64,000 bases of DNA from a virus. How positions within the stretch are numbered: position 1 is the stretch's first letter; each line of letters starts with the position of its first letter. The notes under the pieces were generated by a model. The model made no database searches. It saw only the letters and a program-made list of their open reading frames with translations, and was not told where the DNA came from. The position numbers and the translations under genes were made by a program. The stretch covers positions 23,821-87,820 of the IMG/VR virus record IMGVR_UViG_3300009537_000002; one strand, given 5' to 3'. Below, piece after piece: positions 1-64,000 of this stretch.

Positions 1-26
1 CTTATCGGTCACCTAGAGCTGCCTCC

Positions 27-2342
27 TTAGCCAAGTTTGATCTTGTAAGAATGGAGCGTAGGGGCTACCTCTGCGTCCTCTGTTATCAAATCCGCCCTGA
101 GTCTCAAGTACTTACGTAGCTCGTTAACCAGGTTAAATCTTAGCACAAAACGCTCATTCTGAAAATCTGGGTTGTTCTCGTCTATTTTGACAACAAAGAC
201 CCTGGTGGGATCATTGGTATCATTTGGTGTATCATGTGATTTTGGTGCATCTACGTCCAGAGCATACACGTCGTACCTGTCCGCTGCAACGTTGTTCACA
301 AGGTCGAAAATGCTGATACGACTCAGGGCGCTCTCTGCGAACACATCAGCACCAGCATAAATCTTCTCCTCTGTATCTGGGTAAGTGGAACCATAAGCAT
401 AACCTTCAATCAGGAGTTTGTGGTTGAATGGATAGAGAGGATCAGCAGCTTGAAGGGCTGCAAGAGAAGTCAGGTTTGGTGTCACCTCACGCCAGTTGTC
501 CTTATGCACCCTGATGGTATGTATCCCTCTGTCTCGATTAGAGTCACCTGGAATACCAGACTTACCAGTGAGAACACTATTGTCTACCAAATTAGAGTAG
601 GTCACATCATCGACAACGATGTTGCTGTCACCCACATCAATGGCCATGCCATCTGGATTTTGGATTTCAATCACACACACGTAGAAGGGATCCTCGAAAC
701 CCCACCCCCTCTGAACGTCACGGACTAGGTTGTCCACTACGTTTGGAGTGAAGCCTTTAGCTCCCACATTTCTGAAGACTATCATATTGTCCTCATCGAT
801 GTTGAGGGCTGTGCCCGGCGTGCCACTGTCTGAAGTCTTGATCTGATAATTCAAGATACGCTCATTGGAGTTACTGAATGCATACCGTGAAGTGGTAGTT
901 GCTGTACGGGTACCCTGAACAACAATACCTGTAGATGGATTTTTGCTGAGCACCGTAAAGATGCCACCAGGGTTCACAAAGTCTGTGTTGGTTGCTCGGC
1001 CATCATAGGAGACTTTGACTACCTCGCTGTCTACCGTATCGAGCTCGGTCTCTCCAATGATGTTCTCCAAGATATCTCCCACATTGATGATGAACGGATG
1101 AACTGGGTCAGCACGTTGCAGAGGAGAGATAGGAACCCAGGTGCCTCCGGTAGGATCAAGATCGGAGTCTAAGGGAAGAGCGGGGTCATTGCTGGCTGTG
1201 ACGAAATAGTTGATATCCGTGTTTTCCTCTACCCTCTCACACGTCTCGAGTGTCAACTTCTCAAACTCCTTGACTCCACCTTCAGGGAGAGCAATCGACA
1301 ACGGTGTAGAAATGAAGATACTAGGTGTCTCCACATCAAAGCCTTGTTCAAAAAACTGGATGTTCTTGAAGCCAAATTGATAGCTGAAGAAGTCGATACC
1401 ACTAGATGGATCCGGCCCTCTCTTGGTGAGGATGAATTTGACCCACTGTGCTTGCACCGTTGGGAATGAGAACACAGCTGTAGTTCTGGCCTCAAACGTG
1501 AATGTGTTTGTTGGCAGTTGATTGAAGTTCCTGTTGTCAGCAGAGTAAAGCGGCGTAATAAACACAGGACTGCTCTCCGAGGAGTCGTGGAGCTCAAGAA
1601 AGATCCTTGAAATGTCCACAGGTCCATCTGGGCTGAGCCGCACGGTGAGCTCACACGTCACAGGCTTCTGAGTCCGCATGTTAATGGTCGTCCACCATGT
1701 CTTAGACTCTTGATGGAAGATATTCGTGAGTGCACTCTTTACCGCATCTACACGAGAGATCTGATCGACGGTAGATCGTACTTTGAAGGTGACATCATCT
1801 ATACCATCGAGGTCGTTCAAGAATACCCGAGTCTCACCTGTATCCTCGTCTACTCCCATTTCCACTGTGGCTGATGATAGGTCAATCTCAGCAGTTGTAT
1901 TAGTCAGGTCTACAAAATTAGTATCGGTGAAGTTGTCGATAAGAATACTGTGATATCCTTCTGTGTCCTGAGTAAGCAGAAGAAGATTCTCAATGCGTTC
2001 CTCCAAATCGATAAGCCTCTTCTCAATACTGTTGGATTCAAGTCCCCAGCGTTCAAACGCTCGAGAGTTTACTTCGGCCAAACTGAGCAACTCCTTGTAG
2101 AGCACCCTGGTGTCTTGCCTGATAGCAAGAAACGTATTCTTGAAGAGCTCAGCAGATGAATTGTCCAACCGGTCAACCAGATAGGTTGACGCCAGAAACT
2201 GAGGTATACTCAAGTCCAAGGCGGCTAGCTCCGATTCAATCTGGTCTACCACGTCTTGTGCGGACACAGCAATCCCTCGAGACAACCTGTCTTTGATGAA
2301 GTCTTCAGTCAGCAGCTGTTGATATGTATTCTCGATGGCCAT
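27..2342 (-). CDS. Distal baseplate/structural protein, paralog 3 of a triad (N-terminal helical region, galactose-binding-like beta-sandwich)
   Basis: 771 aa ORF with TAATG overlap to the upstream gene. Shares a YQFGFKNI-type motif and a C-terminal PxLxxYxI-type motif with 2342..5584 and 5584..7680. Confidence 0.55.
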   Translation of the reverse strand: MAIENTYQQLLTEDFIKDRLSRGIAVSAQDVVDQIESELAALDLSIPQFLASTYLVDRLDNSSAELFKNTFLAIRQDTRVLYKELLSLAEVNSRAFERWGLESNSIEKRLIDLEERIENLLLLTQDTEGYHSILIDNFTDTNFVDLTNTTAEIDLSSATVEMGVDEDTGETRVFLNDLDGIDDVTFKVRSTVDQISRVDAVKSALTNIFHQESKTWWTTINMRTQKPVTCELTVRLSPDGPVDISRIFLELHDSSESSPVFITPLYSADNRNFNQLPTNTFTFEARTTAVFSFPTVQAQWVKFILTKRGPDPSSGIDFFSYQFGFKNIQFFEQGFDVETPSIFISTPLSIALPEGGVKEFEKLTLETCERVEENTDINYFVTASNDPALPLDSDLDPTGGTWVPISPLQRADPVHPFIINVGDILENIIGETELDTVDSEVVKVSYDGRATNTDFVNPGGIFTVLSKNPSTGIVVQGTRTATTTSRYAFSNSNERILNYQIKTSDSGTPGTALNIDEDNMIVFRNVGAKGFTPNVVDNLVRDVQRGWGFEDPFYVCVIEIQNPDGMAIDVGDSNIVVDDVTYSNLVDNSVLTGKSGIPGDSNRDRGIHTIRVHKDNWREVTPNLTSLAALQAADPLYPFNHKLLIEGYAYGSTYPDTEEKIYAGADVFAESALSRISIFDLVNNVAADRYDVYALDVDAPKSHDTPNDTNDPTRVFVVKIDENNPDFQNERFVLRFNLVNELRKYLRLRADLITEDAEVAPTLHSYKIKLG

Positions 2343-5300
2343 TAAACTACCGTACCCTTCGTAATTACCCTAAGAGCAAAATCTTTCAACACAGGAGAGA
2401 ACTTGGCTTGAAGGTCAGAGATGTCCTCTCTGGTCTCAGCAACATAGTCGTAGTTTACCAGATACAGAGGAGCTCTGTTATCCAGAGAGGCACGAGGTAA
2501 CTGAAGGTGTCTCAGCACTTCCTTGTCCAAAATGGTCACAGTTTGGTTAGTGACATCTACTTCGAAAGAGTCTAAATCAAGCTGGCGAGCAATACGATAC
2601 TCAGCACGATAGTCAGTGAACTGGAAGTTTGCTTCCATTGCAAATGCACCAGACCCGCCCGGATTGATTGACCTCTGAGTGTATATCTTACCCAACTTAT
2701 AGTCTACAGAGTAAAGACCGTTACCCGAGAAGGCAGGAGAAGCGAAAAAGTATGTCACTGTCCCAGGAGCAGACTGAGTGGTCGTTGTGTAAAAGTCCAC
2801 TTGACCATACGTTGGAGATAGCGCTACACGATCAATAGCATACTCCCCAGGAGCAGCAGGTGTACCACCTACCAGCGTGGCAAACAATGTGGTGTTAGAG
2901 AAGAATACTGGATGGTCAGTAGTCAGAGTAGAGATGTTTTCCTTCAACTGGAAGGTAGCTACATCGGCAGTTGGAACAAGATTAGTAGGAATAGACTCAG
3001 TGGTTTGCAAGAACTGTCCCCCTAGCTCCTCGGCTCCGTTAATAAAATCCACTTCCTTTACAAACGGATGATTTGGATCACCCATGTCCAAGTCAACACC
3101 ACTAACAGTTACCGACAGGTCCAAGGTTCCTTTAACCACAGACAGGTTGGGAAGATCCAACACCTTGAGACCGGCAGTAGTTGGTAGGGTCTGTTCACTG
3201 ACGGTGCTTGTGGCCCAGGCTCTCTCCTTGATAGTAACACTGTCACGAAGAATGTTGGTTGTGGCCCAATCCCAATCATCTACGGTCAGCTCTGTGACTG
3301 GTTGATACAAATAGGTCGCCGATGCATCCTCTGTGGCTGACAGAGGGGTAAATGTATAGACAATGCCCTCGTCGGTATCAATGGACCAGTCACCTGCGTC
3401 GATGAGCTCATCGCGTCCATTGACGAATGTTTTCGGAGAAGCGTCCATGCTCTGTGCCAACAGAGCTCTAGTAATGTCGCTAAAGTCAGTGATATTCTCT
3501 CTCTTGAGACGAATGACCGTAGCCTTCCGTGGAAATGTCTCGGTTTCTGACTTGATAGGATCGAACCGCTTGATAGCAAACGCATCCTTGTTGTTGCTGG
3601 TTGGGAAATCCAACTGAGCAATATGGTCGTCTTCTGTTTCAGAAGGGAAGAGTCTCTCAGCATCGAAGTAGACACCGATCGGCTGGTTGTCAGCTGGAGT
3701 CAGCGTGTTAGTGAGACTATCACCAAATTCGAGAACACCATTGTTAGGGTTGAAGGTATACAACTTAAAGTTTTGCAGGTTGTCAAAATCAATGGTAAAT
3801 GTACTCAAAGGAGCTGTCGCATGAGTCCATTCTTCACCACCCACCTCTACATGAATCCACTCGCTGGCCGGTACCTCCTCAGTTTGGTAGGCACCACCAC
3901 TCAGAACTTTCTTCACAGGTCGAGGAAAGTTTTTGAAAGGAAGCCTAAACCGTCTGGTGTCTAGCCCATCCTGAGCATGACCCACGATGTACTGAGCCTC
4001 ATCATCACCACGACTACCGAACATAGGATCGATCACATTGACAGTCTGGTCTACAGGATTACGCTCGAGGTCAATGGTGAAAGGTGAGGCCTGTGGCACA
4101 GGATGTAGCTCAGCTGCTTGAAGAACTCTTTTGTTCAGGGTAGATGAGCCCTCTTCGAATTGTTCGTCGTCGCGCTTGAACGAGGCCTTCAAACGAATCG
4201 CCTTGACTGGCACGGGAGTGACAATCTGGTCCTCATCTCCTGTGTTGAAGTCCAGAATCTCTCGAACAGAATCTACACCTGAAGGACCATCAAATTCCTT
4301 GGGCTGCAATTGATGCCAGCTTGCACCGTCATCTGGCGAGACAAAGTACTCAATGTTCGCCAGCTCAGACTGAGTAGTGGGGTTCTGGTTGGTTTCCAGT
4401 AACACCTTCTTGATCTCACGCAAAGATTCAAAGGGTACAGAGACAATCTCTCCTTCGTTCTCATAAGCGAAACAGCGGATGTCGATGTCACGAAGGCCGA
4501 TGGCATATCTTAGTCTCTCCCCTGATGGAGTGTTGATAAGGAATGGCTCAGTCTGTCTGAACACAAAGTGTACATACTTCACCTTGCGTGGGGTGAATGT
4601 GTAGAGGCCCTGGCCAGCAAACTTAGAAGTAGAGGGCGCAAGAGAGAAGATGTTCTCTTCATCCTGTGTGGTGAAACCAGCAACGGGTACGTCATCCTTA
4701 ATGGACGTGTATGCCTGACCGTCGATGCTGGTCTCAATCTCATCGATCTGAATGACAGTCTTAGTACCAAAGTTATTTGGGTTCACCCTAATGTGATTGA
4801 TAACCTTTTCTTCACCCAAGTTGATGGTGATATCCAACACCAGGGGTTCCTTGTCGTCAGCATTGCGAAGAACCACACGCTCGTATTCAAACCAGGTGTC
4901 GGGATTGTTGTCCAGCAGAACAGCCAGGTTGCCATTGAATGGCACACCAACCTCTTGGTTATTACCAATGGAACCATTGGAGTTTGGATTCACGATCGGA
5001 ATCTCTTTGACTACAATGATAGATTCTTGAGCATTATCTACCGGCAGAGTGACAATGCCTTCTGCCTGGTTGATCTCACACTCAGATGCATTCAACAGAC
5101 CACTATTCACGTCAACTTTAGACAGGTCGTTGAAACTGTCCTTGAAGAAGAACGCATCCTTAGACGGGTTCAAAGAGAAGAGAATGTAGTCACCTAGTTT
5201 TGAATCCACGGCCTTAAGCCTAGAGGTCAGCCTGTTGGACTCTGTAGTGATGAAATTGAAGTTCGACACAGTGAGGTCTTCGATGTTTTCGAGCTCGGCG

Positions 5301-5584
5301 AAGGTGGTTGTGAGATCATCCAACACCTGGGTCCAGATTTTGTTGTAGAGATCAGCATCAGGCAAATCATCTGTACGGACGGCCTCGATGAGCTCCTTGT
5401 CCAATTGTGGTTCCTGAAGATCTTTGTAGAACTCACGGATAATCCTAATGGCTTCAAAGATGTAGGCCTCTTGTGTCTGCAGAGTCTCGTTACCAAGCGC
5501 TCCCGACAGTGTGGCTGTCAGGCGCTCGAGCTTAGTCTTTAGTAGCTGACTCTTGTCTTCCAAGAGAAACTTGTTGCCAGTCAT
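2342..5584 (-). CDS. Large baseplate/structural protein, paralog 2 of the triad
   Basis: 1080 aa ORF. Discoidin-like segment LLDNNPDTWFE...ITINLGEEKVINHIRV...SIDGQAY; YAIGLRDI; a GVLEFGD wedge-like motif; C-terminal SPVLKDFAL. Confidence 0.55.
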   Translation of the reverse strand: MTGNKFLLEDKSQLLKTKLERLTATLSGALGNETLQTQEAYIFEAIRIIREFYKDLQEPQLDKELIEAVRTDDLPDADLYNKIWTQVLDDLTTTFAELENIEDLTVSNFNFITTESNRLTSRLKAVDSKLGDYILFSLNPSKDAFFFKDSFNDLSKVDVNSGLLNASECEINQAEGIVTLPVDNAQESIIVVKEIPIVNPNSNGSIGNNQEVGVPFNGNLAVLLDNNPDTWFEYERVVLRNADDKEPLVLDITINLGEEKVINHIRVNPNNFGTKTVIQIDEIETSIDGQAYTSIKDDVPVAGFTTQDEENIFSLAPSTSKFAGQGLYTFTPRKVKYVHFVFRQTEPFLINTPSGERLRYAIGLRDIDIRCFAYENEGEIVSVPFESLREIKKVLLETNQNPTTQSELANIEYFVSPDDGASWHQLQPKEFDGPSGVDSVREILDFNTGDEDQIVTPVPVKAIRLKASFKRDDEQFEEGSSTLNKRVLQAAELHPVPQASPFTIDLERNPVDQTVNVIDPMFGSRGDDEAQYIVGHAQDGLDTRRFRLPFKNFPRPVKKVLSGGAYQTEEVPASEWIHVEVGGEEWTHATAPLSTFTIDFDNLQNFKLYTFNPNNGVLEFGDSLTNTLTPADNQPIGVYFDAERLFPSETEDDHIAQLDFPTSNNKDAFAIKRFDPIKSETETFPRKATVIRLKRENITDFSDITRALLAQSMDASPKTFVNGRDELIDAGDWSIDTDEGIVYTFTPLSATEDASATYLYQPVTELTVDDWDWATTNILRDSVTIKERAWATSTVSEQTLPTTAGLKVLDLPNLSVVKGTLDLSVTVSGVDLDMGDPNHPFVKEVDFINGAEELGGQFLQTTESIPTNLVPTADVATFQLKENISTLTTDHPVFFSNTTLFATLVGGTPAAPGEYAIDRVALSPTYGQVDFYTTTTQSAPGTVTYFFASPAFSGNGLYSVDYKLGKIYTQRSINPGGSGAFAMEANFQFTDYRAEYRIARQLDLDSFEVDVTNQTVTILDKEVLRHLQLPRASLDNRAPLYLVNYDYVAETREDISDLQAKFSPVLKDFALRVITKGTVV

Positions 5585-7680
5585 TACACTTCCTCGAATT
5601 TGGTGAGATCTTTACAGGCACCCATGAGTGTATATTCCTCGACAGCGGGCGTCAAAGTAGCCTCTGCTGCATTTTGGCGTAAAATGATCACGAGGAAAAC
5701 ATTAGAGTCCTGATTGGCATCATCTTCACCAATACGATTCAAAATAACAATCTGACCAGCACACATCCTAGCAGAGAGATCACCCACAAGGTCAACAGTA
5801 TTCAGCCCACCGACTTGAGTGAACTCACTGAGGTTCTTTGGTAGCGCCTGGGTGCTGGAAGTTACTGGGTTATAGGAGATGGTAAAGATATCACCTGGAA
5901 GTCTATCAAGGATCTGCACCTTGAACTTCATCGGCGTCCCATTGCCAGGTGTCCGGTCTGCCACAGTGGATACATCCTGCCACCCATCAGAAGCTAAAGG
6001 GACACCTGTATTGTCTGTAATCAATACTCCATTACGATAGACCTTGATGTTACCATCGGTACGATTTGTGAAGAACATGGCTTCACCCAAATCGGGTTCA
6101 GACAAAGTGGTAGCGCTCTTACCTGTGAGCACGAGCCTTTCATGTTCAACTCTACCAACTTCCAAAGGCAAGACCGGGAAGGTAGTCGTCTGAAGCAATT
6201 GGCCCTCACTGTCAACATCTTGCTTAACCACCCAGTATTCAATGCTTCCTATAAAATAGGTATTGCTGGTTTCTCCCACCAATAGAGTACTGTCATCAGT
6301 CAAAGAAGTGTCGTTAGTAATGTCATACGTCGTACTGGTAAACTTCACATCCTGACCAAGACCTTCGAGATAAGGTCGAGATTCAAGGGTCCGAAGACCC
6401 AGTTCTCCAACGCCACAAACTTCCAACGGAGAAGAGATGTAGATGCTACGGTTCTGATGTTCTGTAAGTCCAACCCTTACATTATCAATACCGGTAGTAA
6501 AGTCATAGCCCTGGAACTCTTGTCTGGTACGTTGCTTGAGACCTAGCACTGCTTTGATTTTGGGAGACGCAATAGCCTCGTCTAGTTCCTTACTTAGACT
6601 GTCGGGTTTTGGCTCAACCTTCAGTGGAGGCTGATCAAGTGCCTGACCAAACAATGGTTGTACATCTTCATTGAATTGGAAGTTGGTCTTACAGGAGTTG
6701 TCGTTGCGAAAGGTGATAATGATTCTATCTGTGGCAATCTTGCGGAACCTAATACTAGCAGGTGCATCAATGAAACGTTCTGGGATACCCAGGTTGACGA
6801 CTGTGTTGTTGCCATCAACATAGCTGATATCCTCAACAACTATACCAAATTGAGCGGCTGGTTCGATTTCAATGATATTGATTTCACGTACTGTGCCGAG
6901 ATTCAGCTCGACCTTAACCTTCACGAACTCTTTCTTTTCAGAGAATAGCAAAGACTGAATCCAGTAAGTTCCTTGGGTGTCGTCGACTATATTACGCAAG
7001 TTGGTGCCAGCAGGTTCTACTATCAACTCACTTTGTGGCGATTCTGAATCAAAGATCTGACGGACATCGGCAACTGTATAGAAGGGACTCAGATCAGTTG
7101 CAAGAACCAACCTTTCGCCAATGAGCTCCACATCCGCGTCTTGTGACGTGGGAATTAACTCACCTAGCTCTCGAGGGTCACGGAAGAGGAGAGTTGCCTG
7201 TGTACCCTGCCGCTGTGTACGTTCATCTTTGGACTCTCTGAATGTAGAGAAGATAGCAGAGTCAAACCCCCTGGTATCTTTGTTAAGAAATTCGAAGAGA
7301 GTAATCTTGGAGTCTAGCTCGTTCACACCAGCGCGAAGGTTTTTCAGGATCACATCACGGACAATAGCCTCGTGGGAACGCTGAACCTCGTCGATGTTAT
7401 TGGCCTCTTCAAATCCAGCAGACAGATCATCTTCTACTCGATCGAGCATGAAGTTATATGTCTCAGAATCAATGTCCTCACCTTGCTCTGCCATCCAGTG
7501 TTTGAGAGAAGGGGTTAGTACAGTGGAGGTTAGATCGAACATCAGACCCTGAAGTTTCTGGGTAAACTCTTGAACTGAACGAATCTGTCCAGAGTTACGT
7601 TGCTGAGACAGGAGTTTGAGGATCTGCTCAGACTGTCTCTTGCCAATAGTGCCAGCAAATTTCTGAAGGTACTGTGCCAT
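5584..7680 (-). CDS. Baseplate/structural protein, paralog 1 of the triad
   Basis: 698 aa ORF. IVDDTQGTYW...ELNLGTVREINIIEI; FTTGIDNV; C-terminal TPAVEEYTL. Confidence 0.55.
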   Translation of the reverse strand: MAQYLQKFAGTIGKRQSEQILKLLSQQRNSGQIRSVQEFTQKLQGLMFDLTSTVLTPSLKHWMAEQGEDIDSETYNFMLDRVEDDLSAGFEEANNIDEVQRSHEAIVRDVILKNLRAGVNELDSKITLFEFLNKDTRGFDSAIFSTFRESKDERTQRQGTQATLLFRDPRELGELIPTSQDADVELIGERLVLATDLSPFYTVADVRQIFDSESPQSELIVEPAGTNLRNIVDDTQGTYWIQSLLFSEKKEFVKVKVELNLGTVREINIIEIEPAAQFGIVVEDISYVDGNNTVVNLGIPERFIDAPASIRFRKIATDRIIITFRNDNSCKTNFQFNEDVQPLFGQALDQPPLKVEPKPDSLSKELDEAIASPKIKAVLGLKQRTRQEFQGYDFTTGIDNVRVGLTEHQNRSIYISSPLEVCGVGELGLRTLESRPYLEGLGQDVKFTSTTYDITNDTSLTDDSTLLVGETSNTYFIGSIEYWVVKQDVDSEGQLLQTTTFPVLPLEVGRVEHERLVLTGKSATTLSEPDLGEAMFFTNRTDGNIKVYRNGVLITDNTGVPLASDGWQDVSTVADRTPGNGTPMKFKVQILDRLPGDIFTISYNPVTSSTQALPKNLSEFTQVGGLNTVDLVGDLSARMCAGQIVILNRIGEDDANQDSNVFLVIILRQNAAEATLTPAVEEYTLMGACKDLTKFEEV

Positions 7681-8126
7681 TACATTCCACCCGGCCTATC
7701 GACCACATCAAACACAGGTTGCTCACCAATTACCATTTCTAACTTCAGCCATTTCCCAGTCCATCTGGGATTCACATACTGCAAATGACTACATGGTTGA
7801 TGTTTGATTTCGAATCCTCCTACTGTAATTATCTTGTACTGTCGATGTCCATCCGAACACATGTACGTATCTAGATTACCAAACTTTCTGTACAGGGTTC
7901 TTCTCACCAACTTGCTGTTGTTATCCAAAAAATTGGTTTCGAATGTATCTGACTGCCAGTACTCACCTGGGCCCGCTAGTACAATTGTTTGATCATCATG
8001 ACATATCTCGACATGACTGATCCCTTCTAGTCTACCTCTACTCCAGCTAGCAAGCCTAGCCTCAACTTGGTGATCGAGACCAAGCTCGTGGGTTCCATCG
8101 ACAAAATGCTTCACCCACCCTCTCAT
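7680..8126 (-). CDS. Hypothetical protein
   Basis: 148 aa ORF in operon orientation, AAGGAAG RBS-like sequence upstream, abuts neighbours. Confidence 0.5.
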   Translation of the reverse strand: MRGWVKHFVDGTHELGLDHQVEARLASWSRGRLEGISHVEICHDDQTIVLAGPGEYWQSDTFETNFLDNNSKLVRRTLYRKFGNLDTYMCSDGHRQYKIITVGGFEIKHQPCSHLQYVNPRWTGKWLKLEMVIGEQPVFDVVDRPGGM

Positions 8127-8135
8127 GACACTTCC

Positions 8136-8684
8136 TTAAGATGTGTATGTGTAGCGCAAACGCTGATCGAACTGACGCACGCCAACAGTGCCTTCATCAG
8201 AAGGGATTTCGATACGTCCCTTGAATCTGACATTGGGTGAAGTGCCAGCTTGAACAGTCCCTGCCGCACCAGTTAGTCCCATCTGAGTAGCCAGTAGAAT
8301 CTTGTTCGCTTCAGAATCACCCACCCCAGTACGAAACACATTGTACGTGGTCCCAGACTTGTCACTAAAGGTAGGCCAGCTTCCCAAGAATCCGCCAGTG
8401 GCGTCCATATTCAGCTCATAGCCTCCAAATGCAGCGGCCGTTGCACCGTCTCCCCAGGCCAACAGCTCTGCTAAATCATTGGGGGCAGAACTACTGCCAC
8501 CATATGTACCAGACTTCTCGGCCATATAGAAACCACAATCAGTGATCTGATTGACACCATCATGACGCAGAAAGACCTCCTGTTCACTCAGAACAGACCC
8601 GCTGGTGTCTGATCCGTAATTCAAGGGTTCAGATATGGCGGCTCCACCATTCGTAGAACTCCATGTGATGTTGATAACAGGCAT
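8136..8684 (-). CDS. Putative virion structural protein (beta-rich)
   Basis: 182 aa Gly/Ser/Thr-rich ORF with AAGGAGG upstream of the ATG. Confidence 0.5.
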   Translation of the reverse strand: MPVINITWSSTNGGAAISEPLNYGSDTSGSVLSEQEVFLRHDGVNQITDCGFYMAEKSGTYGGSSSAPNDLAELLAWGDGATAAAFGGYELNMDATGGFLGSWPTFSDKSGTTYNVFRTGVGDSEANKILLATQMGLTGAAGTVQAGTSPNVRFKGRIEIPSDEGTVGVRQFDQRLRYTYTS

Positions 8685-8706
8685 TATTGGCCTCCTTACG
8701 ATTCTA

Positions 8707-9033
8707 TCATACTACAGTAAACTGCATCTCCAAGGCATTGTTAGTAGTAATTTTTGGTGAAAACGTTCTGGCTCCAATGGGTTTCACGGGCCTTGTGCTT
8801 TGGTCAGCAGCACCGGACGTCGTCGGCCCAAGTGGTTGAGAGATCAAGGGAACAAAGTTTCCCTGGGAGTCTAAGGTGCCACCTACGATGCTCACATAAT
8901 AGAGCGTGTCGCTCTTTAAGCCAGTAATTGTATAGGTTTGCAATCCGTCTACTCTGTCGAGAGGCATTGCATTAGCAAGAATCCACGGTCCATCCTGGGT
9001 AGTAGCATAGTAGATATTGAACTTAGTACTCAT
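8707..9033 (-). CDS. Fibronectin type III-like protein lacking its first strand
   Basis: FNIYY...YTITGLKSDTLYYVSIV matches the FN3 pattern. ATG at 9033 has GGAG upstream and overlaps the end of 9023..10978. Confidence 0.6.
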   Translation of the reverse strand: MSTKFNIYYATTQDGPWILANAMPLDRVDGLQTYTITGLKSDTLYYVSIVGGTLDSQGNFVPLISQPLGPTTSGAADQSTRPVKPIGARTFSPKITTNNALEMQFTVV

Positions 9034-10978
9034 CGCTAGTCCACTCCAAGGTAATTGAGTCTCCTCCAGGGAATACACCACTCACAGAGACATCAACACC
9101 ATACGCCTTGGCTGCTGGATACACACCCGCTGCCGTGTGTCTCTCAACAATATCTCGCACTTGGTTTTGGGTAAAGTTACCACCAGCATCCTCGAGAATG
9201 TCGACAGGTACTTCAACCAGATAGGAAGCATTACCTGGGTATGGCGTGCCATCCCAGTAGCCCTCGTCCCAGAACCACTGAACTTCGGGGCTGGTCGGTA
9301 GAATCTCTTCAACCTCAGTATCAATGATCCCGCCTCCTCGGCGTCTTGAATCTATCCTTGAGAGTTCAGATGGATGGGCAGCCGGTGCCGACGTAATATC
9401 ACCAAGTACAAGGAAGTCACCGAGCTGGGTGCCTTCCACAGTGAAACTGTCAACGAACAACACATGAGGCTCTGCTGGTTTCCAAGCGGGGAACTCTTCG
9501 TAATAGAGATCGACACCACTAACTGTGTAGAGCTGAGTGTCGTTATCAAAGTCAGGCCAGTTGGACTCAACCACTCGGCCTGTTTCGTCAGACTTCAGGA
9601 AGAACAATGTTTGAGACTTACTTGTGCTTGCGGTGTCTGGATCAATAAACAGGCTGACTCGAGAAGATAAAGCATTACGATTGCTGATCGGATTGAAGTT
9701 GACCAGTGTAAATTCATACTTGTCCTCATTATAGAAGTAGCTGCTAGTGACTTTCCATCCACTCTTTAGTGGCAGCCCGTCAATGTCTACAAAACCAGTT
9801 GCATGATCAACACTACGAATGCCCAGCCTGGTAGCATTGCTCCATTGAGTCCAAGCTTTTCCGTTGGTTGCGACATTTCCAACAATGCTAGAATCAGTTG
9901 TGAAAGCGGCCTGTCCAACGTCATCGGCATCATTGATCATCAAGCTAACAAAAAGAGACAGATCATCGTCCTCAAAGATATTCTCTTGATCTAACTTAAC
10001 CAGAGTACCACTCAAGATAGTAGAAGTTTCTGTTCCTACATTCTTGATAGGTGGTTCAGGTGTAAACACCTGGCTCAAGAACTCAGCGATGTGATACTTA
10101 CGTAGGCCACCATTGACATTGGTAAAAAACTTACCGTTGGTGACACGCACAAACCATGAGTCTTGAATCCCCTGGGGCACCGGAGGTAGAATTTCGATTC
10201 GTGCTGCAGACAAAGGCTCAAACGCATAGTCACTTACAATAGGCAATGTGACCTCAAATCCAGAGGCAATCTCTTCGATTAGGTAAACTTTGCGACCATC
10301 TGTTTTGATAGTCAAAGTGGGTGTTAGGTCGTCAAACTCTGCGACACGGAACACTGTCTCATTGTCCAGTAGATTTACGTGTGTGTTGATGGTTCCGTTA
10401 TCGTTGACGACAAACTTCACATAGTAGGCAGTGAAGTTGCCAGAGTCCGTGAAGCTAGAATCTAGATTGTTGTAGACAATACCCAGGGTGCGATCGATCT
10501 TGAGTTCAGACACACGAATAGGCTGCAGCAACCCATCTAGCAATGTGACCTCGAGTAGACTAACACCTGTTGCTAGATTTCCATTAGCATCTCGAGGTAT
10601 CAGATCAGAACTCAGTGTGTGCTTAAAAAACAGAGGCAACGGACTAATTGTATTAGTCTCGTCTACAAAGACATCGGTAACAACAAAGTTCTCTGTGTTG
10701 ATAGTAAATACTTTGACGTTAGAGACCGTTGTGAAGCTCAGGTCACGAACACGGTTAGCCTGCAACGAAGTAGAACGGTCAGCAATGGACAGATTGGCCG
10801 AAGATGATACATCCCGACCACCAACAAAGGAGACATTAACCGCAACAGCAGGGACACTACTTCGGTATACTACCTCTTCACGACGCTTGATAACGTTGAT
10901 CTGGGTATCAACATTAGTGTCAAAGTTAACTGACCCAACCGTGAATTCATGTCCCAGCCCATCAATTGATACTGTCAT
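9023..10978 (-). CDS. Baseplate/tail-associated structural protein
   Basis: 651 aa ORF between fibre and baseplate genes; ends in SITLEWTSDEY, an FN3 first-strand-like segment. Confidence 0.5.
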   Translation of the reverse strand: MTVSIDGLGHEFTVGSVNFDTNVDTQINVIKRREEVVYRSSVPAVAVNVSFVGGRDVSSSANLSIADRSTSLQANRVRDLSFTTVSNVKVFTINTENFVVTDVFVDETNTISPLPLFFKHTLSSDLIPRDANGNLATGVSLLEVTLLDGLLQPIRVSELKIDRTLGIVYNNLDSSFTDSGNFTAYYVKFVVNDNGTINTHVNLLDNETVFRVAEFDDLTPTLTIKTDGRKVYLIEEIASGFEVTLPIVSDYAFEPLSAARIEILPPVPQGIQDSWFVRVTNGKFFTNVNGGLRKYHIAEFLSQVFTPEPPIKNVGTETSTILSGTLVKLDQENIFEDDDLSLFVSLMINDADDVGQAAFTTDSSIVGNVATNGKAWTQWSNATRLGIRSVDHATGFVDIDGLPLKSGWKVTSSYFYNEDKYEFTLVNFNPISNRNALSSRVSLFIDPDTASTSKSQTLFFLKSDETGRVVESNWPDFDNDTQLYTVSGVDLYYEEFPAWKPAEPHVLFVDSFTVEGTQLGDFLVLGDITSAPAAHPSELSRIDSRRRGGGIIDTEVEEILPTSPEVQWFWDEGYWDGTPYPGNASYLVEVPVDILEDAGGNFTQNQVRDIVERHTAAGVYPAAKAYGVDVSVSGVFPGGDSITLEWTSDEY

Positions 10979-10988
10979 ATATGAATCC

Positions 10989-13667
10989 TTAGTTACTAAT
11001 GTCCACTGTCATACCATAGAGTTGTACGGTGTTGTTAACATTGGCTACGGACATTTGCGCACGAACTTCCACTGCCGTAGTCGTTGCAAGGTCTACAGAA
11101 ACTTGGCTTGACCCGTGTCTAATGTCTGTCAAAGTCGGAGAGTTCCAATATATTGTAGTCCCTTGTCCCACAAAGTGAGTAGTGCCAGTATCCACGTCTT
11201 GAATATTAAAGACAGCATCGATCACAAAGTCATCATTTTGTGCATATGCATCGGCAGAGGTGTTCGCAACACTGACGCCATCGAAGTACAGATGGAATAT
11301 CACAGTGCCACCTGCGCCAGAGCCAACATTAGTTCCATGAGCACGAACCCTCACGGTTGTGCCCTCAACAAGAGTGTTAGCCGGAATCGTATGGCTCTGC
11401 GCAAAGGCTGTTAGAGCAGCTGTATTAGAAATTGTGTCTGAACTGTTTGTGCCTGCAAATACATTCTGCACCATAGTGCCGTCGTGGATACCCTTAACGC
11501 CTTCCTCGTCCATGGTGCAAATCTTAGTCCATGTCACTGCATCACCAGAGCTCGCTGAGTCGGGTGCTGTGTAGAAACCAAATTCACCGTAGTTGTTGTC
11601 TTCGATTATTTGCAGGCGAGCTCCAGGCTCATTTTCGTGGATGTATTCCCAGGCACTTCCAGCAGTTGCAAATGCATTCCAATACATGTTGACCCGGCCG
11701 TTGCCATCCTGTGTCGACACAACGAACGCACCATCTACATCCAATATGGCAAGACTTGTCCCAGATATAGTTCCTCCAATACCTGAGCCAGAGTCAGCAT
11801 CGAAATCCTCTACTTGTCCCAGCTGTATATTACCCTCGACCGTAAGACCACTGGTTAGGTTAGTGACCTGGGTAGTCGTTTTGACTCCTGTATTACCGTC
11901 AATGAATGTTTCACCACTGTTTCGCACGCGGAGGAGCAACTTATCCCAGGTAGATCCAGCACTGAATGTACTATCTCCAAAAACGGAAAATGAGTCACTG
12001 TCGTCGTTTGCAGAAATCTTTAATACAATGTGGCCACCGGCTACACCTTGTAGAGTCGTACCAAAAGCACTACCACCTTGCAGTGTAATGCTCTCGCTTG
12101 GAATGATCCTTAACTCATTGCTGCTACCTTGCTGCTGAACACGGAAAGAAGGAATGCCTCCTGGGCTGGCAACATAGACGCTCACTCCTGAGTGACTACC
12201 GAAGTAGATTCTGCGACTCTCTGTTGGAGTAGAATCCAAGTAAATACCACCACCAGCATCCGCATTAGATGCCATGACAAGATCGCCCAACATAGCGTTG
12301 TCATTTGGATCACGACGGCGTGCTCCACTCTCACCTTGTGAACCTGCTCGAGAGAGCAAAGACACGTGAGTATCCTTTTCCCATCTACTGCCAAACCAAC
12401 GAGGCACATCTGTTGGATATCGAGCATCATGACCATTCGTCGTGTAGCTAGATGTTGGTGGATTCTGGTCGTCGAGATCGTCATGGGACATCACGGCCGT
12501 TTGGTCACCAGTGTTGTCGTGCCTGTGACGTAGCATCCTGGAGATGGCTTGCCACATAGAACGCGCCACAGGACCACCACAAGTGATCAATACTAGACCA
12601 GAAGAATTGTAGCTGGCCTCGGTCTCGTCAGCAGTAGAGACAGAACTGAAATCAAACTCAGAAGATGAAACCTGGATCACCCATGGATTGCCTGACTGAG
12701 AGCCTACTGGCTTTGAAAAGACAACGTCTTCAATGACGGTCTTTGTAGTCGCATTATAGAGGTACAGAAATCCGCTAGGATATTCTGCCCCTGAAGCAAG
12801 GCTGCTGTGCGCATCGAGAATCTCTTTTGGCAGATGATATCTGTAGTGCTCATGTGCCAAGGCCGCAATGGATGAGCTCTGCCAGTATTTGAATGGAGGA
12901 CCAGCCACCGTACCTCTGTTGTTGGCATCACCAGCTTCTGTAGAAGTTGGATACTTGTCAGGGCGTGACTCTTCGCCTGCGTGACCTGTGCCCAGGGCGC
13001 CAAATGTAATGGGCATACGCGGCGGGAGATGAATCAAAAAGTTGCCTGTGTCGGTTGAGACACGACAAGAAGTGAAGTCTGTTTGACGAGGATCGGGAAT
13101 AACACCAGGCAGAACCTCTTGCCCAGTTTCCCACGTAGTTGGATCAACGGTGTAGCGAAGAATGGTGGTAGCAGCAAATTCGCTGTCCACCCTAAACTTG
13201 CCATCGGAATCAGAGACATACCACTCATCAGATAGAGGCGCCCCATTGTTAGGGTCGCCGACGTCATACTCGTTGGTCTTTCGAGATCCCACACCAAATA
13301 CCGTAGGGCCTGCGACTTGAGCTGGAGTGGTTCCGGTCTTTGGTGCCCAATTGAGATACCCAACGATTTCTTCACTGTTCCTCTCTCCAAGCCTCTCGTC
13401 AAACTCGAAGTCATTTGTGAGGTAATAGAGTGCTGGATTCAGATACTTGTTTTCACCAAGTAGTCTAGCCAAGTTGGGGATCTGGTTAGGATTGTCAGTC
13501 AGGATGGAGTCCCCAGATTGATTCCACAAATCACCGATAGCCTTCTCGAGAACGGCTGAGCCGCTCCTGGACTGTGTCGCAACAGCGGTAAGTTTCTCGG
13601 CCGTAGGCTGCTCGCCATCTGAGAACGAGATGTTTAATGGCTGAGTTTTACGGAGCTTGTCGGTCAT
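10989..13667 (-). CDS. Tail fibre / receptor-binding protein
   Basis: 892 aa ORF with GGAGG RBS. N-terminal anchor-like region; Gly/Ser/Thr-rich beta segments with fibre-type motifs (GNTGVKTTTQ, GLTVEGNIQLG). Confidence 0.6.
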   Translation of the reverse strand: MTDKLRKTQPLNISFSDGEQPTAEKLTAVATQSRSGSAVLEKAIGDLWNQSGDSILTDNPNQIPNLARLLGENKYLNPALYYLTNDFEFDERLGERNSEEIVGYLNWAPKTGTTPAQVAGPTVFGVGSRKTNEYDVGDPNNGAPLSDEWYVSDSDGKFRVDSEFAATTILRYTVDPTTWETGQEVLPGVIPDPRQTDFTSCRVSTDTGNFLIHLPPRMPITFGALGTGHAGEESRPDKYPTSTEAGDANNRGTVAGPPFKYWQSSSIAALAHEHYRYHLPKEILDAHSSLASGAEYPSGFLYLYNATTKTVIEDVVFSKPVGSQSGNPWVIQVSSSEFDFSSVSTADETEASYNSSGLVLITCGGPVARSMWQAISRMLRHRHDNTGDQTAVMSHDDLDDQNPPTSSYTTNGHDARYPTDVPRWFGSRWEKDTHVSLLSRAGSQGESGARRRDPNDNAMLGDLVMASNADAGGGIYLDSTPTESRRIYFGSHSGVSVYVASPGGIPSFRVQQQGSSNELRIIPSESITLQGGSAFGTTLQGVAGGHIVLKISANDDSDSFSVFGDSTFSAGSTWDKLLLRVRNSGETFIDGNTGVKTTTQVTNLTSGLTVEGNIQLGQVEDFDADSGSGIGGTISGTSLAILDVDGAFVVSTQDGNGRVNMYWNAFATAGSAWEYIHENEPGARLQIIEDNNYGEFGFYTAPDSASSGDAVTWTKICTMDEEGVKGIHDGTMVQNVFAGTNSSDTISNTAALTAFAQSHTIPANTLVEGTTVRVRAHGTNVGSGAGGTVIFHLYFDGVSVANTSADAYAQNDDFVIDAVFNIQDVDTGTTHFVGQGTTIYWNSPTLTDIRHGSSQVSVDLATTTAVEVRAQMSVANVNNTVQLYGMTVDISN

Positions 13668-13697
13668 CCTTGTGTCCTCCGGGCATAATTGTCTTGA

Positions 13698-16094
13698 TTA
13701 TACAGAGAAATGCCCACTTGGTAAAATGTCGTTAGGATTGAGGTATGTAATCTGGTCCATCACTGATGCTACTGTAACACCCGTAGACTTCAACCTCCAC
13801 CCCAGTGGAATTTCAGCAGGACAGTCCATTGGTTCCACAACATCCAAGCCAGACAGGGTTGGGTCTCCTGTACCAGTAGGTGGCATCAAGGACGCAATTG
13901 TCATAGATACAGTATCACCTCGACGGGTCCTCCTGAACCATTCCACATAGCTCTCATAGATACCTGATACGTGTACAAAGTCTCTCTCGTCTAGATAGGC
14001 ACGATAGAAGTCAGCAATTCCAGAGGTGGCATCGATTGAACCATCAGAGATATCAAAGACGTCCTTGTGTTTGGTCAGCAAACCTGCGGGTATATCATTT
14101 AGCACATCACAGAAGAATGTACCATTGACACTATCTGGCACTTGAACCTCAAGCTCAATAACGTTGGAGAAGATTCTCCTATTGGTGCGACTGTTCGTAA
14201 CAAACGCCTGCATGCTAGTCTGGGCATCACCAACGGCAAAGTATGCCTTTGTGTCGCTTGAGCCAGGCAAGTCTAGCAAGGTGCCCGAGTAGGTCATTCG
14301 GAGAATCGGCGCTGATGCTGTACCAATGTTTTCCACAGAGCTAGGATGCAAAGGTACTAGGATACCAGGCTCAATAAAGCCGGTATGTGGATTCATGGTT
14401 CCTGCCCGAGTTGTTAGCATCAGAGTCTTCTTGCCCTTCGCAATCTCACTGACGCCGTATGTCTCAATGGGCAGAAGGTCATTGTTGGTGCGGTACTGCT
14501 CTTCGAATGCTTGTGTGGCTTGAACACCGCTGACAATATTTTCATCATCTAGGTAATCGGTGTAGTAAGTGGCCTCATCAGCTTCAGCAATGCCCAGCAC
14601 CTCATCAAAGGCGTGTACCTTGTAGAGGAAGATACCACTGACAGTAGTTGGTGGAACCACACCAGCAACATCAATAACAGTGTCACCGCCAGAGTGGCTA
14701 ACTACTGTTGAAGCTCGACCGAGCCCTTGTACTGTCACTGGAGAGTTGTAGAACGTTCTAGCATTACCGTCAGAGCCAGTGATGGCAGTAGTCTCTGTAG
14801 CTGTTGCACCAAATGTACCAACCTGTGGATCTAAGATTTGGAACGTGACTTCTTGTCCCTCGAGAACGTCGCCATCAGCGCTTCTCACCTCTGCAATCAT
14901 TTCACCAATGTTGTTGCCCAACTGAATGATAAACGGATTCACTTGAGGCAAAGTAGAGGTCAATGTAATAGAAGCAGGATCAACAGCCTGTGTGGTCACC
15001 TGTACAAACCCTCTACTGGCAGATGATTGTACGGGATTCGTATCTGCAGCAGCAGAGTAGGCCAGGATGTCATCAAGTGTGCCCTCTGGTTCATATTGAG
15101 CAGCCACAGCAGTTGTGTAGTAGACACCAATGCGGGAACCAACTGTTGGGATAATACCCATACCGGTAGACAGAAGCGCATCGTGGTCACCGAAGGTTAG
15201 CGTGCCACGGTCTTTGTCCATCTTCACTTCTACTCCAGAGACAGAGAAATCGGTCAATGGATCAATAACGGTCCACTCTGTTGGAACGTTAGGATCCAAC
15301 CAACTCCAGACTTCTACATCCTGACTTGGGTCAACAGGAGACAGTGTCATCTGGAAGGACTGATCAGCATTACCATCCGACACACCAACAAGATCTAGCG
15401 CATTGATAGCAGCTGGGTCAGCCGTGCCAGAGACCGTGAGTGTGATTGCTCCACCCACCAATTCATTGTATTCACCATTGAGTCTAAGCTGAGGAGGACG
15501 AAAGCTAGTGTCCAAGATAAATTCAGGTTCTTCTCCAGAAACCGTGAACGCTACCTTCTTGCGGAAGTTCCGCCTCACTTCGTGTCTAGCAAGAACCCTG
15601 TTGAACTGCCAGTTGCGCACAAAAATCGGAATAGTAGGCTTGTAGTTCTGGGTCAGGGTCAGTACCTGTTGACCGTTGTCAACACCAGTAGTCGTGAAGT
15701 ATTCGGTCAGGTGAGAGTCACTAAAAAGGAACCACTCTTCATCACGCACATAGAAGTATCCATGTTGTAGTTGTGGTGCCCAAACATCTACACCTGACAA
15801 CGTAACTTCCTGGATGTCCAGAAGTAGCAGATCCTCATTGTCACCGAAACCTGATTGTAGATCAGCTTCGTCAATACCTGATAACGTTGGATCCCAAATA
15901 GACGGAGCGAACGCTGCAGCTCGAAACTCACCTTCCTCAGGCCACGACCGACCGTCCCACTTCCACCCCTGAATAGTCTTGTCGGTGCCTGGATGTGGAA
16001 CAGTAGTGAACTGCGATTGCTGACCGATCAACTTGTCTTCCACTCTTGTGAATACATGAGTGATCGTATCAATGTTAACTGTGAAGGCTGGCAT
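13698..16094 (-). CDS. Baseplate wedge-like protein with bacterial Ig-like (Big_1-type) domain
   Basis: 798 aa. GVSDGNADQSF...DKDRGTLTFGD...GIIP resembles wedge/gp6-type modules; AEVRSADGDVLEGQEVTF...TGSDGNARTFY is an Ig-like pattern. Confidence 0.55.
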   Translation of the reverse strand: MPAFTVNIDTITHVFTRVEDKLIGQQSQFTTVPHPGTDKTIQGWKWDGRSWPEEGEFRAAAFAPSIWDPTLSGIDEADLQSGFGDNEDLLLLDIQEVTLSGVDVWAPQLQHGYFYVRDEEWFLFSDSHLTEYFTTTGVDNGQQVLTLTQNYKPTIPIFVRNWQFNRVLARHEVRRNFRKKVAFTVSGEEPEFILDTSFRPPQLRLNGEYNELVGGAITLTVSGTADPAAINALDLVGVSDGNADQSFQMTLSPVDPSQDVEVWSWLDPNVPTEWTVIDPLTDFSVSGVEVKMDKDRGTLTFGDHDALLSTGMGIIPTVGSRIGVYYTTAVAAQYEPEGTLDDILAYSAAADTNPVQSSASRGFVQVTTQAVDPASITLTSTLPQVNPFIIQLGNNIGEMIAEVRSADGDVLEGQEVTFQILDPQVGTFGATATETTAITGSDGNARTFYNSPVTVQGLGRASTVVSHSGGDTVIDVAGVVPPTTVSGIFLYKVHAFDEVLGIAEADEATYYTDYLDDENIVSGVQATQAFEEQYRTNNDLLPIETYGVSEIAKGKKTLMLTTRAGTMNPHTGFIEPGILVPLHPSSVENIGTASAPILRMTYSGTLLDLPGSSDTKAYFAVGDAQTSMQAFVTNSRTNRRIFSNVIELEVQVPDSVNGTFFCDVLNDIPAGLLTKHKDVFDISDGSIDATSGIADFYRAYLDERDFVHVSGIYESYVEWFRRTRRGDTVSMTIASLMPPTGTGDPTLSGLDVVEPMDCPAEIPLGWRLKSTGVTVASVMDQITYLNPNDILPSGHFSV

Positions 16095-16993
16095 TATAAC
16101 CCCCAGTTAGCTGGAAAAACACTCATCAGCTCATTGATAACATCTGCACCTAGCGCAGTGGGTAGCCCATTGGAATCGACACCGTCGTCGCCCGTGATTT
16201 GTTCAAACATCTTGGTCTTGAAATCATCAGACTGCAGGTTATGGATAACAACCGGACTGGACTCTGCAACGAAGTTGTCGTTGCGATAGGAGTATTTCAC
16301 AAAGGAGCCTGAGGCAGGAGCAGCTCTAGCTAGGATGAGCCCTTCTTTGTGATTGATAGTGTAATCCCCCGGCCGCTCAAGCTCAATCTCGGTGTTCACC
16401 AGTCTAGTCAGATTAGGTGAACGAACAGTTACGGTACCAGGAATTAGATTGTTGTTAGCCAAGACAATCCTGGAACCAGCTCCACTGATCTGTTCCACAG
16501 GGATCTGTACCACAGAGCTCTGATTGAAGATTGTCATAGACCTCTTGTTGGCAGGAATCAGACCCGTGAGGGTGGCCACAAAGAACCCTGTGCCATTGAT
16601 GGTATTCCTGAGCTCTTCCAGAGTCCATGACCCTCCTTCTCGGTCAAATCTCTCAATGGTTTGCAGAATAGTCCTCTGCCCGAAGTCGCTATAGAGGATA
16701 CATTTGGTCTCTTCGAAGACTACGGCAGGACTAGGCAGGAGGGGGTCATCATTGCTGTTCTTGAGAGGAACGATAGTCATCGTGTCCTCTATCTCCAGAC
16801 CAAGCTCTCGAGTGATGCCATTGATAAGACCACGGTAGGTGGACCCCGCCCTGCGAACAAACACGTCCAGAAGCCGCTTCTTGTAAGCGGGATTTCTCTC
16901 TGCCTCCAAACGAATGAGTCCGAGCAAAACACCATGGCGATCAAACTCATTGAACACCTGATGTGACTCAGGGACTGCGCTAATCCTAGCCAT
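16094..16993 (-). CDS. Putative baseplate wedge protein
   Basis: 299 aa. LGLIRLEAERNPAYKKRLL...STYRGLINGITRELG resembles wedge/gpI-type N-termini; follows the baseplate J-like gene. Confidence 0.45.
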   Translation of the reverse strand: MARISAVPESHQVFNEFDRHGVLLGLIRLEAERNPAYKKRLLDVFVRRAGSTYRGLINGITRELGLEIEDTMTIVPLKNSNDDPLLPSPAVVFEETKCILYSDFGQRTILQTIERFDREGGSWTLEELRNTINGTGFFVATLTGLIPANKRSMTIFNQSSVVQIPVEQISGAGSRIVLANNNLIPGTVTVRSPNLTRLVNTEIELERPGDYTINHKEGLILARAAPASGSFVKYSYRNDNFVAESSPVVIHNLQSDDFKTKMFEQITGDDGVDSNGLPTALGADVINELMSVFPANWGL

Positions 16994-18617
16994 CGGTCTC
17001 GATTCCTACCTCCTCGTAGTTTTCATGGAAGTACATGATTTTGTTTTCATAGTCGATCAACATTATATCCTTGTGCAGGTCAATACGGTAGTACTTGCCT
17101 GCAGCTAGGACCCACATCTTTTGATCGGCATCAAAATCGATACCCTCAATAGGATCGGGCACGAAGCTACTAATGTCGATGGTGGTCACGGGAGTTTTGA
17201 ATCTCGCCCTAAAAATCCTACGCCAGTTCTGTACCTCACCATCTACAAAGGTAGCCTCAAGCACCACAAGATACTCACCGCGCTGAGTAGTTGGAATAGA
17301 GATCAAGTTCTCTACGGTGCGTGTGATAGGTGTACCTTCAGGAACCTTATTCACGAAGTCGGAGGTAAATGCCACAGCTACACCATCTAACAGGCCAAAC
17401 TTCTGACCATCTGGGCGTTGATACCAGACACGATACTCAGCTAGCTCCTTAAGTGGTCGAGCATGCCATGGTTCAAATTCAATGTCTTCGCCCAGCAATA
17501 CGTCATAGGTATCGTACTCAAACTGAACGTGTGCACCAGCAGTGCTGTCTCGTGTTGCGTCTACACCAGACACAGTATTCTCGCTAAGGTCATAGGCATA
17601 AAGTTTGTTGTCGGCTGTTGCCACCCAGGCCAGGTCTTTGTAAGGCTGCAATGCTACATCTACACCACTCACCGTGATGTTGACTCCACTGATTGTGTCA
17701 GCTGTATCAACCAGTAGCTCCCAACTCTCCTTGACGTCCTTGGAAGAGAAGCCCAGGACTAGTTGCTGCCATTCGTCTGTTATGTACTCGATGCGATCTA
17801 ATGTAGGAATAGTTCCATTGTGGCCCAGATCCCAGAACTCATCAATCTTCTGTCTGTTCGGAGAGTACTTGATATTCCACGGAGAGATGTAGGGACCACC
17901 ATTGAAGTCAGCAGAGGTTATATCAATCTGAACCCCATCTTCCATATCAAAGGCCTGGACAGAAATAACCGTCTTCCAATCCTTGCGAGTCTTCTGCTTT
18001 TGGTCCCAACCAAAAATGAGAGTCTCTTCCTCAAACGTGTCTTTTCTGGTCTCACCACGCAGAGTGACCATACCGCGCTTAAGGCGATTGTCTTCCACAG
18101 ACAAGTACTCAACACCACCGGTAGTCTCGACAAAGATATCTCCGCCTTGAAGATGGTGTTGAAAGAGTCCAGTGACCGGAGCGTCAGGGAAATCTAGAGT
18201 GAGAAGACTGTGGTCTACACCACTGACCACTTCACCAAGGGTTGCACGGTTGGCAATAGATGTGTACCAGAAGCTCTCAATATCATTGTCATCGGCCAAG
18301 GCGACGGGATACCAAATGCCGCTGAACAACCCACTTGTAGTAGGAGCAACAGGACAAGGGAAGAGAGGGTCAGTATTATCTTCGTCAAACTCAAAGGTGA
18401 CCCCGAGTTGCACTCGATAGGTCAGGTCGATCTCATCTAGATTGGCTGTGGTCAGATACTGGTTATCACGCAGGAGCCTGAGCTGCTTCTCGAGCTTCTC
18501 GATAGGGAGACCCATACTGTTGAGGGTCTGGTACCCAAGCGATTGTTCGTCGATCCTGGTCTTGCTCCACGACGGAAATACGTTGACAAGCTCTTGAGAA
18601 ACATCACTCTTCTTCAT
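16986..18617 (-). CDS. Putative baseplate protein
   Basis: 543 aa ORF coupled to the baseplate J-like gene by TAATG. Confidence 0.45.
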   Translation of the reverse strand: MKKSDVSQELVNVFPSWSKTRIDEQSLGYQTLNSMGLPIEKLEKQLRLLRDNQYLTTANLDEIDLTYRVQLGVTFEFDEDNTDPLFPCPVAPTTSGLFSGIWYPVALADDNDIESFWYTSIANRATLGEVVSGVDHSLLTLDFPDAPVTGLFQHHLQGGDIFVETTGGVEYLSVEDNRLKRGMVTLRGETRKDTFEEETLIFGWDQKQKTRKDWKTVISVQAFDMEDGVQIDITSADFNGGPYISPWNIKYSPNRQKIDEFWDLGHNGTIPTLDRIEYITDEWQQLVLGFSSKDVKESWELLVDTADTISGVNITVSGVDVALQPYKDLAWVATADNKLYAYDLSENTVSGVDATRDSTAGAHVQFEYDTYDVLLGEDIEFEPWHARPLKELAEYRVWYQRPDGQKFGLLDGVAVAFTSDFVNKVPEGTPITRTVENLISIPTTQRGEYLVVLEATFVDGEVQNWRRIFRARFKTPVTTIDISSFVPDPIEGIDFDADQKMWVLAAGKYYRIDLHKDIMLIDYENKIMYFHENYEEVGIETDG

Positions 18618-19837
18618 TACGCTGACCTAAATAGAATTGGTGTTGCCCCCGCAAATCGGTTCTCCACAATCATTCTTTCGTCAGCCTCTGGGTCGAAGTC
18701 ATCAATGAGAGTACTCCTGACCTTGTTGTCTTCTAGTCTAGACGGTCTGAAGAGAAACAGATTGTCGAAGGGCTTTATGGTACTGCCCACTTTCTTAATC
18801 AAATCAGAAGTGGCCAATGTCCGCTCTAGTGCTTCTTGTACGACAAATTCCTCCCCAATGTCCAGGTTGTTGATATAATCTGTGACGTTCTGTGTAGCAG
18901 CCTCAAGGACCTGTGTCTCCTCGTCTGTAGTCAACAACCGACGATATTGTAACGTCCCAACTAAGGAAAAGCCTAGCTCCGAAGGGCCACGCACATTAGT
19001 AACAATCCCTTGGGATGTCACGTTAGACACAGACGTCTGAACAGTAGAGATTAGATCCACAGACACCGTTGGGGTGACAGACTTGACCAAGACGTCATAG
19101 GTACCGATTCCACGATGGAAAGGCAGCACAGTAATGTCGGCCACACCAGGCACAACCAGAGCAGCTAGCCTAATAGCAGTAGCGTTAGCTTGCTCAGCAG
19201 ATAGCGTTGCGTTAGCGATACGAAAACGATAGTTAGTGTCTGTCTCGACATCTCCACCATTGATTACATCAGCATCATTGGTGACCTTGAGAGTGTCATT
19301 GATGGAGTCCGTGTAGCCCGTAAAGTTGTGGAACCTGAGCTGGTTACGACCAACGTTCTGAGTGGACCCAGTCCTGGCGGCCTCCACTGATACAAAGGCC
19401 TCATCATCTGTTGCAGGCAAAACTGTGTCCACAATCACCCGATAGCGGACACCACTTGCTCCTGCTTCTGTGCTAATGATTGTTCCGGCCGTAACAGTAA
19501 TTGAGGATCCACCGTTGATGTCTCCAAAGGTGCCGATATCCACAGCAAACCGAACATTACGATCTTCAACCGAGACAGCAGCAGCCTGTTCACCTAGTCT
19601 AGCAATACCCATCATGTCGCCAAAGAAGTTCAGGAAGTCACCTTCAGCGGCATCCAGAAAGGCCTGAGCAAAATTCAGGTCAAAGGTGCTGTACATACGC
19701 CCAAGCTTCCTGCTGACAGCTTCAGCAAGACCACGCATCTTACTGCCTGGAGAGCTTCTAGTGATGATTGTGGAGTTGACCAGGTCATTGATCATCTCAC
19801 CGAAAATTCGTTCTTGGCTTTGGGCAAACAGCGGCAT
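18617..19837 (-). CDS. Baseplate J-like wedge protein
   Basis: 406 aa. VEAARTGSTQNV...GGDVETDTNYRFRI...VPGVADITV...GTYDVLV is the typical baseplate J pattern. Confidence 0.85.
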   Translation of the reverse strand: MPLFAQSQERIFGEMINDLVNSTIITRSSPGSKMRGLAEAVSRKLGRMYSTFDLNFAQAFLDAAEGDFLNFFGDMMGIARLGEQAAAVSVEDRNVRFAVDIGTFGDINGGSSITVTAGTIISTEAGASGVRYRVIVDTVLPATDDEAFVSVEAARTGSTQNVGRNQLRFHNFTGYTDSINDTLKVTNDADVINGGDVETDTNYRFRIANATLSAEQANATAIRLAALVVPGVADITVLPFHRGIGTYDVLVKSVTPTVSVDLISTVQTSVSNVTSQGIVTNVRGPSELGFSLVGTLQYRRLLTTDEETQVLEAATQNVTDYINNLDIGEEFVVQEALERTLATSDLIKKVGSTIKPFDNLFLFRPSRLEDNKVRSTLIDDFDPEADERMIVENRFAGATPILFRSA

Positions 19838-19839
19838 AC

Positions 19840-20316
19840 TTAGGCTCCTCTAGCGTCCCGAGTTATCTGGCTTTCTTCCAGGAAGAACACACTGTCCTCA
19901 AGAGTATCATATAGGAACGTCACGACAACAGGCTCTCCAATGCTGATATTGTTACCAGAAGTAGCCGTAGCTTCAACATTAAGCATAATCAAGGCTTGGT
20001 GTCTGCCCACTGGAATCACACGAACGCTCACGTCCTCTGACCTGAGAATACCAGCAGCTACGAGTCGACTTTTGAATCTGCTACGCATGGCCTCTCCAAC
20101 TTCTCGAGAGTTGGGTTCGCCACGGAACTCAGACATGTTAGCTCCCAGGTTGGGATGCATCTGCCAGTCATTGAACTCAGACCTAGCTATTGTATGGATC
20201 TCATTGAGGAGAGAGCGCAACAGGTCATCTTCGGTGTCCTTAAGGTCACCGTCCTTGCCCAAGATGAAATCCCCATCCCAAGTCCAGTCTAGGTCAATGC
20301 TGTCATAGTTAGCCAC
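19840..20316 (-). CDS. gp25-like baseplate protein (sheath initiator)
   Basis: 158 aa directly before baseplate J. DGDLKD...HPNLGANMSEFRGEPN fits the gp25-like fold. Confidence 0.75.
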   Translation of the reverse strand: MANYDSIDLDWTWDGDFILGKDGDLKDTEDDLLRSLLNEIHTIARSEFNDWQMHPNLGANMSEFRGEPNSREVGEAMRSRFKSRLVAAGILRSEDVSVRVIPVGRHQALIMLNVEATATSGNNISIGEPVVVTFLYDTLEDSVFFLEESQITRDARGA

Positions 20317-20326
20317 GGTCCCCTCC

Positions 20327-20683
20327 TTAGGCGATGCTTGCTGGGTTCATTAGTGCTGTCATGAACCCCATGTCCTTCATGATTGTGGTGATAAATGCTA
20401 GGGGAGGAAACGGGATCTGCCCTGGCATTGGTGTCACCAAAGTAGTTGGGATCATCTGTACAAAGTCGTTCATCTTGACGAACAATCCACCATTTCGTAT
20501 ATTTTCTGATGTTACATTCAAGACGATTGATTTCCCTGTGATAATTGTTCCATTCTTGGAAGTGGCCACGAAGTTGTTACGGTTAGCAACCATATAGGCC
20601 TTTTCCTCTGCTACCATGAATCCAGCTTGAGAGTCCTTGGTGGCTGTCCAAATCTTCACGTTAGCCTTTTGTTTCTGTGCCAT
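20327..20683 (-). CDS. Putative spike-associated protein
   Basis: Likely start MAQKQKA at 20683 with GGAGG 6 nt upstream; the longer ORF-track start overlaps the spike gene. Confidence 0.5.
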   Translation of the reverse strand: MAQKQKANVKIWTATKDSQAGFMVAEEKAYMVANRNNFVATSKNGTIITGKSIVLNVTSENIRNGGLFVKMNDFVQMIPTTLVTPMPGQIPFPPLAFITTIMKDMGFMTALMNPASIA

Positions 20684-20693
20684 TGCTGCCTCC

Positions 20694-21158
20694 TTAGATG
20701 GAAATACCACCAGTAAAAATCTCGTGTACCTGAGTGGCCAGCTCGTTCGATCTTGTCTTCTTACGTCCTGTTCCAAAGATTGCCTCACCGGCATCGCTGA
20801 TGACTTCCACTACAGATTCTCGACCAGGAATATGCTTACCACGCCAATAGATGCGCACAATCAAGCCTTTCCTGAGAGCACCATATAGCTGGTGAATCAC
20901 AGTGATAGGTTGCAGAATAGGTAGCAGAGCTCCCTCACCCTGTTGGTCAGGGCCAGCGCCAATACGAATCCTATTGCCACCACGATCAAAGATGTCCACA
21001 CGGACGGTCGATTTGTCTTCGTCTACATCGGCAACAACACCATAGCTGATACGAACCTGTTCGTCTTTGGGTTCACCGCCTCTCTGCATCGACTGATCGA
21101 AGGTCTTCTGAACGGGATTTGTGTGCAGTGGTTTACCAGCTTGAGAACCCTTCAACAT
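20694..21158 (-). CDS. Baseplate central spike, OB-fold (gp5/gpV-like) N-terminal domain
   Basis: YGVVADVDEDKSTVRVDI...GLIVRIYW pattern; lies between hub and gp25-like genes. Confidence 0.55.
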   Translation of the reverse strand: MLKGSQAGKPLHTNPVQKTFDQSMQRGGEPKDEQVRISYGVVADVDEDKSTVRVDIFDRGGNRIRIGAGPDQQGEGALLPILQPITVIHQLYGALRKGLIVRIYWRGKHIPGRESVVEVISDAGEAIFGTGRKKTRSNELATQVHEIFTGGISI

Positions 21159-21160
21159 TG

Positions 21161-24100
21161 TTACCTCGCAAATAGAGTATCATAGAAGTCACCCTGAGTA
21201 CGACCCACCCAAGCATTTGGCTGATACTTATCGTAAACATCACTGAGCATGAGACCAATACCCTCATCAGCTTCCTTGGCCCATTTAACAATCTCATCAC
21301 CAATGCTCTGAACAAATGTACCTTCCGTCTTCTTAATTGGCAATCCTGCCACCATGGCATTGCCACCTTTTACTAGCGGGCTATATCGGAACGGATGAGC
21401 CAGCTGGCTACGAGTGATCAACTTCTTGAAAATAAAGGTACCAATCATACCAAAGGCTGTGTTTGATGTACCTTGAGACAGAGCGTTCTCAGAGCTGTTG
21501 AAGAACATGTTGGCAATCGGGGTAAATGCATAGTTTAATGCAACAGCTCCTGCTCCTGCTACGGATGCTACAGCAGCCAGTGAACTACCAGCGACTCCTA
21601 CTGTTGTAGCCAAGTCTCCACTACCAACAGCACTTGTAGCTCCAGCAGCCACTGCACTAGGTGCACCGGTCATCAGGCTGGGCAGACTAGCGAGTCCCTG
21701 TTTTTGTAGAGCATACTCGGCCATCAATCCCATAGCATCACTAGTGCTCAGAGTTGTGTGTTGGTTTACGTGGACTATCAAGTCTGGTGTGATCTCTGTA
21801 ATGAAACCTGTGTCTTGGGAAAATCTATGGACCACTTGTTCTACTTCGATAGGACCAAACATGTCAGAGTACTCATCAAAAACATAGCAAATGTCATGTG
21901 GCTTGATACGTGGGTTTCCTACAATGACAATAGAACCACGATAGCTTTCCTTGAGAGTGTTGTATAGAAGACCAACAGCATAGCGCTTGGCCATCTCATA
22001 TCCTACACAGTTAGGATACTGAGCAAAGAGCTCACGGACATCTTCGTCCTTCACAGCAGCATCAGCACGGAGTGTGAATGTTTGGAGGTCATCGAAGACT
22101 AGCTGTGCTGTCTCGTCGCTAACATCGGCCGCATCATCACCATACTGTAGAGTCACTGTGTTGAACACGTTGCCAGATGACTCAATATTGTTCATCAAGA
22201 TGTGCTGAGTGCTAGTCAGGACATGGTAGTTCCTGAATGGCTTGATGAAACCTTGGTCGAGAGCAAAGTTCTTAATCTTCTTTCTGATCCAGAACTTCCT
22301 GGCTTGCTCGTATGGGTCTAGATCTTTTTGAATATCGTCTGTGACCTGCGCAGCAGCAACTCCTGCAATTGCGCCAAGGCCTGGACCTGCAATTGCAACA
22401 CCCACTGCCCCAGCTGCCAGTCCCACATTGGACGGTGCTGACTTGTTTGGATCGGTAGCCTTGTCGAGCTCGGTGCGACTATCTCTAAGCGTATCGACAG
22501 CGTCTTGTACGACCTTCTCAATACCCTCAATCTTATTGTCCTCGTTGAATGAAGGATCTCGAGCAAAGTAAAGCTGGTCGGGAACACCAAAGAACATTGT
22601 CATCCTTGGACCCCACTTACCTTCGTAGGGTACGGGGTAGGCTATGTAGGATGGGTGGCGAAGGGTCATCTCCTGGAAGGTGTCCCACACCGTGCTGTGG
22701 TACAAAGTGTACTTGGCAGTGGAATCGAAGAGGCCCCAGATACCCCTGCCCTTTGGTGCAAAGATGTTGTCGTCCTGGGGACTTGGCACAAAGTTCCACT
22801 CGTTGCGCAAAGATCCATAAGCCGTGTTGTTGGCCTTACCGCCCTCCCAACGACCAAAATGTACAACCTCTGGGAACGAGAGCATCTCTTCAAGAATCTT
22901 ACCAGTACGCCCCGTGCTGGAAAGGAACCCACCGAATGTTTTTACCTCACCATGCTGGTTCTGAACGAGCTCAACGGCGAAGCTCTGACAGACGATCTGT
23001 ACCATGTCATCACTTTCACTGAACGCAATGTCAGTGATAACGCCATTCAGTACGGTCTCGAGTTCATCTGGATCGTTGTTGTATCCTAAACGCAATTGCA
23101 TCTGCTGACCCGGTTTAAGCATCAATGAAGCAATCGGATTTTCATCGGCCGTGTTGGTAAGCAGAGGATCATTGTAGTCCTCAGTCACAATACGACCATC
23201 TGCTCCTCTAGGATCATCTGGGTCAGCTAGCTCTCTGAATTTACGATTACTGAGCACACCACTAACATTGGTCATACTGATGACCGCTAGGTCAACACCA
23301 ACCTTTCTACTTCTGATTACCTTGATGTCCTTGATTGAACTATAGGAGAAGAAGTCATCAAAACCAAATCGCTTACGCTCACCGAGGTCAGATTCAATGA
23401 AGTAGAGTCGGAACGTAGGGTATGCACGAAGTAGAGAGTAACCCTGACCATTGTGCATGTCTTTCTCGAGCTGTTCGATGCTTTTGGTGAAGAGAGACTC
23501 GTTTGTTGGATTGAGTCCAACAACAGGACCCTGACACACCCTTGCTTCACCTTTGAGCTTTGCTTCTGGATCAACAAACAGACCACCCGGATCGATCATA
23601 CCAAAGTGAAGGTGCGCACCTGTGCTAGCACCGGAACTTCCAACACGACCAATAATTTGACCCTGGGCCACGGACACCGTACCCAGGGCTGTCTTAGCAT
23701 TAGCCAAAGCTGCATACTCACCTTCAAACAACATGTGAGAGTATGTGGTTTTCCAACCACCGTCATGTGCCAGTTCGATACTGTTGCCTGAGTTCTTACG
23801 AGGCTGTTCGGCCTTGTCGGGATCCCATGGCTCATCACGAATGAAGGTGATATTGCCATCAGCAGCAGCACGGACAGGCAGGCCCAATGAACCTCCACGA
23901 GCAGAGATGTCTATGCCTTTGTGGGGTGTTATTTTCCTTTCAAAGTCACCACTCTGTAGAGCTTCTGCAAAACCCTTTTTGTCAAAACCATCCTTGTTGT
24001 TGAAGAACCCAACAATCTTTCCGGTATCTTTGTTCTTCAGCGCAATGGGGCTGATACGATCCAAATCGAACTTACTTGTCACAACCCTATTATTTGGATC

Positions 24101-27067
24101 AGTTGGCCAAGTCCAAACAGGTTCCTTGTTAGGGTCTCGTGGCTGTGCAGGTACATATGCTGGTTCACCCTTGAACTCAATCGAGTTTGTGCCAAAACGA
24201 TGTCTGGCTTTGGCATAATGCTTCTCATTTGGAGTCAAAGTGGCACCAGGTCGTGTCTTGAGAACCATGAGACCTGGTGAACGAGCTTCACCAAGCACAC
24301 TGAATGCAGACAGGTCCATCTTGGGAAGGCTAATAGGCTCATCGTGGCGTGCTTCCGTCTGGATACTACATGCCAAGCCATTCTCTACGTCGATGAGATC
24401 ATCATAGTGGAACACGGCCTCGGACGCTTGAATCTGAGCCTTCACAGCCTCTTGTACTTCTTTGCGCTTTGCTTCGTCTTCATCACTCTCAAACACACTG
24501 GCCCAGAAACTTTTGTCGAATTGTGTGTTAGCAGACTCGAGTCTAATTTGATTAGCCAGGGCGGGACCCATCTTAGCCTCATATGACTGTTCCACCCATG
24601 ACTTCTCGGCACCAGCGCGCTGAGTTGCATCTTCTTGCGAAGCCTTGATAGCTTCGATTGCTTTCTGTTGCACCTTGAACGGAATGAGGCTATTCACGTC
24701 ATCAGTGAGTTGATTGTACATATAGAAGTCTGGTTGCAATAGAATGCTGAGCCCTTTCTGCCTGGCACCAAAAACACCACGCTTAGCCGCCGTGAGTAAT
24801 TCTTCAGTGGCCATCCGCATAGCACTCTCGTCTGACGTGCTGAGGATCTGAACAACCTGTCGTAGAGGAAAGTCTGGATAGCAATCACCACTACTGGCCA
24901 TGATGTTCTCACTAAGCATCTCTCTCACAAGCTTGAACTGCGGAAGGTGGATGTGGTCAGTAAACGTAATCTTATCCAAGAAGGCCACAGAGAAGTGCAG
25001 CCAGTCCTGAAGAAATTCGTTGATGAAGTTGGCAACACGATTTACCTGGAGCTCCTCCACTGTGTCCACCTGGCTGGTTTGGATAGCGGCAAGAGTAGCA
25101 TTCTGCACCTCGGTATCTCCGCGTTGGATCGCCCGGGCAGCAGCAACCGATGCTTGACCCATCTCTCGAGAGTTTTTAATGTTTCGAGCTGCATCGCTGC
25201 GTGCTTCTTCAAGAGTACTTGGATCAAAGTGCACGCTGGCTCTCAATACTTGAGGAAGAAGAAATCTAATAGCCGGGAACAGATCTTCCTGAAGTCGCTG
25301 AATACCCGGAGCATCATCGTTATCTAGAGAGAAGAATTCGCTACTAGGAGGTACGAGACTGTCAAATGCATCAAACAACTCTAGATAGAGGTTGTTGAAT
25401 TCCTCGGCATATTCTTCACACAGAGTTCTAAATGCCTGGTTCCTGACAGGGTCGTTTGACGTCTTACCTTGTGGAGCATACTTGTAGAGACCTACTGTAT
25501 TTGCGATAGTTTTAAGCGACTCTGCGCTTCGACCGAACTGTCTCTCAAAGGTAAGATTCTTCAACAAGATCTCAGAGACCATGTTTCGAATATCTTGTCT
25601 AGTCTGCATACGCTGTCCGGGCTGAATGCTCTCCTTTGTATTTGGCTCAATAGGATTGTCGATCAGTTCAAGACTAGCAGTATAGGTACCAGGCTGGCCT
25701 GGTACCGTACCAGTTATCAAAGCATTGGGAATGAAGTGGTGTAACCCACACATGTTGACCAAGCCATTGAACAGGCGAATGTTTCTTTGACCCTGTGGGA
25801 TGACCTTGAATTTGTGTGCCTGGTCTTCCACGGTGTTGTAGAAGCTAGTTAGAGCAGACAAAGAATCTTCGGATGTTGTGACAATAGACAGGGTTACTAC
25901 GCCGTCAACACTGCCGATGTGCTGGAAGGTAGGATATGGATGACCAATGAGAGGAAGTTGTGCCAGCACATTCTCAAAGCTGATGGTCAGACCAGTAACG
26001 ATTAATCCACTGGATGGACCATTGAGTGCCAGATAACGAGATCGCTCGAGAAGCATTGTGCTTTCTGGCTCAGCCTGACCGACCTCTCTTCGTGGGGCTT
26101 GAGGCGTATCATTAAATGTAATAGCCTCCCCCTTGTTATTGAACACTGGATACCACACAGCGCGGTCAAGTAGAGAGAACCTGTTGTCTGCACCAGGTGC
26201 CAAGGTATCATCCAAAATATCGTTGACCTTCTGAACAGTAAGTTTCTCGGGACCCATAGAAGTAATGTGTCCAAACGTTTCTTCTGCAAGAAGTAATCCG
26301 CGCTCACGACCACGCGCTGCCACCAAAGACTTGATTACCTGTGCGTTAGCGCTGGTTCTTTGATCTGACTTCTTGGACACACTGAGCGCAATTTCTTTTT
26401 GAAGTTGCTGCAGTGCCTCAAAGTCTCTCTCCAGTTCACGATACTGATCTACTGTAAGAGAAGCGAACTGCTGAAACCTCATGCTGATGGCTTTGTCATC
26501 GAGCTTCTTGATCTTCTTGTAATCGTTTCGCTGTTGCTCAGCCCTGTACATAGTCTTCCAAGGCAGAGACTCAGCTGGGTTTGGAGTAGAGATAGCAGAG
26601 AAGAAATCCTTCTTGTAGCTCCAGTCCTTCAGAAACGCGTGGTAGTTGAACCACTGGAAAAAGAAGGTAACATCAACAGTATTAGTTGAGTCGTTCTCTT
26701 TAGAGATGTGGAGCTGTTGCAACGCCAACACCATCTGAGGTTCGGGTGAGCCACCCAACACACTGTTGCGAACGAACTGATTCTCTACGTAGCAGAATGG
26801 AGTGACACGAAACTGAGATACTAGATTGCGGAGCTGTTCTAGTCCGTTGTCGAGCTTGTTGTGACCGAATGCGCCTCGCGTAGTAGTCGTAAACTTCGCC
26901 GACACCATAATACGAATGGTTGAGAAGCCCGACTTGGACTTGATGGACGACCTAGTACGCAGGGTGTTCCACATGTGATTGACGGACTTCTTGTCAATCT
27001 GGATTTGTTCTGGTGGAATGTTGAGTACGATGTCGTTGATTTGGAAAAATCCATTATCTCCAGGCAT
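21161..27067 (-). CDS. Baseplate hub-like protein with internal M23 metallopeptidase
   Basis: 1968 aa. M23 motifs HKGID (~23909-23923), YSHM and HLHF (23603-23614); hub-like C-terminal part (IEVEQVVHRFSQDTGFITEITP). Confidence 0.75.
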   Translation of the reverse strand: MPGDNGFFQINDIVLNIPPEQIQIDKKSVNHMWNTLRTRSSIKSKSGFSTIRIMVSAKFTTTTRGAFGHNKLDNGLEQLRNLVSQFRVTPFCYVENQFVRNSVLGGSPEPQMVLALQQLHISKENDSTNTVDVTFFFQWFNYHAFLKDWSYKKDFFSAISTPNPAESLPWKTMYRAEQQRNDYKKIKKLDDKAISMRFQQFASLTVDQYRELERDFEALQQLQKEIALSVSKKSDQRTSANAQVIKSLVAARGRERGLLLAEETFGHITSMGPEKLTVQKVNDILDDTLAPGADNRFSLLDRAVWYPVFNNKGEAITFNDTPQAPRREVGQAEPESTMLLERSRYLALNGPSSGLIVTGLTISFENVLAQLPLIGHPYPTFQHIGSVDGVVTLSIVTTSEDSLSALTSFYNTVEDQAHKFKVIPQGQRNIRLFNGLVNMCGLHHFIPNALITGTVPGQPGTYTASLELIDNPIEPNTKESIQPGQRMQTRQDIRNMVSEILLKNLTFERQFGRSAESLKTIANTVGLYKYAPQGKTSNDPVRNQAFRTLCEEYAEEFNNLYLELFDAFDSLVPPSSEFFSLDNDDAPGIQRLQEDLFPAIRFLLPQVLRASVHFDPSTLEEARSDAARNIKNSREMGQASVAAARAIQRGDTEVQNATLAAIQTSQVDTVEELQVNRVANFINEFLQDWLHFSVAFLDKITFTDHIHLPQFKLVREMLSENIMASSGDCYPDFPLRQVVQILSTSDESAMRMATEELLTAAKRGVFGARQKGLSILLQPDFYMYNQLTDDVNSLIPFKVQQKAIEAIKASQEDATQRAGAEKSWVEQSYEAKMGPALANQIRLESANTQFDKSFWASVFESDEDEAKRKEVQEAVKAQIQASEAVFHYDDLIDVENGLACSIQTEARHDEPISLPKMDLSAFSVLGEARSPGLMVLKTRPGATLTPNEKHYAKARHRFGTNSIEFKGEPAYVPAQPRDPNKEPVWTWPTDPNNRVVTSKFDLDRISPIALKNKDTGKIVGFFNNKDGFDKKGFAEALQSGDFERKITPHKGIDISARGGSLGLPVRAAADGNITFIRDEPWDPDKAEQPRKNSGNSIELAHDGGWKTTYSHMLFEGEYAALANAKTALGTVSVAQGQIIGRVGSSGASTGAHLHFGMIDPGGLFVDPEAKLKGEARVCQGPVVGLNPTNESLFTKSIEQLEKDMHNGQGYSLLRAYPTFRLYFIESDLGERKRFGFDDFFSYSSIKDIKVIRSRKVGVDLAVISMTNVSGVLSNRKFRELADPDDPRGADGRIVTEDYNDPLLTNTADENPIASLMLKPGQQMQLRLGYNNDPDELETVLNGVITDIAFSESDDMVQIVCQSFAVELVQNQHGEVKTFGGFLSSTGRTGKILEEMLSFPEVVHFGRWEGGKANNTAYGSLRNEWNFVPSPQDDNIFAPKGRGIWGLFDSTAKYTLYHSTVWDTFQEMTLRHPSYIAYPVPYEGKWGPRMTMFFGVPDQLYFARDPSFNEDNKIEGIEKVVQDAVDTLRDSRTELDKATDPNKSAPSNVGLAAGAVGVAIAGPGLGAIAGVAAAQVTDDIQKDLDPYEQARKFWIRKKIKNFALDQGFIKPFRNYHVLTSTQHILMNNIESSGNVFNTVTLQYGDDAADVSDETAQLVFDDLQTFTLRADAAVKDEDVRELFAQYPNCVGYEMAKRYAVGLLYNTLKESYRGSIVIVGNPRIKPHDICYVFDEYSDMFGPIEVEQVVHRFSQDTGFITEITPDLIVHVNQHTTLSTSDAMGLMAEYALQKQGLASLPSLMTGAPSAVAAGATSAVGSGDLATTVGVAGSSLAAVASVAGAGAVALNYAFTPIANMFFNSSENALSQGTSNTAFGMIGTFIFKKLITRSQLAHPFRYSPLVKGGNAMVAGLPIKKTEGTFVQSIGDEIVKWAKEADEGIGLMLSDVYDKYQPNAWVGRTQGDFYDTLFAR

Positions 27068-27082
27068 TTACGGTTCGACCCC

Positions 27083-30000
27083 TTACATGAGCTTACTTGC
27101 GATCTCGTGTGGCGACAAGCGTGATCTGTTGTCTCTCAAGTTTACACTAGTATTTCTACCCATTCCAGCAAATCCAGATGCCAGGGCGGTGCCGTCTACA
27201 CCTGCCGGTGCTCTTGCTGCGACTCGAGCTCCACCTGATGGTGGACTCATTGAGAGTCTAACGTTCTGGTTTCTCATAACAAGAGGAGTAGTTGGTGAAC
27301 CGACATCCTTTGTACCTGGGTGTACATCTTCTGGCCTCATCCTATTGACGGCCTTACGTCGATTCATGTTTAGTCTAGCATCTGGGATCTTACCACGACC
27401 AGACCCTACTGTCTTTGGGGGGTCAGACAAGATGGCACCCAGCGCCAGTGTACCAGCAAACCCCAGACCGATAGCCTTATGGTGACGCAGTAGACCTGCA
27501 CCCAAAGCGCCCATCTTGTTAGTAGCAGTTGAATATGCAGTGGCCACCTTCTTCATCATACCAGGAGCTTCTTGCATACCCATGAAGGCTGTTCTTGCAG
27601 ACAGCTCTGCAATTTCTATCTGCTTAGCACGAGCACCACGACCAGCAAGTAGCTCTGCAGTACGAGTGAATCCTGTGCGGTCGGCTTCATTGAGTGAACG
27701 CATCATCTCTCGAGTCGCAGAGTGCACGTTGATACCTTGAATTTGCTGAGCCATTTTAGTACCAGTAGCACTAGAAATAGCCTTGGCACCTTCTGCATCT
27801 AGATGAACGGTGCCCTGCAACATAGCCTTGGCTACTGTATCGTCTTTGACGATGGTTGCAATATTGCCTTCAAGTGTCTTGGCATCTCTGCCCTGCATAG
27901 CATCTGTGATGCTCATCATGAGACCTTGGAGTCCACCTTCAGCAGCTTCCAAAGCCGACATATGCTTAGCAGAGATAGGAGCTTGTTCGAGCCACTCCAA
28001 CAGGAAACGAGCATCACTGGCAGCTGCACCCTGGCCAAACTTGGTGAGCGATCTCTTGGCTGCTGTCATTTCAAGTGACAGAGGAGCGATCCACTTCTGT
28101 CCGACTGACAACTTTTCCACCTCAGCCATCATCTGCTTGAGTGGAATGGTTTCAGCTCCAGTAGCAGCTTTACCAGCCTTGAAGAGCTGCATCCTTACCT
28201 GATGCTGCGTGTATCTGCGAGCGTACTCACTATCCTGTAGCATACTTGCTTTGCGAAGAGCTTCTTCGTTACGAGGACCCAACAAGAAAGTAGAATAGGC
28301 ATCAGCGTCCTTGTCACCTGCCAAGCCAACTAATGGACCAAGTGTCAATGTCTTCTCTTCGAAAGCTCCACCTACCTCAGTGGCTACACGGACGTTCTTG
28401 GTTATTTCGGGCAAGACTATGAGATTGGATCGGCCTTCGACCATGCGCATACGAACTGGCTGCATAGAGAATTCACCAAGCAGCGGGTGGCGTCCTAGCA
28501 TACCAGCGATCTCTCCACCTTTTTCAAACCTGGTCCTCATCGCCTCGAGTGCTTCAATGTCTCCCTTATAGAGACCTGTCTCAACCATTTCATTCCACAT
28601 GCCAAGGAAATTCTCCCTGGTGATACCAACAACATTAGCTTCACGGATGGCAGTGGCTGCACCACCCACTCGCTGTGCAGAGACACCGCGAAGAAAACGA
28701 GAGCCTAGAACCTTACCACGTGCAACAGCACCAATGCCTTTGCCAGCAGGCACAAATTCTCTACGTAGTATGTCTCTTTGGAACCCTAACTGGCGGGTGA
28801 GTTCTTCTTGAGAGATCAATCCTTCCTCTGCTTGGCCCACCTTGGCAGCGATGTCACCATAGATTTCAGACAACCGACCTCGTGAGGTGACACCTGCATG
28901 TGTTTCATAGGGACGTAACTGAGTCATAATGTCCATTCCTGGAACATAGATTTCCTGACCAGCTCCTCGGATGACACCACCACCGCGTTCTAGAAACTTC
29001 TGGAAGTTTTCGCCCTGTCTAAAGATAGCCGCACCAGCAGGAGCAGCAGTACCTGACATAGTAGCAAGAGTCTTCTGTAGCTCCTGGTGCGCAATGAGAG
29101 TTTCAGGAGAGGTAGCAGCCAGACGCTGCATGAGTTCTTCACTGACGTCTCCACCTGCTGTACCCAAAGCACCACCCTTAAGAATGTCGAACACACGAGG
29201 TTCAACAGAGCCAAGCCCACCGACATCCAACATTGGACCGCCATAAGCAAACTCTGGCAGACCCATCGCAGTGCCACGTTGAAGTGCCTCTTCAAAAGTA
29301 CCAAGCGCCTTACCACGCAATCCAGCACGAGCCAACATTGCAGACACAACACCACGTCCACCTTTTTCAGCTGTACCACCCATAACATATGGAACAGCAC
29401 CAAATGCTTCACCAAACTCACGCTCTGTGACGTCCATCATGCCAACAGCAAATTGCATTGCTCTTTCAGTAAACCTTCTGTGACTGAATGCTCCACCTTT
29501 GAATGCTTGAGCAGCAAACGCTTCACCTGGTGCTGCCATGAATCGTGCTTGAGCTCGAGTGAACGGAGCTCCGCGGCGCTCAAGAATCCCTTGAAGTGAG
29601 TCAACCATCTGTCTACGATGGAGAGCTCGATTTTTTCTGAGTTCATCCATGCTGATAATGATGTCTACATTACGATCATGAATACCAAGTTGTCTGAGTG
29701 CACCACCAAAAGCCTGTTCTTCTCTAAAGAGAGCTAGGGCTTTAGCACCACCAAACAACTTGCCGCCATGAGCAAACTGGTGACGGCGAAGAATTTCTAC
29801 AGAGACCTCTTCACCAGCAGCACGACGAACACCAGTGATAGCGGCACCCTCAGGTAAAGTGAATGGCTTGCCTTCAGGAGTGAGGCCGAGTACTTCTCCT
29901 CCTCTGATACCTCCACCAGCAATGTCTTCCCGAGCTCGAATAAGCTTCTGAGTCACAGATTCTTCGAAGATCATCTTGTCGCCTGTGCGAGCTCGAAACA

Positions 30001-31474
30001 AGGTTTCACCTTCGCCCATGGCCTGTTGTTGCATAAAGCTTTGTTCACCAATCATTAGCCTTGGATCTACATAAGCAGCCTTGAGTTTTGGACGGACAGC
30101 ATTGGAGTAGGCCAAGGCCTCACCTTCAGCTTGGACGGCACGATAGTATCCACTACCTTTCTGACCAAGAGCCTTCATGCTCTCTTCTGCGATTTGGAAT
30201 TCACGAAAGATCTGTTCTGGACGACGTGAATAGTCTACGGGACCAAGGGCATAGCGTTCCCATTCTGCCGTTGACAACATGCCTTCGGCTAAACCTTTCG
30301 GGCCTACACCACCACGAAGACCCAACTCTCTACCAGCGGCAGATCCCATAGCAACACGGATCTCATCGTCGGTCATTGCGCGGAAACCTGGACGATACTC
30401 GGCTCCACCTCTGCGAACACCCACAGGTGCGACCATCTCAACGGCCATCCCACGAAGTGCTTCACGTTGAGCCTGAGCAGCGGTGCGACTTTCGAGTATG
30501 TTGGCAGGAGTAGTTTCCAGTTCTCCAAAGATCCTTCCTCTCAGCTGCTTAATCGCACGCTCTACATCGCCTTGTGTTTTGAGTCGTCCACCAATTTCAG
30601 GAGCGATACCACGCTCAAGCTCCTGGAGAAACATTTCAGTACGACCGATACGCTGGAGTTTTCCTCCTTCGCCCATAACTACAAAGTCTGGAGCGATACG
30701 ACGTGTCTGTAGTGCCATGCCTTCAGCTATCATCCCACCTGATACCTGAGGCAATTGCACACGAACATCGCCAACACGAGTGCCTTCAAAGATCACGTTC
30801 CAGGCTCCCAACCCCTCACCTGCAAGTTCAGGCCGTGTGATACCGAACATCTGTCGGCCAGTTCCACCCATAGCTGCTTGAACACGTTCGATGCCAGACA
30901 TGAAAGGAGCAGGGATAGGAGTAGCCATTGCGATAGTTGCCTTTGGAGACAAACCTTGAATCTGGTTCACTCCCACAAAGTTGGGTAGACCAAATTGTGT
31001 GGCTTGGGCAGTGAGTGTTCCAACGTTTCTTTCGAAGCGCTGCCAAATACGACCTGCAGCTACAGAGGTTTGACCAGCCATTGTGGCCGAGATTGCCGAG
31101 CGAGCTTCCGCTGGGGTCATGTTCATGATGCCTTCGGTAAGACCCAGCATCTGCTTTCTTGTGAACGGATCGACAGACTGAGTTGCCCACGCCCAGGCTC
31201 TACGTTGAACATCGGTCCTGCTGTACTGCATGAATCGATTGACGTCTTCGATGCTAGGGATAGGTGGGCCGCGGCGTGATGCCTGCCTGCCAAGAGTACG
31301 CATGGCCTGGTCAATGCCAGCCTCGCGTGGTTGTTTCAGTGATCCTTCAACGTGGATACCTTTCAATGCAGCAGCAATACCCACAGTGAGAGGAGTAGCA
31401 GCAATAGCAGTTCTGAGTAGACTACCACCGCTACGATCCGGAAACTGAGGATCGCTATCTCTACGTTCAGCCAT
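27083..31474 (-). CDS. Putative single-chain two-barrel virion RNA polymerase at the tape-measure locus
   Basis: Motifs in order: GGKLFGGAK (K572/K578), VDIIIS, RGKVLGS, GRHP (R995), GDKDAD (D1054/D1056/D1058), QAPISAKH (Q1164-H1171). No Cys in 1463 aa. Confidence 0.78.
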   Translation of the reverse strand: MAERRDSDPQFPDRSGGSLLRTAIAATPLTVGIAAALKGIHVEGSLKQPREAGIDQAMRTLGRQASRRGPPIPSIEDVNRFMQYSRTDVQRRAWAWATQSVDPFTRKQMLGLTEGIMNMTPAEARSAISATMAGQTSVAAGRIWQRFERNVGTLTAQATQFGLPNFVGVNQIQGLSPKATIAMATPIPAPFMSGIERVQAAMGGTGRQMFGITRPELAGEGLGAWNVIFEGTRVGDVRVQLPQVSGGMIAEGMALQTRRIAPDFVVMGEGGKLQRIGRTEMFLQELERGIAPEIGGRLKTQGDVERAIKQLRGRIFGELETTPANILESRTAAQAQREALRGMAVEMVAPVGVRRGGAEYRPGFRAMTDDEIRVAMGSAAGRELGLRGGVGPKGLAEGMLSTAEWERYALGPVDYSRRPEQIFREFQIAEESMKALGQKGSGYYRAVQAEGEALAYSNAVRPKLKAAYVDPRLMIGEQSFMQQQAMGEGETLFRARTGDKMIFEESVTQKLIRAREDIAGGGIRGGEVLGLTPEGKPFTLPEGAAITGVRRAAGEEVSVEILRRHQFAHGGKLFGGAKALALFREEQAFGGALRQLGIHDRNVDIIISMDELRKNRALHRRQMVDSLQGILERRGAPFTRAQARFMAAPGEAFAAQAFKGGAFSHRRFTERAMQFAVGMMDVTEREFGEAFGAVPYVMGGTAEKGGRGVVSAMLARAGLRGKALGTFEEALQRGTAMGLPEFAYGGPMLDVGGLGSVEPRVFDILKGGALGTAGGDVSEELMQRLAATSPETLIAHQELQKTLATMSGTAAPAGAAIFRQGENFQKFLERGGGVIRGAGQEIYVPGMDIMTQLRPYETHAGVTSRGRLSEIYGDIAAKVGQAEEGLISQEELTRQLGFQRDILRREFVPAGKGIGAVARGKVLGSRFLRGVSAQRVGGAATAIREANVVGITRENFLGMWNEMVETGLYKGDIEALEAMRTRFEKGGEIAGMLGRHPLLGEFSMQPVRMRMVEGRSNLIVLPEITKNVRVATEVGGAFEEKTLTLGPLVGLAGDKDADAYSTFLLGPRNEEALRKASMLQDSEYARRYTQHQVRMQLFKAGKAATGAETIPLKQMMAEVEKLSVGQKWIAPLSLEMTAAKRSLTKFGQGAAASDARFLLEWLEQAPISAKHMSALEAAEGGLQGLMMSITDAMQGRDAKTLEGNIATIVKDDTVAKAMLQGTVHLDAEGAKAISSATGTKMAQQIQGINVHSATREMMRSLNEADRTGFTRTAELLAGRGARAKQIEIAELSARTAFMGMQEAPGMMKKVATAYSTATNKMGALGAGLLRHHKAIGLGFAGTLALGAILSDPPKTVGSGRGKIPDARLNMNRRKAVNRMRPEDVHPGTKDVGSPTTPLVMRNQNVRLSMSPPSGGARVAARAPAGVDGTALASGFAGMGRNTSVNLRDNRSRLSPHEIASKLM

Positions 31475-34400
31475 TATACCAATCCGTCTAGAGCAGCATC
31501 ATAGTCGACGTCTTGCTCAATGTCGATATCAACACCAGGGAAGTTCCTGTGGAACACACTGGCCCGAGCTCCTTGTGGAATTAGGAGTTCATCTATTCTA
31601 TCCTGCATTTCTCCTGGACTCAATTGCTCTGGGTTCATCAGAGGAGCAATAGCGGACTCGTTGATGAATGGTTTGTTCACCAACGCTTGTGCACGCGAAG
31701 GCCACAGGTCAAAGTCATGCATGTCTTCACCCATACTCTGCACCACCTTAAGCTTCACATCTTCCAGGTCAACAGACGGATGCCATCCTACCCAGTCATC
31801 ACCAGGCAACGGTACTTCAGAGAGCAGCTTAGTTCTACGGTACCAGTCTCCATAGTTCTCACCAGGTAGCTTGGTCGCTACATACTCAGCAAACAACTCT
31901 TCGTTGTTTGGGAAACCTTCTGATCGAGCTTCATCTCTGATTTGTTCCAGAATGATATCTGCCTCAGCGATCTGGTCTTCTGACAATAGTCCAGCCTTCT
32001 CTGCTTTCTCTACATCCTGTTTGAACTGTAGCTTCCAGCGAGCAATGTAGAGAGCCTTCTCATTGTCAGGAACGAGCTCGAGGATCTTTGATCTCTCTTC
32101 CACAGTATCAGCTGCAGCAAATGAATTGAAGTAGTCTCGCTCACGTCTGGGGAGAGAACGGAAGATGTGAGAGAAGTTGTATGTGAATGGATTGAGGCCA
32201 AACAACGTCTCGTTCTTCTTAGCTTCAAACTCTTTCACGGCAGCAGTGTCACCGCTCATCCTAGCCAGGTTCGAAAGTCTTGCTTGCTTTGTGTATTCTA
32301 GGACATCAAAGTACTGCTCGAGACCACGTCTTTCCTTGATGTGTTCGGGAATGGAATCGAAGCCCATCGACTCACCTACCTTGGTAAGGAACGGACGGAT
32401 GAAGTCACGCATTGGATGTGACCAGAACGCGTTCTCCGTACCATAGATCTGACTGTTCTCATAGTCTTCAATTGCTGTTCGTTGGTGAATGAGTTTGGCT
32501 GCGGGTGATACTGGCGTGAGGACATCCAAAGATGTCTCAGCGTTGTGAGCTAACATTTCCCAGTAGCCACCAAAGAACTTGGCAAAGACACCCTGCTCTG
32601 GTTTTTCTGACGCCTTGATCCTATTGAGTTCTGCTAGTACTCCTTTTGATTCATCCTTGTAGTAAGCTCCTTCATCGTCTATGTCCCCAGTAGGACTCAG
32701 GTATTCGTATTCTGCGAACCTTCTCTTGATCTTCCTTTCCTTGAGTTGAGCTTCGGTCATCTTGTAGATGCCTTCCTCATACTCGCTCCAAGTCTCTAAT
32801 TTCCTTTGGCTTCTGATGCTCTGCAGCATGGACTTGTACTTGTCACTGTACGGAGCCACATCAGCGAGGATCTTGTACCTGTGGATATCAGGGTAGTCTT
32901 CAGGTTTGAAGTTCTGGAGCTCTGGGAAGCGGGCTGCATAACCGGCCCCTGGGAGCCGTAGCTCGCCCTCCTGGACCTTTGTATAGGGATCTCCATGAAG
33001 GAAGTCAGGAGACTTCTCTCCGGGCCCTGGGAGCCACTCAGGCATCATGTTTCTAATTGGGTTGTACAGAGGGATCTGACGCCTTCTGTGAGGGTACAAA
33101 CGCCTCAAAGCCTCTGTGGTTCCCAGTCCACCACCGATTTCAAGGTCCCAATAGTCTCTCTCAGTGCCAAAAGCACGTCGAGCGGACTCCAAACGCATGG
33201 TTTGGTCGAAAAAGTCAGCAGATCCAGTCAGTGCTTCCTTGATAGAAGAGATGGTGAAACCTGGAAGACCGATCATTTCAGTCATTCTGTAGGCTTGTTC
33301 ACCTGCTGTTCCTGTCAGATTGAAGGGGGTTTCAGCACGTCCAGGTGGAAGCTCTCCCAGTTCAGCTGCACGGCGCTCGCCAAAGCCAGGAGCCATGGCC
33401 AATTGTTCGCCACCAGGCCCCATCCACTCCTCAGTGTGCATCAAGACAGGTGGCTTGATGAGCCTACCAATCGTGTTGGCGAGAAGAGGTCCGATAAATG
33501 GAACATCTTCAAATGGGAGACTGGTGATAGGGTATGGTCGTTCTTCGTAGAACTCTCTCTCGAGATCATACGTGAACTCTTGTCTCCACCACTGTTGTAA
33601 TGGAGTCGGCGGCTTGTCTCCCCAAATGGAGACTTCTTTTGACCTCTGTTGCATACGGGCATACCAGTGAGGTCTGTAGTACATGATTCGGTTGCCTTCC
33701 CATGGTGTGCGACCAAACTCCCACCATCTACCCTTTCTGATTGGTACTTCCTGTTGACCAGAGTAGATGCGTTCGAGCTCGTCTGGCCTAGTGGAAGGAA
33801 CCAGTGCACCAGGTAGGAAAGGAGCAATAAGTGCTAACCCGAGGCCTGCACCAGCGAGACCAGCCAGCTTGGTGGGTCCCATCTTGCCAACGAATGGATA
33901 AGCCTTATCTCCAAAGAGCCGACCAAAACGGCCCATCAGTCCCTCGGTGCCAAACTTAGTGATTTGCTCAGATGCCAGTGTACGTGCAGCAGCAGGACCA
34001 ATGCCCTTCGCATATTGCAATTGAGCCATCTTGCCTACTTGTGCTGCGTAGGAGATGCCAGCCGCGCCGAAGGCACCCATAATTGGGAATGCTAGAAGTC
34101 GAGATAGGTCGGTGCTACCAGGGGCTAGTCTTTCTTGTGCTTCACGGTATGCGTGAAGACCAGTAACTTCGGCCACGCTAGAGGCTAACTGATTAGCACC
34201 AGTCCAAATCGAAGCAAGTCCCGCAGTGAGTCCTTGGTTTAAAACAGTTTCATCAAAGACACTGGCCTCACGGAACATGTAGTCGAGTGATTGATAACCA
34301 AGAGCAAGTCCACCAGCTACAGCACCATACTTCCAAGCCAAACGGCCCAGCATTTGAGTGCCCGAACCATATGGGACAGCCAGTTGAATCCTTCTGCCGG

Positions 34401-35274
34401 TCAGGTTGTACAGCAGATCTTGAGCTCCACCGAACACCGTTCTAAACGGCTGCATTTCGAATGGTGCTTCAAGCAGTCGATTGAAACGAGAAACAAACTC
34501 AGTGCCAATGGCGCCAAGCTGTCTACCTGCATAACCCCACGGTGTTTGCGCTCCAATGATTTGACGATGGAACTTGCCTGTTGCTAGACCAAGTTCTTCT
34601 CCAAACATACGAGCGTCGCCAGCTGCCATACCGAAACGAGCTCCAGTGCCAAAGCCCATTGAACGTGCATAGCCTGAGCCAAGATGTTTACCAGCAATAG
34701 AACCTAAGTATGACTCGCTCTCTCTCAGGACAGGATCAGAAATAGGACTGATCATCGCACCTGCATAGCGCAGAGCAACGTCACCGGTCTGACCAAAGTA
34801 GAGACTGCCACCACGGAATGTTACACCTTCTTTGAGTACTCGAGCATGAGTACCTGGTGCATCACCTGTTAGCTGAGCAAGGTATCTTGCATATCCACGA
34901 CCTGCATCAGAACGAAGAAATGTTCCGGCAACAGAGAAGCCTTGTCGTGCCTGAGTGGTGAACTGAGAGAAGAAAGTAGAAGCCTGGAAGGTACGAAACA
35001 CACCACCCGGTGAGTACTCTTCGATAGCACGTAGACCACCAACATAGTAATCCCACATCCTCCTACCACCACCGACTGGGATGAAACCGCCTGCCAGTAT
35101 TCCACCAGCAACAGCTCCAGCAGTCAGCATGCCAGATGTTGGATGTGCCTCCTCATAGAAACCACTCGGTGGGCGGTTGGTCCACACATCTGGTTGCTGA
35201 CGCGGATCACCCATGGATGGCCCATAATAGGCACGTGTATCCGTGAGGCTAAATCTGTTGGGGTACCTTGGCAC
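31474..35274 (-). CDS. Tape-measure-like / ejection protein with hydrophobic segments
   Basis: 1266 aa directly after the tail chaperones; several Gly/Ala-rich hydrophobic stretches; no Cys. Confidence 0.6.
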   Translation of the reverse strand: MPRYPNRFSLTDTRAYYGPSMGDPRQQPDVWTNRPPSGFYEEAHPTSGMLTAGAVAGGILAGGFIPVGGGRRMWDYYVGGLRAIEEYSPGGVFRTFQASTFFSQFTTQARQGFSVAGTFLRSDAGRGYARYLAQLTGDAPGTHARVLKEGVTFRGGSLYFGQTGDVALRYAGAMISPISDPVLRESESYLGSIAGKHLGSGYARSMGFGTGARFGMAAGDARMFGEELGLATGKFHRQIIGAQTPWGYAGRQLGAIGTEFVSRFNRLLEAPFEMQPFRTVFGGAQDLLYNLTGRRIQLAVPYGSGTQMLGRLAWKYGAVAGGLALGYQSLDYMFREASVFDETVLNQGLTAGLASIWTGANQLASSVAEVTGLHAYREAQERLAPGSTDLSRLLAFPIMGAFGAAGISYAAQVGKMAQLQYAKGIGPAAARTLASEQITKFGTEGLMGRFGRLFGDKAYPFVGKMGPTKLAGLAGAGLGLALIAPFLPGALVPSTRPDELERIYSGQQEVPIRKGRWWEFGRTPWEGNRIMYYRPHWYARMQQRSKEVSIWGDKPPTPLQQWWRQEFTYDLEREFYEERPYPITSLPFEDVPFIGPLLANTIGRLIKPPVLMHTEEWMGPGGEQLAMAPGFGERRAAELGELPPGRAETPFNLTGTAGEQAYRMTEMIGLPGFTISSIKEALTGSADFFDQTMRLESARRAFGTERDYWDLEIGGGLGTTEALRRLYPHRRRQIPLYNPIRNMMPEWLPGPGEKSPDFLHGDPYTKVQEGELRLPGAGYAARFPELQNFKPEDYPDIHRYKILADVAPYSDKYKSMLQSIRSQRKLETWSEYEEGIYKMTEAQLKERKIKRRFAEYEYLSPTGDIDDEGAYYKDESKGVLAELNRIKASEKPEQGVFAKFFGGYWEMLAHNAETSLDVLTPVSPAAKLIHQRTAIEDYENSQIYGTENAFWSHPMRDFIRPFLTKVGESMGFDSIPEHIKERRGLEQYFDVLEYTKQARLSNLARMSGDTAAVKEFEAKKNETLFGLNPFTYNFSHIFRSLPRRERDYFNSFAAADTVEERSKILELVPDNEKALYIARWKLQFKQDVEKAEKAGLLSEDQIAEADIILEQIRDEARSEGFPNNEELFAEYVATKLPGENYGDWYRRTKLLSEVPLPGDDWVGWHPSVDLEDVKLKVVQSMGEDMHDFDLWPSRAQALVNKPFINESAIAPLMNPEQLSPGEMQDRIDELLIPQGARASVFHRNFPGVDIDIEQDVDYDAALDGLV

Positions 35275-36317
35275 TATCTACGTCGGCGGGCTGCTTTCCT
35301 TTCTTTACGCTTTCTGGCTTCTTCGCGAACCTTGAGTAACTTAGGCAGCTCTTCCTTTGCTGCGTCTAAAGCTTTTTGTGCACGATCGACATTGGCGAGT
35401 CTGTTCTTCTCCATGCGCTCGAGTGCAGCAGCCTTCCTTTCCTCCGGTGTGAGAATTTTGAGTTCTTTACCTTCTCTCAAATCTTCTAGATATCCTTCAT
35501 AAACTTCAGCCGTCTCACCAGTCTTAATGATCTGTTCTACCGCATCGCCACCAATGAAAGTTTGATGTTCTCGGATATCAGCCTTACTGATGATTGTACG
35601 CTCTTCGGGGGCAATTGAAAGTGGTGGTGGCTTTGCATCACCAGCCAGCTCTGCCTGACGACCCATGATCTGTTCACGTGCAGCTGTTCTAGATTGCTTG
35701 ACAGAATCTGGCACTGTAATGCCCTGCTGCTCATAGTAACGATCCATCATCTCAGAGTTCTCTTGTCTTCTCTTGGCTCGTTCTGCTTCTGCATCAACTT
35801 GAGCCTCAGCAGCTGCTTCTGGGTGATCAAAGTGTAGAGGCTCAGTAATAATGCCAGTCTGCAACATCTTTCTCTCACCCATTGCCACCCTGAGCATCAG
35901 CGTAGAATAGTCCATCTCGTAGACTTCTTCTGGCTTATACGCAGGAAAAGCCTGGCACACAAAATTAACCAAGTCGTTAAGAATCTTAGTGGCAGCAGTA
36001 CGGTTGAAGTCCATCACCTGGTTGAGCTCTTCAACGTTAGATGGACCAGAGTAGGACAAAATTGTGGCGACTACTGTGGCAACAATACCCGCCTTTAGTT
36101 GATTGATGCCCTTAACTAGAGCTGTGTCGAGTACACACTTCTTGAAAATCTCATCCTCCAGATAAGCCGGTGGATGTGCGCCCAAAGCAAGCGCGTCTTG
36201 ATGTTCAATAAATTCCCCCATAGAGAGAGGACGCCATGGGATGATCTGGCCTGTTGGTAATCTGGTTGCAAAGGCATCGCCGTGCTCCTCTCTCAGATAG
36301 AGCAACTGTTCTTGCAT
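35274..36317 (-). CDS. Tail assembly chaperone 2 (with charged C-terminal extension)
   Basis: Position between tube and tape-measure genes. LREEHG...WRPLSMGEF...EDEIFKKCVL is paralogous to 36319..36801. Confidence 0.6.
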   Translation of the reverse strand: MQEQLLYLREEHGDAFATRLPTGQIIPWRPLSMGEFIEHQDALALGAHPPAYLEDEIFKKCVLDTALVKGINQLKAGIVATVVATILSYSGPSNVEELNQVMDFNRTAATKILNDLVNFVCQAFPAYKPEEVYEMDYSTLMLRVAMGERKMLQTGIITEPLHFDHPEAAAEAQVDAEAERAKRRQENSEMMDRYYEQQGITVPDSVKQSRTAAREQIMGRQAELAGDAKPPPLSIAPEERTIISKADIREHQTFIGGDAVEQIIKTGETAEVYEGYLEDLREGKELKILTPEERKAAALERMEKNRLANVDRAQKALDAAKEELPKLLKVREEARKRKERKAARRRR

Positions 36318-36318
36318 G

Positions 36319-36801
36319 TTAGAGCTTGACTACAAACTGAGACGCATAAGCAGGATTGACAAAGTTAGACTGCTGCAGGATCTGCTCGTGCAGAGTGCTC
36401 ATGCTTCCTGCCTTTTTCTCTAGGGCTTCCAAACCCGGAGGAGATCCCCAAAGAACACAGTTCTCGACAATCTTCTGTTCGACGTCGAAGCTGGTCATTG
36501 GATTGCCCTGCTGTTGTGATTGGGCAATGTACATTTGGAGATTAACGAACTCTTCTCGGGTAATGGGTCTGAAAATAAAGATCTCTGTTTCTCCTAGCGG
36601 AGAACACAGCACTTCACCAAACTCCTGCTTCCACTTCTCAATAGCAGCGTCGTCAGGTGCGCCAGAGAACGTCTGAAGGATTTCCCCCAGCGTCTTTTCC
36701 TTTGGTTCTTCTTGTGTCTCTTCTGGCTCTGCTTTCTGCTCTGGTTCTATTGGCTCTGGTGGTCTCGAGAGATCCATCTCGGCCTTCTTTTCATCAGTCA
36801 T
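36319..36801 (-). CDS. Tail assembly chaperone 1
   Basis: IEKWKQEFGEV...FIFRPITREEF...EQKIVENCVLW; GGAGG RBS. Confidence 0.65.
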   Translation of the reverse strand: MTDEKKAEMDLSRPPEPIEPEQKAEPEETQEEPKEKTLGEILQTFSGAPDDAAIEKWKQEFGEVLCSPLGETEIFIFRPITREEFVNLQMYIAQSQQQGNPMTSFDVEQKIVENCVLWGSPPGLEALEKKAGSMSTLHEQILQQSNFVNPAYASQFVVKL

Positions 36802-36811
36802 GATACCTCCA

Positions 36812-37384
36812 TTAGATCAATGTTCTTGCTATGAATGTATATTGCTCCTGAAGCCTTTGTAGATCAAGGAAGTTATTGCTAACTTCCTGTTCATAGCTAG
36901 TCTTGCCAATATGACAACTTTTACACAATAGTTGGCAATTGTCGATACTTCCTGTTCCGCCAATACATACAGGAATGATGTGATCAAATTCGCCTTTTTG
37001 AAAGAGGCCTTCACGGCAAATATTACACTTGTCTTCCTGGCCAAGCCTAACTGCTTTCATTGCGATTGCGCTAAACCTGTTTTTTCGATGCTTGATTTGA
37101 GACCTATCAGCAACATATCTAGGGTGGTTCTTGCCAGAGGCTCTAAAAATGGCTGGATCATTTTTATTGAACTGGTGGCGATAAGGACCACTAGCGATGT
37201 TTTCGATATTCTTTTTTTGAATTTTCTCTAGGTACTCAGAGTGTTTATAGAGTCCGAGTCTCCTCGCTTTGATTCTAGTGGCAGGTAGAGAACGATTTAA
37301 GGTCTTAGCAACAACACTGTCAGAAGTCGTAGGAAAAATACATTTGAGAGTTTCGATTTCAAAATCCGTCCATTTAGAAGCCAT
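36812..37384 (-). mobile_element. Free-standing HNH homing endonuclease
   Basis: CNIC...FDHIIPVCIGGTGSIDNCQLLCKSCH; N-terminal HTH/Myb-like KWTDFEIETL...ARRLGL; AT-rich (20/60 GC in line 37201). Confidence 0.85.
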
Positions 37385-38238
37385 TAGATTAGTGTCCTGG
37401 CAATGAAGGTGTATTGTTCCTGGATAGGAAGTCCGTCAATCTGTATTTGCTTAGACTTACCAAGGATATAGACATTCCTAATACGTTCGATCGTATGGTT
37501 GGCGTAGTCGTCACCGGCAAAATCACCAAAGGTTACGTACAAGTCGAATGGGTTGAGCCTATTGTCGTCCGCCCGGCGATCTTCTTGATCTAGCTGGGCT
37601 GGACTCTTTCTCCAAAGGGCGTTTTCAAAGGCTTCAAAGCGATTCTCTGCGCGTCCAACAGATCTCTCTTCTGGATCTGTAGCAGCACGGAACCTCTGAG
37701 TAGAGGCAAAACCACCCAAGTTGGCACCAAGAGAATTAGCAGCAAAGAAGTCTCGGAAGTCTTCCTCGATCCTAGCCTGTTGATCTCCTTCTTGTTGCCT
37801 ACGTGCCAAGTCTAGGAGGAACTGGTTTCGTTCAAATACAGATGTTTCACCATTGACGATCTGTTCGATGTTCTGTCTCTCAGCATCACCAGGTCGGCCG
37901 CCCACGTCTTTGACATTGTCAAATGGACCCTGGGTCCTAGCAGTCAGAGATGTCTTGTTGCGATGAAGTTTTCGATAGCGATCCAAGATTAACCACAGGT
38001 AGCCAGCTTCTTTGAAGTTGACTGTGAACGTGCCGGTAACCAAGATGTGACCTTCGGATACATCGTCGAACAAAGTAGAAGCATACCCGTAGATTGGAGA
38101 ACGAGATTGCGTGTATCCGTACGCCAAGGTGGTGACTTCATCTACCCAGACGTCACCAATGTATAGTGATACCTGAGCACCAGAGAAGTACTCAACGTTA
38201 TAGACACCACGACGTACTACATTTGCTTCCTGTCCCAT
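37384..38238 (-). CDS. Tail tube-like protein (paralog 3; tube initiator/baseplate-proximal)
   Basis: YFSGAQVSLYIGDVWVDEVTTLAY...SPIYGY...VTGTFTVNF aligns with the major tube protein. Confidence 0.7.
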   Translation of the reverse strand: MGQEANVVRRGVYNVEYFSGAQVSLYIGDVWVDEVTTLAYGYTQSRSPIYGYASTLFDDVSEGHILVTGTFTVNFKEAGYLWLILDRYRKLHRNKTSLTARTQGPFDNVKDVGGRPGDAERQNIEQIVNGETSVFERNQFLLDLARRQQEGDQQARIEEDFRDFFAANSLGANLGGFASTQRFRAATDPEERSVGRAENRFEAFENALWRKSPAQLDQEDRRADDNRLNPFDLYVTFGDFAGDDYANHTIERIRNVYILGKSKQIQIDGLPIQEQYTFIARTLI

Positions 38239-39467
38239 TATCTATTCGTTAGCCTCCTGCGAACTCCCAGTCTAAGCAGGTGTTCGTTGTACGCATCATT
38301 GTCGAACAACAGACTAGAACCAGTGAGGTCTTTGTCATCCTTGTCGTTGAACATGCCACGCTGCAAGCGACTAAGTCTGAATCTACCACGAGATGTCATG
38401 ATGTCAGCATCGCGACACACATAGTTCATTGTTCCTTCCGACAATAGGTCCTCAATAGAGAACACCTTACCGTCAGTGACAAACTCAACTCCGTAGAGTC
38501 TCAAGTCAGACAAAGCACCATATTCATTGGCAAAGACTAGGGTAAGATCGATTGGAGGTAGCTGGTCAGGAAGGAATGTAGATAGTTCGGCATCACGTTC
38601 TCCATAGGTTCTCGAGTTGCCCATGCGGCGAATCAGATCAGCCAGAGCGTGCTCGTTGAAGATAGTAAAGATCATTGACCCACCAATGGTACGGGTGCCG
38701 CGTGTATATCCCTTGGCATATGAATGCCCAAGGGCCCTAACAGCATTCTTTTCTCGGAAGCTTTGTAGGGAGATAGTTTGTAGAGTACCCAACACTACCG
38801 TGTCACTAGATCGACCATCTCCCGCCGCGCCGATACGCTCAAGATTGTCGATCCTGTCTGTGAACTCAGTAACCTTGGCTCCGTAGAGTTGTCTGAGAGT
38901 GAAGGCTTGGCGCTTCATTCTGGCTGTACCGATAAAGCTAATATTCCCGCCCTTCAGAATGTTGCCGATCAACAGGTTCACAGCCTTATCGTTCTCTGCG
39001 CCACCAGGAAATGGAAGTCCCGTTGCAGCAATAAAGAGCTCTCGTCTCTGTGCATAGTCTGACACAAGAGAAGGATCACCGAACCCTTGCTGCTGTGCCA
39101 GGCCATCTAAACCACCGTTGATGAGATTGTCACACCCATCTACTACCAACTGAGCCTCTGAGCGCTGTGAGTTCAACTGCTCAAGCTTCTCTTCTAACCA
39201 ATTATTGCTATCATAGAGGTGTGCAACAACCTTGAGGTCAACACCCGAGAAGGATGAACTCAGGAAGTTGATACTGGCCTCAGCGCCTTGCTGGGCAGGT
39301 AACGTTTTGAAAGCTTCGTCGACAGCTAGCCTAGTCTCTGCCAATTCGAAAATAGCAGGATCATCTAGGTCAATTCTGTTTTCTGCATTGCCAGGTCCTG
39401 GCGTAATCGGCTTTCTAGCAACGACCCGCTCACCAGATCTACTGGTTCTACGAATGTTAGCAGTCAT
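38238..39467 (-). CDS. Tail tube-like protein with ~130 aa insertion (paralog 2)
   Basis: SFSGVDLKVV-[insert]-LGTLQTISLQSFREKNAVRALG...RGTRTIGGSMIF aligns with the tube protein. Confidence 0.75.
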   Translation of the reverse strand: MTANIRRTSRSGERVVARKPITPGPGNAENRIDLDDPAIFELAETRLAVDEAFKTLPAQQGAEASINFLSSSFSGVDLKVVAHLYDSNNWLEEKLEQLNSQRSEAQLVVDGCDNLINGGLDGLAQQQGFGDPSLVSDYAQRRELFIAATGLPFPGGAENDKAVNLLIGNILKGGNISFIGTARMKRQAFTLRQLYGAKVTEFTDRIDNLERIGAAGDGRSSDTVVLGTLQTISLQSFREKNAVRALGHSYAKGYTRGTRTIGGSMIFTIFNEHALADLIRRMGNSRTYGERDAELSTFLPDQLPPIDLTLVFANEYGALSDLRLYGVEFVTDGKVFSIEDLLSEGTMNYVCRDADIMTSRGRFRLSRLQRGMFNDKDDKDLTGSSLLFDNDAYNEHLLRLGVRRRLTNR

Positions 39468-39483
39468 TGTTTAGTTCCTTGTG

Positions 39484-39505
39484 AAAAGGGGCCCTTCCGG
39501 GCCCC
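39484..39505 (-). terminator. Intrinsic terminator after the major tail tube gene
   Basis: Minus strand GGGGCCC-GGAA-GGGCCCC-UUUU: perfect 7 bp stem with a GNRA loop. Confidence 0.8.
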
Positions 39506-39519
39506 GTTCCGATTGATCA

Positions 39520-40215
39520 TTAGCCAGTAGGTGCACTAGCCGCTCCGCTCCTTGCGAGAGCATCACTGATCTTCTGATCCTTGACTGGTCGCCACCCGAT
39601 GAGGGTACGTGCCACATACGTCATCTGTTGTTCAGAGACGATGTCATCAATGGATACACCATATCCTTCGTTAAGGATTTCACAGCCGTAAATTCTCATT
39701 ACAGCAAGAGATCCATACTCATTGGCCGCAGCCAGAGTAATGTCAAACGGAGGAATTTGGTCAGAGAACCATGGAGCTACAACCTCCTGGTCTCCACCTA
39801 CGGTAGAGATAGGAGATTCTTGACCGGCAATACCTACACCCAAAGCGGCACCTTGCAACTGAGCACCCAGAGCACCAGTCTCTGGGGCGGTTACGATGCT
39901 TTCGGGACGGATATCGTCAACGTCAGAGAGGAAGAGTAGCTGCTGGGCAGCATTCTGCGCCTCGACGTCTTGGCCAAAAGTGGAGATCAGCGCATGGCGG
40001 TCGAATACCAAGAAAATCAAGGTACCGGCGATACCACGCTTACCACGGGAGTATGCTCGGGGGTCAGCCGAACCCATAGTATAGAGAGGGGCCTTCTCTC
40101 TCGTAATCGAGTACGAGATGGCCTGCAACTCTGCGATCACCTGATTAGCAAAGACACCCTTGATGTCTACGCCGGAAAAGCTATTGTAGCCTCTAGCAAT
40201 CTCATTGGTTGGCAT
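39520..40215 (-). CDS. Major tail tube protein
   Basis: 231 aa right after the sheath gene. SFSGVDIKG...LQAISYSITREKAPLYTMG...RGKRGIAGTLIF; strong RBS and downstream terminator. Confidence 0.85.
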   Translation of the reverse strand: MPTNEIARGYNSFSGVDIKGVFANQVIAELQAISYSITREKAPLYTMGSADPRAYSRGKRGIAGTLIFLVFDRHALISTFGQDVEAQNAAQQLLFLSDVDDIRPESIVTAPETGALGAQLQGAALGVGIAGQESPISTVGGDQEVVAPWFSDQIPPFDITLAAANEYGSLAVMRIYGCEILNEGYGVSIDDIVSEQQMTYVARTLIGWRPVKDQKISDALARSGAASAPTG

Positions 40216-40230
40216 TATTCACTCCTCCTA

Positions 40231-42129
40231 TTATACCGCGCTCAGGGCTACGACAATCGTCAACTGACGCAACTCGAACACAGGTACTAGTTTCAACTCG
40301 AGAGTAGCCTGACCCAAAACTCTCTGTTGAGCTGTAGCCGTCAAGGTGAAAGAGTACCTTTGGAGTACTAGTTGCTTGACCAAAGCTTTCAGCTGGGAAT
40401 CAATCGCAGTTTCTAGAGCAGAAAGCGTGGCTCCACTCATTCCTTCGCCGAGGAATGGTTCGGACACGTTCCTGATAGAGTCTACAGCAGCTTTCACCTG
40501 ACGCATGGTGGACAGGCGCTGGTAGTCAGAGTCTGGACGAGCACTCGTTGGAGCGTCGGAGACTACGATACCACGTGTCTTCGCGTGGAAGGTCACGTAT
40601 CGCTGTCCTGTGAGCAGGTCTAGCTTTCTCTTACCAACCCTGAATGGCAGACGAACATTCTTCAACAGCTTGTTCGTTGGTGCGCTCTGCGGAGGCAGAG
40701 CAGAGTAGAATCCACCATATGTTGGTGCACCTGTAGCCGTGTAAGACGTAGCCTGACTTGGGTTGGAGAGAATCGGGAAGGTTGCAACGGTGCTGATGTA
40801 CTTGCCGATGTCGACAAGATGATCGTTGTCATCCTTAATCTGGAGGTCATCCAGGAATCCCGTCTCGGTAGCGATGAAACCACCGTTGAACAGACCATCG
40901 ATACCATTGATAGTAAGTCCTGGCAAACCACCACCAGTGAGACGACCAGACATGAACTTGTTACCAAGTAGTCCTGTACCGTTACCACCAGCAGCGATTA
41001 CTACATTACCAGCAGTGTCAGTCGTTGTGGTTGGCAGTGCGCCGACCCACAGAGCAACATCCTTCAAGCTGAACGAGTTCGGCGGAAGGACACCTACTAC
41101 ACCTGTCATCTCGTCGGTATCACGAGACTGCGTGTAGCAGAAGTTGGCTAGCTGGTATGCGTGGTTGACTTCATGGAAGTCTGCAGCGGTGAGTGTAACA
41201 CCATCTGCGTCTGTGGTTGCCGAAGCAGAACCGACAGAAGGAAAAATCTGAGCCGATGGCACGCCAGGTGCTGTCGGATCAGCTGGGAACCACCACCAGA
41301 AGTAGTTGATTCCCTCAAACTCCTGAACGAAGACCTTACCGAGCACATCATCATCAGCAGATGCACCTGGGTAGTCAGACAGAGACGTAAGACTCAATGC
41401 AGCAATCTCTGCGGCAGTGAGGTCCTGAACGTTCAGAGTGTCTAGATAGATGTTCATTGGAACAACAACATCAGCTTCCTCGTCTTCGAGTAGCTGATAC
41501 GCGTTGTAGAGATTCTCCCAGAGCTCCATCCTTGACAGGCCAAGGCCATCAGTACCAGCTGTGAATGCAGCTGGGCCATCTCCACCGCCATCAGCCGCAG
41601 CCAATGTGATAGGAGTAACCAAAGTACCAATGTCTGTTGTTGGACCGCCTGTAGCAGTACCAGAAACAGCAACCTCGCCAAGATCAACCTTAGCCAATGG
41701 GTAGGCTGGGTTGTTGTCAAAGACTAGCTCTCCGTCTGATGCTCGATAGACTCGAAGTCTCAGCGTGCTAGCATCAAAGAACAAGGTGTAGTCAGTGCCT
41801 GCTGAGTCGTCCTTACGAACGGTCTCAATTTCGAAGCCCGGACTAGAACCGATGTCGATTAGCTTTGCAGCTGTAGCACCAATACGGAAAAGGCGGATGT
41901 TCAAAGCACCGCCGAGAGAGGTCTCGTATAGTCCACGCGTCAGGGTACCTGCACCCTTGCCAAAAATCCTAGCGGCATCGGAAACACGGTCGACTGTAAA
42001 TACAATCTCCGAATCACCTTGTGCAGCCGTACCTAGGACCAGGACAATGGGATTGTCATTGATGACAGACTGAACAAGATTACCATCTTGCTCGTCCTTA
42101 AAGATACCTGGCAGGTTATCAAAAGGCAT
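40231..42129 (-). CDS. Tail sheath protein
   Basis: 632 aa. LPGIFKDEQDG N-terminus; C-terminal sheath domain SDYQRLSTMRQVKAAVDSIR...FLGE...LKLVPVFELRQL. Confidence 0.9.
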   Translation of the reverse strand: MPFDNLPGIFKDEQDGNLVQSVINDNPIVLVLGTAAQGDSEIVFTVDRVSDAARIFGKGAGTLTRGLYETSLGGALNIRLFRIGATAAKLIDIGSSPGFEIETVRKDDSAGTDYTLFFDASTLRLRVYRASDGELVFDNNPAYPLAKVDLGEVAVSGTATGGPTTDIGTLVTPITLAAADGGGDGPAAFTAGTDGLGLSRMELWENLYNAYQLLEDEEADVVVPMNIYLDTLNVQDLTAAEIAALSLTSLSDYPGASADDDVLGKVFVQEFEGINYFWWWFPADPTAPGVPSAQIFPSVGSASATTDADGVTLTAADFHEVNHAYQLANFCYTQSRDTDEMTGVVGVLPPNSFSLKDVALWVGALPTTTTDTAGNVVIAAGGNGTGLLGNKFMSGRLTGGGLPGLTINGIDGLFNGGFIATETGFLDDLQIKDDNDHLVDIGKYISTVATFPILSNPSQATSYTATGAPTYGGFYSALPPQSAPTNKLLKNVRLPFRVGKRKLDLLTGQRYVTFHAKTRGIVVSDAPTSARPDSDYQRLSTMRQVKAAVDSIRNVSEPFLGEGMSGATLSALETAIDSQLKALVKQLVLQRYSFTLTATAQQRVLGQATLELKLVPVFELRQLTIVVALSAV

Positions 42130-42147
42130 TTAACGAATCCTCCTTGA

Positions 42148-42861
42148 TTATTCGCGCTTTGTCACCAGTCTGATCAGTATCTGTTCAAGTGTCTTCTGTT
42201 GGAATGTCCTCAGTTTCTCGGTCCGAATAAAGTAGTTAATCGGTCTCCCGTACCACTTATTCTCGTTGACGGTGGTGACTAGATCTGAATTCCTTCCCCA
42301 GAATAGCACTCTGTCGACACCTTGCAACTTGAACCACCAAGAATATTCCTCCATCAAATCTTCGAACCATTCGGCTCGAGCATTTGCTGCCTTGTTTGTT
42401 CTTGCCCAAGCTGTGAACCTGACGATGTTGTCATAGTAGTAACCGTTGACCATGCAGCGGTATCCCGCGTTGACAGGATCATCGTACTCCTCTCGGAACA
42501 TGGGACGGAAATTCACATGATCACGAGACATGGGTTCACCTTGGCTGAACTGCCCAGGCAATCTTTCTATCAGACTGAAAACTATGCTTTCAGTTTGGGA
42601 TTTCTCGTCAGGTTCTTCTTCGGTGAAGATCACCTTATTGGCCTGACTAACCCCAGCTCTACTCTCGTAATCATCTACTGCACGGCGAACCAGATCATAA
42701 AATTCCAGAAGAGATTTGGCCTTACCTAATGCTGTTGAACGCCCCCTATCAGGTTGTGGTGGGGATACGCCCTTTGAATGTTCGAAAACTCTCTCTACAA
42801 TGATCTTGGCTTCTTGTTCTTTGAGATCATCATTGAGGATGTCCATCAATACAGAACTCAT
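42148..42861 (-). CDS. Tail terminator / completion protein
   Basis: Immediately before the sheath. NIVRFTAWARTNKAANARAEWFEDLM fits a terminator-like fold. Confidence 0.6.
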   Translation of the reverse strand: MSSVLMDILNDDLKEQEAKIIVERVFEHSKGVSPPQPDRGRSTALGKAKSLLEFYDLVRRAVDDYESRAGVSQANKVIFTEEEPDEKSQTESIVFSLIERLPGQFSQGEPMSRDHVNFRPMFREEYDDPVNAGYRCMVNGYYYDNIVRFTAWARTNKAANARAEWFEDLMEEYSWWFKLQGVDRVLFWGRNSDLVTTVNENKWYGRPINYFIRTEKLRTFQQKTLEQILIRLVTKRE

Positions 42862-42864
42862 ATC

Positions 42865-43449
42865 TTATCCTGTGGGACCGTTGAGGAACTTAACTTGCTC
42901 CTCATAGCAATCCAGCTTCCAATATTCGAGTTTACCATTATCTGCACGGAAATCAATTGCAGTTCCAATACGGTAGATGGTCTGCCTCTCGTAGGGCCTG
43001 ATGGGCTTACCAGCTTGGTCAGTCATCAGTTCGACCATCTTATCCGGTGAGACTTGTTTTGGGAAGACATTGAGTGGGAGATCATGCTCAAAGAAGAAGG
43101 AAACAAAAGTGATATTCGTTAAACCAGGTGGAATCAGGGACTCTTTGGTCGACAAGCCAACAGAGCTCCGGATCACTTGCTTGTACCCATCCACTAGGAT
43201 CTCATCCCAGACATAGCGTTCACCAAAGCAGACAGGACAGAACGTATCCTTGTCAGGTTCACCGGTAAGTACATCAACACAACTGCACTCAACTAGCTTG
43301 CCAGCATCATCGGTCCTCATCTTACGAAGAACGAGGGTCTGCTTCTTGGCAATCTCTGGATAGACTCCCTGGAGGGTGTTGGTCATCTCTTCCCTCATAT
43401 CAGGCTCTGTTCTCAGAGCTGCTCCATATGGATTGAAGGGACGAGCCAT
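42865..43449 (-). CDS. Head closure / neck protein with CxC...CxxC zinc motif
   Basis: CSC...CPVCFG near the N-terminus; position in the neck cluster. Confidence 0.6.
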   Translation of the reverse strand: MARPFNPYGAALRTEPDMREEMTNTLQGVYPEIAKKQTLVLRKMRTDDAGKLVECSCVDVLTGEPDKDTFCPVCFGERYVWDEILVDGYKQVIRSSVGLSTKESLIPPGLTNITFVSFFFEHDLPLNVFPKQVSPDKMVELMTDQAGKPIRPYERQTIYRIGTAIDFRADNGKLEYWKLDCYEEQVKFLNGPTG

Positions 43450-44453
43450 TACCAGTATTTCCTCCCTGTACGGTTTCTCGAAAAGCGACTGACATAGGTT
43501 TTCTTCTGTCGACGGGTGCGTGGGTCATCGGTGGTAGTGTTAGCGGCCGGGACCCTGCGTGACAAATGCCCATCCTCTGTAGACTGCCAGGATCTAGAGA
43601 TGAGAGGACGATCTACGTCCTTCTCTCCTTTCACCACTCCTCGTGGTTGAGAAGCAGCTCGGGCGCCGCCTCCGGCAATCAGCTGCGGTTCCCACTTGTC
43701 CATGCAATCTAGTAGACGAGCCATAGCATCGCGGACACCATTGGTGTCATATTCTACGTGCAAATCGGCCAGGGTCTTAGTACGAAGCAGTAGATTACCA
43801 ACATTGGTCAATAGCATACCCGAGGCAGAACAGGTGACATATTCACGACGAGCATGCAGGAACAATCCACTGTTCGTCCTCTGAGGAGCAAATACAAGAA
43901 CATCGGCCTCGAGACTGGCCTCGAGAATGCCAAGCTGAAGAATGTCATCAGGCAGTTGGTTTACAAATGCCCCTACCTCCAATCGCACTTTACGGGTATT
44001 AGTATAGGAAGGAATCGTTGTAGTCAGAAACTCGAGATTGAATTCATCTTCTAGATTGGTACCATCAGTAGCTTGGAGGCCTGACGTGACAGTGACCTGT
44101 ACGATATCATTACAGAACAGCTGACAGTCTAGAGGTTGGGTGATACCGGACGTTGTGACATCAAAAGTGTTGATGCCAGTGATGGTTTGGCAAGCAAGTT
44201 GAGCTTCCCAGGAGTCGATCCATGTTCCATCAGGACCACAATCGGGAGTATCGAATTCGTATTCGAAGATACCTTGACCCAGAAAAGTAGGAACACCAGA
44301 GACAGTAAATGCTTCGTCGAGATCTAGGAAGTCCTTGCCTGGTTCAAATAAGTGTACGAAGACACCACTGGCCTGAGCTGTTTCACCGAGGTCATCTTTG
44401 ACAAGAATTCTGAGCCGAATTGTATCTCCAGCCCTAACGCTTCTGTTTCCCAC
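43449..44453 (-). CDS. Head-tail adaptor with N-terminal Ig-like region
   Basis: Ig-like N-terminus, then VTVTSGLQATDG...FLTT, then a helical adaptor-like region (SYTNTRKVRLEVG...REYVTC). Confidence 0.55.
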   Translation of the reverse strand: MGNRSVRAGDTIRLRILVKDDLGETAQASGVFVHLFEPGKDFLDLDEAFTVSGVPTFLGQGIFEYEFDTPDCGPDGTWIDSWEAQLACQTITGINTFDVTTSGITQPLDCQLFCNDIVQVTVTSGLQATDGTNLEDEFNLEFLTTTIPSYTNTRKVRLEVGAFVNQLPDDILQLGILEASLEADVLVFAPQRTNSGLFLHARREYVTCSASGMLLTNVGNLLLRTKTLADLHVEYDTNGVRDAMARLLDCMDKWEPQLIAGGGARAASQPRGVVKGEKDVDRPLISRSWQSTEDGHLSRRVPAANTTTDDPRTRRQKKTYVSRFSRNRTGRKYW

Positions 44454-44474
44454 TAGCTTGCCTCCACGATTCGA

Positions 44475-47400
44475 TTATACAGTATGCAGGTTCTTCCATC
44501 CAGACGCCGAATAGCCCTGGAAGATACCGCTGCTGGTATTGTAGATCATCATACCTTCGATATTTGGCAACAAGTCTCGTTCTGCTTCTGTCATCCTTGG
44601 AAGCAGGAGCCCACCGTGTTGTTCGTTCACTTCGAGGGCAACACCAGATACAGTAGTTGGGGTGCCGATACCAACCCTACCCTGCTCATATGTGATGTCA
44701 ATCCCACTAGTCTCCCACGGAGTCTCCTTGAAGTCTACACCACTAACTTGCAACTGATTGGTGTTTACGACCTCAAGTGTGGCTGTTCCTGTAACATCCA
44801 TATCCCCGTTGACGGTTGTATCATCGTCAAGGTCCCAGCCATTAGCACTGGTGCTCAAGGTTCTACTACCCAAATGGATACTGCTACCCGTCAGATAGAG
44901 TTCACGCCACCTATCAGATGGACTACCCAAATCAAAGGTGTCAGTAGAAACTGGCTCCAAACCACTAGTAGTTACCTTGGCAATCCAGCTGCTATTAACA
45001 CCAAATTGAAGTTCAGCGCCCGAGCCTCGAGCTTCAACTCTGGATAGACCAGCATTGGTGACATGCATAGCTAGACCGTCTGTGTCAGTGGCACTAAACG
45101 TGTCGTTGCCGAGAATCATACTATAGAGATCAGCATTGTCAGAGGTGACCTTCACCACCATGCTGTTGCCCGTACCACCGTCTTCTACTTCTAGTCTTGC
45201 AACAGGGTCAACTGTGCTAATACCAATGTCGCCATCAGATCTAATTATCATCCTCTCGGTTCTGCCAGAAGAAGATGTTGCGGTTAGAAATCGCATCTCG
45301 GCAGGAACCTCAGTTCCTGGAGTGCCGTCTGTCACCATTTCAATAGATGCTGCACCACGCTCAACATTTGATGTATTGTATCCACTGCAAATCCATGAAC
45401 CGAGTTGATCATTATCGCTTACGGTTGTTGGAGACGTTACAGTCCCGCGTCCTCGAACCGACTTGATCACTGGCCTAGTTGATGCAGTAGTAGAAGCACC
45501 AAAAACCTTTATTGCATCCAACAGATTGTTTTCAACAATATCTAACTTAGTTACAGGGGCGTTTGCGCCTGGGTCAGTGCTGAGCGTTAGAGAATCAAAA
45601 TAACCTTCGCCATACTTGTTAACCCAGAACGCATCAGCAAGTGTCGCACCGGTCATTAGCTTGAAAGCTTTCCAGCTCCTATCGTCGCTTGTAGTGGAGT
45701 CATCAAATGGAAACAATGACAAATAATGCCCGTTTACATCAGCGCTATCTAAGAAATTATTAGCAACACTAGCAACAAATCCCGACCTGCTCGAAGTGGT
45801 TTCCACATAAACACCAAGGCGATAGCTCTGTCCGCCAATAGCTGTTGTTCCAACAGCACCTGGAACAACATGAAGATGTGCATCTGGATCTGTTTCGTTA
45901 ATTCCTACGAAACCACTAGAATCGATTACTGCTCTTTGTATACGAGCACCGGATGTACCTGCTGTATGGAATTGCAGTTCACCAGGAGCTGTAGTTCCCG
46001 GTGTCCCATCTACCTGTGCTTCAATAGACGCAGAAGGTGGAGCATCGGTCGCATTGATAAAGCCACTGAAAATGATTCCGCCAATGGGATCACCATCAGT
46101 CACAGCAAGCCGAGAGGCCAAGGTTCCTCTCGAACGAAGCACAGACATAACAGGTCGAGCACCAACGGTGTTTGATGCACTGGTCATCAAAAATGCATCT
46201 GGTGTATCCTCAACGGCGACACTCAGCTTATTAGTAAGCGTAGTGAGACCAATACCAACGAGTCCTTCTACTAACAGACCATCCGTAGGTGCGGTCTCTG
46301 TACCAGCATAGGATGACCCAATAGCTGAATTGCCCTCAATATCCAAGGTGTTAGTAGCAAGCACATTAGAGCCAATGCCAATGTTCCCACTAGAATCACG
46401 AATAACAAAACGATGTGCTGTACCGTCATAGATAGTAAAGTGTCCACCACCAAGACTTGAGGCACTACCGGACGTCATAAGGGAAAATTCTTTAACTGAA
46501 TCTGTGTTATTAATGGCAAATTGAGTAGAGCCGGTATCAGACGAAAGTACCCTCGCCATCAAAGCCACGGTACCTTGCACATCAAGGACCCGGCCAGGGG
46601 CAGCAATTCCAATGCCTAGCCGGTCATTAACTTCATCGTATGCACTGGTCTGTGTAGCACCAAAAAAGACACTGCCTTTGGTGGCATGCGCAGTAGACAC
46701 TAGGGTTAGGTCTTCTCCGCTGGCTGTTCCACCATTAGCCGTTTGCCCTCCAGATCGTCCCGCAAGAAGGAGATACTGTGTGTGGTCATCATCACCTAAG
46801 CCAGCGATAAGACCATGATCAATGGATGCAACCGTAAAGTGAATTGAACCATCAGCTATATGGGTATCGATCGCCGCATGAGAGTTTGTGCCAATGTTCA
46901 GGATGTTTGCATGGTCTATAGATGCCTCTGTGAAGTGAATCGAACTATCGGCAATATGACTGTCGATTGCAGCATGTGAGTTAGTTCCGATATTCTGAAT
47001 GGCAGTATGATCGATTGAAGCTTCGGTAAAGTGAATGGAAGAATCTGCGACGTGTGTATCTAATGTGCTACCATCGGCAGAGACATCGCGGCCATCTACA
47101 TTACCCACATTTGTGATTGCGAAGGCTCCCATGTCCAGATTGCCGGTCATGGCTCGAGAACCATCTCGAGGAAGCAGAAGAACACCATTAATCGTTATTG
47201 CGTCTGGAGAACCATCGGTGCCAGTAGTAGAAATTCCATTGATACCAGCAAGAGAAAGAGTTTCTTCAGCCGCGACGGCCGTGACAGATCCTATATCCGC
47301 TGTGATAGTCTTATAGCTATCTCCTCCACCTCCGCCAGCGCCAGGAATCGTGATTGTAGCTTGTCCGCCAACGCCAGTGACTGTAACACCAGCACCTATG

Positions 47401-47528
47401 AAGTCTAGAACAGTGAAAGGTCCACCGGATACAGGGATACCTTCATCCTCAATGGAAGTGATGCCCCCTGAGGTAACCCTAAGGATTTTGTGCATCTCTA
47501 TGTGTTCTTGGATTCTTCGCGTGGACAT
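44475..47528 (-). CDS. Long fibre protein (head or neck fibre) with His-rich repeats
   Basis: 1017 aa. About six GI(G/N/S)xxxP/LxxxLxV fibre repeats, three 32-aa His repeats, C-terminal GLLLPRMT...MIYNT...W module. Confidence 0.7.
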   Translation of the reverse strand: MSTRRIQEHIEMHKILRVTSGGITSIEDEGIPVSGGPFTVLDFIGAGVTVTGVGGQATITIPGAGGGGGDSYKTITADIGSVTAVAAEETLSLAGINGISTTGTDGSPDAITINGVLLLPRDGSRAMTGNLDMGAFAITNVGNVDGRDVSADGSTLDTHVADSSIHFTEASIDHTAIQNIGTNSHAAIDSHIADSSIHFTEASIDHANILNIGTNSHAAIDTHIADGSIHFTVASIDHGLIAGLGDDDHTQYLLLAGRSGGQTANGGTASGEDLTLVSTAHATKGSVFFGATQTSAYDEVNDRLGIGIAAPGRVLDVQGTVALMARVLSSDTGSTQFAINNTDSVKEFSLMTSGSASSLGGGHFTIYDGTAHRFVIRDSSGNIGIGSNVLATNTLDIEGNSAIGSSYAGTETAPTDGLLVEGLVGIGLTTLTNKLSVAVEDTPDAFLMTSASNTVGARPVMSVLRSRGTLASRLAVTDGDPIGGIIFSGFINATDAPPSASIEAQVDGTPGTTAPGELQFHTAGTSGARIQRAVIDSSGFVGINETDPDAHLHVVPGAVGTTAIGGQSYRLGVYVETTSSRSGFVASVANNFLDSADVNGHYLSLFPFDDSTTSDDRSWKAFKLMTGATLADAFWVNKYGEGYFDSLTLSTDPGANAPVTKLDIVENNLLDAIKVFGASTTASTRPVIKSVRGRGTVTSPTTVSDNDQLGSWICSGYNTSNVERGAASIEMVTDGTPGTEVPAEMRFLTATSSSGRTERMIIRSDGDIGISTVDPVARLEVEDGGTGNSMVVKVTSDNADLYSMILGNDTFSATDTDGLAMHVTNAGLSRVEARGSGAELQFGVNSSWIAKVTTSGLEPVSTDTFDLGSPSDRWRELYLTGSSIHLGSRTLSTSANGWDLDDDTTVNGDMDVTGTATLEVVNTNQLQVSGVDFKETPWETSGIDITYEQGRVGIGTPTTVSGVALEVNEQHGGLLLPRMTEAERDLLPNIEGMMIYNTSSGIFQGYSASGWKNLHTV
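46800..47060 (-). repeat. Three degenerate 96-nt tandem repeats (HxADxSIHFTxASIDH...)
   Basis: gtgaat recurs at 46839, 46935 and 47031, exactly 96 nt apart. Confidence 0.9.
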
Positions 47529-47574
47529 GGGGCAATTCTAGCAGTGAATGGCTCTGTCTGGAAGTCTCACCAGT

Positions 47575-47895
47575 TTATTCCCCAAATTTCACACCAGCTA
47601 TATCATCCCAAATCGCACTCACACTTGAGTCGATCGTGGCATCTAGAATGGTACTGGGATCAGCAACTTCTCCAATCTGACTTGCACTTGTCTTTATGAA
47701 TGCAACGATTTTACCATTGTCACCATTTAACACAGAAACACCTAGGTTGTGACGTTTGTTCGCTTTAAGCTCACTGAATCCAGCAGTTTGCCAATCTTCG
47801 CCGACGATACTAACTGCCGCTTTGAGCACTGCTGCCTCAACGCGCTTCCTATAGTTACCATCTAGGATTGTGTCTGCTATTTGTTGAAGACTCAT
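47575..47895 (-). CDS. Small hypothetical protein (possibly fibre-associated)
   Basis: 106 aa ORF with AGGAGG upstream. Confidence 0.55.
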   Translation of the reverse strand: MSLQQIADTILDGNYRKRVEAAVLKAAVSIVGEDWQTAGFSELKANKRHNLGVSVLNGDNGKIVAFIKTSASQIGEVADPSTILDATIDSSVSAIWDDIAGVKFGE

Positions 47896-47913
47896 ATCTC
47901 TCCTCCTGTAGAG

Positions 47914-48561
47914 TTAACTTATTACAAAAACCCGACGGGTCACGGCCGCCTTATTTACGTCGATGTCGGCGTTGCGCGTGTACGTGTCCATGCCTGAAAT
48001 CCTGAGGAGGATCTCGTCGCCGTCGCTCACGTCCGCGTTTACGATTTGAAAGTTCAAAACGGGCTCGTACTCGTTGTTAGCGTCGAGAATGTTCGTGTCG
48101 GCGCTTCCGTCGGTGCTCTGCCCGGAGTTTGTCGTGTCGTAGGTACCGGATCCGATACGTTGGGTCGTGTCGTTTCCCTGGGTCAGTTGCCCATCGACGG
48201 CGATGATCACACTACTGGTCGTCTCGACCATTGTCCACCCACCCCCAGCGTGGTTGTATTCCCAATCCTCATTCTTAACTGTCCCCGAGCTGCCGTTGGT
48301 CTCCTGAATCAGCAAGCGACACTGATAGGTCGTGTCTGTGTCAAGCGTTTGCTGATTGTTGACGCTGCCGATGATCGTTGAAGTCGCCTCCCCGGCATCG
48401 TCCTCGTAGAAGGCGTAGGAGTCCTGATCGAAAGCAGCCATCGCTCCAGCAAGAGCAAGCGGACCGTCGTACCAGTAACCTTCGCGCTTCACGACGCGCC
48501 CCTGCGCATCGTACAGGACGAGCGTATTGATCCAGCGTCGGCTCACGTCTTGCGCTCCCAC
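47914..48561 (-). CDS. Putative virion appendage protein with leader-like N-terminus
   Basis: 215 aa, GC-rich codon usage, acidic beta-rich body; start codon uncertain (GTG). Confidence 0.5.
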   Translation of the reverse strand: MGAQDVSRRWINTLVLYDAQGRVVKREGYWYDGPLALAGAMAAFDQDSYAFYEDDAGEATSTIIGSVNNQQTLDTDTTYQCRLLIQETNGSSGTVKNEDWEYNHAGGGWTMVETTSSVIIAVDGQLTQGNDTTQRIGSGTYDTTNSGQSTDGSADTNILDANNEYEPVLNFQIVNADVSDGDEILLRISGMDTYTRNADIDVNKAAVTRRVFVIS

Positions 48562-48887
48562 CGCCTGCGGTAGTCACGCACGCGCTCGCGCACGACTTCG
48601 AACTCAACGTTCGGGATCCACAGACCCGACTTACACAGACCCTCGGCGCGCAGCACCGTGGACAGATCGTCGGTGCCTATCGGCTCGCCGTTCCTCATCA
48701 CCGAGTAGTAGTCTGAGCCGTTGAGAACCTGGAGTTTGCCGTCGTCCCGATGCTTCACCACGAACTGCAACCCGTCGCGAGGCGCGTCTCGCCAGACACG
48801 CGGGATCTTAAATGTGACCTCGATGTCCTCGCCATCATCCTCGATAACCGAACCGTCCCCATAGAACATGATGAAGCGCGGGGGCAT
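48543..48887 (-). CDS. Hypothetical protein
   Basis: 114 aa, TGATG overlap with the upstream gene. Confidence 0.5.
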   Translation of the reverse strand: MPPRFIMFYGDGSVIEDDGEDIEVTFKIPRVWRDAPRDGLQFVVKHRDDGKLQVLNGSDYYSVMRNGEPIGTDDLSTVLRAEGLCKSGLWIPNVEFEVVRERVRDYRRRWERKT

Positions 48888-49408
48888 CAGGTGAACTTCC
48901 GGATATTCGCCATGAGATCAGAAGAACTCGCCTGGTTGGTCTCACCAAAGGCGACGCGCTTGATCTTGTTGCCGTTGTTGACCGCCGACTGGACGTTCTT
49001 CAGATCGATCTGTATCGCGTAGGTCGACGTGTTGTCTGGATTGGTGGTCCATGCTGTATCGACCGTCACCCGCTTCGTGCTCTCGACGTAGTCGGTGATC
49101 GTCCGCTCCTGGCCTTCCCCCGTGCCACCGGTGATGCGGATCTCGTGGTCGTTGTAGTAGTCGTCGGGCTGTGTGTCGCCCGGCGCCAGATCAATCGTGG
49201 TCGCAGCGCCAGCTTGGGCCGTGCCGCTCGCCGACGTACGGCCGAGAACAATAGCGACTTCCGTCAGCGTGCGCCCGTTGACGAACCCGTCCCAGTCGAC
49301 TTTCTGCTCGGATAAGTCAGTCAATGCCTCACGGAGACGTCGCCCGAGGCGACCAACCTCCAAGGCCCAATCGTCAAAACTTTTGTCTCCGTCATATTTC
49401 GGTGCCAT
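48887..49408 (-). CDS. Putative structural protein with an SGTAQAG...GTGEGQxRxIxDY beta-module
   Basis: 173 aa with GGAGG RBS; the module recalls repeats seen in environmental phage appendage proteins. Confidence 0.5.
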   Translation of the reverse strand: MAPKYDGDKSFDDWALEVGRLGRRLREALTDLSEQKVDWDGFVNGRTLTEVAIVLGRTSASGTAQAGAATTIDLAPGDTQPDDYYNDHEIRITGGTGEGQERTITDYVESTKRVTVDTAWTTNPDNTSTYAIQIDLKNVQSAVNNGNKIKRVAFGETNQASSSDLMANIRKFT

Positions 49409-49409
49409 G

Positions 49410-51437
49410 TTAATCCTCCGTGTAAACTATGGTGATTGCCAACTCATCTACTGTACCAGTTTGCGCCGTGGTTTCAAGCCATACAAACGAGTCAAAGACG
49501 ATGGTCGCATCGTCAAAACTAGTCACGTCCGATCCGGTACTTTGATCCGTGGTGGTCGTACCGCCTGTAACTACTTCCGCTCCGGTTGCCGATCTACTCG
49601 TACCGTGCCGGATCGTCCAGGTCACACTCGGCGTGCTGCCTCGGACCACGGCCCGTATTTCTGTGATTGTGATCGCTAGGTTAGTAAAGAAGATCGAGAT
49701 GTCTTCGGTGGCAGTAGGATCTTCGATCGTAATCGACTTGCTCAAAGTCGGGGCGGCGCCAGCACCGCCAAACATCCTATTCGTGATAGTACCACTCGTC
49801 GCTTGGAAGTAGTTACCACCATCGGCGTTGACAGTGCTCCCGGCCGAATTGTCTAAGGTCCCCTCTACGCGAACGCCTCGGAAGTTAGCGACTCCCGCCG
49901 CACCAGCCGTGACGAAATCACCAGGAGCATTGGCGCCGCTCAGAATCTCAGAGCTGACCATTTCCAGAGTGCCTGCGTTAGACACCCGCGAGAAGGGGAT
50001 GATCGCGCCGGAGCTGATGAGACTCCCCGTGTCGTCGCAAATAAACCGTGAGTTGAAAACTCGCGAGTTGTCCCCAAGACTAGCCGCTGTCATATTCGAC
50101 GCAGCACCTGCCCCAGTGTCTGTGGAGCCTCGACAGAAGACGTTTTCCAGATACCAGCGCGACGCCCCGCCGTCGATCCCGGTGCCCGTGCCCGTCGATC
50201 CCGTCCAGGTGAAATCCACGTCCAGGTCGATCAGCGAGATAGTAGTCGCCGCGCCAGTGCGGCCCACTGCCGCACCGGTCGCGCTGATTCCCGGGTTGAT
50301 ACGAGTCCGAGGCGCCCCGTTAGCCCCGCGGTTCGCCGCTGTCCCAATAATCTGGAGGTTTTTGTCAATCGTGATCTGCTCAGCGAAGTCGATGGGGCCG
50401 AGCAACAGCGTGTCGCCCGCGGTAGCAGCAGTGATCGCCGCCGCGATGGTGGTGAAGTCCGCTCGGGGATCGGTCGGATGCACGGTATGGACCGTGCCTG
50501 TAAAATCAGGTCCAAGAATGCCGACCGTTGAGCCGTTCAGTCGTGATTTCAGATGAGGGGCGGTCGTGCGCGCCCACAACATCCCGTCCGCGAGTGTACT
50601 TGGGTCGGCTGACAGTGAGCGTAGAGGGAGCTTGTATGTATCTTGCTGTCCGTTCGAAAGCAACTTACCATAACCAACTTGCTGGAAGACGGTCTCGGTA
50701 TCATCGTCATTGATCCCACTTACAGTCGGGATCCAATTGTCACCCCAAACTTCCACATCATTGGCATTTGTGATCGTCAGACCTGATGTACCCAAGCGAC
50801 AATTTGAGATCCACAGGTTTCCGTTGGTGTTGTCGATACGCACACCAGCAGTGACTGTGCCACGGCACGTCGTGTAGTTTATATGGTTTTGAGAGCTACT
50901 GACTCCCTCGATTTGCAGCCCAACCGAGGCATCGGCCTCGATGCCCGCATCGGTCGCGGTGATCGAGCAGTTGTTCGAGATGATAGCGCCGGTGGTGATC
51001 TGTACACCGTAGAGATTTCCCCCCGATGCACCGCTGGTTGAAGAAGAAAGAATGCTGTTGACCGTGTAGAGGTTGCCACCCCCAGTGACCTTCACGACTG
51101 CAATATCACCCGCACTACCATTCCAAGTTAAATTGAAATCAATGTTCTCGATGAACGATGCACCCGCCGAAGCATAGGTCCAGATCGCCCCGCCGCTGGC
51201 ACCTCCGATCGTGCGGTTGAAGATGACCTCGGGATTGCCCGAACCCGTGGTCACCCCGCGGTAAGTGACTCCCGCCACCATCGTGATCTGATCTGTGTAC
51301 GTCCCCGGGTAGATATCGATGGTGTCACCGGACACAACGTCCGCATTGGCATCCGTGAGGTTGTCGTACTGCGCGTTGCCGTCCGTCGATACAGTTAGGA
51401 CCTTCGGCACCACGATCTGGCGCATTGGCACCGGCAT
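49410..51437 (-). CDS. Tailspike-like protein with two parallel beta-helix (pectin-lyase-like) domains
   Basis: Two beta-helix cap motifs: YDNLTDANADVVSGDTIDIYPGTY and FTTIAAAITAATAGDTLLLGP. Confidence 0.65.
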   Translation of the reverse strand: MPVPMRQIVVPKVLTVSTDGNAQYDNLTDANADVVSGDTIDIYPGTYTDQITMVAGVTYRGVTTGSGNPEVIFNRTIGGASGGAIWTYASAGASFIENIDFNLTWNGSAGDIAVVKVTGGGNLYTVNSILSSSTSGASGGNLYGVQITTGAIISNNCSITATDAGIEADASVGLQIEGVSSSQNHINYTTCRGTVTAGVRIDNTNGNLWISNCRLGTSGLTITNANDVEVWGDNWIPTVSGINDDDTETVFQQVGYGKLLSNGQQDTYKLPLRSLSADPSTLADGMLWARTTAPHLKSRLNGSTVGILGPDFTGTVHTVHPTDPRADFTTIAAAITAATAGDTLLLGPIDFAEQITIDKNLQIIGTAANRGANGAPRTRINPGISATGAAVGRTGAATTISLIDLDVDFTWTGSTGTGTGIDGGASRWYLENVFCRGSTDTGAGAASNMTAASLGDNSRVFNSRFICDDTGSLISSGAIIPFSRVSNAGTLEMVSSEILSGANAPGDFVTAGAAGVANFRGVRVEGTLDNSAGSTVNADGGNYFQATSGTITNRMFGGAGAAPTLSKSITIEDPTATEDISIFFTNLAITITEIRAVVRGSTPSVTWTIRHGTSRSATGAEVVTGGTTTTDQSTGSDVTSFDDATIVFDSFVWLETTAQTGTVDELAITIVYTED

Positions 51438-51440
51438 GCT

Positions 51441-53282
51441 TTAGCTCACATACACCGCGTCGAGGGTATCGCTCGTCTTCATGTTGACCGCGGTCCCGCT
51501 AGACGCGAGCCACGTGATCGTAATCCCGCTGATTGTGTAATCGGCACCCGCACCCTGACGCTGAAGTACCCCGTTGAGAAAGAGTCTCACCCAGGCATTG
51601 TTTTTCGGGGTAGCGTTCAGCGTGTCCGTTAGCGCCGTGTCGGTGTTGGTAATATTCTCGGTCGTGACCGACTCTTGCTGCGCGGTCTCTGCTGTAGCTG
51701 CAGTTTCGATGTTGTCGAGTTTAGTCTTGTCGGCACCAGTCATGAAACCATCAGCGCCGCCGGCAACAACATCAGCGTGAAGATCACCACCTCCACGGTT
51801 ACTATGCATTGTATCGTTCTGAAGAGCAACAAACGTAATTGTGTCGGCTTGCACTGTAATTGCAGCATTAGCAGAAGCAACGTCAATGTCATTTCCGTTG
51901 AGAACAAGACCAGCACCAGCTCCACGTGGTGAACCCGAGCCAATCTGTGCAAATGTCAGCCCATCTGTACCGACAACATCAGAACCAGCATTGTTAGTAC
52001 ACTGGAACAACTTGTCACCATCAGAGGTACCTTCTTCAATGTGAACAATCCAGCCCCGAGCTTCGGCACCTGTAGGAGCATCACCTGTACGTGTCCATGC
52101 ACCAGCAGCTGTAGTGTAGATGCCATCTTCGGTAGCTGTAGTTTGTTGATCAACTAAGATGCGATCTGTAGATGTAAGTACACCATCAATTGTCTGTTCA
52201 CCGCTTAATGTCAAGTCACCTTGGGCCCGAACACGTACCGACTCTTTTGCGTCGATGCCGGCCGCGTCTTGAAGGGTATCGAGTTTGGTTTTATCTGCGG
52301 GAGACATAAAACCTGCCACACCAGTAGTAGCAGCAGAGTGAAGTGACCCACCACCACGGTTGCCGTGCAGTGTGTCGTCGATTTCAGTGATACCAACAAG
52401 AGCGGTGCCAGATCGCTGAACGAGTTGACCATCTGCAATGGAGCCGACTGTCAAATCAGCAGGACCACTGGTCGTTCGAATTGTATGATCATGGTCTGAT
52501 CGAGCAAAACTTGTTGCTGAACCTTCAGCATTGCTACCACCAATACCTTGACCAGGAGCCGCAGCTACAATTGAGTGACTGTGATCGGATCTGGCTAGAC
52601 TAGAGGCAACACCTTCGGCTGCAGCATCATCGGGTTCAATAGCACCTGGAGTGCCAGTAGATACTGCGTGTTGGTGATCCCTTCGAGAAAATCCTGTACC
52701 CGAGCCCTCAACAGCAGCATCACCAGCATTGACTGTAGAGATAGCACCATCCGTTGTGTCAAACGAGTGACTATGGTCAGACCTAGCGAGTGATGTTGCT
52801 GTTCCTTCGGCGGCGGATGAGTCTGCATTCTGTGCAGAAGCAGCAGCTGTAGTTATGGCATCAGCTCCACCTGGATCGTGTCGCGTCCCGTGAGCTGCTG
52901 GATCAATGTTTGCTCTACTGGCAATCTGGAAGACCAGGGCTGTTGTGTCGAGTGTGATCGGGGCGTTTGTGGTGAGTTGCCAAGTAGTATCGGCACCTGC
53001 TGTACCTTCAGAAACTGACACCAATACACCAGAGATCACATCGGCAGTTTCATCAAAGTCGGTTGATCGGCTCCATGCGCCCGCAGCGGCAACATAGATA
53101 CCATTTTGAGAGCCGGTGGATTGAGCCTTAACCAGGACACGGTCACCAGCTACCGGAGTAATACCATCACGGGCAGCGAGACCACTCAACGTGTCATTGA
53201 CCGTGGTAGACAAACGACACGGATCTCTAGTGGCATCCGTAGAGACGTCTGCATCAAGTTGTTTTCTGCGAATCAAAGGCAT
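51441..53282 (-). CDS. Fibre/decoration protein with internally duplicated domains and HxH repeats
   Basis: Two TLSGxxxxDG...D(R)xLV..Q....GIY..AAGAWxR domains; four RxDHxH motifs; two GFMxxADKTKLD motifs. Confidence 0.7.
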   Translation of the reverse strand: MPLIRRKQLDADVSTDATRDPCRLSTTVNDTLSGLAARDGITPVAGDRVLVKAQSTGSQNGIYVAAAGAWSRSTDFDETADVISGVLVSVSEGTAGADTTWQLTTNAPITLDTTALVFQIASRANIDPAAHGTRHDPGGADAITTAAASAQNADSSAAEGTATSLARSDHSHSFDTTDGAISTVNAGDAAVEGSGTGFSRRDHQHAVSTGTPGAIEPDDAAAEGVASSLARSDHSHSIVAAAPGQGIGGSNAEGSATSFARSDHDHTIRTTSGPADLTVGSIADGQLVQRSGTALVGITEIDDTLHGNRGGGSLHSAATTGVAGFMSPADKTKLDTLQDAAGIDAKESVRVRAQGDLTLSGEQTIDGVLTSTDRILVDQQTTATEDGIYTTAAGAWTRTGDAPTGAEARGWIVHIEEGTSDGDKLFQCTNNAGSDVVGTDGLTFAQIGSGSPRGAGAGLVLNGNDIDVASANAAITVQADTITFVALQNDTMHSNRGGGDLHADVVAGGADGFMTGADKTKLDNIETAATAETAQQESVTTENITNTDTALTDTLNATPKNNAWVRLFLNGVLQRQGAGADYTISGITITWLASSGTAVNMKTSDTLDAVYVS

Positions 53283-53297
53283 CGCAATGCCCTCCCG

Positions 53298-54143
53298 TTA
53301 TTTGTATTTTGCCAACAGTTTATCACCAGAATCAAGGACGAACAAGTTGTTCAGCCATGTCAAAGTGGTACCAGATATAGTGTAATCTGTTGTATCGTCT
53401 GCTGTTACTCCATTGATTTTAACCGACAACGAGTTTATGTCTAGTGGAGCCTGACTCAGGAAAAAGGTTACCTGAGCGGGTGTTGGAGTAAACTCGTCTT
53501 CTATCCACAAGGGACCCAGCTGGTCATCAATACCAGCTAGATGAGCAGTCAAGTGATCCACATCTGTCACTTCAGCAGGCGCTGTACTAGGTGTGTAGAA
53601 ATTAGGACTAAAATCAACTCCCAGTTGGTCTCCATCAATTTCATCTGATCCATTCAAGATATGTGAAGGCGCGTGAGTATCAGGAGCACCAGCGCTTCCG
53701 GGCACCCATTCAGTTCCATCAAACTCGAGATGTTCCCCAGAAACAGGAGGTGTGGTAGTTAGGTCTACATCGGTAAGATCATCAAGAGAGACGACCCCTC
53801 CAGCGGTGGTTAGGTTCCACCCACCCCCACCGTCTGTCTCTAGTCTAAGACCTGAGGCCGTTGGCCCCGAACCAAGATCTTGTGCAAGTAGTTCGTCAAC
53901 TCCACCTTGTTCGTGAGTAAATGCGTGAGGATCAGCAAGACCACTTGCTGTTGTTACTTGTCCCCATAAAACAGGGGAATTATCCAGTAAAATCCAAAAA
54001 GTGCTGTTGTCTAACTGCAAAGCACCCTTACCAATGTCGCTGGGCTCAAGACCACTTGCGGTAGTTCTGGCCGTTATATCAGGATATTCAAAGTTGTGAA
54101 TCGGATGCTGTTCACCTAAAGGTGAATTCTTGTGAAACCCCAC
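53298..54143 (-). CDS. Fibre-like structural protein
   Basis: AAGGAGG RBS; HxxxH motifs and LDDLTDV; C-terminal NGV...DYTISGTTLTW domain homologous to the C-terminus of 51441..53282. Confidence 0.6.
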   Translation of the reverse strand: MGFHKNSPLGEQHPIHNFEYPDITARTTASGLEPSDIGKGALQLDNSTFWILLDNSPVLWGQVTTASGLADPHAFTHEQGGVDELLAQDLGSGPTASGLRLETDGGGGWNLTTAGGVVSLDDLTDVDLTTTPPVSGEHLEFDGTEWVPGSAGAPDTHAPSHILNGSDEIDGDQLGVDFSPNFYTPSTAPAEVTDVDHLTAHLAGIDDQLGPLWIEDEFTPTPAQVTFFLSQAPLDINSLSVKINGVTADDTTDYTISGTTLTWLNNLFVLDSGDKLLAKYK

Positions 54144-54554
54144 TTAGAAGTCCTCCTTAACTGACTTTGGTAACGGCGTCATAAATAAGTGTACACTACC
54201 TGAACAACTTGTATAGATTCTCCCTTCCGTGTCGAGCACCAACTGATTCAGATCCACAATGTCGTCTGTTAGATCTTGTTCGAGTTGGTAATCAGCTGCG
54301 TAGTCTGTTGGAGCAGCAACACCAACACCGTCTTTGGACCATTCTAACACAGCATTACGGATTAGGGTCAGCAAGTCGATAGAGTCTCTGAGGTCACGTG
54401 CTGTGAACTGACCGAAGTTGCTGTTACCTCCTGGACTGGACTCAGATAACAGGGTCCAACTTGCATCGGTAGCAATCGTGATGCCCAAGTCTGGGACAAG
54501 AACATCTATGTTCGCACCACCATTGCCAGTACGAACATACAGTAGTCCAGCCAT
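54144..54554 (-). CDS. Hypothetical virion protein
   Basis: 136 aa with AAGGAGG RBS. Confidence 0.5.
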   Translation of the reverse strand: MAGLLYVRTGNGGANIDVLVPDLGITIATDASWTLLSESSPGGNSNFGQFTARDLRDSIDLLTLIRNAVLEWSKDGVGVAAPTDYAADYQLEQDLTDDIVDLNQLVLDTEGRIYTSCSGSVHLFMTPLPKSVKEDF

Positions 54555-54565
54555 TGTGCTCCTCC

Positions 54566-55075
54566 TTACGGTATAGTTAGAGAGTCATTCCTCCATGCAA
54601 TTTCTATCCATACCAGTGGATCTCTAACATCGCCATTTGCATATAACTGAATTCTATCTCCTTCATCTACGTCCACGTCAGTAGTTCTAACGTGATCTCC
54701 CGTTGTGCCTGCAATGGCCAAAGAAGCAATAGCAGACAATGCTCCGTTCTTTCGAACTTCTAGCGTCCAAGTGGCAGCCAAACGCGTTTGCGCAACGATA
54801 CCCACTATAGTTCCATCTCGAGGAAGTCTCCAACCAGTCAGATTCAATGTTTGACCATCAAAGACGGGAAGATATTTATCTTTACTTTTACCAGACTCCC
54901 CACCACCAGGCTTGAACCTGTCGATGGACAACCACTTGCTACGAGAAGTATCGTATAGCCACAATATATTATCATCAACGAGAATATCGCCACCAATAGT
55001 AATATTATGCGACTCTAAGACAATCTCATGTTCAATGATATGCTGCTTGAGACTTTCAGAAGTAACTGCGCTCAT
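54566..55075 (-). CDS. Hypothetical virion protein
   Basis: 169 aa with TAATG overlap; beta-rich C-terminus. Confidence 0.5.
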   Translation of the reverse strand: MSAVTSESLKQHIIEHEIVLESHNITIGGDILVDDNILWLYDTSRSKWLSIDRFKPGGGESGKSKDKYLPVFDGQTLNLTGWRLPRDGTIVGIVAQTRLAATWTLEVRKNGALSAIASLAIAGTTGDHVRTTDVDVDEGDRIQLYANGDVRDPLVWIEIAWRNDSLTIP

Positions 55076-55479
55076 TAGATTGTGTCTCCCACCTTGGCAA
55101 CTTTATCTTCAAAGCTGATTACTACATCGTTTTCATCTGGCCCGGCGGCAGCCCACGTGGCAACAAAAAAGTCTCCACTGTCAATAGTGATCGAATCATA
55201 GTCACCAACCATCTGAATATCAGCAACAGTTCTGCTACCGGTATCAAGATGCAACAATGTGCGAGAAATATTAATGTTATCAACAGAACGATGAAACCCT
55301 ACTGGACCGGTGGTTAGTTGTTGTACATTAACGGTAACTTCGAAAGAGTCCAGACCCAACACCTTCTTCTGTTGATTCTTATAAATGCGCACTCCAGACC
55401 CTAATCTCCTGGTAGCCTGATGTGTACCACCAAGCAAATTGCGTTGGCCCGGGCCGCCCGGAAGAACCTTTTGCGCCAT
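55075..55479 (-). CDS. Hypothetical virion protein
   Basis: 134 aa with AAGGAGG RBS. Confidence 0.5.
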   Translation of the reverse strand: MAQKVLPGGPGQRNLLGGTHQATRRLGSGVRIYKNQQKKVLGLDSFEVTVNVQQLTTGPVGFHRSVDNINISRTLLHLDTGSRTVADIQMVGDYDSITIDSGDFFVATWAAAGPDENDVVISFEDKVAKVGDTI

Positions 55480-55489
55480 GACTGCCTCC

Positions 55490-56242
55490 TTAGATTTTGA
55501 TCTTCAGCCTGTTTCCCTCTACCTCCGTCGAAATGGCTATGTCACCCAAGGATCTAGTCTGAGCATTAGGATGGTCAGTTGCAGGGACAGTTTTCACCTG
55601 AACATTTGCGGCCACTGATGTCGCATCAATTGGCTTGTTGAAGTCTAGCGTAATTTCACGTAGGTCAACAGGGTTTTGTACAGAATGATCACCAGGAGTA
55701 GCAGTTGTTACCACAAATGGCGTGGCTGCGGCGCTGACTCCTACTGAGGCAGCTTCGGTAACCGCGGCACTCAACACGGAAGTAGAAACGTCAGATGGCA
55801 GCTCTTCGATGGAGCCTGTGCCTGTGGTAAAGCCGAAGGTTACAAAGCCATCGATATCATCGCCACCTGCATCAAGAATACTAGTGAGGTTGACTTTGTA
55901 CTCCGTTAGAGGAGTCATTGGTAGGTCAGGGTCAAAGGTGACTACTGTGTCACCCATGATCCCCGACACGGTAACGCTACCCTTTACGATACCAGCATAG
56001 CCAGCAGACTGGAGAAAGTCGTCAAAATCTCCCTGAGAGATGTTCTGGGGAGATGTGAGGCCAAGCTGGCCCGGGCCAACAAACTGATCTGTATCAGGTC
56101 CTTCAAGGAACATGCCTTCCGTAAGACTGTCGCTATCATAGTCTAGACCTGAGAGTGTGATCGTCAGGTTAGATTGGAGAGGGACGCCTACGTTGCCGTT
56201 CGCAGGAAAGGTATCTTTGATGAGATCAGATAGTGCTGACAT
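55490..56242 (-). CDS. Ig-like (SbsA/Big_5-type) protein: one complete and one C-terminally truncated domain
   Basis: FPANGNVGVP...VTFDPDLPMTPLTEYKVNL...FGFTTG, then TPGDHSV...ITLDFNKPID...VEGNRLKIKI followed by stop. Confidence 0.7.
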   Translation of the reverse strand: MSALSDLIKDTFPANGNVGVPLQSNLTITLSGLDYDSDSLTEGMFLEGPDTDQFVGPGQLGLTSPQNISQGDFDDFLQSAGYAGIVKGSVTVSGIMGDTVVTFDPDLPMTPLTEYKVNLTSILDAGGDDIDGFVTFGFTTGTGSIEELPSDVSTSVLSAAVTEAASVGVSAAATPFVVTTATPGDHSVQNPVDLREITLDFNKPIDATSVAANVQVKTVPATDHPNAQTRSLGDIAISTEVEGNRLKIKI

Positions 56243-56246
56243 TCAA

Positions 56247-56855
56247 CTATGCTCCAGTTTTGAGTTCGTTGAGCACTTCCATTGGAACCAGGACTTGCTC
56301 TTCCTCCGATTCTACTATATCTGAGAGCTGTGTCGATAGTGTGTCCACTTGTACAGCATCAACAGGCTGCATGTCCTCTGTGCCTTTAGCCTGGACAACC
56401 TCGGCCCTGTGGGCACTGAGGCGCTTTTGGAAGAATTCAATAAGTTTCTTCCTGTTCTTCCCTTCTTGCTCGAGCTCCAAAAGACGTCGTAGACTTCCCA
56501 GTCGCAACGTGGCCGCTTCCTTCTTCACGGATGGAATTGTACCCTTCAATATTCCTCTGAGAATCTTGACTGTCTTGTCAATGGTATCTTCCATGTTCTG
56601 AGCAACATCAGTTGGCCTGATAGGAATGACATTTGCAGGCATGGGTGTATCTGGAGTCTCCACATCCAAAAGTTTCTGGATGTCTTCTTTGTTCTCCAGC
56701 TTCAACACACTTCGACGGATGTTGTAGACAAACTGCTTCTTGAGCTCATCATTGAGTTCTTCTACTGCTACGTTGTGTTCCGGGGTCCCAAACGTGAAAC
56801 TGTAGGGACCAATAGTTAAAAATGGGGACTTGTCGGTATTGAGTTCAACTTTCAT
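56247..56855 (-). CDS. Post-capsid protein with LLELEQEGKNRKKLI helical motif (possible packaging or head-completion factor)
   Basis: True start is probably MKVELNT at 56855 with AGGAG RBS; the ORF-track extension upstream is HNH debris. Confidence 0.55.
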   Translation of the reverse strand: MKVELNTDKSPFLTIGPYSFTFGTPEHNVAVEELNDELKKQFVYNIRRSVLKLENKEDIQKLLDVETPDTPMPANVIPIRPTDVAQNMEDTIDKTVKILRGILKGTIPSVKKEAATLRLGSLRRLLELEQEGKNRKKLIEFFQKRLSAHRAEVVQAKGTEDMQPVDAVQVDTLSTQLSDIVESEEEQVLVPMEVLNELKTGA

Positions 56856-56879
56856 AACATCTCCTAGTATACATTTGTT

Positions 56880-57040
56880 GGTGGACAAAAAGAAGGGCTG
56901 ACCCTCCCAGTCCTTGTTGATCTGAGTCTTCAGTCTGTGGCAGTTTGCACATAGAACCTGGAGGTTCTCAGGCCGATTGTTCTTATGATTCCCGTCAATG
57001 TCCCGGGATTGACGTGACAATATTTACATACGGGTCTCAT
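56880..57040 (-). pseudogene. Internally deleted HNH endonuclease remnant
   Basis: ATG at 57040 reads MRPVCKYCHVNP; a different frame reads DIDGNHKNNRPENLQVLCANCHRLKT; the junction is at CCCGGG. Confidence 0.75.
56886..56907 (-). terminator. Intrinsic terminator-like hairpin (second copy)
   Basis: GGAGGG-UCAG-CCCUUC-UUUUU. Confidence 0.55.
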
Positions 57041-57052
57041 CTCTTTGTGGAC

Positions 57053-57077
57053 AAAAGAAAGGGGAGCTACGCTCCCC
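57053..57077 (-). terminator. Intrinsic terminator after the major capsid gene
   Basis: GGGGAGC-GUA-GCUCCCC-UUUCUUUU. Confidence 0.8.
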
Positions 57078-57106
57078 CTTCGGTTATCCTATTACAGTGG
57101 TACTCC

Positions 57107-58354
57107 TTAGAGTACGGTGTCAGTTGGACCAATGGAAGCAATGCCACCAGAGACATCAATGCGAGCCTGAGCTGGCAGAGTGATCTCATTTGGTACAACG
57201 TGTACGTTCTTCAGGGTTGCGATAGCCTTACCTTCGTTAAGGATACCAAGACCATACCTCTCGCGAAGCTTGATCTTCCTGATGTCTACACGTGGGTCGT
57301 CAAACTCTTCAGTTGTCACTTCCTCATCAACGATGAGAACGCCCAACTCGGAGCTATCAAACATGTAGATGTCAGTCAGCTTACGACGTGGATCGTAAGG
57401 AACGAACGGACTGACAATGATCCTGAACGGAACGTTCAGGTAATTCGGCAGCACTGGTGCGGAATTGATTGTCTGTGGGAAGCCCAGGAGCGGCGTCGGA
57501 TCGAGGCCATGCGGGGATGTTGCTCCCGTGCTGGTCTCGCCCGGCGTAATATCCTGGCCACTAGACACGCCCATGCCACCCTGAGAGCTGTTATCCCACG
57601 GAGCACGCCCCGCTGGATTTCCAGTCCAGGTAGCGAAGAACGTTCCACCACCATTCTGCAGAACAAAGGAACGCAGAGTTGCGTCCTTAACAAACATGAC
57701 CCACGTTAGTGGATGCATGAGTAGAGTGTTAGGGAAGAAACCCTGGGTGATGATCTGCGCATATGCGTCGAAGATATCATCCATTGTCACGGAACCGTTA
57801 CCGGCACCTGACAGGTCACGTCCTGTAGTAACACCCTTCAACGACGCGGTCGGTGTGACGTTGTCGAAGCAAGGAACACCCATTGCACGAATGAGGTTAA
57901 AGATCTTAACCTCCTTGTGTCGGGCCAATGCACGGCCAGCAGCACGTAGATGCATACCAATTACGTCAAACTGTGAGTAACGAATCATTTCATCCGTTAC
58001 CTTCACAGCCACACCAGACTTTCCGATGTTAGCCGTAACGGTTGATCCACCCATCTGCAGGCTGCGCTCTGGGTATTCCTGACCTTCTGCAATGTCAGCA
58101 GCTACCAGAGCACCAACAGCTGGGAAGGTGATCGTCTGACCGAAAGAGAAATTAATCCTTTGCAGTAGACTAGTACCAACGAGAAGGGGCTCTTGAGCTT
58201 CCTTCACGATGTTACTGATCACCTTTGGCATCAGCATAGGCGCATTAGGCACCGAGAGGGCATCCTTTAGGCTGATCCTATTGCCATCAACGAACTTCCC
58301 GTTATTTCTCCAAAGAAATTCGAGTTGGTTGGCATCTTTGATCTCAAAATCCAT
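57107..58354 (-). CDS. Major capsid protein (HK97 fold)
   Basis: 415 aa after protease and accessory genes. AADIAEGQEYPE...KSGVAVKVTDEMIRYSQFDVI...IKLRERYGLGILN; strong RBS and terminator. Confidence 0.9.
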   Translation of the reverse strand: MDFEIKDANQLEFLWRNNGKFVDGNRISLKDALSVPNAPMLMPKVISNIVKEAQEPLLVGTSLLQRINFSFGQTITFPAVGALVAADIAEGQEYPERSLQMGGSTVTANIGKSGVAVKVTDEMIRYSQFDVIGMHLRAAGRALARHKEVKIFNLIRAMGVPCFDNVTPTASLKGVTTGRDLSGAGNGSVTMDDIFDAYAQIITQGFFPNTLLMHPLTWVMFVKDATLRSFVLQNGGGTFFATWTGNPAGRAPWDNSSQGGMGVSSGQDITPGETSTGATSPHGLDPTPLLGFPQTINSAPVLPNYLNVPFRIIVSPFVPYDPRRKLTDIYMFDSSELGVLIVDEEVTTEEFDDPRVDIRKIKLRERYGLGILNEGKAIATLKNVHVVPNEITLPAQARIDVSGGIASIGPTDTVL

Positions 58355-58374
58355 TACTGGAATACCTCCTCTGA

Positions 58375-59586
58375 TTACCTGCTCACCAGGTTGATTCTCA
58401 CTACGAGATTTGCTGCACCAGCGTAGTGAACCTTATCGGTTGCACCACCACTTGCAGAACCAGGCATCTGATCGAGCTGTCCGGCATAGCCAGGCAGACC
58501 GCCAGCTGCGTCAGTCGCAATTGGAGGGTTATACGCGGTACGCACTCTAGCCAAGGCATCCTTGTCTAGAGTATCCTCTACCTCGAGTACCTGACCCATG
58601 ATGTCCTTAAAGTCCTCAGTGGTCGCTACTGCGAAGTTAGAGTTTGCATCGCACAAGACGAAATCGCCACACTGCAGATTACCAACCGCCGAAGCGAACT
58701 TGGAAACTGAAGCTGGTGCGGATGCATAGTGGCTGTAGCTTACGGAGTAAGCTGTCGCGCCACCGCCTGGATCAGAAGCTGCCCAGGTAGAAACCAAACC
58801 TGTGTCTAGGTCAACATACCAGTCACCCAACTGCTTAACATCAGCTAGCGCATCTACTTCACGCACGAAGCGAGTAGCAGAATCAGTTAGCGTATTGTCA
58901 GCAAATGTCATTGGGGTCCTGACAGTATTCTTAGCTGCAGGTAGGTTGTCTAGTGGTCCAAAAACCGCGACGTTGCTAGCAAAGCTATCGTTCTCGAGGT
59001 CTTCGGATGCTGCCGAAGCAGGTACTAGAGGCAATTCCAGGACATAGTCACAGAGAATTGCGGTCTGGTGCTGTAGGTTGTGATTGTGCTGCCTGAATCC
59101 AGCCGGGTTAAACCCGTCATCAAATGCAGAGCTATCACCTGCCCACTGCCAGTAAGCGTATGGGGCTACGCCAATTGGATCGGATACTGCCATTGCAACA
59201 CCTGCGCGGCCCAGGAATCCTGGAGTACCGTCAACGGTAGAAACAGCGAAAGTACCTTCATCTGCAGTGAGTAGTGGGGCACCAGTACGAACGTCGATGA
59301 CGCCTGCTTCCGTATCTTGGGACGTGTAGGTGATATCTGCACCTGCTAGTCCATACTGAGCCGGAACAATGCGTCCGTCGTTATCACAAGCCAAAATCTT
59401 TCCTGGCATAATGACAAAGAACTCTTCATAGAACTTGTCAAAGAACTGAACGGGAAGCCACGCAGCCGGCTTGAACTCACCATGCGGACGAATACCCTCT
59501 GAGTGTTCGACCACAGGGATCATATTGCCTACGTGATCCCACGTCTTGTGGTTCGGTGTGTAACGACCAAGACTATCAAAAGCCAT
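58375..59586 (-). CDS. Capsid accessory / head decoration protein
   Basis: 403 aa between the scaffold and capsid genes, the usual slot for a decoration protein. Confidence 0.6.
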   Translation of the reverse strand: MAFDSLGRYTPNHKTWDHVGNMIPVVEHSEGIRPHGEFKPAAWLPVQFFDKFYEEFFVIMPGKILACDNDGRIVPAQYGLAGADITYTSQDTEAGVIDVRTGAPLLTADEGTFAVSTVDGTPGFLGRAGVAMAVSDPIGVAPYAYWQWAGDSSAFDDGFNPAGFRQHNHNLQHQTAILCDYVLELPLVPASAASEDLENDSFASNVAVFGPLDNLPAAKNTVRTPMTFADNTLTDSATRFVREVDALADVKQLGDWYVDLDTGLVSTWAASDPGGGATAYSVSYSHYASAPASVSKFASAVGNLQCGDFVLCDANSNFAVATTEDFKDIMGQVLEVEDTLDKDALARVRTAYNPPIATDAAGGLPGYAGQLDQMPGSASGGATDKVHYAGAANLVVRINLVSR

Positions 59587-61886
59587 TAGTTACTTCCTCC
59601 TTGAATTTGCTCGCCGTCAAGAGGCAACTTTCCGATTCGCCTCATGTTAGCAAGGTAGGCCTCGGCTGCAGTTTCATTTCTGAATCTCAGGGTCATGTAA
59701 TGCTCCTGAATTTTCTGAAGTTCTTCTACAGACGCTACGTTACTCTTCTGGTTGGAACCGTCTTGAACGCCGGTTGGATCGTCTAGATCGAGATCGGTTG
59801 GTGTTCTTGACATTCCATCACCCAGCTTATCAGTAATCTTGACCATGTCAACAACTTCAAGAGTTCTCTTGATTTCGGAGTCAAGGTCATCACCACTTAG
59901 CTCGGTGAGGTCGGAAGATTCGGCAACCTTTTCGTCACGTAGAGCCACGAGCATTCCCAGCTGTGCCTCTTTGGCCTTCCTGGTCTCTGATTTCTCTGTA
60001 ACGAGAGAATCGTGAAGCTCTTCATACTCTTGGAAGAGAATGTTGTGCTCCTTCAGAGATGCATCTAGTCTATCACGAAGCTCACCTACGGTCTCTTCGA
60101 GAGAGGTTACTTCTTCAACTAGAGCCGATTCATCCTTGGCAACACCCTCTTCAAAGAGAGCTGCCTGGAAGCTGTCCTTGCCGACGAATCCAGCCATGCG
60201 CTTGATAATCGTCTGGAGCATCTTCTTCTCGTCATCATCGAGTACAGACTCGTTGGAGAAGTAAGTGTCCTCGTCAAGAACAGATAGCACCATGCGAAGC
60301 ATGCGGCTGTGATTCAAGTCCTCTTGAATCTGGCCAACTTGCACATCGGTGCTGTCAGCAGACTTGCTGCTGCCACAACCCATAGACTTTGCCTTGCGGT
60401 TGACACATGCCATGATGGACTTCTTGGTAGAAGCACCAGCCTTGGCACGACCAATTAGTCTACGTGCTGCGGTAACGTGAGCACAGTCTGGTACCGGGAA
60501 GGAACGACCTGGGCCACAGAAAGAAGACTTTGGCAGCTTCTTTCTCTTTTCAGTAGAAAGCTTAGCATCCGCCAGAGTCTCTTCATCTAGTGGCAATTCG
60601 CCATCCTTAACGGCAGCCTCGACTTCTGCCCACATGAAATCATAAAGCTTCTGCTCTTCTTCAACAGATAGCTCAATGTCTTCGGAATCAAGTACGCGGA
60701 CAACAAAATCCTCGATAGACTCTTCGCCTTCCGTGGTTACATCATCCTGAACTGACTCATCACCCTGAGTCTCATCAGACACCTGGGTGGTGTCGTCAGT
60801 GTTATCAGAGGCGGAATCAGCTACCTGCTCAGCCCCTTCAGTCTTTACTTCGGGAGCAGGAGTAGTAGCGTCCTTGATTTCCAAGTTGCCTTCGGTGTTT
60901 TCTACACCTTCGGTCTTCTTGGCATCCTTAGGATCCATTCCTATTTCCTCCTTGGTTGCAGAATCATACTGAGGAAAGCCGAGTTGCACCTCATAGAGTC
61001 TGCCCTTGTAATCATTGACTACTTCGATTGTTTCAGATCGACCATTGTAGTCTAGCTGTAAAACCCTGGAATGTCTATCGGCTGGGACGTTTACGAATGA
61101 GTATTCATCGTAGATTAGATCACCAGCAATGATGAAACACTTTGCTTCATCATAGACCGCGCCGGGCTTGTGTTCACAGGGGCCAGAATCGGTCCAGTCG
61201 GTACGACAAACGGAACACACGGCCTTGTTGGTTGTTGCACCAACTGAGCCAGTGATGTATCGACCATCGAGCAACTTCTGAACAGCGCCTGGATCTGTGA
61301 TGTTGGCAAGAAGTCTGATATACCCCAAGCCTTGGTAGCCCTGGTCCTCCAGGACAGTGTCACGTAGCAACGTTCTGACAACATCAACCTGTTGTCCAAA
61401 AGGCATCTTGCTAGACGTGAAATCTTGAATGAGCTGGTCGTTGATAGTGCCAACTACCTTGCCAGCCTTGTTTTTGACCTCCAAACCACGGTACTTGTCC
61501 TGAATCAAACCGGACGTGTCCACATACTGTGCATCAACGATTCGACCAACAGGATCTTTATGATCTTCGTGGTGGAGCAGAACTGGCTTTGGGTAATCCT
61601 TCGTGAAGGTTGCCGCGCCTTTCCTCATCCTGTCAGGAAGATAGAAGCCATTGTTGCGAGTAATGATGCCAGAGTGAGTAGCAGCAATCTGAATCGTCAG
61701 GCCTTGCTGGGTTCCAACACCTACCTGCGCCTGATTGCCAGTGTGAACTTGACCCATCCCACTTGGATGAGTCTGACCGGGAACTTGTGGTTTGAAGGCA
61801 CCTTCGTAATCATCCTGCACTTTGGACCAATTTTGGTCCATGTATGAGAACGATACAAGATCAGTGATTTTTAGTGTACCTGCCAC
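59586..61886 (-). CDS. Prohead protease-scaffold fusion
   Basis: Protease-like motifs KPVLLHHEDHKDPVGRI and GRYITGSVG...CSVC...CEH...EYSFVNVPAD, followed by an acidic linker and C-terminal coiled coil. Confidence 0.8.
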   Translation of the reverse strand: MAGTLKITDLVSFSYMDQNWSKVQDDYEGAFKPQVPGQTHPSGMGQVHTGNQAQVGVGTQQGLTIQIAATHSGIITRNNGFYLPDRMRKGAATFTKDYPKPVLLHHEDHKDPVGRIVDAQYVDTSGLIQDKYRGLEVKNKAGKVVGTINDQLIQDFTSSKMPFGQQVDVVRTLLRDTVLEDQGYQGLGYIRLLANITDPGAVQKLLDGRYITGSVGATTNKAVCSVCRTDWTDSGPCEHKPGAVYDEAKCFIIAGDLIYDEYSFVNVPADRHSRVLQLDYNGRSETIEVVNDYKGRLYEVQLGFPQYDSATKEEIGMDPKDAKKTEGVENTEGNLEIKDATTPAPEVKTEGAEQVADSASDNTDDTTQVSDETQGDESVQDDVTTEGEESIEDFVVRVLDSEDIELSVEEEQKLYDFMWAEVEAAVKDGELPLDEETLADAKLSTEKRKKLPKSSFCGPGRSFPVPDCAHVTAARRLIGRAKAGASTKKSIMACVNRKAKSMGCGSSKSADSTDVQVGQIQEDLNHSRMLRMVLSVLDEDTYFSNESVLDDDEKKMLQTIIKRMAGFVGKDSFQAALFEEGVAKDESALVEEVTSLEETVGELRDRLDASLKEHNILFQEYEELHDSLVTEKSETRKAKEAQLGMLVALRDEKVAESSDLTELSGDDLDSEIKRTLEVVDMVKITDKLGDGMSRTPTDLDLDDPTGVQDGSNQKSNVASVEELQKIQEHYMTLRFRNETAAEAYLANMRRIGKLPLDGEQIQGGSN

Positions 61887-62507
61887 TTACTTCCCCTTGC
61901 GTCGTGCATTAGACCATAGTTTACACTTTCTTTCATGGCGTGGACCTTGATTTTGGTAATACATTAATTCGCCAAGCTTTACGGAGTCATAATGCGCGTA
62001 TTGAATTTTGCCAGCATTTCCTGCTGGATGAACCGTTCGTTTTGGAAAACCCCACTGTTCTAGTTCACGTGACAGCTGAGTTACAAATGGAACGGAGCCA
62101 ATAATTTGTGATCTTAATGTTTTGTTTGTTCTCAAAGGATTCTTCTGATTCCAGAAAGACCCATCTCCATCAAAATATCCACGAACAAAATCTGGAAATA
62201 CGTGAGGGTCAATGTGGGGTAACTCAAGCGTCAAACTTTTTTTATTGCGGATTCCAAGAAATCGCAAATTTCGCACCCATTGTTCGGAAAAAATATCCAT
62301 CCGACATGTATTCTCTTTTGTTTTGTGAATATTACCCTCAAAGTCAGAAATGTCTTTAACCTGTTTCAAAAGATGATCATCTGCCATGTGAAAAGACACA
62401 GCATGACGATTCTTTAATATGTAACCATCTGCACTAATCAATCCAACCAGCCATGCGGCCTCAGGAGACATGTTTTGCAAAAAGTTGTGATTAACTTTAC
62501 TTCCCAT
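61887..62507 (-). mobile_element. Double-motif LAGLIDADG homing endonuclease
   Basis: WLVGLISADG and FVRGYFDGDG; AT-rich (20/60 GC in line 62281); likely ATG at 62507 overlapping the upstream stop. Confidence 0.88.
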
Positions 62508-64000
62508 TTTTCTTACTCCGACTTTGACAAATTGCAAACGCACGTGATTTTATTTTGTCTTCGGACATACCTGGATTTCGCTTACGTAGAGATTTCTTGA
62601 CCCCAAGTACGCATTCTTCCAGTGTAGCATCCTCTACATCTGTGTCATCTATCAAATCGAGAGCATCATCGAGCAGCATGTCTAACAGATGAGAACAAAC
62701 AGCCTCAGCCGTGGACTTCACAGTATCTTCAGTCCAATCAGGGTGTCGAGCTCGAAGACGAGCTTCTGACTTCACCCTGCATTTAACGAACTCACTCTGC
62801 TCGGTATCTTCTACTTCCTTTGGAGCTTCTTCTGGTTCCTCAACCTCTGCTTGCACAGTTTGGAACGAGTGGCGGCAAGCCCTGCAATTAAAGATGTTTG
62901 GAGTGTCTTTCTTCTTAATAGCAGTTTTACCACATTTCGGGCAAGTTGCCACGTCATTAGACTGCTCTAGTAATGGCTTGTCTGCATCACCCTCTACGGT
63001 GGTAGTTTCTGTCACCGCATCCTGAAATGGTAAAGCCTGCTGTACAATATCTAGAACACAGTTGCAGTTCGCATGGTGAGGAGGGAGGTGGTCAACAGTC
63101 AGAAACTGGAGGTTTATACCCCTGCCGTTCCTACTGGAACAAGTCGCACATGCATCATCTTTAGTGGTGAAGCTAGCCACAGAACTAGCCACATTGGCAT
63201 CTCTAGTTGCCATTGCTTTACCCAGAGATGCTGCTTTGCGCACCTCCACATCCTCGATAAATCCAGTCCTGAACTCTACAGACTCAAACACCGCTCGAGT
63301 CTTTGCGACGATGTCTTCGGAGTCCACCTTCACATTCCTTCGAAGTGAAGAGACGACGTTCTCAGTGAGCTTAGTTACAAAGTGCTCTGCTCGTTCACGG
63401 AGCTGTAGTCTCGCAGCGGCTGTGCTGGAGATGAACTCTTGTGTTTCAACGCTTCTGACTCTTGAATATCCTTTGCGAAACGCCACAAGCTGGTCTGCAA
63501 GAAGTCGGCCAATTGCAGTATTGAGTTGAGTCCTAACAAGAGTGGCGACCCAATCATGGTCGATGGTTTGATCGTTGGCGACACGCTTGACGATGTCTTT
63601 CTTGGTCTGAGCAAACGTGCTCTTGAGGAATCCGTCCTTCCTGGCTGGACGCGGAGTGGCCTTAGCAACAGCGACCTTAGCCTTAGTCTTCTCTTTCTCA
63701 AGGTTAACCTCCTGCTCGTTCTGTTGGTCACCAGCCTGCTGGTTACCTTGCTCTGTCATAGGCAAAGAGCTATCTGCGGCTGTGGCTTGTGCAATTGGAG
63801 AGAACGGCTCGTCGAGAGCCTGAATGAGTAGCTTGGGCATCTCAAACATCTTCCAGCGGCTCTTATGCCATTGTGCAAACTGTTCAGGTGTGTCTTGACC
63901 GCTTTGTACTTCCTCTGGAGTTGGAATGATCCATGGCTCGAGACCAAGTCTTGCTCGAGCCTCATCCTGTTCAATGATATCCTTGGCAAACAGGTCGGCG
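62497..64000 (-). CDS. Portal protein C-terminus fused to a Mu gpF-like head morphogenesis domain (5' truncated by the window)
   Basis: Frame is open from 63999: ADLFAKDIIEQDEARARLGLEP (portal-like), continuing into HLPPHHANCNC (gpF-like) and CPKC...CRAC. Confidence 0.7.
   Translation of the reverse strand, partial: ADLFAKDIIEQDEARARLGLEPWIIPTPEEVQSGQDTPEQFAQWHKSRWKMFEMPKLLIQALDEPFSPIAQATAADSSLPMTEQGNQQAGDQQNEQEVNLEKEKTKAKVAVAKATPRPARKDGFLKSTFAQTKKDIVKRVANDQTIDHDWVATLVRTQLNTAIGRLLADQLVAFRKGYSRVRSVETQEFISSTAAARLQLRERAEHFVTKLTENVVSSLRRNVKVDSEDIVAKTRAVFESVEFRTGFIEDVEVRKAASLGKAMATRDANVASSVASFTTKDDACATCSSRNGRGINLQFLTVDHLPPHHANCNCVLDIVQQALPFQDAVTETTTVEGDADKPLLEQSNDVATCPKCGKTAIKKKDTPNIFNCRACRHSFQTVQAEVEEPEEAPKEVEDTEQSEFVKCRVKSEARLRARHPDWTEDTVKSTAEAVCSHLLDMLLDDALDLIDDTDVEDATLEECVLGVKKSLRKRNPGMSEDKIKSRAFAICQSRSKKNGK

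Follow-up and report, generated by a model that had tools for sequence, protein, structure and literature searches.

The window analysed here is a stretch of 64,000 nucleotides of viral DNA (positions 23,821 to 87,820 of record IMGVR_UViG_3300009537_000002). The source record is about 54% complete and is without the presumed early region. Five features of the window concern us:

40231-42129, minus strand: tail sheath (phrog_16991 tail sheath, 1e-78)
39520-40215, 38238-39467 and 37384-38238, minus strand: three tube-type paralogues (phrog_9206)
31474..35274, minus strand: upstream gene P0160, 1266 aa, cysteine-free, overlapping the polymerase gene by one base (BLASTP)
27083..31474, minus strand: whole gene P0001, predicted two-barrel RNA polymerase of beta-beta' type in one chain, at the tape-measure position (ORF, 234-cluster family, predicted models)
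21161..27067, minus strand: downstream 1968-aa baseplate hub with M23 peptidase (Pfam PF01551, phrog_20474; homologue of 0305phi8-36 gp147)

The ORF list and translation confirmed that P0001 is an ORF of 1463 aa, as the first-pass annotation had it, and its start is backed by N-termini that are kept in 14 homologues. The order of genes, with the sheath and tube paralogues followed by a large upstream protein, the polymerase gene and the hub, is likewise as described there. The sheath and the tube-type paralogues at 37384..42129 show that the tail is contractile; phrog_9206 matches the gp140/141 family of 0305phi8-36, which is noted in the record as tail tube. In BLASTP, P0160 matches gp035 of the Acinetobacter phage ME3 (E 1e-75) and the virion protein gp145 of 0305phi8-36 (E 5e-21), and in tblastn the hub matches hub proteins of ME3, of the Bacillus phage WH1 and of a Moorella phage. 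Moreover, the order chaperones, gp145-like gene, slot gene and hub is also found in 0305phi8-36, ME3, WH1 and the Moorella phage, and in every relative examined the slot gene is flanked by the gp145-like gene and the hub. Judged by gene order, the polymerase gene fills the slot that gp146, the assigned tape measure, has in 0305phi8-36, and does not sit beside a separate tape measure. The earlier placement of the gene between a tape-measure-like gene and the hub thus stands on the hub side only, since the upstream gene is the gp145/ME3 gp035 homologue. (Note that gp146 has been found in virions by mass spectrometry, according to a record note and PMC2147016.)

All of the polymerase motifs that the first-pass annotation had read in the 1463-aa protein are present, in canonical order and at the correct coordinates (computed as 31474-3(i-1), where i is the residue number). 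In particular, K572/K578 lie at 29741-29761, VDIIIS ends at 29651, R919-S925 correspond to 28700-28720, G994-P997 to 28484-28495, D1054-D1058 to 28301-28315 and Q1164-H1171 to 27962-27985. As judged from sequence, these motifs are far above chance. The gene also passes the [RK]xP..DxDxD filter as used in PMC10770324. The family comprises 234 clusters at 50% identity, and we counted conservation in an alignment of 78 diverse members (mean column identity about 26%). R995, P997, D1054, D1056, D1058, E758 and R760 are invariant in 78/78 sequences; K572 is kept in 76/78, and position 578 has K in 74 sequences and R in another 3. The trigger-loop-like residues Q1164, K1170 and H1171 are kept in 71/78, 77/78 and 71/78, respectively. 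That the Asp triad and R-x-P are invariant, and both lysines nearly so, across 78 sequences at about 26% identity argues for selection on catalysis. No position of the 78-sequence alignment is an invariant counterpart of the fourth acidic residue known from two-barrel active sites; the best candidate is E488, a position that is D or E in 64/78. The invariant G-S-x-E-P-R may correspond to the GEME(R) motif near the beta/Rpb2 C-terminus, which it resembles by eye.

The Pfam Rpb1 and Rpb2 models do not recognise the family, and Pfam gives no match of the 1463-aa protein to PF05183 (RdRP-type). An AlphaFold2 model of residues 400-1260 was of high confidence (pLDDT 92.6, pTM 0.92), and depicts a globular alpha/beta enzyme-like protein rather than an extended helical ruler. 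Foldseek against the PDB returned 72 matches at E<=1e-3, the best 50 of which are nearly all bacterial beta' or its cyanobacterial or plastid equivalents. A VIA-align search, run without Foldseek and thus independent of its matches, gave QDE-1 at Z 12.0 spanning both barrels, Rpb1 at 10.5, the beta-like subunits of AR9 and phiKZ at 11.8 and 11.3, and the Thermus phage enzymes P74-26 gp62 and P23-45 gp96 at 10.4 and 9.5. When the chains were re-aligned, Z was at least 8 in 967/994, and the best 50 were all RNA polymerases. The first half of the model resembles beta/Rpb2 and the second half beta'/Rpb1, and as a whole the model matches the single-chain enzymes QDE-1, P74-26 gp62 and P23-45 gp96. 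The check by structure prediction and fold search that the first-pass annotation had proposed thus yielded a confident model, for which two independent fold searches gave only RNA polymerases among the best matches listed, P23-45 gp96 included. The model, the fold searches and the motif conservation all support its central claim that the tape-measure locus of a contractile-tailed phage encodes a two-barrel RNA polymerase in one chain.

The protein can be divided as follows (all on the minus strand):

31355..31426, minus strand: hydrophobic helix near the N-terminus, about residues 17-40 (Kyte-Doolittle hydropathy highest at residue 19; low-confidence helix in the model)
30989..31267, minus strand: helical bundle, residues about 70-162 (model; generic helical-bundle matches only, Z 5-6)
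30173..30916, minus strand: beta1/protrusion-like N-terminal beta domain, residues about 187-434 (VIA-align)
29720..30016, minus strand: beta-type double-psi beta-barrel, residues about 487-585, with K572 and K578 (six strands in the model)
29195..29212, minus strand: G-S-x-E-P-R motif with E758 and R760 (invariant, 78 sequences)
28736..29107, minus strand: helical connector, clamp-like, residues about 790-913 (VIA-align)
28280..28720, minus strand: beta'-type double-psi beta-barrel, residues about 919-1065 (invariant residues, Foldseek, VIA-align)
28037..28144, minus strand: 36-residue helix at the bridge-helix position, residues 1111-1146, model 712-747 (model)
27950..28030, minus strand: trigger-loop-like element, residues 1149-1175, with Q1164, K1170 and H1171 (conservation; in register with the WH1 family)
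27086..27577, minus strand: C-terminal module, residues 1300-1463 (alignment with tape-measure-slot proteins)

No specific relative of the bundle at residues about 70-162 was found in a structure search of the model. Residues about 187-434 align with the beta subunits of AR9, vaccinia, Xanthomonas, Thermus, M. tuberculosis and plastids at VIA-align Z 4.7-6.8, matches that are singly weak and mutually consistent. In VIA-align, model 4-354 aligns with E. coli beta 662-1244 and Rpb2 750-1104 at Z 11-12, the Rpb1/beta' alignments begin at model 408 and span model 409-861, the connector (model 391-514) matches an archaeal RNA polymerase clamp domain (3qqc_A, Z 6.7), and proteins consisting of the double-psi barrel only match model 521-697 at Z 7-9. 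The beta'-type barrel carries R995-H-P997 (28484-28492) and D1054-K-D-A-D1058 (28301-28315). The beta-like half would accordingly consist of a protrusion-like domain and then the barrel with two lysines, and the beta'-like half of a clamp-like connector, the R-x-P/Asp-triad barrel, a bridge-type helix and a trigger-loop-like element. In the model the helix at 1111-1146 is the likely counterpart of the bridge helix, and residues 1149-1175 may act as a trigger loop. This core, about 1,070 of the 1,463 residues, would be flanked by the N-terminal hydrophobic helix and the C-terminal module; little remains for a ruler. The C-terminal module consists of a helix, a Gly/Ala-rich hydrophobic segment, a Pro-rich linker and a terminal N-x-N-h-x-D-N motif, and is common to the slot proteins of 0305phi8-36, WH1, ME3 and the Moorella phage MTATph1. 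(Such a module is typical of slot proteins in 0305phi8-36-like jumbo myoviruses.)

In the literature, the nearest precedent is gp96 of the siphovirus P23-45, a proven virion two-barrel polymerase fused to the tape measure (Chaban et al. 2024, PMC10770324; PDB 8H2M/8H2N), which the first-pass annotation had correctly named; P74-26, G20c and TSP4 belong to the same group of Thermus phages. Both gp96 and the 1463-aa protein are single-chain and two-barrel, occupy the tape-measure position of the tail module, carry R/K-x-P...DxDxD and hydrophobic segments, and are without sequence-detectable likeness to cellular polymerases; their structural match extends across both barrels. A comparison of gp96, as a single sequence, with the family profile found nothing. 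In gp96 (5,002 residues) the polymerase is at the N-terminus of a long ruler with a metallopeptidase in the same chain, whereas the 1463-aa protein belongs to a contractile tail and the peptidase is in the neighbouring hub gene. Moreover, gp96 is flat and without a clamp, whereas our model includes a clamp-like connector some 300 residues long. P23-45 also encodes another polymerase, which is not part of the virion; no second one was detected in a complete 188.6-kb relative, in which the slot polymerase is the sole large ORF passing [RK]xP..DxDxD. (Pfam RdRP and Rpb1 gave no match in that relative, nor did T7-type polymerase, the latter in a search without a working positive control.)

The best global structural matches are fused beta-beta' mini-polymerases, which have the beta-then-beta' order in one chain and align over 530-930 positions (TM 0.50-0.51). 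The best ESM Atlas cluster (TM 0.51) holds 208 proteins of 911 aa, most of them viral, in which Rpb2_6 and Rpb1_2 domains (PF00562 and PF00623) are fused, and the best AFDB cluster is represented by a 1052-aa 'DNA-directed RNA polymerase' (A0A0F9QJZ1, E 3.6e-13, TM 0.50). Unlike the 1463-aa protein, these are recognised by Pfam Rpb1/Rpb2, and they are about 500 residues shorter. The top VIA-align Z, 12.0-12.1 across both barrels, belongs to the PF05183 group of QDE-1, plant RDR2, SPbeta YonO and 0305phi8-36 orf99, which shares with the 1463-aa protein a single chain and a beta-type barrel without flap insertion. As a single sequence, orf99 found nothing against the family profile; it is a non-structural right-arm gene outside the tail module (PMC2147016).

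A compact single-chain fold of the cellular RNA polymerase type in the tape-measure position suggests that this uncultured giant phage with a contractile tail probably injects an RNA polymerase of its own. We favour, at a probability of about 0.63, an active compact polymerase that is built into the virion tail and injected for the first phage genes; the 1463-aa protein would then be catalytically active, present in virions, located in the tail and specific for early genes. We infer tail storage and injection from synteny, the common C-terminal module and the absence of cysteine (0 in the 1463-aa protein and in 126/129 full-length relatives, as against 0.8% Cys in the ORFs of the genome). The polymerase would be built into the virion with the tail, its C-terminal module anchoring it near the hub; sheath contraction would expel it across the cell envelope; it would refold at or in the membrane and transcribe the first genes of the incoming phage DNA without the host polymerase. 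Because the folded core, about 120 kDa, is too big for a tube lumen a few nm wide, it would have to be stored unfolded or elsewhere. Injection of a phage's own polymerase from the tail was previously known for one unrelated long-tailed phage lineage only.

The size of the folded core also fits an active virion polymerase that is packaged in the capsid and ejected, as in N4, crAss-like and phiKZ-like phages, with the place in the tail operon reflecting late co-expression only. All known virion polymerases but gp96 are head-packaged (PMC10770324; PMC7824862), and a cysteine-free composition suits any ejected protein. We nevertheless consider capsid packaging unlikely: the gene keeps the same two neighbours, the gp145-like gene and the hub, in all relatives examined, its C-terminal module is shared with the assigned tape measure, and the best viral structural match (BFVD) is labelled 'minor tail protein'. 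An active enzyme that stays unpackaged and works in the cell as a late product, for example on late genes, would fit the fact that the complete relative offers no other polymerase candidate. However, an enzyme whose first synthesis depends on a late structural operon could not launch its own expression programme, gp146, at the same position in 0305phi8-36, is a virion protein, and both hydrophobic ends, the slot-type C-terminal module and the loss of cysteine across the family would be left unexplained, which makes this quite improbable. We are equally doubtful that the main role of the protein is structural, in the tail lumen or as a tape measure, be it as an exapted two-barrel scaffold that takes no part in transcription or as one with another nucleic-acid activity (for example priming or RNA-templated synthesis). 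The slot is that of an assigned tape measure and can dispense with a polymerase, given that gp146 and Moorella phage CDS0027 have no DxDxD; the language-model neighbours are tape measure proteins, with weak resemblance; and QDE-1, the best structural match, uses RNA and DNA templates (PMC9508822). Against a mainly structural role stand the conserved catalytic residues, the globular model and the lack of any Pfam tape measure domain even at E<=1.

Among cultured relatives, ME3 gp036 (1603 aa), WH1 gp095 (2515 aa) and 0305phi8-36 gp146 (2537 aa) have the same slot and C-terminal module as the 1463-aa protein, to which no BLAST-level similarity was seen. No annotation names any of the three as a polymerase, and no publication doing so was found within the literature searched. 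ME3 gp036 has REP...DHDQD and matches the polymerase model in BFVD at E 3.4e-6. WH1 gp095, which is 1,000 residues longer than the 1463-aa protein, has RYP...DHDGD, and its RxP, DxDGD and trigger-like motif are in register (hhalign E 3e-4); the alignment of WH1 gp095 and gp146 is confined to the C-terminal module. (The label of WH1 gp095, 'virion structural protein', is only the depositor's.) By eye, and without Pfam support, gp146 carries a DnaQ-like D-I-E-T-T-G, and the WH1 family a possibly related N-terminal F-D-x-E-N.

The open reading frame at 27083-31474 on the minus strand, which the first-pass annotation had read as a single-chain two-barrel RNA polymerase, is real and encodes 1463 residues, and all of the motifs quoted for it were found, with their order and positions both correct. 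The protein also passes the polymerase filter [RK]xP x{20,100} DxDxD of Chaban et al. (PMC10770324). An alignment of residues 400-1260 from 78 members of the family (that is, the protein and its homologues) has a mean column identity of 26%, with G530, E758, R760, P845, R995, P997, D1054, D1056, D1058, S1133 and E1163 invariant. R995-x-P997 is present in 78 of 78 aligned members, as is the Asp triad of D1054-K-D1056-A-D1058, which follows with 56 residues between P997 and D1054 and which, in an AlphaFold2 model of the same residues, lies in a loop between strands of the second (beta'-type) barrel. Two lysines lie at strands of the first (beta-type) barrel (model positions 173-176 and 180-185, where model position 1 is residue 400); K572 is conserved in 76 of the 78 sequences, and K578 is lysine in 74 and arginine in three. 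The spacing of these lysines is 6, versus 8 for K1065 and K1073 of E. coli beta. K614, Q622 and K1170 are each conserved in 77 of 78 members, and H1171 in 71. As a sequence pattern, R-x-P followed by DxDxD and accompanied by two lysines is the signature of two-barrel polymerases. Two-barrel enzymes have a fourth acidic residue in their beta-type half (D814 of E. coli beta, D837 of Rpb2 and D709 of QDE-1). No acidic column upstream of the lysines is invariant in the 78 sequences; the candidates are E488, which is the best (D or E in 64/78), and D517 (50/78).

The model of residues 400-1260, built with the 78-sequence alignment, has a mean pLDDT of 92.6 and a pTM of 0.92, and is globular alpha/beta with two six-stranded barrel regions and no helical ruler. 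Foldseek matched it to RNA polymerases, and double-psi beta-barrels of both the beta type and the beta' type are present in it. Specifically, there were 72 matches in the PDB at E<=1e-3, the best 50 of which are nearly all bacterial beta' chains or cyanobacterial or plastid equivalents. VIA-align, run against 48,161 representative chains and independent of Foldseek, gave the matches listed here, among them P23-45 gp96, one of the comparisons named in the first-pass annotation.

VIA-align matches of the AlphaFold2 model (match; Z; model positions)
QDE-1; 12.0; 1-800
AR9 non-virion polymerase, beta-like subunit; 11.8; 1-354
phiKZ non-virion polymerase, beta-like subunit; 11.3; 2-354
Pol I second subunit; 10.9; 4-353
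RDR2; 10.7; 1-797
Pol II Rpb1; 10.5; 409-861
P74-26 gp62 (P74-26 phage polymerase, presumably the counterpart of P23-45 gp64); 10.4; 1-798
P23-45 gp96; 9.5; 1-808
barrel-only proteins (CDC48-N, VAT-N, designed DPBBs); 7-9; about 521-697

When VIA-align was applied to Foldseek's 994 best chains, 967 scored Z>=8, and the best 50 listed were all RNA polymerases. Each half of the model has its own counterpart at Z 10-12: positions 4-354 match beta and Rpb2 (E. coli beta 662-1244 and Rpb2 750-1104), positions 409-861 match beta' and Rpb1, and the single-chain enzymes span both. In the ESM Atlas, the top cluster holds 208 proteins of 911 aa, mostly viral, in which Rpb2_6 and Rpb1_2 domains are fused (TM 0.51); the top cluster in AlphaFold DB is represented by a 'DNA-directed RNA polymerase' of 1052 aa (E 3.6e-13, TM 0.50), and the top match in BFVD, from a metagenome, is annotated 'minor tail protein'. 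The connector of about 300 residues between the barrels is well modelled and matches an RNA polymerase clamp domain at Z 6.7, which suggests that a clamp-like element is present there. A second model, of residues 1-440 (pLDDT 86.6), has an N-terminal hydrophobic helix at low confidence and a helical bundle at residues 70-162; residues 187-434 are best matched by the N-terminal regions of a number of beta subunits (Z 4.7-6.8), and these matches are singly weak and mutually consistent. As modelled, a single-chain polymerase, beta half then beta' half, is predicted to account for about 1,070 residues of the total 1,463, leaving outside it only some 190 at the N-terminus and some 200 at the C-terminus, and the predicted catalytic core combines one beta-type and one beta'-type double-psi beta-barrel, as in the two-barrel superfamily. 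The model, the Foldseek and VIA-align matches and the conserved motifs together support the two-barrel reading of the gene.

The polymerase family escapes the sequence models of Pfam and PHROGs. Pfam gave no match for the 1463-aa protein at E<=1 and PHROGs gave no family, permissive thresholds included; PDB sequences were matched neither by the protein (phmmer) nor by the 78-sequence profile (hmmsearch), and tblastn of the protein found nothing in 50,697 phage records. A word-indexed search returned 15 relatives at 39-70% identity, some of them on contigs of 160-206 kb, and an exhaustive profile search with a cutoff of E<=1e-3 yielded 234 cluster representatives, of which 167 scored E<=1e-30. 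The full-length members have a narrow length range, mostly 1,430-1,600 aa. Comparison of the family profile with single sequences, namely ME3 gp036, 0305phi8-36 orf99 and (by hhalign) residues 1-1200 of P23-45 gp96, found nothing, which fits the statement that two-barrel polymerase families have little in common beyond the Asp loop (PMC10770324). In the literature covered by our search, which is that outside subscription journals, neither this polymerase family nor any polymerase of ME3 or WH1 was found to be described.

Several other readings of the gene were rejected. That the protein is a plain helical tape measure is unlikely, since residues 70-1260 model as globular alpha/beta and no tape-measure family of Pfam or PHROGs matches; its language-model resemblance to tape measure proteins is weak. 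DKDAD might be taken for a calcium loop of the DxDxDG type, but the loop lies in a double-psi beta-barrel that matches beta' and has an R-x-P partner. Membership of the YonO family (PF05183) was rejected because the PF05183 model, which does find 0305phi8-36 orf99, gave no match for the protein (E<=1), the genome or five related records. For the group containing 0305phi8-36, jumbo-phage reviews describe solely YonO-like enzymes (PMC7824862), and ME3 is not in the survey tables of Chaban et al. (PMC10770324). Among published systems P23-45 gp96 comes nearest: it is a virion polymerase that forms the N-terminal part of a siphovirus tape measure of 5,002 residues (PMC10770324). In both phages the polymerase is encoded where the tail module has its tape-measure gene. 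Unlike P23-45, however, the phage described here has a contractile tail, and its protein is short and mostly polymerase, without fusion to a long ruler that has metallopeptidase and membrane domains; a peptidase (M23) is instead encoded by the next gene. Moreover, gp96 is flat and clamp-less whereas the predicted connector here is apparently clamp-like, and with no sequence homology detectable by hhalign the likeness to gp96 is structural only.

The window is part of a 103,635-base IMG/VR virus record with an estimated completeness of 54%, and all genes in the window are on the minus strand. The features of the locus are these:

15 bases beyond the end of the polymerase gene, minus strand: 1968-aa hub gene, with M23 peptidase
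27083-31474, minus strand: polymerase gene, 1463 aa, whose start overlaps the stop of the upstream gene by one base
immediately upstream, minus strand: gp145-like gene, 1266 aa
upstream, minus strand: two small genes in chaperone position
36812-37384, minus strand: HNH endonuclease gene (many PHROG HNH families, best 7e-11), flanked by the third tube paralogue and the genes in chaperone position
37384-40215, minus strand: three consecutive tube-type paralogues matching phrog_9206, labelled 'major head protein'
upstream, minus strand: tail sheath gene
48001-52000: GC-rich island (0.56-0.58 versus about 0.48 elsewhere) covering genes 48887-51437 in a fibre-like block

Note that phrog_9206 is the family of 0305phi8-36 gp140 and gp141, which the 0305phi8-36 record notes as tail tube and tube paralogue. 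The order chaperones, first giant gene, second giant gene, hub is common to metagenomic relatives and to four distant cultured relatives: Bacillus phages 0305phi8-36 and WH1, Acinetobacter phage ME3 and Moorella phage MTATph1. The upstream 1266-aa protein is an end-to-end homologue of ME3 gp035 (E 1e-75) and a partial homologue of 0305phi8-36 gp145, a virion protein by mass spectrometry. The gene order and this upstream homology place the polymerase gene in the slot, or second giant-gene position, that gp146 holds in 0305phi8-36. The gp146 protein has been detected in virions by mass spectrometry and was called tape measure mainly from its length (PMC2147016). The gp145-like gene encodes 1,266 aa in the window versus 2,111-2,123 aa in two relatives (L010:1989-8324 and L015:2098-8469), where the extra length is a large central insertion and the length of the polymerase gene is unchanged.

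Proteins of the slot diverge very fast, yet they have in common a C-terminal module consisting of a helix, a Gly/Ala-rich hydrophobic segment, a Pro-rich linker and a terminal N-x-N-h-x-D-N motif. ME3 gp036 carries REP...DHDQD, and its BFVD model matches the polymerase model at E 3.4e-6. WH1 gp095, deposited as 'virion structural protein', carries RYP...DHDGD; the profile of a five-sequence alignment of the WH1 family, the sole profile comparison that worked, matched the polymerase family at E 3e-4 with all three motifs (R-x-P, Asp triad and trigger-like) in register. There is no DxDxD in the slot proteins 0305phi8-36 gp146 and Moorella phage CDS0027, and Pfam recognised nothing in ME3 gp036, WH1 gp095 or 0305phi8-36 gp146. 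The known YonO-like orf99 of 0305phi8-36 lies elsewhere in its genome (PMC2919709).

Both the 1463-aa polymerase and its 1266-aa upstream neighbour (27083-35274) are free of cysteine. Cysteine averages 0.8% over the ORFs of the genome, so that about 12 would be expected in the polymerase; it is absent from 126 of 129 full-length family members, and no member has more than one. Such a loss would fit unfolded passage across the periplasm. Other large cysteine-free ORFs are found at 9023-10978 in the window and at positions 96756-99536 of the record, outside the window.

A complete relative of 188,653 bases with terminal repeats contains the polymerase family once, and this family member is its sole large ORF passing the [RK]xP..DxDxD filter. 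Pfam models for RdRP, Rpb1 domain 2 and T7-type polymerases found nothing in this genome, the T7-type search being one without a positive control; by these models, the family profile and the filter, a second polymerase was not found in it, unlike in P23-45. Besides a ClpB-like ATPase, the other large non-structural genes of the complete relative encode an AAA ATPase, the large subunit of ribonucleotide reductase and DNA polymerase III alpha, and each of these last three is split by an intein with an HNH or LAGLIDADG endonuclease (L023:11357-19439 and L024:6077-10096, both from this relative).

Whereas the fold, the motifs, the slot, the amino-acid composition and the single copy are shown by these data, we infer that the protein would be an active polymerase carried in virions, built into the tail with its C-terminal module close to the hub. 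The pointers to virion carriage are indirect, namely that the counterpart gp146 is a virion protein and that the family is nearly devoid of cysteine. Upon contraction it would exit via the tube, refold at the membrane and transcribe the first genes on the entering DNA. The main physical difficulty of this mechanism is that a core of about 120 kDa would have to be stored in, and passed through, a contractile tail; in addition, the little non-polymerase sequence raises the question of which protein measures the tail. To a more far-reaching reading we assign a probability of roughly 0.4. According to it, jumbo phages with contractile tails, in a large and uncultured clade, carry their sole RNA polymerase, a cysteine-free compact beta-beta' fusion, in the tape-measure slot of the tail; the enzyme would be expelled unfolded through tail and periplasm, refold at the membrane via its hydrophobic ends, start transcription and help to pull in the genome, and the polymerase module would be ancestral to the slot across 0305phi8-36-like phages, retained by ME3 and WH1 but lost from 0305phi8-36 itself. 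Were this reading true, many 'tape measure' annotations in these phages would denote injected enzymes. Our findings suggest that the 'tape measure' and 'virion structural protein' annotations in this phage group need revision.

Virion RNA polymerases allow infection to start without the host enzyme and evade defences directed against host transcription. To our knowledge, delivery of a polymerase from a tail tape measure has been published only for a single lineage of thermophilic siphoviruses. The family described here, with more than 200 sequence clusters, would extend the idea of a tail-delivered polymerase to contractile-tailed jumbo phages, and the cultured relatives ME3 (Acinetobacter) and WH1 (Bacillus) are open to direct testing. 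As a very compact natural beta-beta' fusion, the protein would also lend itself to the study of a minimal two-barrel enzyme.

Slot proteins of the cultured relatives have further features of their own. A DnaQ-like D-I-E-T-T-G motif, which has no Pfam match, can be seen by eye in 0305phi8-36 gp146 (L002:16624-24237), and the consensus of the WH1 gp095 family (L020:10593-18140) has an N-terminal F-D-x-E-N-x-G-T motif as well as the polymerase motifs. In Moorella phage MTATph1 the slot gene is apparently split by a transposase gene, CDS0028 (L019:11513-18869), and the conserved C-terminal module is encoded by an ORF of its own further downstream, CDS0031.

Follow-up and report, generated by a model that had tools for sequence, protein, structure and literature searches.

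Results and Discussion

A tail gene end that occurs twice

In the window (the whole stretch of 64,000 nucleotides analysed here), a tail-tube gene of an uncultured myophage and the HNH endonuclease gene directly behind it end in the same 12 codons, spelled differently. We consider it likely that the nuclease belongs to a homing cassette that needs no splicing, a unit at 36851-37422 (minus strand) that homes, brings along a replacement end which restores the tube gene, and leaves the native end stranded behind the nuclease.

The 284-aa ORF at 37384-38238 and the 190-aa ORF at 36812-37384, both on the minus strand, have the common C-terminus QEQYTFIARTLI-stop of 12 residues. At the DNA level this is a direct repeat of 42 nt (37381-37422 and 36809-36850) with 81% identity and a spacing of 572 bp, the longest direct repeat within 35500-39500. 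We refer to the upstream copy (37384..37422, minus strand), the present functional end of the tube gene, as U, and to the downstream copy (36812..36850, minus strand), which forms the last 12 residues of the HNH protein in frame and gives it its stop, as R. U and R differ at 8 of 39 nt, in 7 codons, and all 8 differences are synonymous, just as a sequence-only reading of this DNA had noted; the same reading was right about the HNH ORF but set its start one base off, at 36811 and not 36812. Among the other neighbouring ORF pairs of the 103.6-kb genome, stop-anchored 10-residue ends were never more than 6/10 alike. An assembly artefact is ruled out, since U and R differ and the same layout recurs in independent samples.

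The host gene encodes a tail-tube paralog

The host gene (37384..38238, minus strand) is the third of three paralogs downstream of the tail sheath, and its AF2 model has a tube fold with a large helical insertion. Foldseek and VIA-align matched it to the tubes of phage 812, phiCD508 and PVC (Z 10.3-10.9, with phiCD508 at 10.9), and tblastn linked it to ORF142 of 0305phi8-36 and to a protein annotated as tail tube in Bacillus phage KLEB27-3. The tail module, with its sheath and three tube paralogs, is 0305phi8-36-like, although the identity of the host gene to these distant homologues is just 24-43% and its phage is uncultured. The PHROG label ‘major head protein’ was dropped, the fold being that of a contractile tail tube. 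In the model the last 12 residues form the final beta-strand (strand 272-280, pLDDT of the block 94-95), which agrees with the earlier placement of the insertion at the 3' end of a tail gene. Since this strand holds two aromatic residues, Y276 and F278, that are invariant in 36 homologues, loss of the last 12 residues would probably break the fold, and the gene is presumably essential.

Behind R, at 36319..36810 (minus strand), come a native spacer with GGAGG and a gene of 160 aa, probably a tail assembly chaperone judging from position alone, which in empty alleles follow the tube gene directly. Beyond the chaperone-like pair, the window holds a pair of very large, Gly/Ala-rich genes (1266 and 1463 aa; 27083-35274, minus strand) in tape-measure position. 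The large gene after that pair has intein and/or LAGLIDADG Pfam matches in two relatives (L152, 6374-8849; L070, 5466-5942), and the window's copy of it (31474-35274) is shorter than theirs. Extra short tube-like paralogs occur in the tail operons of L070 (3450-3905) and L010 (about 505-918 nt past the tube stop).

The insert is filled by an HNH nuclease

The 190-aa ORF (36812..37384, minus strand) was assigned from Pfam and PHROG HNH matches, an invariant motif and a structural model. It matches PF01844 with E 1.2e-8 and 35.4 bits against a cut-off of 21.4, and consists of an N-terminal three-helix domain (about residues 5-47), a linker and an HNH domain with two CxxC pairs (120-162). In 15 HNH homologues C120, C123, H135, N149, C154, C157 and H158 are invariant and D134 is nearly so. 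Judged by its sequence, the protein has the HNH domain, the catalytic His and Asn and the metal-binding His of an HNH (His-Me finger) nuclease, while the three-helix domain of the model is a putative DNA-binding domain. McrA and the HNH domain of Cap5 are the top structural matches of the model, both weak, and Foldseek returned nothing at E<=0.001.

The HNH ORF spans the whole insert, from the host stop as far as the second copy, and its GC content is 0.40 against 0.48-0.52 in the adjoining genes. The host frame is complete without splicing. An Rfam search of 36000-38500 gave no match at E<=1, in line with the earlier claim that the element is intron-free. No self-splicing RNA or intein surrounds the nuclease, which is thus not a homing endonuclease borne by a group I intron or an intein. 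Scans for promoters and terminators returned about as many hits as chance would.

Occupied and empty loci

The HNH family was traced to DNA in 12 distinct loci, namely the window and 11 other loci of uncultured myophages (L018, L048, L049, L066, L067, L068, L070, L102 (=L069), L153, L154 and L156). In all 12 the gene lies directly 3' of the tube paralog and/or directly 5' of the chaperone-like gene. The C-terminal duplication around the HNH gene, with the host frame intact, is present in the window and in L049, L066, L067, L102, L153, L154 and L156; the 5' end of L048, an inverted-repeat chimera, was left out. By contrast, the HNH gene is missing from 57 distinct relatives with a canonical tube end, which bears out the earlier view that the element is an insertion, and in nearly all of these empty loci for which there is downstream DNA the 160-aa gene comes straight after the tube gene. 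The absence from 57 relatives, the repeat spacing of 572 and the low GC content of the HNH gene together delimit the putative mobile unit (36851..37422, minus strand) as 572 bp made up of U and the HNH body, itself lacking a stop codon. When viral contigs were scanned with a degenerate DNA pattern that described the HNH/remnant junction, nothing matched, and HNH-profile scans of viral and genome contigs returned mostly unrelated HNH domains.

In L094, one of the loci counted as empty for this family, the stretch directly 3' of the tube paralog is occupied by an unrelated, nuclease-like ORF (about 220 codons), and L007, L008 and L082 have ORFs of 98-113 aa there. These unrelated inserts mark the 3' boundary of the tube paralog as an insertion hotspot.

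On a host tree of 64 host proteins, from which the last 12 residues had been left out, 9 occupied rows could be placed, and these need 8 gains or losses (shuffled mean 8.7). Eight changes for nine occupied loci imply repeated invasion or loss, in a count that carries no direction between the two. The HNH tree, poorly resolved (1 starred branch in 12), broadly tracks the host clades, and HNH proteins from distant hosts share 39-48% identity, compared with 30-37% for the full-length tubes. These sequence relationships fit a nuclease that has long accompanied its hosts, invading and being lost in cycles. As is characteristic of homing genes, the element occupies one fixed site, is optional there, with empty alleles in relatives, is patchy on the host tree and has degenerating copies.

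The stranded copy is the native one

If U is a replacement, relatives without the nuclease should resemble R, a check that the sequence-only reading had proposed. Run on starred sister pairs, it favours R in three. Between the window and the empty locus L152, 6 of the 7 discriminating codons are nearer R and 1 is nearer U (P=0.012 given L152 codon usage; 29/36 nt match for R, 25/36 for U), and the spacer and GGAGG after R are also like the empty allele of L152. Between L066 and the empty L020, the codons fall 7 for R and 0 for U (P=0.0035), and in L102 against L101, which have about 78% DNA identity, R matches at 24/24 nt and U at 18/24, with 3/3 silent codons for R. The more distant comparison of L066 with L019 is neutral, 3 to 3. 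The combined P is about 3e-4 for the three pairs and 1e-3 with the neutral one included. This match of sister empties to R identifies R as the displaced native end and U as the replacement.

The nearest empty allele to the window is 71% identical in amino acids, with silent sites near-saturated. The duplicated 12-mer of the window occurs in 0/119 other homologues, and L066, L067 and L156 each have their own matching peptide pair. U encodes the lineage-specific peptide of its own host, as might be expected if the donor was related or the cassette has long been resident; no donor of the replacement end was found.

Recoding, translation signals and a candidate target

That the replacement end is ‘recoded’, as was originally proposed, is for the most part not upheld. 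Over seven loci, U and R differ in 44 of 72 comparable codons, where 41.6 would be expected at full saturation (P=0.32), and 48-60% of silent codons in the tube gene already differ between the window and L152. Much of the ‘recoding’ is therefore ordinary synonymous divergence between two phage lineages. What does stand is an excess confined to the window's subfamily, in which 33/46 codons differ between the copies (P=0.04). It is marked over codons 2-9, where 26/30 differ against 17.3 expected (post hoc, P=6e-4), in a direction that flips between loci. AT3 bias by position over the last 12 codons of the empty alleles was not above background (all |z|<1.5), and thus no DNA-level element was found in the native end.

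Part of the spelling of U probably serves the nuclease. The Arg codon AGG of U gives an AGGA (37395..37398, minus strand) 10 nt before the HNH ATG, which is present in 5/5 subfamily U copies but only 8/38 empty alleles with Arg (Fisher P=0.0013). Likewise, the HNH ATG overlaps the tube stop as TAATG, always so in the replacements of the subfamily but in 1/57 empties. From these sequences, AGGA and TAATG are probably the ribosome-binding site of the nuclease and the means of its translational coupling. A TAGC in R (36828..36831, minus strand) is found in 4/4 intact R copies of the subfamily and 0/4 paired U copies, and may form part of the recognition site, for which it is a weak candidate chosen post hoc. 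As a universal target core it was rejected, since the U of L018 keeps TAGC and the distant L156 has the pattern reversed.

How intact the stranded end is

Within each of three loci (the window, L066 and L067) U and R encode one and the same peptide, which differs from locus to locus; over the three, codon differences between U and R number 24 silent and 0 non-silent. This sets a limit of <0.10 substitutions per site on the neutral decay of R, whereas silent sites are near saturation. The lack of amino-acid changes against saturated silent sites can perceivably have two explanations. First, U and R may each have evolved as a working allele in a genome of its own until the two recently came together. 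Second, R may be selected as a protein, a reading weakened by the decay series of R among the loci. R is intact and in frame in the window, L066 and L067, but intact and out of frame in L049; a stop interrupts it in L018, five of its codons are gone in L048, L070 lacks it, and in L068 it has probably decayed. Two features proposed from the window therefore hold there but not as a rule: the fusion of the displaced end to the nuclease, whose reading frame is lost in at least three relatives, and the restriction of differences to silent ones, as the copies of several relatives also differ in amino acids. The simplest account, we infer, is that R is the right-hand homology arm, renewed from the recipient at each homing event.

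A proposed homing cycle and its alternatives

In the model that we propose, the cassette consists of the replacement last 12 tube codons followed by the HNH gene, and its insertion point is immediately ahead of the Gln codon that stands 12th from the end. HNH would be translated by coupling to the tube stop, with U bringing both its ribosome-binding site and its start overlap. Upon co-infection, the nuclease would nick or cut the empty allele of a relative at or near the junction, and repair would copy U and HNH, with the tube gene as the left arm and the stranded end plus the next gene as the right arm. The last strand of the tube would thus be restored, and the recipient's own end would be left behind the nuclease, supplying the HNH stop. 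The occupied allele would be immune, because its replacement has the wrong bases and its stranded end the wrong upstream flank. Renewal of R from a working allele at each homing event would also explain why it is free of amino-acid changes here, with decay setting in once homing stops.

It is rather unlikely that we are dealing instead with a free-standing endonuclease in the style of T4, with a distant cut site, for which the duplicated end would be an entry footprint, passively renewed as the nearest right-hand homology in co-conversion. The T4 seg and mob enzymes (‘intronless homing’) indeed cut hundreds to thousands of bp from their own genes (PMC2988022), so the target need not be at the junction; moreover, the overall difference between U and R is no more than saturation predicts, and the TAGC candidate is inconsistent across loci. 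However, the subfamily excess over codons 2-9, flipping in direction, together with a change of the conserved Ala codon itself in three distant U copies, argues for selection at the junction.

There is still less reason to favour one ancient insertion passed on vertically, with empty loci arising from U-R recombination that deletes HNH and leaves an R-like end. Empties would then match R as well, the HNH and host trees are broadly congruent, and the count of changes has no direction. Yet vertical descent gives no account of an R that lacks amino-acid changes amid saturated silent sites while tracking the peptide of each host, and the 57 empties would take many separate losses.

We think it improbable, too, and somewhat more so, that the fused 12 residues are functional in themselves, as a copy of the last tube beta-strand by which the nuclease would dock on the tube or be loaded into the tail, with selection keeping the identity. 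Such a working tag would bind tube subunits and be carried in or on the virion, and selection would keep its DNA spelling unlike the working end of the gene, a scenario to which we give the same slight credence. The identity of the peptide to the host's own variant in three loci, reached through silent differences alone, would be expected of a tag, as would an R that is in frame in 7/12 loci. Against it, at least four or five loci have lost R, have it truncated or have it out of frame, its length varies from 7 to 13 residues, and in the HNH model its residues are helical and of low confidence (pLDDT 43-52); an element without its own stop also accounts for the in-frame reading. Plain target-site duplication at insertion followed by drift of both copies, although the repeats directly flank the insert, is largely refuted and hardly credible, as drift of a freed copy would bring mostly amino-acid changes, the chance that 8 random substitutions are silent throughout is P about 5e-6, and the silent pattern recurs in L066 and L067.

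Relation to known systems

The enzymes of fungal mitochondrial mORFs are of the GIY-YIG or LAGLIDADG families; the window element works like an mORF without belonging to the mORF families, and its setting is a myophage tail operon, not fungal mitochondria. Such gene hybrids are known from atp6 of Allomyces macrogynus, atp6, atp9, cox2 and nad3 of Glomus sp., atp9 of Rhizopus and cox2 of Mortierella (PMC3630166), which also cites mobility as having been shown for the Allomyces atp6 element; C-terminal duplications around endonuclease ORFs are also described in PMC6279837. Like the cassette that we favour, they combine a host gene core, an inserted C-terminus, an endonuclease ORF and a displaced native C-terminus without splicing, and their native copy is nearer the empty allele of relatives than the inserted one is (PMC3630166). 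The design itself is thus not new. Unlike them, the element described here sits in a bacteriophage structural gene with an HNH enzyme for which homing would be the likely mode of spread, replaces 12 codons as against 17-79 in Glomus (PMC3630166), and has a nuclease that appears translationally coupled to the host stop and is fused in frame to the displaced end.

With the T4 seg and mob genes the element shares its phage setting, the lack of an intron or intein, optional presence among relatives, a place adjoining conserved genes, an HNH catalytic domain as in MobA and MobE, and an apparent lack of promoters. The T4-type genes, however, are intergenic with remote cut sites, or else interrupt a gene, as do Aeh1 mobE in nrdA and T4 mobA in gene 60 (PMC2988022), whereas the present element went inside a coding end that is mended by a second copy, and its domain order is reversed, with HNH C-terminal. 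The HNH gene is now formally intergenic, yet flanked by a duplicated coding end. According to a survey (PMC10448857), phage homing genes cluster near essential and structural genes; its searched passages make no mention of replaced gene ends. In the literature searched, which included few subscription papers within reach, we found no published phage case of the design.

Several further inserts were noted in this genome and its relatives. A LAGLIDADG-like ORF of low GC (0.40) lies between two head-module genes at 61887-62507 (minus strand) of the window. It is bracketed by a perfect 9-nt repeat (62497-62505 and 61887-61895), which includes the stop of the upstream gene and the two codons before it; both ORFs consequently end GK-stop, and this is possibly a miniature of the same replaced-end design. 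After the probable major capsid gene there is what remains of a small HNH motif, frameshifted (window 56247-57020, minus strand), which shares its frame with the beginning of the following gene. Outside the window, at 92231-92935 (minus strand) of genome C1, a second intact-looking HNH-type ORF overlaps the end of a 685-aa gene, and in L001, 477-1115 nt past the tube stop, a TAATG-coupled, GIY-YIG-like ORF of 212 aa lies between two chaperone-like genes; no duplicated end was seen at either.

For annotation, these findings call for caution, as such nucleases end in peptides borrowed from structural proteins. The loci also provide paired candidate alleles, sensitive and resistant, which makes the target of an uncharacterised HNH family directly testable, and all 12 together form a readable life cycle of fresh, frameshifted, deleted and lost copies. 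More broadly, the layout illustrates a way for a homing nuclease to settle in the conserved end of a virion gene that involves neither intron nor intein and leaves the protein in one piece.

What the first reader, a model, noticed from the sequence alone, without database searches (positions are those of the whole stretch)
43449..56242. Complementary halves of one Ig-like domain lie in two genes 11 kb apart
Seen: 55490..56242 stops mid-domain at ...STEVEGNRLKIKI. The adaptor gene contains exactly the missing strands, LFCNDIVQVTVTSGLQATDGTNLEDEFNLEFLTT (~44015-44123), which match the end of the complete first domain (LTEYKVNLTSILDAGGDDIDGFVTFGFTT). Inference: an ancestral Ig-Ig-adaptor gene was split by insertion of the 44.5-55.5 kb fibre cassette. 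The halves may still reassemble in trans to dock the Ig protein on the neck.
Basis: inference. Interest (0 to 1): 0.6.

Follow-up and report, generated by a model that had tools for sequence, protein, structure and literature searches.

The report
Split Ig domain joining neck proteins
In this uncultured large contractile-tailed phage, one immunoglobulin-like domain is divided between a small Ig protein and the head-to-tail adaptor 11 kb away. Relatives make the same parts as one fused protein, so the halves most likely snap together on the neck, and the cut site is where related phages insert fibre genes.

Summary

- **Ig protein (55490-56242, minus strand).** It has one complete Big_5 domain and a second that stops at profile position 47-48 of 105.
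- **Adaptor (43449-44453).** It is a macroglobulin-like Ig domain, a short linker, a 40-residue beta segment ("HALF", residues 108-147) and an HK97-gp6/Mu-type adaptor domain.
- **Fused relatives.** These are single ORFs of 452-480 and 568-620 aa, several checked on DNA. In them the Ig protein and HALF-plus-adaptor are collinear, and Big_5 matches the whole profile across the junction.
- **Conservation of the cut.** 135 of 136 split Ig proteins end exactly at the same strand. Neither half is less conserved than in fused forms.
- **Cassette not needed for the split.** Split relatives have gaps from 9 nt to 11 kb, so the 11-kb cassette did not have to cause the split. The split site is a variable fibre-gene slot.
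- **Repeated interconversion.** Split and fused forms are interleaved on the adaptor tree (one clade rejected, p-AU 4.7e-6).
- **Not tested.** Reassembly in trans is inferred (about 0.65).

Solved precedent: Tuc2009 BppU-BppA. This scan has noted similar split Ig joints in the fibres of other phages.

The parts
55490..56242 (-). Ig protein gene (250 aa): complete Big_5-like domain D1, a linker, and the N-terminal part of a second Big_5 domain (D2N). The protein ends at the last residue of a beta strand.
   Evidence: ORF. Pfam Big_5 E 6e-12. 117 aligned homologues of 242-265 aa all end ...G(N/K)xLKIKI.
55817..56221 (-). D1, residues 8-142: a complete Ig-like (Big_5 / SbsC / CopC-like) domain.
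   Evidence: AF2 pLDDT above 90 apart from a low-confidence loop at about residues 51-80. VIA Z 9.2-11.4 to LdtMt2 BIg, CopC and SbsC domains over model residues 3-143.
55493..55726 (-). D2N, residues 173-250: the first ~48 of 105 Big_5 profile positions (strands up to the one before the last hairpin). Stop codon at 55490-55492.
   Evidence: Pfam profile 2-47/48 of 105. AF2 strands at 178-182, 196-201, 238-242 and 245-249, pLDDT about 80-90. 135 of 136 split Ig proteins end exactly at this profile's last position.
44475..55479 (-). Eleven-gene fibre/appendage cassette lying in the split site (134, 169, 136, 281, 613, 675, 173, 114, 215, 106 and 1017 aa).
   Evidence: ORFs. In relatives the same slot holds between 0 and ~10 kb of partly different genes. 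The 48-52 kb stretch is 56-58% GC against 47-50% around it. Only one weak, sub-threshold Pfam hit in any of the seven cassette proteins scanned: DUF4183 in the 613-aa protein.
44148..44453 (-). Adaptor residues 1-102: a complete macroglobulin (MG2)-like Ig domain, absent from fused forms. Its last strand aligns with the last D2N strand of fused forms.
   Evidence: AF2 pLDDT above 90. VIA Z 9.3-10.4 to MG domains over residues 1-100/103. Pfam MG2 below threshold in 75 of 120 homologues. No profile similarity to D1 or D2N. Strand overlap shown.
44133..44147 (-). Short linker, adaptor residues 103-107.
   Evidence: AF2 pLDDT below 50 at residues 105-109. The linker is 5 residues in 133 of 183 split adaptors.
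44013..44132 (-). HALF, adaptor residues 108-147: the C-terminal strands of the Big_5 domain (the motif ...NDIVQVTVTSGLQATDG...FNLEFLTT).
   Evidence: Collinear with D2N in fused forms, where Big_5 matches through to position 105. Pfam Big_5 positions 60-105 or 73-105 only, in adaptors P0274, P0287 and P0329 (E 0.011-0.05). 14 of 120 homologues give weak Big_5 hits. AF2 strands 117-122 and 138-143, pLDDT 86-93. Belongs to neither flanking fold.
43449..44012 (-). Adaptor residues 148-334: helical head-to-tail adaptor domain plus a basic C-terminal tail (stop at 43449-43451).
   Evidence: VIA over residues 148-264: phage 812 neck 8q01_b Z 9.3, P74-26 neck 9oab Z 9.0, Mu neck subunit 5ydn Z 8.8, HK97 gp6 3jvo Z 8.1. 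Weak Pfam DUF4054 in 32 of 120 homologues. Gene order adaptor-g194-g237-sheath-tube is conserved in 36 loci.

Best explanation
**What it is.** The Ig protein and the neck adaptor are the two products of a gene that other members of this phage group still have in one piece (Ig domain, Ig domain, adaptor).

**Where the cut falls.** It falls inside the second Big_5 domain:
- The Ig protein keeps the first strands, probably one sheet plus one strand (inferred).
- The adaptor keeps the last hairpin (HALF), directly before its portal-binding adaptor domain.

**How it most likely works (inferred).** In the virion, the twelve adaptor subunits (the usual copy number for this kind of adaptor; not tested here) each use HALF as a plug. 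The plug completes the open second domain of one Ig protein. The Ig arm is then held on the neck non-covalently, in the place where it is covalently attached in fused relatives.

**What the split allows.**
- It frees the adaptor's N-terminus. Here it carries a macroglobulin-like domain; in other relatives it carries a different small beta domain or nothing.
- It creates an intergenic gap that relatives fill with between 0 and 11 kb of fibre genes.

**Shown:** homology of the halves, existence of fused forms, conservation of the cut, a variable slot, and repeated interconversion.

**Inferred:** physical reassembly, the stoichiometry, and any role of the cassette fibres at the neck.
For: 1. Fused single ORFs are collinear with Ig protein + HALF + adaptor, and Big_5 matches the full profile across the junction.
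2. Fused P0280 (609 aa) aligns without a gap to the split Ig protein of L021 over residues 1-363 (64% identity). It aligns to the L021 adaptor over residues 357-604 (63%).
3. 135 of 136 split Ig proteins end at the very same profile position, with an alternating hydrophobic strand pattern.
4. At matched divergence of the neighbouring domain, HALF is as conserved in split as in fused forms (0.34-0.50 against 0.36-0.50). D2N is at least as conserved (0.34-0.50 against 0.26-0.41).
5. Every split-type record with enough upstream DNA has a truncated Ig gene: 20 relatives plus the window.
6. HALF is part of neither the MG2-like fold (1-102) nor the adaptor fold (148-264), and sits on a low-confidence linker.
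7. Split and fused forms are interleaved on the adaptor tree. One clade of split forms is rejected (p-AU 4.7e-6), so lineages switch state and remain viable.
8. Weak extra co-divergence of D2N with HALF: partial Mantel r 0.17, p 0.017. The D1-HALF control gives r 0.09, p 0.13.
9. Solved precedent: a BppU hairpin completes a beta sheet of BppA domain 2, giving a composite titin-like Ig domain in phage Tuc2009 (PMC4742702).
Against: - No complex was predicted or measured.
- AF2 gives both halves fairly high confidence as monomers (D2N about 80-90, HALF 86-93). Independent folding, or packing of HALF on another part of the adaptor, is therefore not excluded, and model coordinates could not be inspected.
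- HALF alone gives no Pfam hit.
- The Ig gene lies beside the capsid genes, which would also fit a head decoration role.
- The conservation comparison uses sequences picked by profiles built from split forms, which favours conserved members.
- The co-divergence signal is weak and could reflect genetic linkage.
Confidence: 0.65

Rival explanations
1. Relic halves with new, separate jobs. After the fission the Ig protein became, for example, a capsid decoration or a free accessory protein whose shortened second domain folds or binds elsewhere. HALF survives only as a spacer between the new N-terminal domain and the adaptor domain. There is no contact between the two.
For: - The Ig gene sits two genes downstream of the major capsid protein gene.
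- AF2 models both parts with pLDDT of 80 or more as monomers.
- No binding was tested.
Against: - Neither half shows relaxed constraint relative to fused forms.
- The exact C-terminal end is kept in 135 of 136 proteins.
- The two co-occur in 21 of 21 records.
- Lineages move between fused and split states, which is hard to reconcile with the two states placing the Ig arm in different parts of the virion.
Confidence: 0.2
2. Each half is completed by a different partner. HALF pairs with the last hairpin of its own MG2-like domain or with the adaptor core. D2N is completed by a cassette protein, for example the conserved 134/169/136-aa trio.
For: - The last strand of the MG2-like domain resembles the last D2N strand and lies 5 residues from HALF.
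- g134, g169 and g136 follow the Ig gene in several relatives.
Against: - Split relatives with no cassette at all (L004, L013, L014, L034, L035) keep both halves.
- Adaptors that start directly at HALF with no MG2-like domain exist (L030/L031).
- The MG2-like domain is a complete macroglobulin fold by itself over residues 1-102.
Confidence: 0.1
3. Artefact or dead gene: a sequencing or assembly error, or a recent pseudogenising break with the halves decaying. Or the products are rejoined by recoding or protein splicing.
For: None found beyond the bare fact of a truncated domain.
Against: - More than 115 homologues of each protein, down to 41-44% identity, keep the same lengths.
- Both genes have clean stops and ribosome-binding sites.
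- Eleven genes lie between the halves.
- Pfam finds no intein (Hint) domain in either protein.
- The reading frames of adjacent split pairs are not consistently aligned.
Confidence: 0.02

Closest known systems
Lactococcus phage Tuc2009 baseplate tripod: the BppU C-terminal beta-hairpin completing BppA domain 2 (Legrand et al. 2016, PMC4742702)
   Same: A hairpin from one virion protein completes a beta sheet of a partial sandwich in another. The result is a composite titin-like Ig domain that holds an accessory carbohydrate-binding arm on the particle.
   Different: It is in the baseplate of a siphophage, not the neck of a myophage. No sequence relationship was tested. No fused form or cassette slot is reported there. 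The Tuc2009 joint is solved, whereas ours is inferred.
Donor-strand complementation/exchange in chaperone-usher pili (Fim, Pap, Caf1); established knowledge
   Same: An Ig-like fold that is incomplete in one polypeptide is finished by strands from another, giving a very stable non-covalent joint.
   Different: In pili one G strand is missing and is given by the next subunit's N-terminal extension, with a chaperone step. Here about half the domain (the last hairpin, ~40 residues) is on the partner, no chaperone is evident, and the joint is one-to-one, not a polymer.
Head-to-tail adaptors of the HK97 gp6 / Mu neck subunit / SPP1 gp15 kind (PDB 3jvo, 5ydn; phage 812 neck 8q01)
   Same: Adaptor residues 148-264 share the fold (Z 8.1-9.3). 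The gene sits between the head genes and the sheath.
   Different: Those matched chains are shorter (96-259 residues). Whether any of them has N-terminal domains was not checked. This family carries either a covalent Ig-Ig arm, or an MG2-like domain plus a half Ig domain.
Engineered split Ig-like domains (SpyTag/SpyCatcher from the CnaB2 domain); own knowledge, not checked here
   Same: They show that an Ig-like domain cut between strands can reassemble spontaneously from two chains.
   Different: They are artificial, and locked by an isopeptide bond. Nothing suggests a covalent bond here.
Other split Ig-domain joints noted by this scan in phage fibre and tail proteins (e1-5350557, e1-5785433, e1-5642067, e1-5366526, e1-5884633)
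   Same: An Ig-like domain is cut at a loop between two genes. Fused forms occur in some relatives, and free ends carry exchangeable modules.
   Different: Those are in fibres or tail proteins of unrelated phages. This one attaches an Ig arm to the neck adaptor and has a well-sampled fused/split polymorphism. The notes are unchecked AI notes and I did not test them.

Membership tests
Pfam Big_5 (PF13205) bacterial Ig-like domain, for the second domain | Match above the gathering score covering the whole ~105-position profile within one chain | tested here: not met
   In the window the match stops at profile position 47/48, and the adaptor segment alone gives no hit. In fused homologues the same region matches positions 2-5 to 105 (E 4e-13 to 8e-24). 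The domain is therefore Big_5, but here it is spread over two chains.
Pfam Big_5 (PF13205), for domain 1 of the Ig protein | Profile match above the gathering score, and an Ig-like fold | tested here: met
   Whole-protein score 46.6 bits against a cut-off of 23.6, from two matched stretches. The score of the D1 stretch alone was not listed. VIA Z 9.2-11.4 to BIg, CopC and SbsC domains over residues 3-143.
Head-to-tail adaptor (HK97 gp6 / Mu neck subunit / DUF4054-like) | Helical adaptor fold | tested here: met
   Model residues 148-264: 8q01_b Z 9.3, 9oab_Ea Z 9.0, 5ydn Z 8.8, 3jvo Z 8.1. These Z values are middling for the method, but five different phage neck proteins cover the whole domain.
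Head-to-tail adaptor (HK97 gp6 / Mu neck subunit / DUF4054-like) | Sequence-family membership (Pfam DUF4054 or Phage_connect_1 above threshold) | tested here: inconclusive
   No hit for the window protein. Sub-threshold DUF4054 in 32 of 120 homologues (best E 0.0016) and Phage_connect_1 in 1. A profile search of PDB sequences found nothing significant.
Head-to-tail adaptor (HK97 gp6 / Mu neck subunit / DUF4054-like) | Gene position between head genes and tail-completion/sheath genes | tested here: met
   The order adaptor, g194, g237, sheath, tube is kept in the window and in 36 loci.
Macroglobulin MG2-like domain (PF01835), adaptor residues 1-102 | Profile match above the gathering score | tested here: not met
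   18.9 bits against a cut-off of 32.8. It is sub-threshold in 75 of 120 homologues. The fold is clearly MG-like (Z 9.3-10.4 over residues 1-103), so this is a resemblance of fold only.
Strand/hairpin complementation joints (Tuc2009 BppU-BppA type; pilus donor-strand complementation) | Incomplete Ig-like fold in one chain, with the missing strands on a partner chain | tested here: met
   Shown by the truncated Big_5 match and the collinear fused homologues.
Strand/hairpin complementation joints (Tuc2009 BppU-BppA type; pilus donor-strand complementation) | Physical completion of the fold in trans | not testable with these tools
There is only indirect support.
Fractured gene rejoined by a split intein | Intein (Hint) N- and C-terminal motifs at the broken ends | tested here: not met
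   Pfam finds no intein domain in either protein. The Ig protein ends in a beta strand and the adaptor begins with a complete MG-like domain.

The most novel reading that the evidence does not exclude
The half Ig domain on the adaptor is a natural plug-and-socket joint that phages of this group switch on and off. Fused and split states interconvert repeatedly. The split lets the neck carry a branched set of appendages: the docked Ig arm plus whatever is fused to the freed N-terminus. It also turns the cut into a landing site where fibre-gene cassettes of 0-11 kb are exchanged. A domain cut would then serve as a device for evolvability of the virion surface. The strand that both the Ig C-terminus and the last strand of the MG2-like domain resemble may give a simple deletion route back to the fused gene.
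Probability: 0.5. Interest if true: 0.75.

Novelty: new variant of a known kind. Interest (0 to 1): 0.62.

Why it matters
- **A testable case of gene fission inside a domain.** It gives a clean natural example of a gene cut inside a folded domain where both states, fused and split, are sampled many times in one phage group. Whether a cut Ig domain reassembles in trans can be tested directly with matched natural controls.
- **Neck appendages.** If the halves reassemble, it shows how a phage neck can gain branched appendages without changing the adaptor core. It would also explain why a fibre-gene cassette sits between head and neck genes.
- **A wider principle.** Together with the solved Tuc2009 joint and similar unchecked notes from this scan, it points to split Ig domains as a general building principle of phage appendages.
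- **Practical use.** The HALF/D2N pair could also serve as a small natural protein-protein connector.

Tried and rejected
- **Recoding at the Ig gene's stop.** I translated all three frames downstream and found no Ig-like continuation.
- **Phage records.** tblastn of both proteins against 50,697 phage records found no match. Only the capsid protein finds distant cultured relatives: 0305phi8-36, KLEB27-3, ME3 and MTATph1 at 32-38%.
- **HALF alone.** The Pfam scan gave nothing. Profile-profile comparisons of D2N and HALF with D1 were weak, although in the right register (P 0.004 and 0.011).
- **Is the MG2-like domain a diverged D2N?** hhalign showed no similarity (P 0.34).
Gene contexts came from IMG/VR loci instead.
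- **Metagenome scan for the short HALF-adaptor form.** It returned only one 1.5-kb contig of the ordinary split type. The partner Ig gene of the short form was therefore not seen, because L030 and L031 end 120-200 nt upstream of the adaptor.
- **Foldseek on the whole adaptor model** was dominated by generic Ig hits. The VIA wide search resolved the two flanking domains.
- **VIA on the Ig model** listed only domain 1 (apart from one poor whole-model alignment), so the shape of D2N alone was not compared with solved folds.
- **PDB sequence search with the adaptor profile** found nothing.
- **Two literature searches** for a split Ig domain at a phage neck found nothing relevant.
- **Stop-codon read-through in adjacent split pairs.** L004 has both ORFs in one frame, 9 nt apart. 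L013 is in another frame, and L014 and L034 have further stops.
- **Residue-level covariation between the halves** was not attempted. About 34 split pairs and 31 fused forms are too few.
Full report
**1. What is in the window**

All genes of the region lie on the minus strand. In the direction of transcription the order is:
- a 766-aa gene and a 403-aa gene of unassigned function at the head end
- the major capsid protein (415 aa; 32-38% identical to those of Bacillus phage 0305phi8-36, KLEB27-3, Acinetobacter ME3 and Moorella MTATph1)
- a 257-aa gene
- the Ig protein (55490-56242, 250 aa)
- eleven genes of 106-1017 aa with fibre-like repeats (44475-55479)
- the adaptor (43449-44453, 334 aa)
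- g194 and g237 (phrog_20284, virion structural protein)
- the sheath and the tube

The window is positions 23821-87820 of a 103,635-bp virus record.

**2.

- The Ig protein ends ...EVEGNRLKIKI. It is followed by TAA, GGAGG and the next ATG, and no frame continues the domain.
- Pfam Big_5 hits it twice. The second match covers only profile positions 2-47/48 of 105.
- The AF2 model (117-sequence alignment) has a confident domain 1, a floppy linker and a second part with only four or five strands. Domain 1 is a complete Ig fold (Z up to 11.4).
- The adaptor model has a complete macroglobulin-like domain (residues 1-102, Z 9.3-10.4).
- After that come a low-confidence linker and two confident strands (117-122 and 138-143).
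- It ends in a helical domain (148-264) that matches the neck proteins of phage 812, P74-26, Mu and HK97 gp6 (Z 8.1-9.3).
- The 40-residue segment 108-147 ("HALF") belongs to neither flanking fold.

**3. The predicted fused relatives exist**

A profile search of 1.84 billion representative proteins with the adaptor alignment found 602 relatives. Besides the 310-370-aa split type, there are proteins of 452-480 and 568-620 aa whose adaptor match starts at profile position ~92-112.
- P0251 and P0256 are 45% and 39% identical to the window's Ig protein over their first ~250 residues, and continue straight into HALF and the adaptor.
- Pfam Big_5 then covers the whole profile across the junction in five fused proteins.
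- With sub-profiles for D1, D2N, the MG2-like domain, HALF and the adaptor domain, the fused forms read D1-D2N-HALF-adaptor. There are 0 residues (16 of 30; range -2 to +6) between the end of D2N and the start of HALF.
- On DNA, L019 (477 aa) and L023-L029, L032 and L036 (582-592 aa) are uninterrupted ORFs. They sit between the capsid genes and g194, with no cassette.

**4. The cut is conserved**

- More than 115 homologues of each protein, down to 41-44% identity, keep the same length.
- 135 of 136 split Ig proteins end exactly at the last D2N profile position, in a hydrophobic-polar alternating strand.
- Every split-type record with enough upstream sequence has the truncated Ig gene: 16 loci, 4 whole records and the window.
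- At matched divergence of the neighbouring domain, HALF and D2N are no less conserved in split than in fused forms. One caveat: members were selected with profiles built from split forms.
- D2N and HALF co-diverge slightly more than the backbone explains (partial Mantel r 0.17, p 0.017; control r 0.09, p 0.13). This is weak, and linkage could account for it.

**5. The cassette did not have to cause the split**

The distance from the Ig stop to the adaptor start varies widely:

| Locus or record | Gap |
|---|---|
| L004 | 9 nt |
| L013, L035 | ~20 nt |
| L014 | 51 nt |
| L034 | 60 nt |
| L015 | 0.9 kb |
| L008, L009 | 1.6 kb |
| L010 | 2.1 kb |
| L007 | 2.7 kb |
| L016 | 3.9 kb |
| L002, L003, L017, L018, L021 | 5.9-6.9 kb |
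| G004 | ~8.2 kb |
| L006 | 8.9 kb |
| G002, G003 | ~10.3 kb |
| this window | 11.0 kb |

- The content differs between relatives. A 134/169/136-aa trio recurs, while the fibre genes vary.
- In the window, 48-52 kb is 56-58% GC against 47-50% around it.
- The cut is therefore a variable slot for appendage genes.

**6. Anatomy of the split**

Fused P0280 (609 aa) was compared with the split pair of L021, which has a 6.9-kb cassette.
- P0280 residues 1-363 align without a gap to the 363-aa Ig protein (64% identity).
- P0280 residues 357-604 align to adaptor residues 113-357 (63%).
- The seven residues 357-363, the last D2N strand, thus match both the Ig C-terminus and the last strand of the MG2-like domain. 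The same overlap appears in P0259 against P0280 and in the consensus (the shared ...V.ASG... motif).
- The stretch is short, so homology of that strand is suggestive only.
- The rest of the MG2-like domain is unrelated to D1 or D2N.

Other adaptors have something different before HALF:
- Some have a different small beta domain (P0266, P0274, P0287). In P0274, P0287 and P0329, Pfam Big_5 hits only profile positions 60-105 or 73-105.
- Some have nothing at all. L030 and L031 (230 aa) start four residues before the conserved NN of HALF and are preceded by an unrelated gene.

**7. History**

- On a tree of the adaptor domain alone, split and fused forms are interleaved. FastTree (137 rows) needs 22 changes of the split label, at least 7 of them forced by well-supported branches.
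- IQ-TREE (72 rows) needs 11 changes, at least 3 forced.
- Holding the split forms together costs 252 log-likelihood units (p-AU 4.7e-6).
- Fused P0280 is 77% identical in the adaptor domain to split P0259. It is 69% identical in the Ig part to the split Ig protein of L021. By contrast, split forms differ from one another down to 16-25%.
- Because Big_5 is a common single-chain domain, the contiguous state must be original.
- The interleaving then means either transfer of the stop-to-MG2 module by recombination, or repeated loss of it, or both. Loss could occur by deletion between the two look-alike strands. This step is inference.

**8. Mechanism**

The most economical reading is that HALF on each adaptor subunit completes the open second domain of one Ig protein. 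The Ig arm would then sit on the neck as it does in fused relatives. The adaptor's freed N-terminus carries a further domain, and the gap carries fibre genes. I put this at about 0.65.

It was not tested. Rivals are separate new roles for the halves (0.2), other partners (0.1) and artefact (0.02).

**9. What is known**

- A solved precedent is phage Tuc2009. There a BppU hairpin completes a sheet of BppA domain 2 to give a composite titin-like domain (PMC4742702).
- Pilus donor-strand complementation is the classical analogue.
- This scan has several unchecked notes of split Ig domains in the fibres of other phages.
- I found no report of such a joint at a neck adaptor, nor of a fused/split polymorphism with a cassette slot.
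- I therefore class it as a new variant of a known kind.

Noticed in passing
window 56247-57020 (minus strand), N-terminal ~45 residues: The 257-aa ORF after the capsid gene begins, from a TTG, with the tail of an HNH endonuclease motif. Pfam HNH gives E 0.0024 and several PHROG HNH families also hit, all on residues 4-44. The conserved protein proper seems to start at an internal Met (MKVELNT...).
   Followed up: partly
window 48000-52000: GC content is 56-58% here, against 47-50% in the rest of the window. The stretch covers the 675-aa gene and the start of the 613-aa gene, together with the 173, 114 and 215-aa genes inside the cassette. This suggests that part of the cassette was acquired recently from another source.
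   Followed up: no
L030:1-130 and L031:1-210: Two independent IMG/VR contigs with the short HALF-adaptor form both end 120-200 nt upstream of the adaptor start. Their upstream sequences diverge just before a shared gene end (...IKNLQLLVE). Assemblies seem to break at the variable slot.
   Followed up: partly
L004:9227-10963: The Ig and adaptor ORFs lie in the same reading frame and are separated only by the stop codon and 9 nt. Read-through would give a covalent Ig-MG2-HALF-adaptor protein. This is not conserved in L013, L014 or L034.
   Followed up: partly
L002, L003, L006, L017, L018 cassettes; window 54566-55075: The 169-aa cassette gene has a second, diverged copy (34-45% identical to the window's gene) about 1 kb further on in several relatives. 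The 134/169/136-aa trio directly after the Ig gene is the most conserved part of the slot. Its function is unknown, with no significant Pfam or PHROG hit.
   Followed up: no
window 44475-47528 and 51441-53282: The 1017-aa protein has three tandem copies of a ~30-residue motif (...SIHFTEASIDH...IGTNSHAAID.HIAD...). The 613-aa protein repeats a ...AEG.A.S.ARSDHSH... motif four to five times. These are fibre-like repeats with no Pfam family.
   Followed up: no
L010, L015, L017, L018, L021; records G003-G005: Some split Ig proteins are 338-376 aa long because domain 1 carries a ~110-residue inserted beta domain, the same as in the 568-620-aa fused forms. All four combinations of domain-1 type (short or long) and state (split or fused) therefore exist.
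   Followed up: partly
most of loci L001-L036, about 0.4-0.7 kb downstream of the tube gene (2.1 kb in L004): A second, diverged tube-like gene (25-35% identical to the tube protein) follows the tube gene in most relatives.
   Followed up: no
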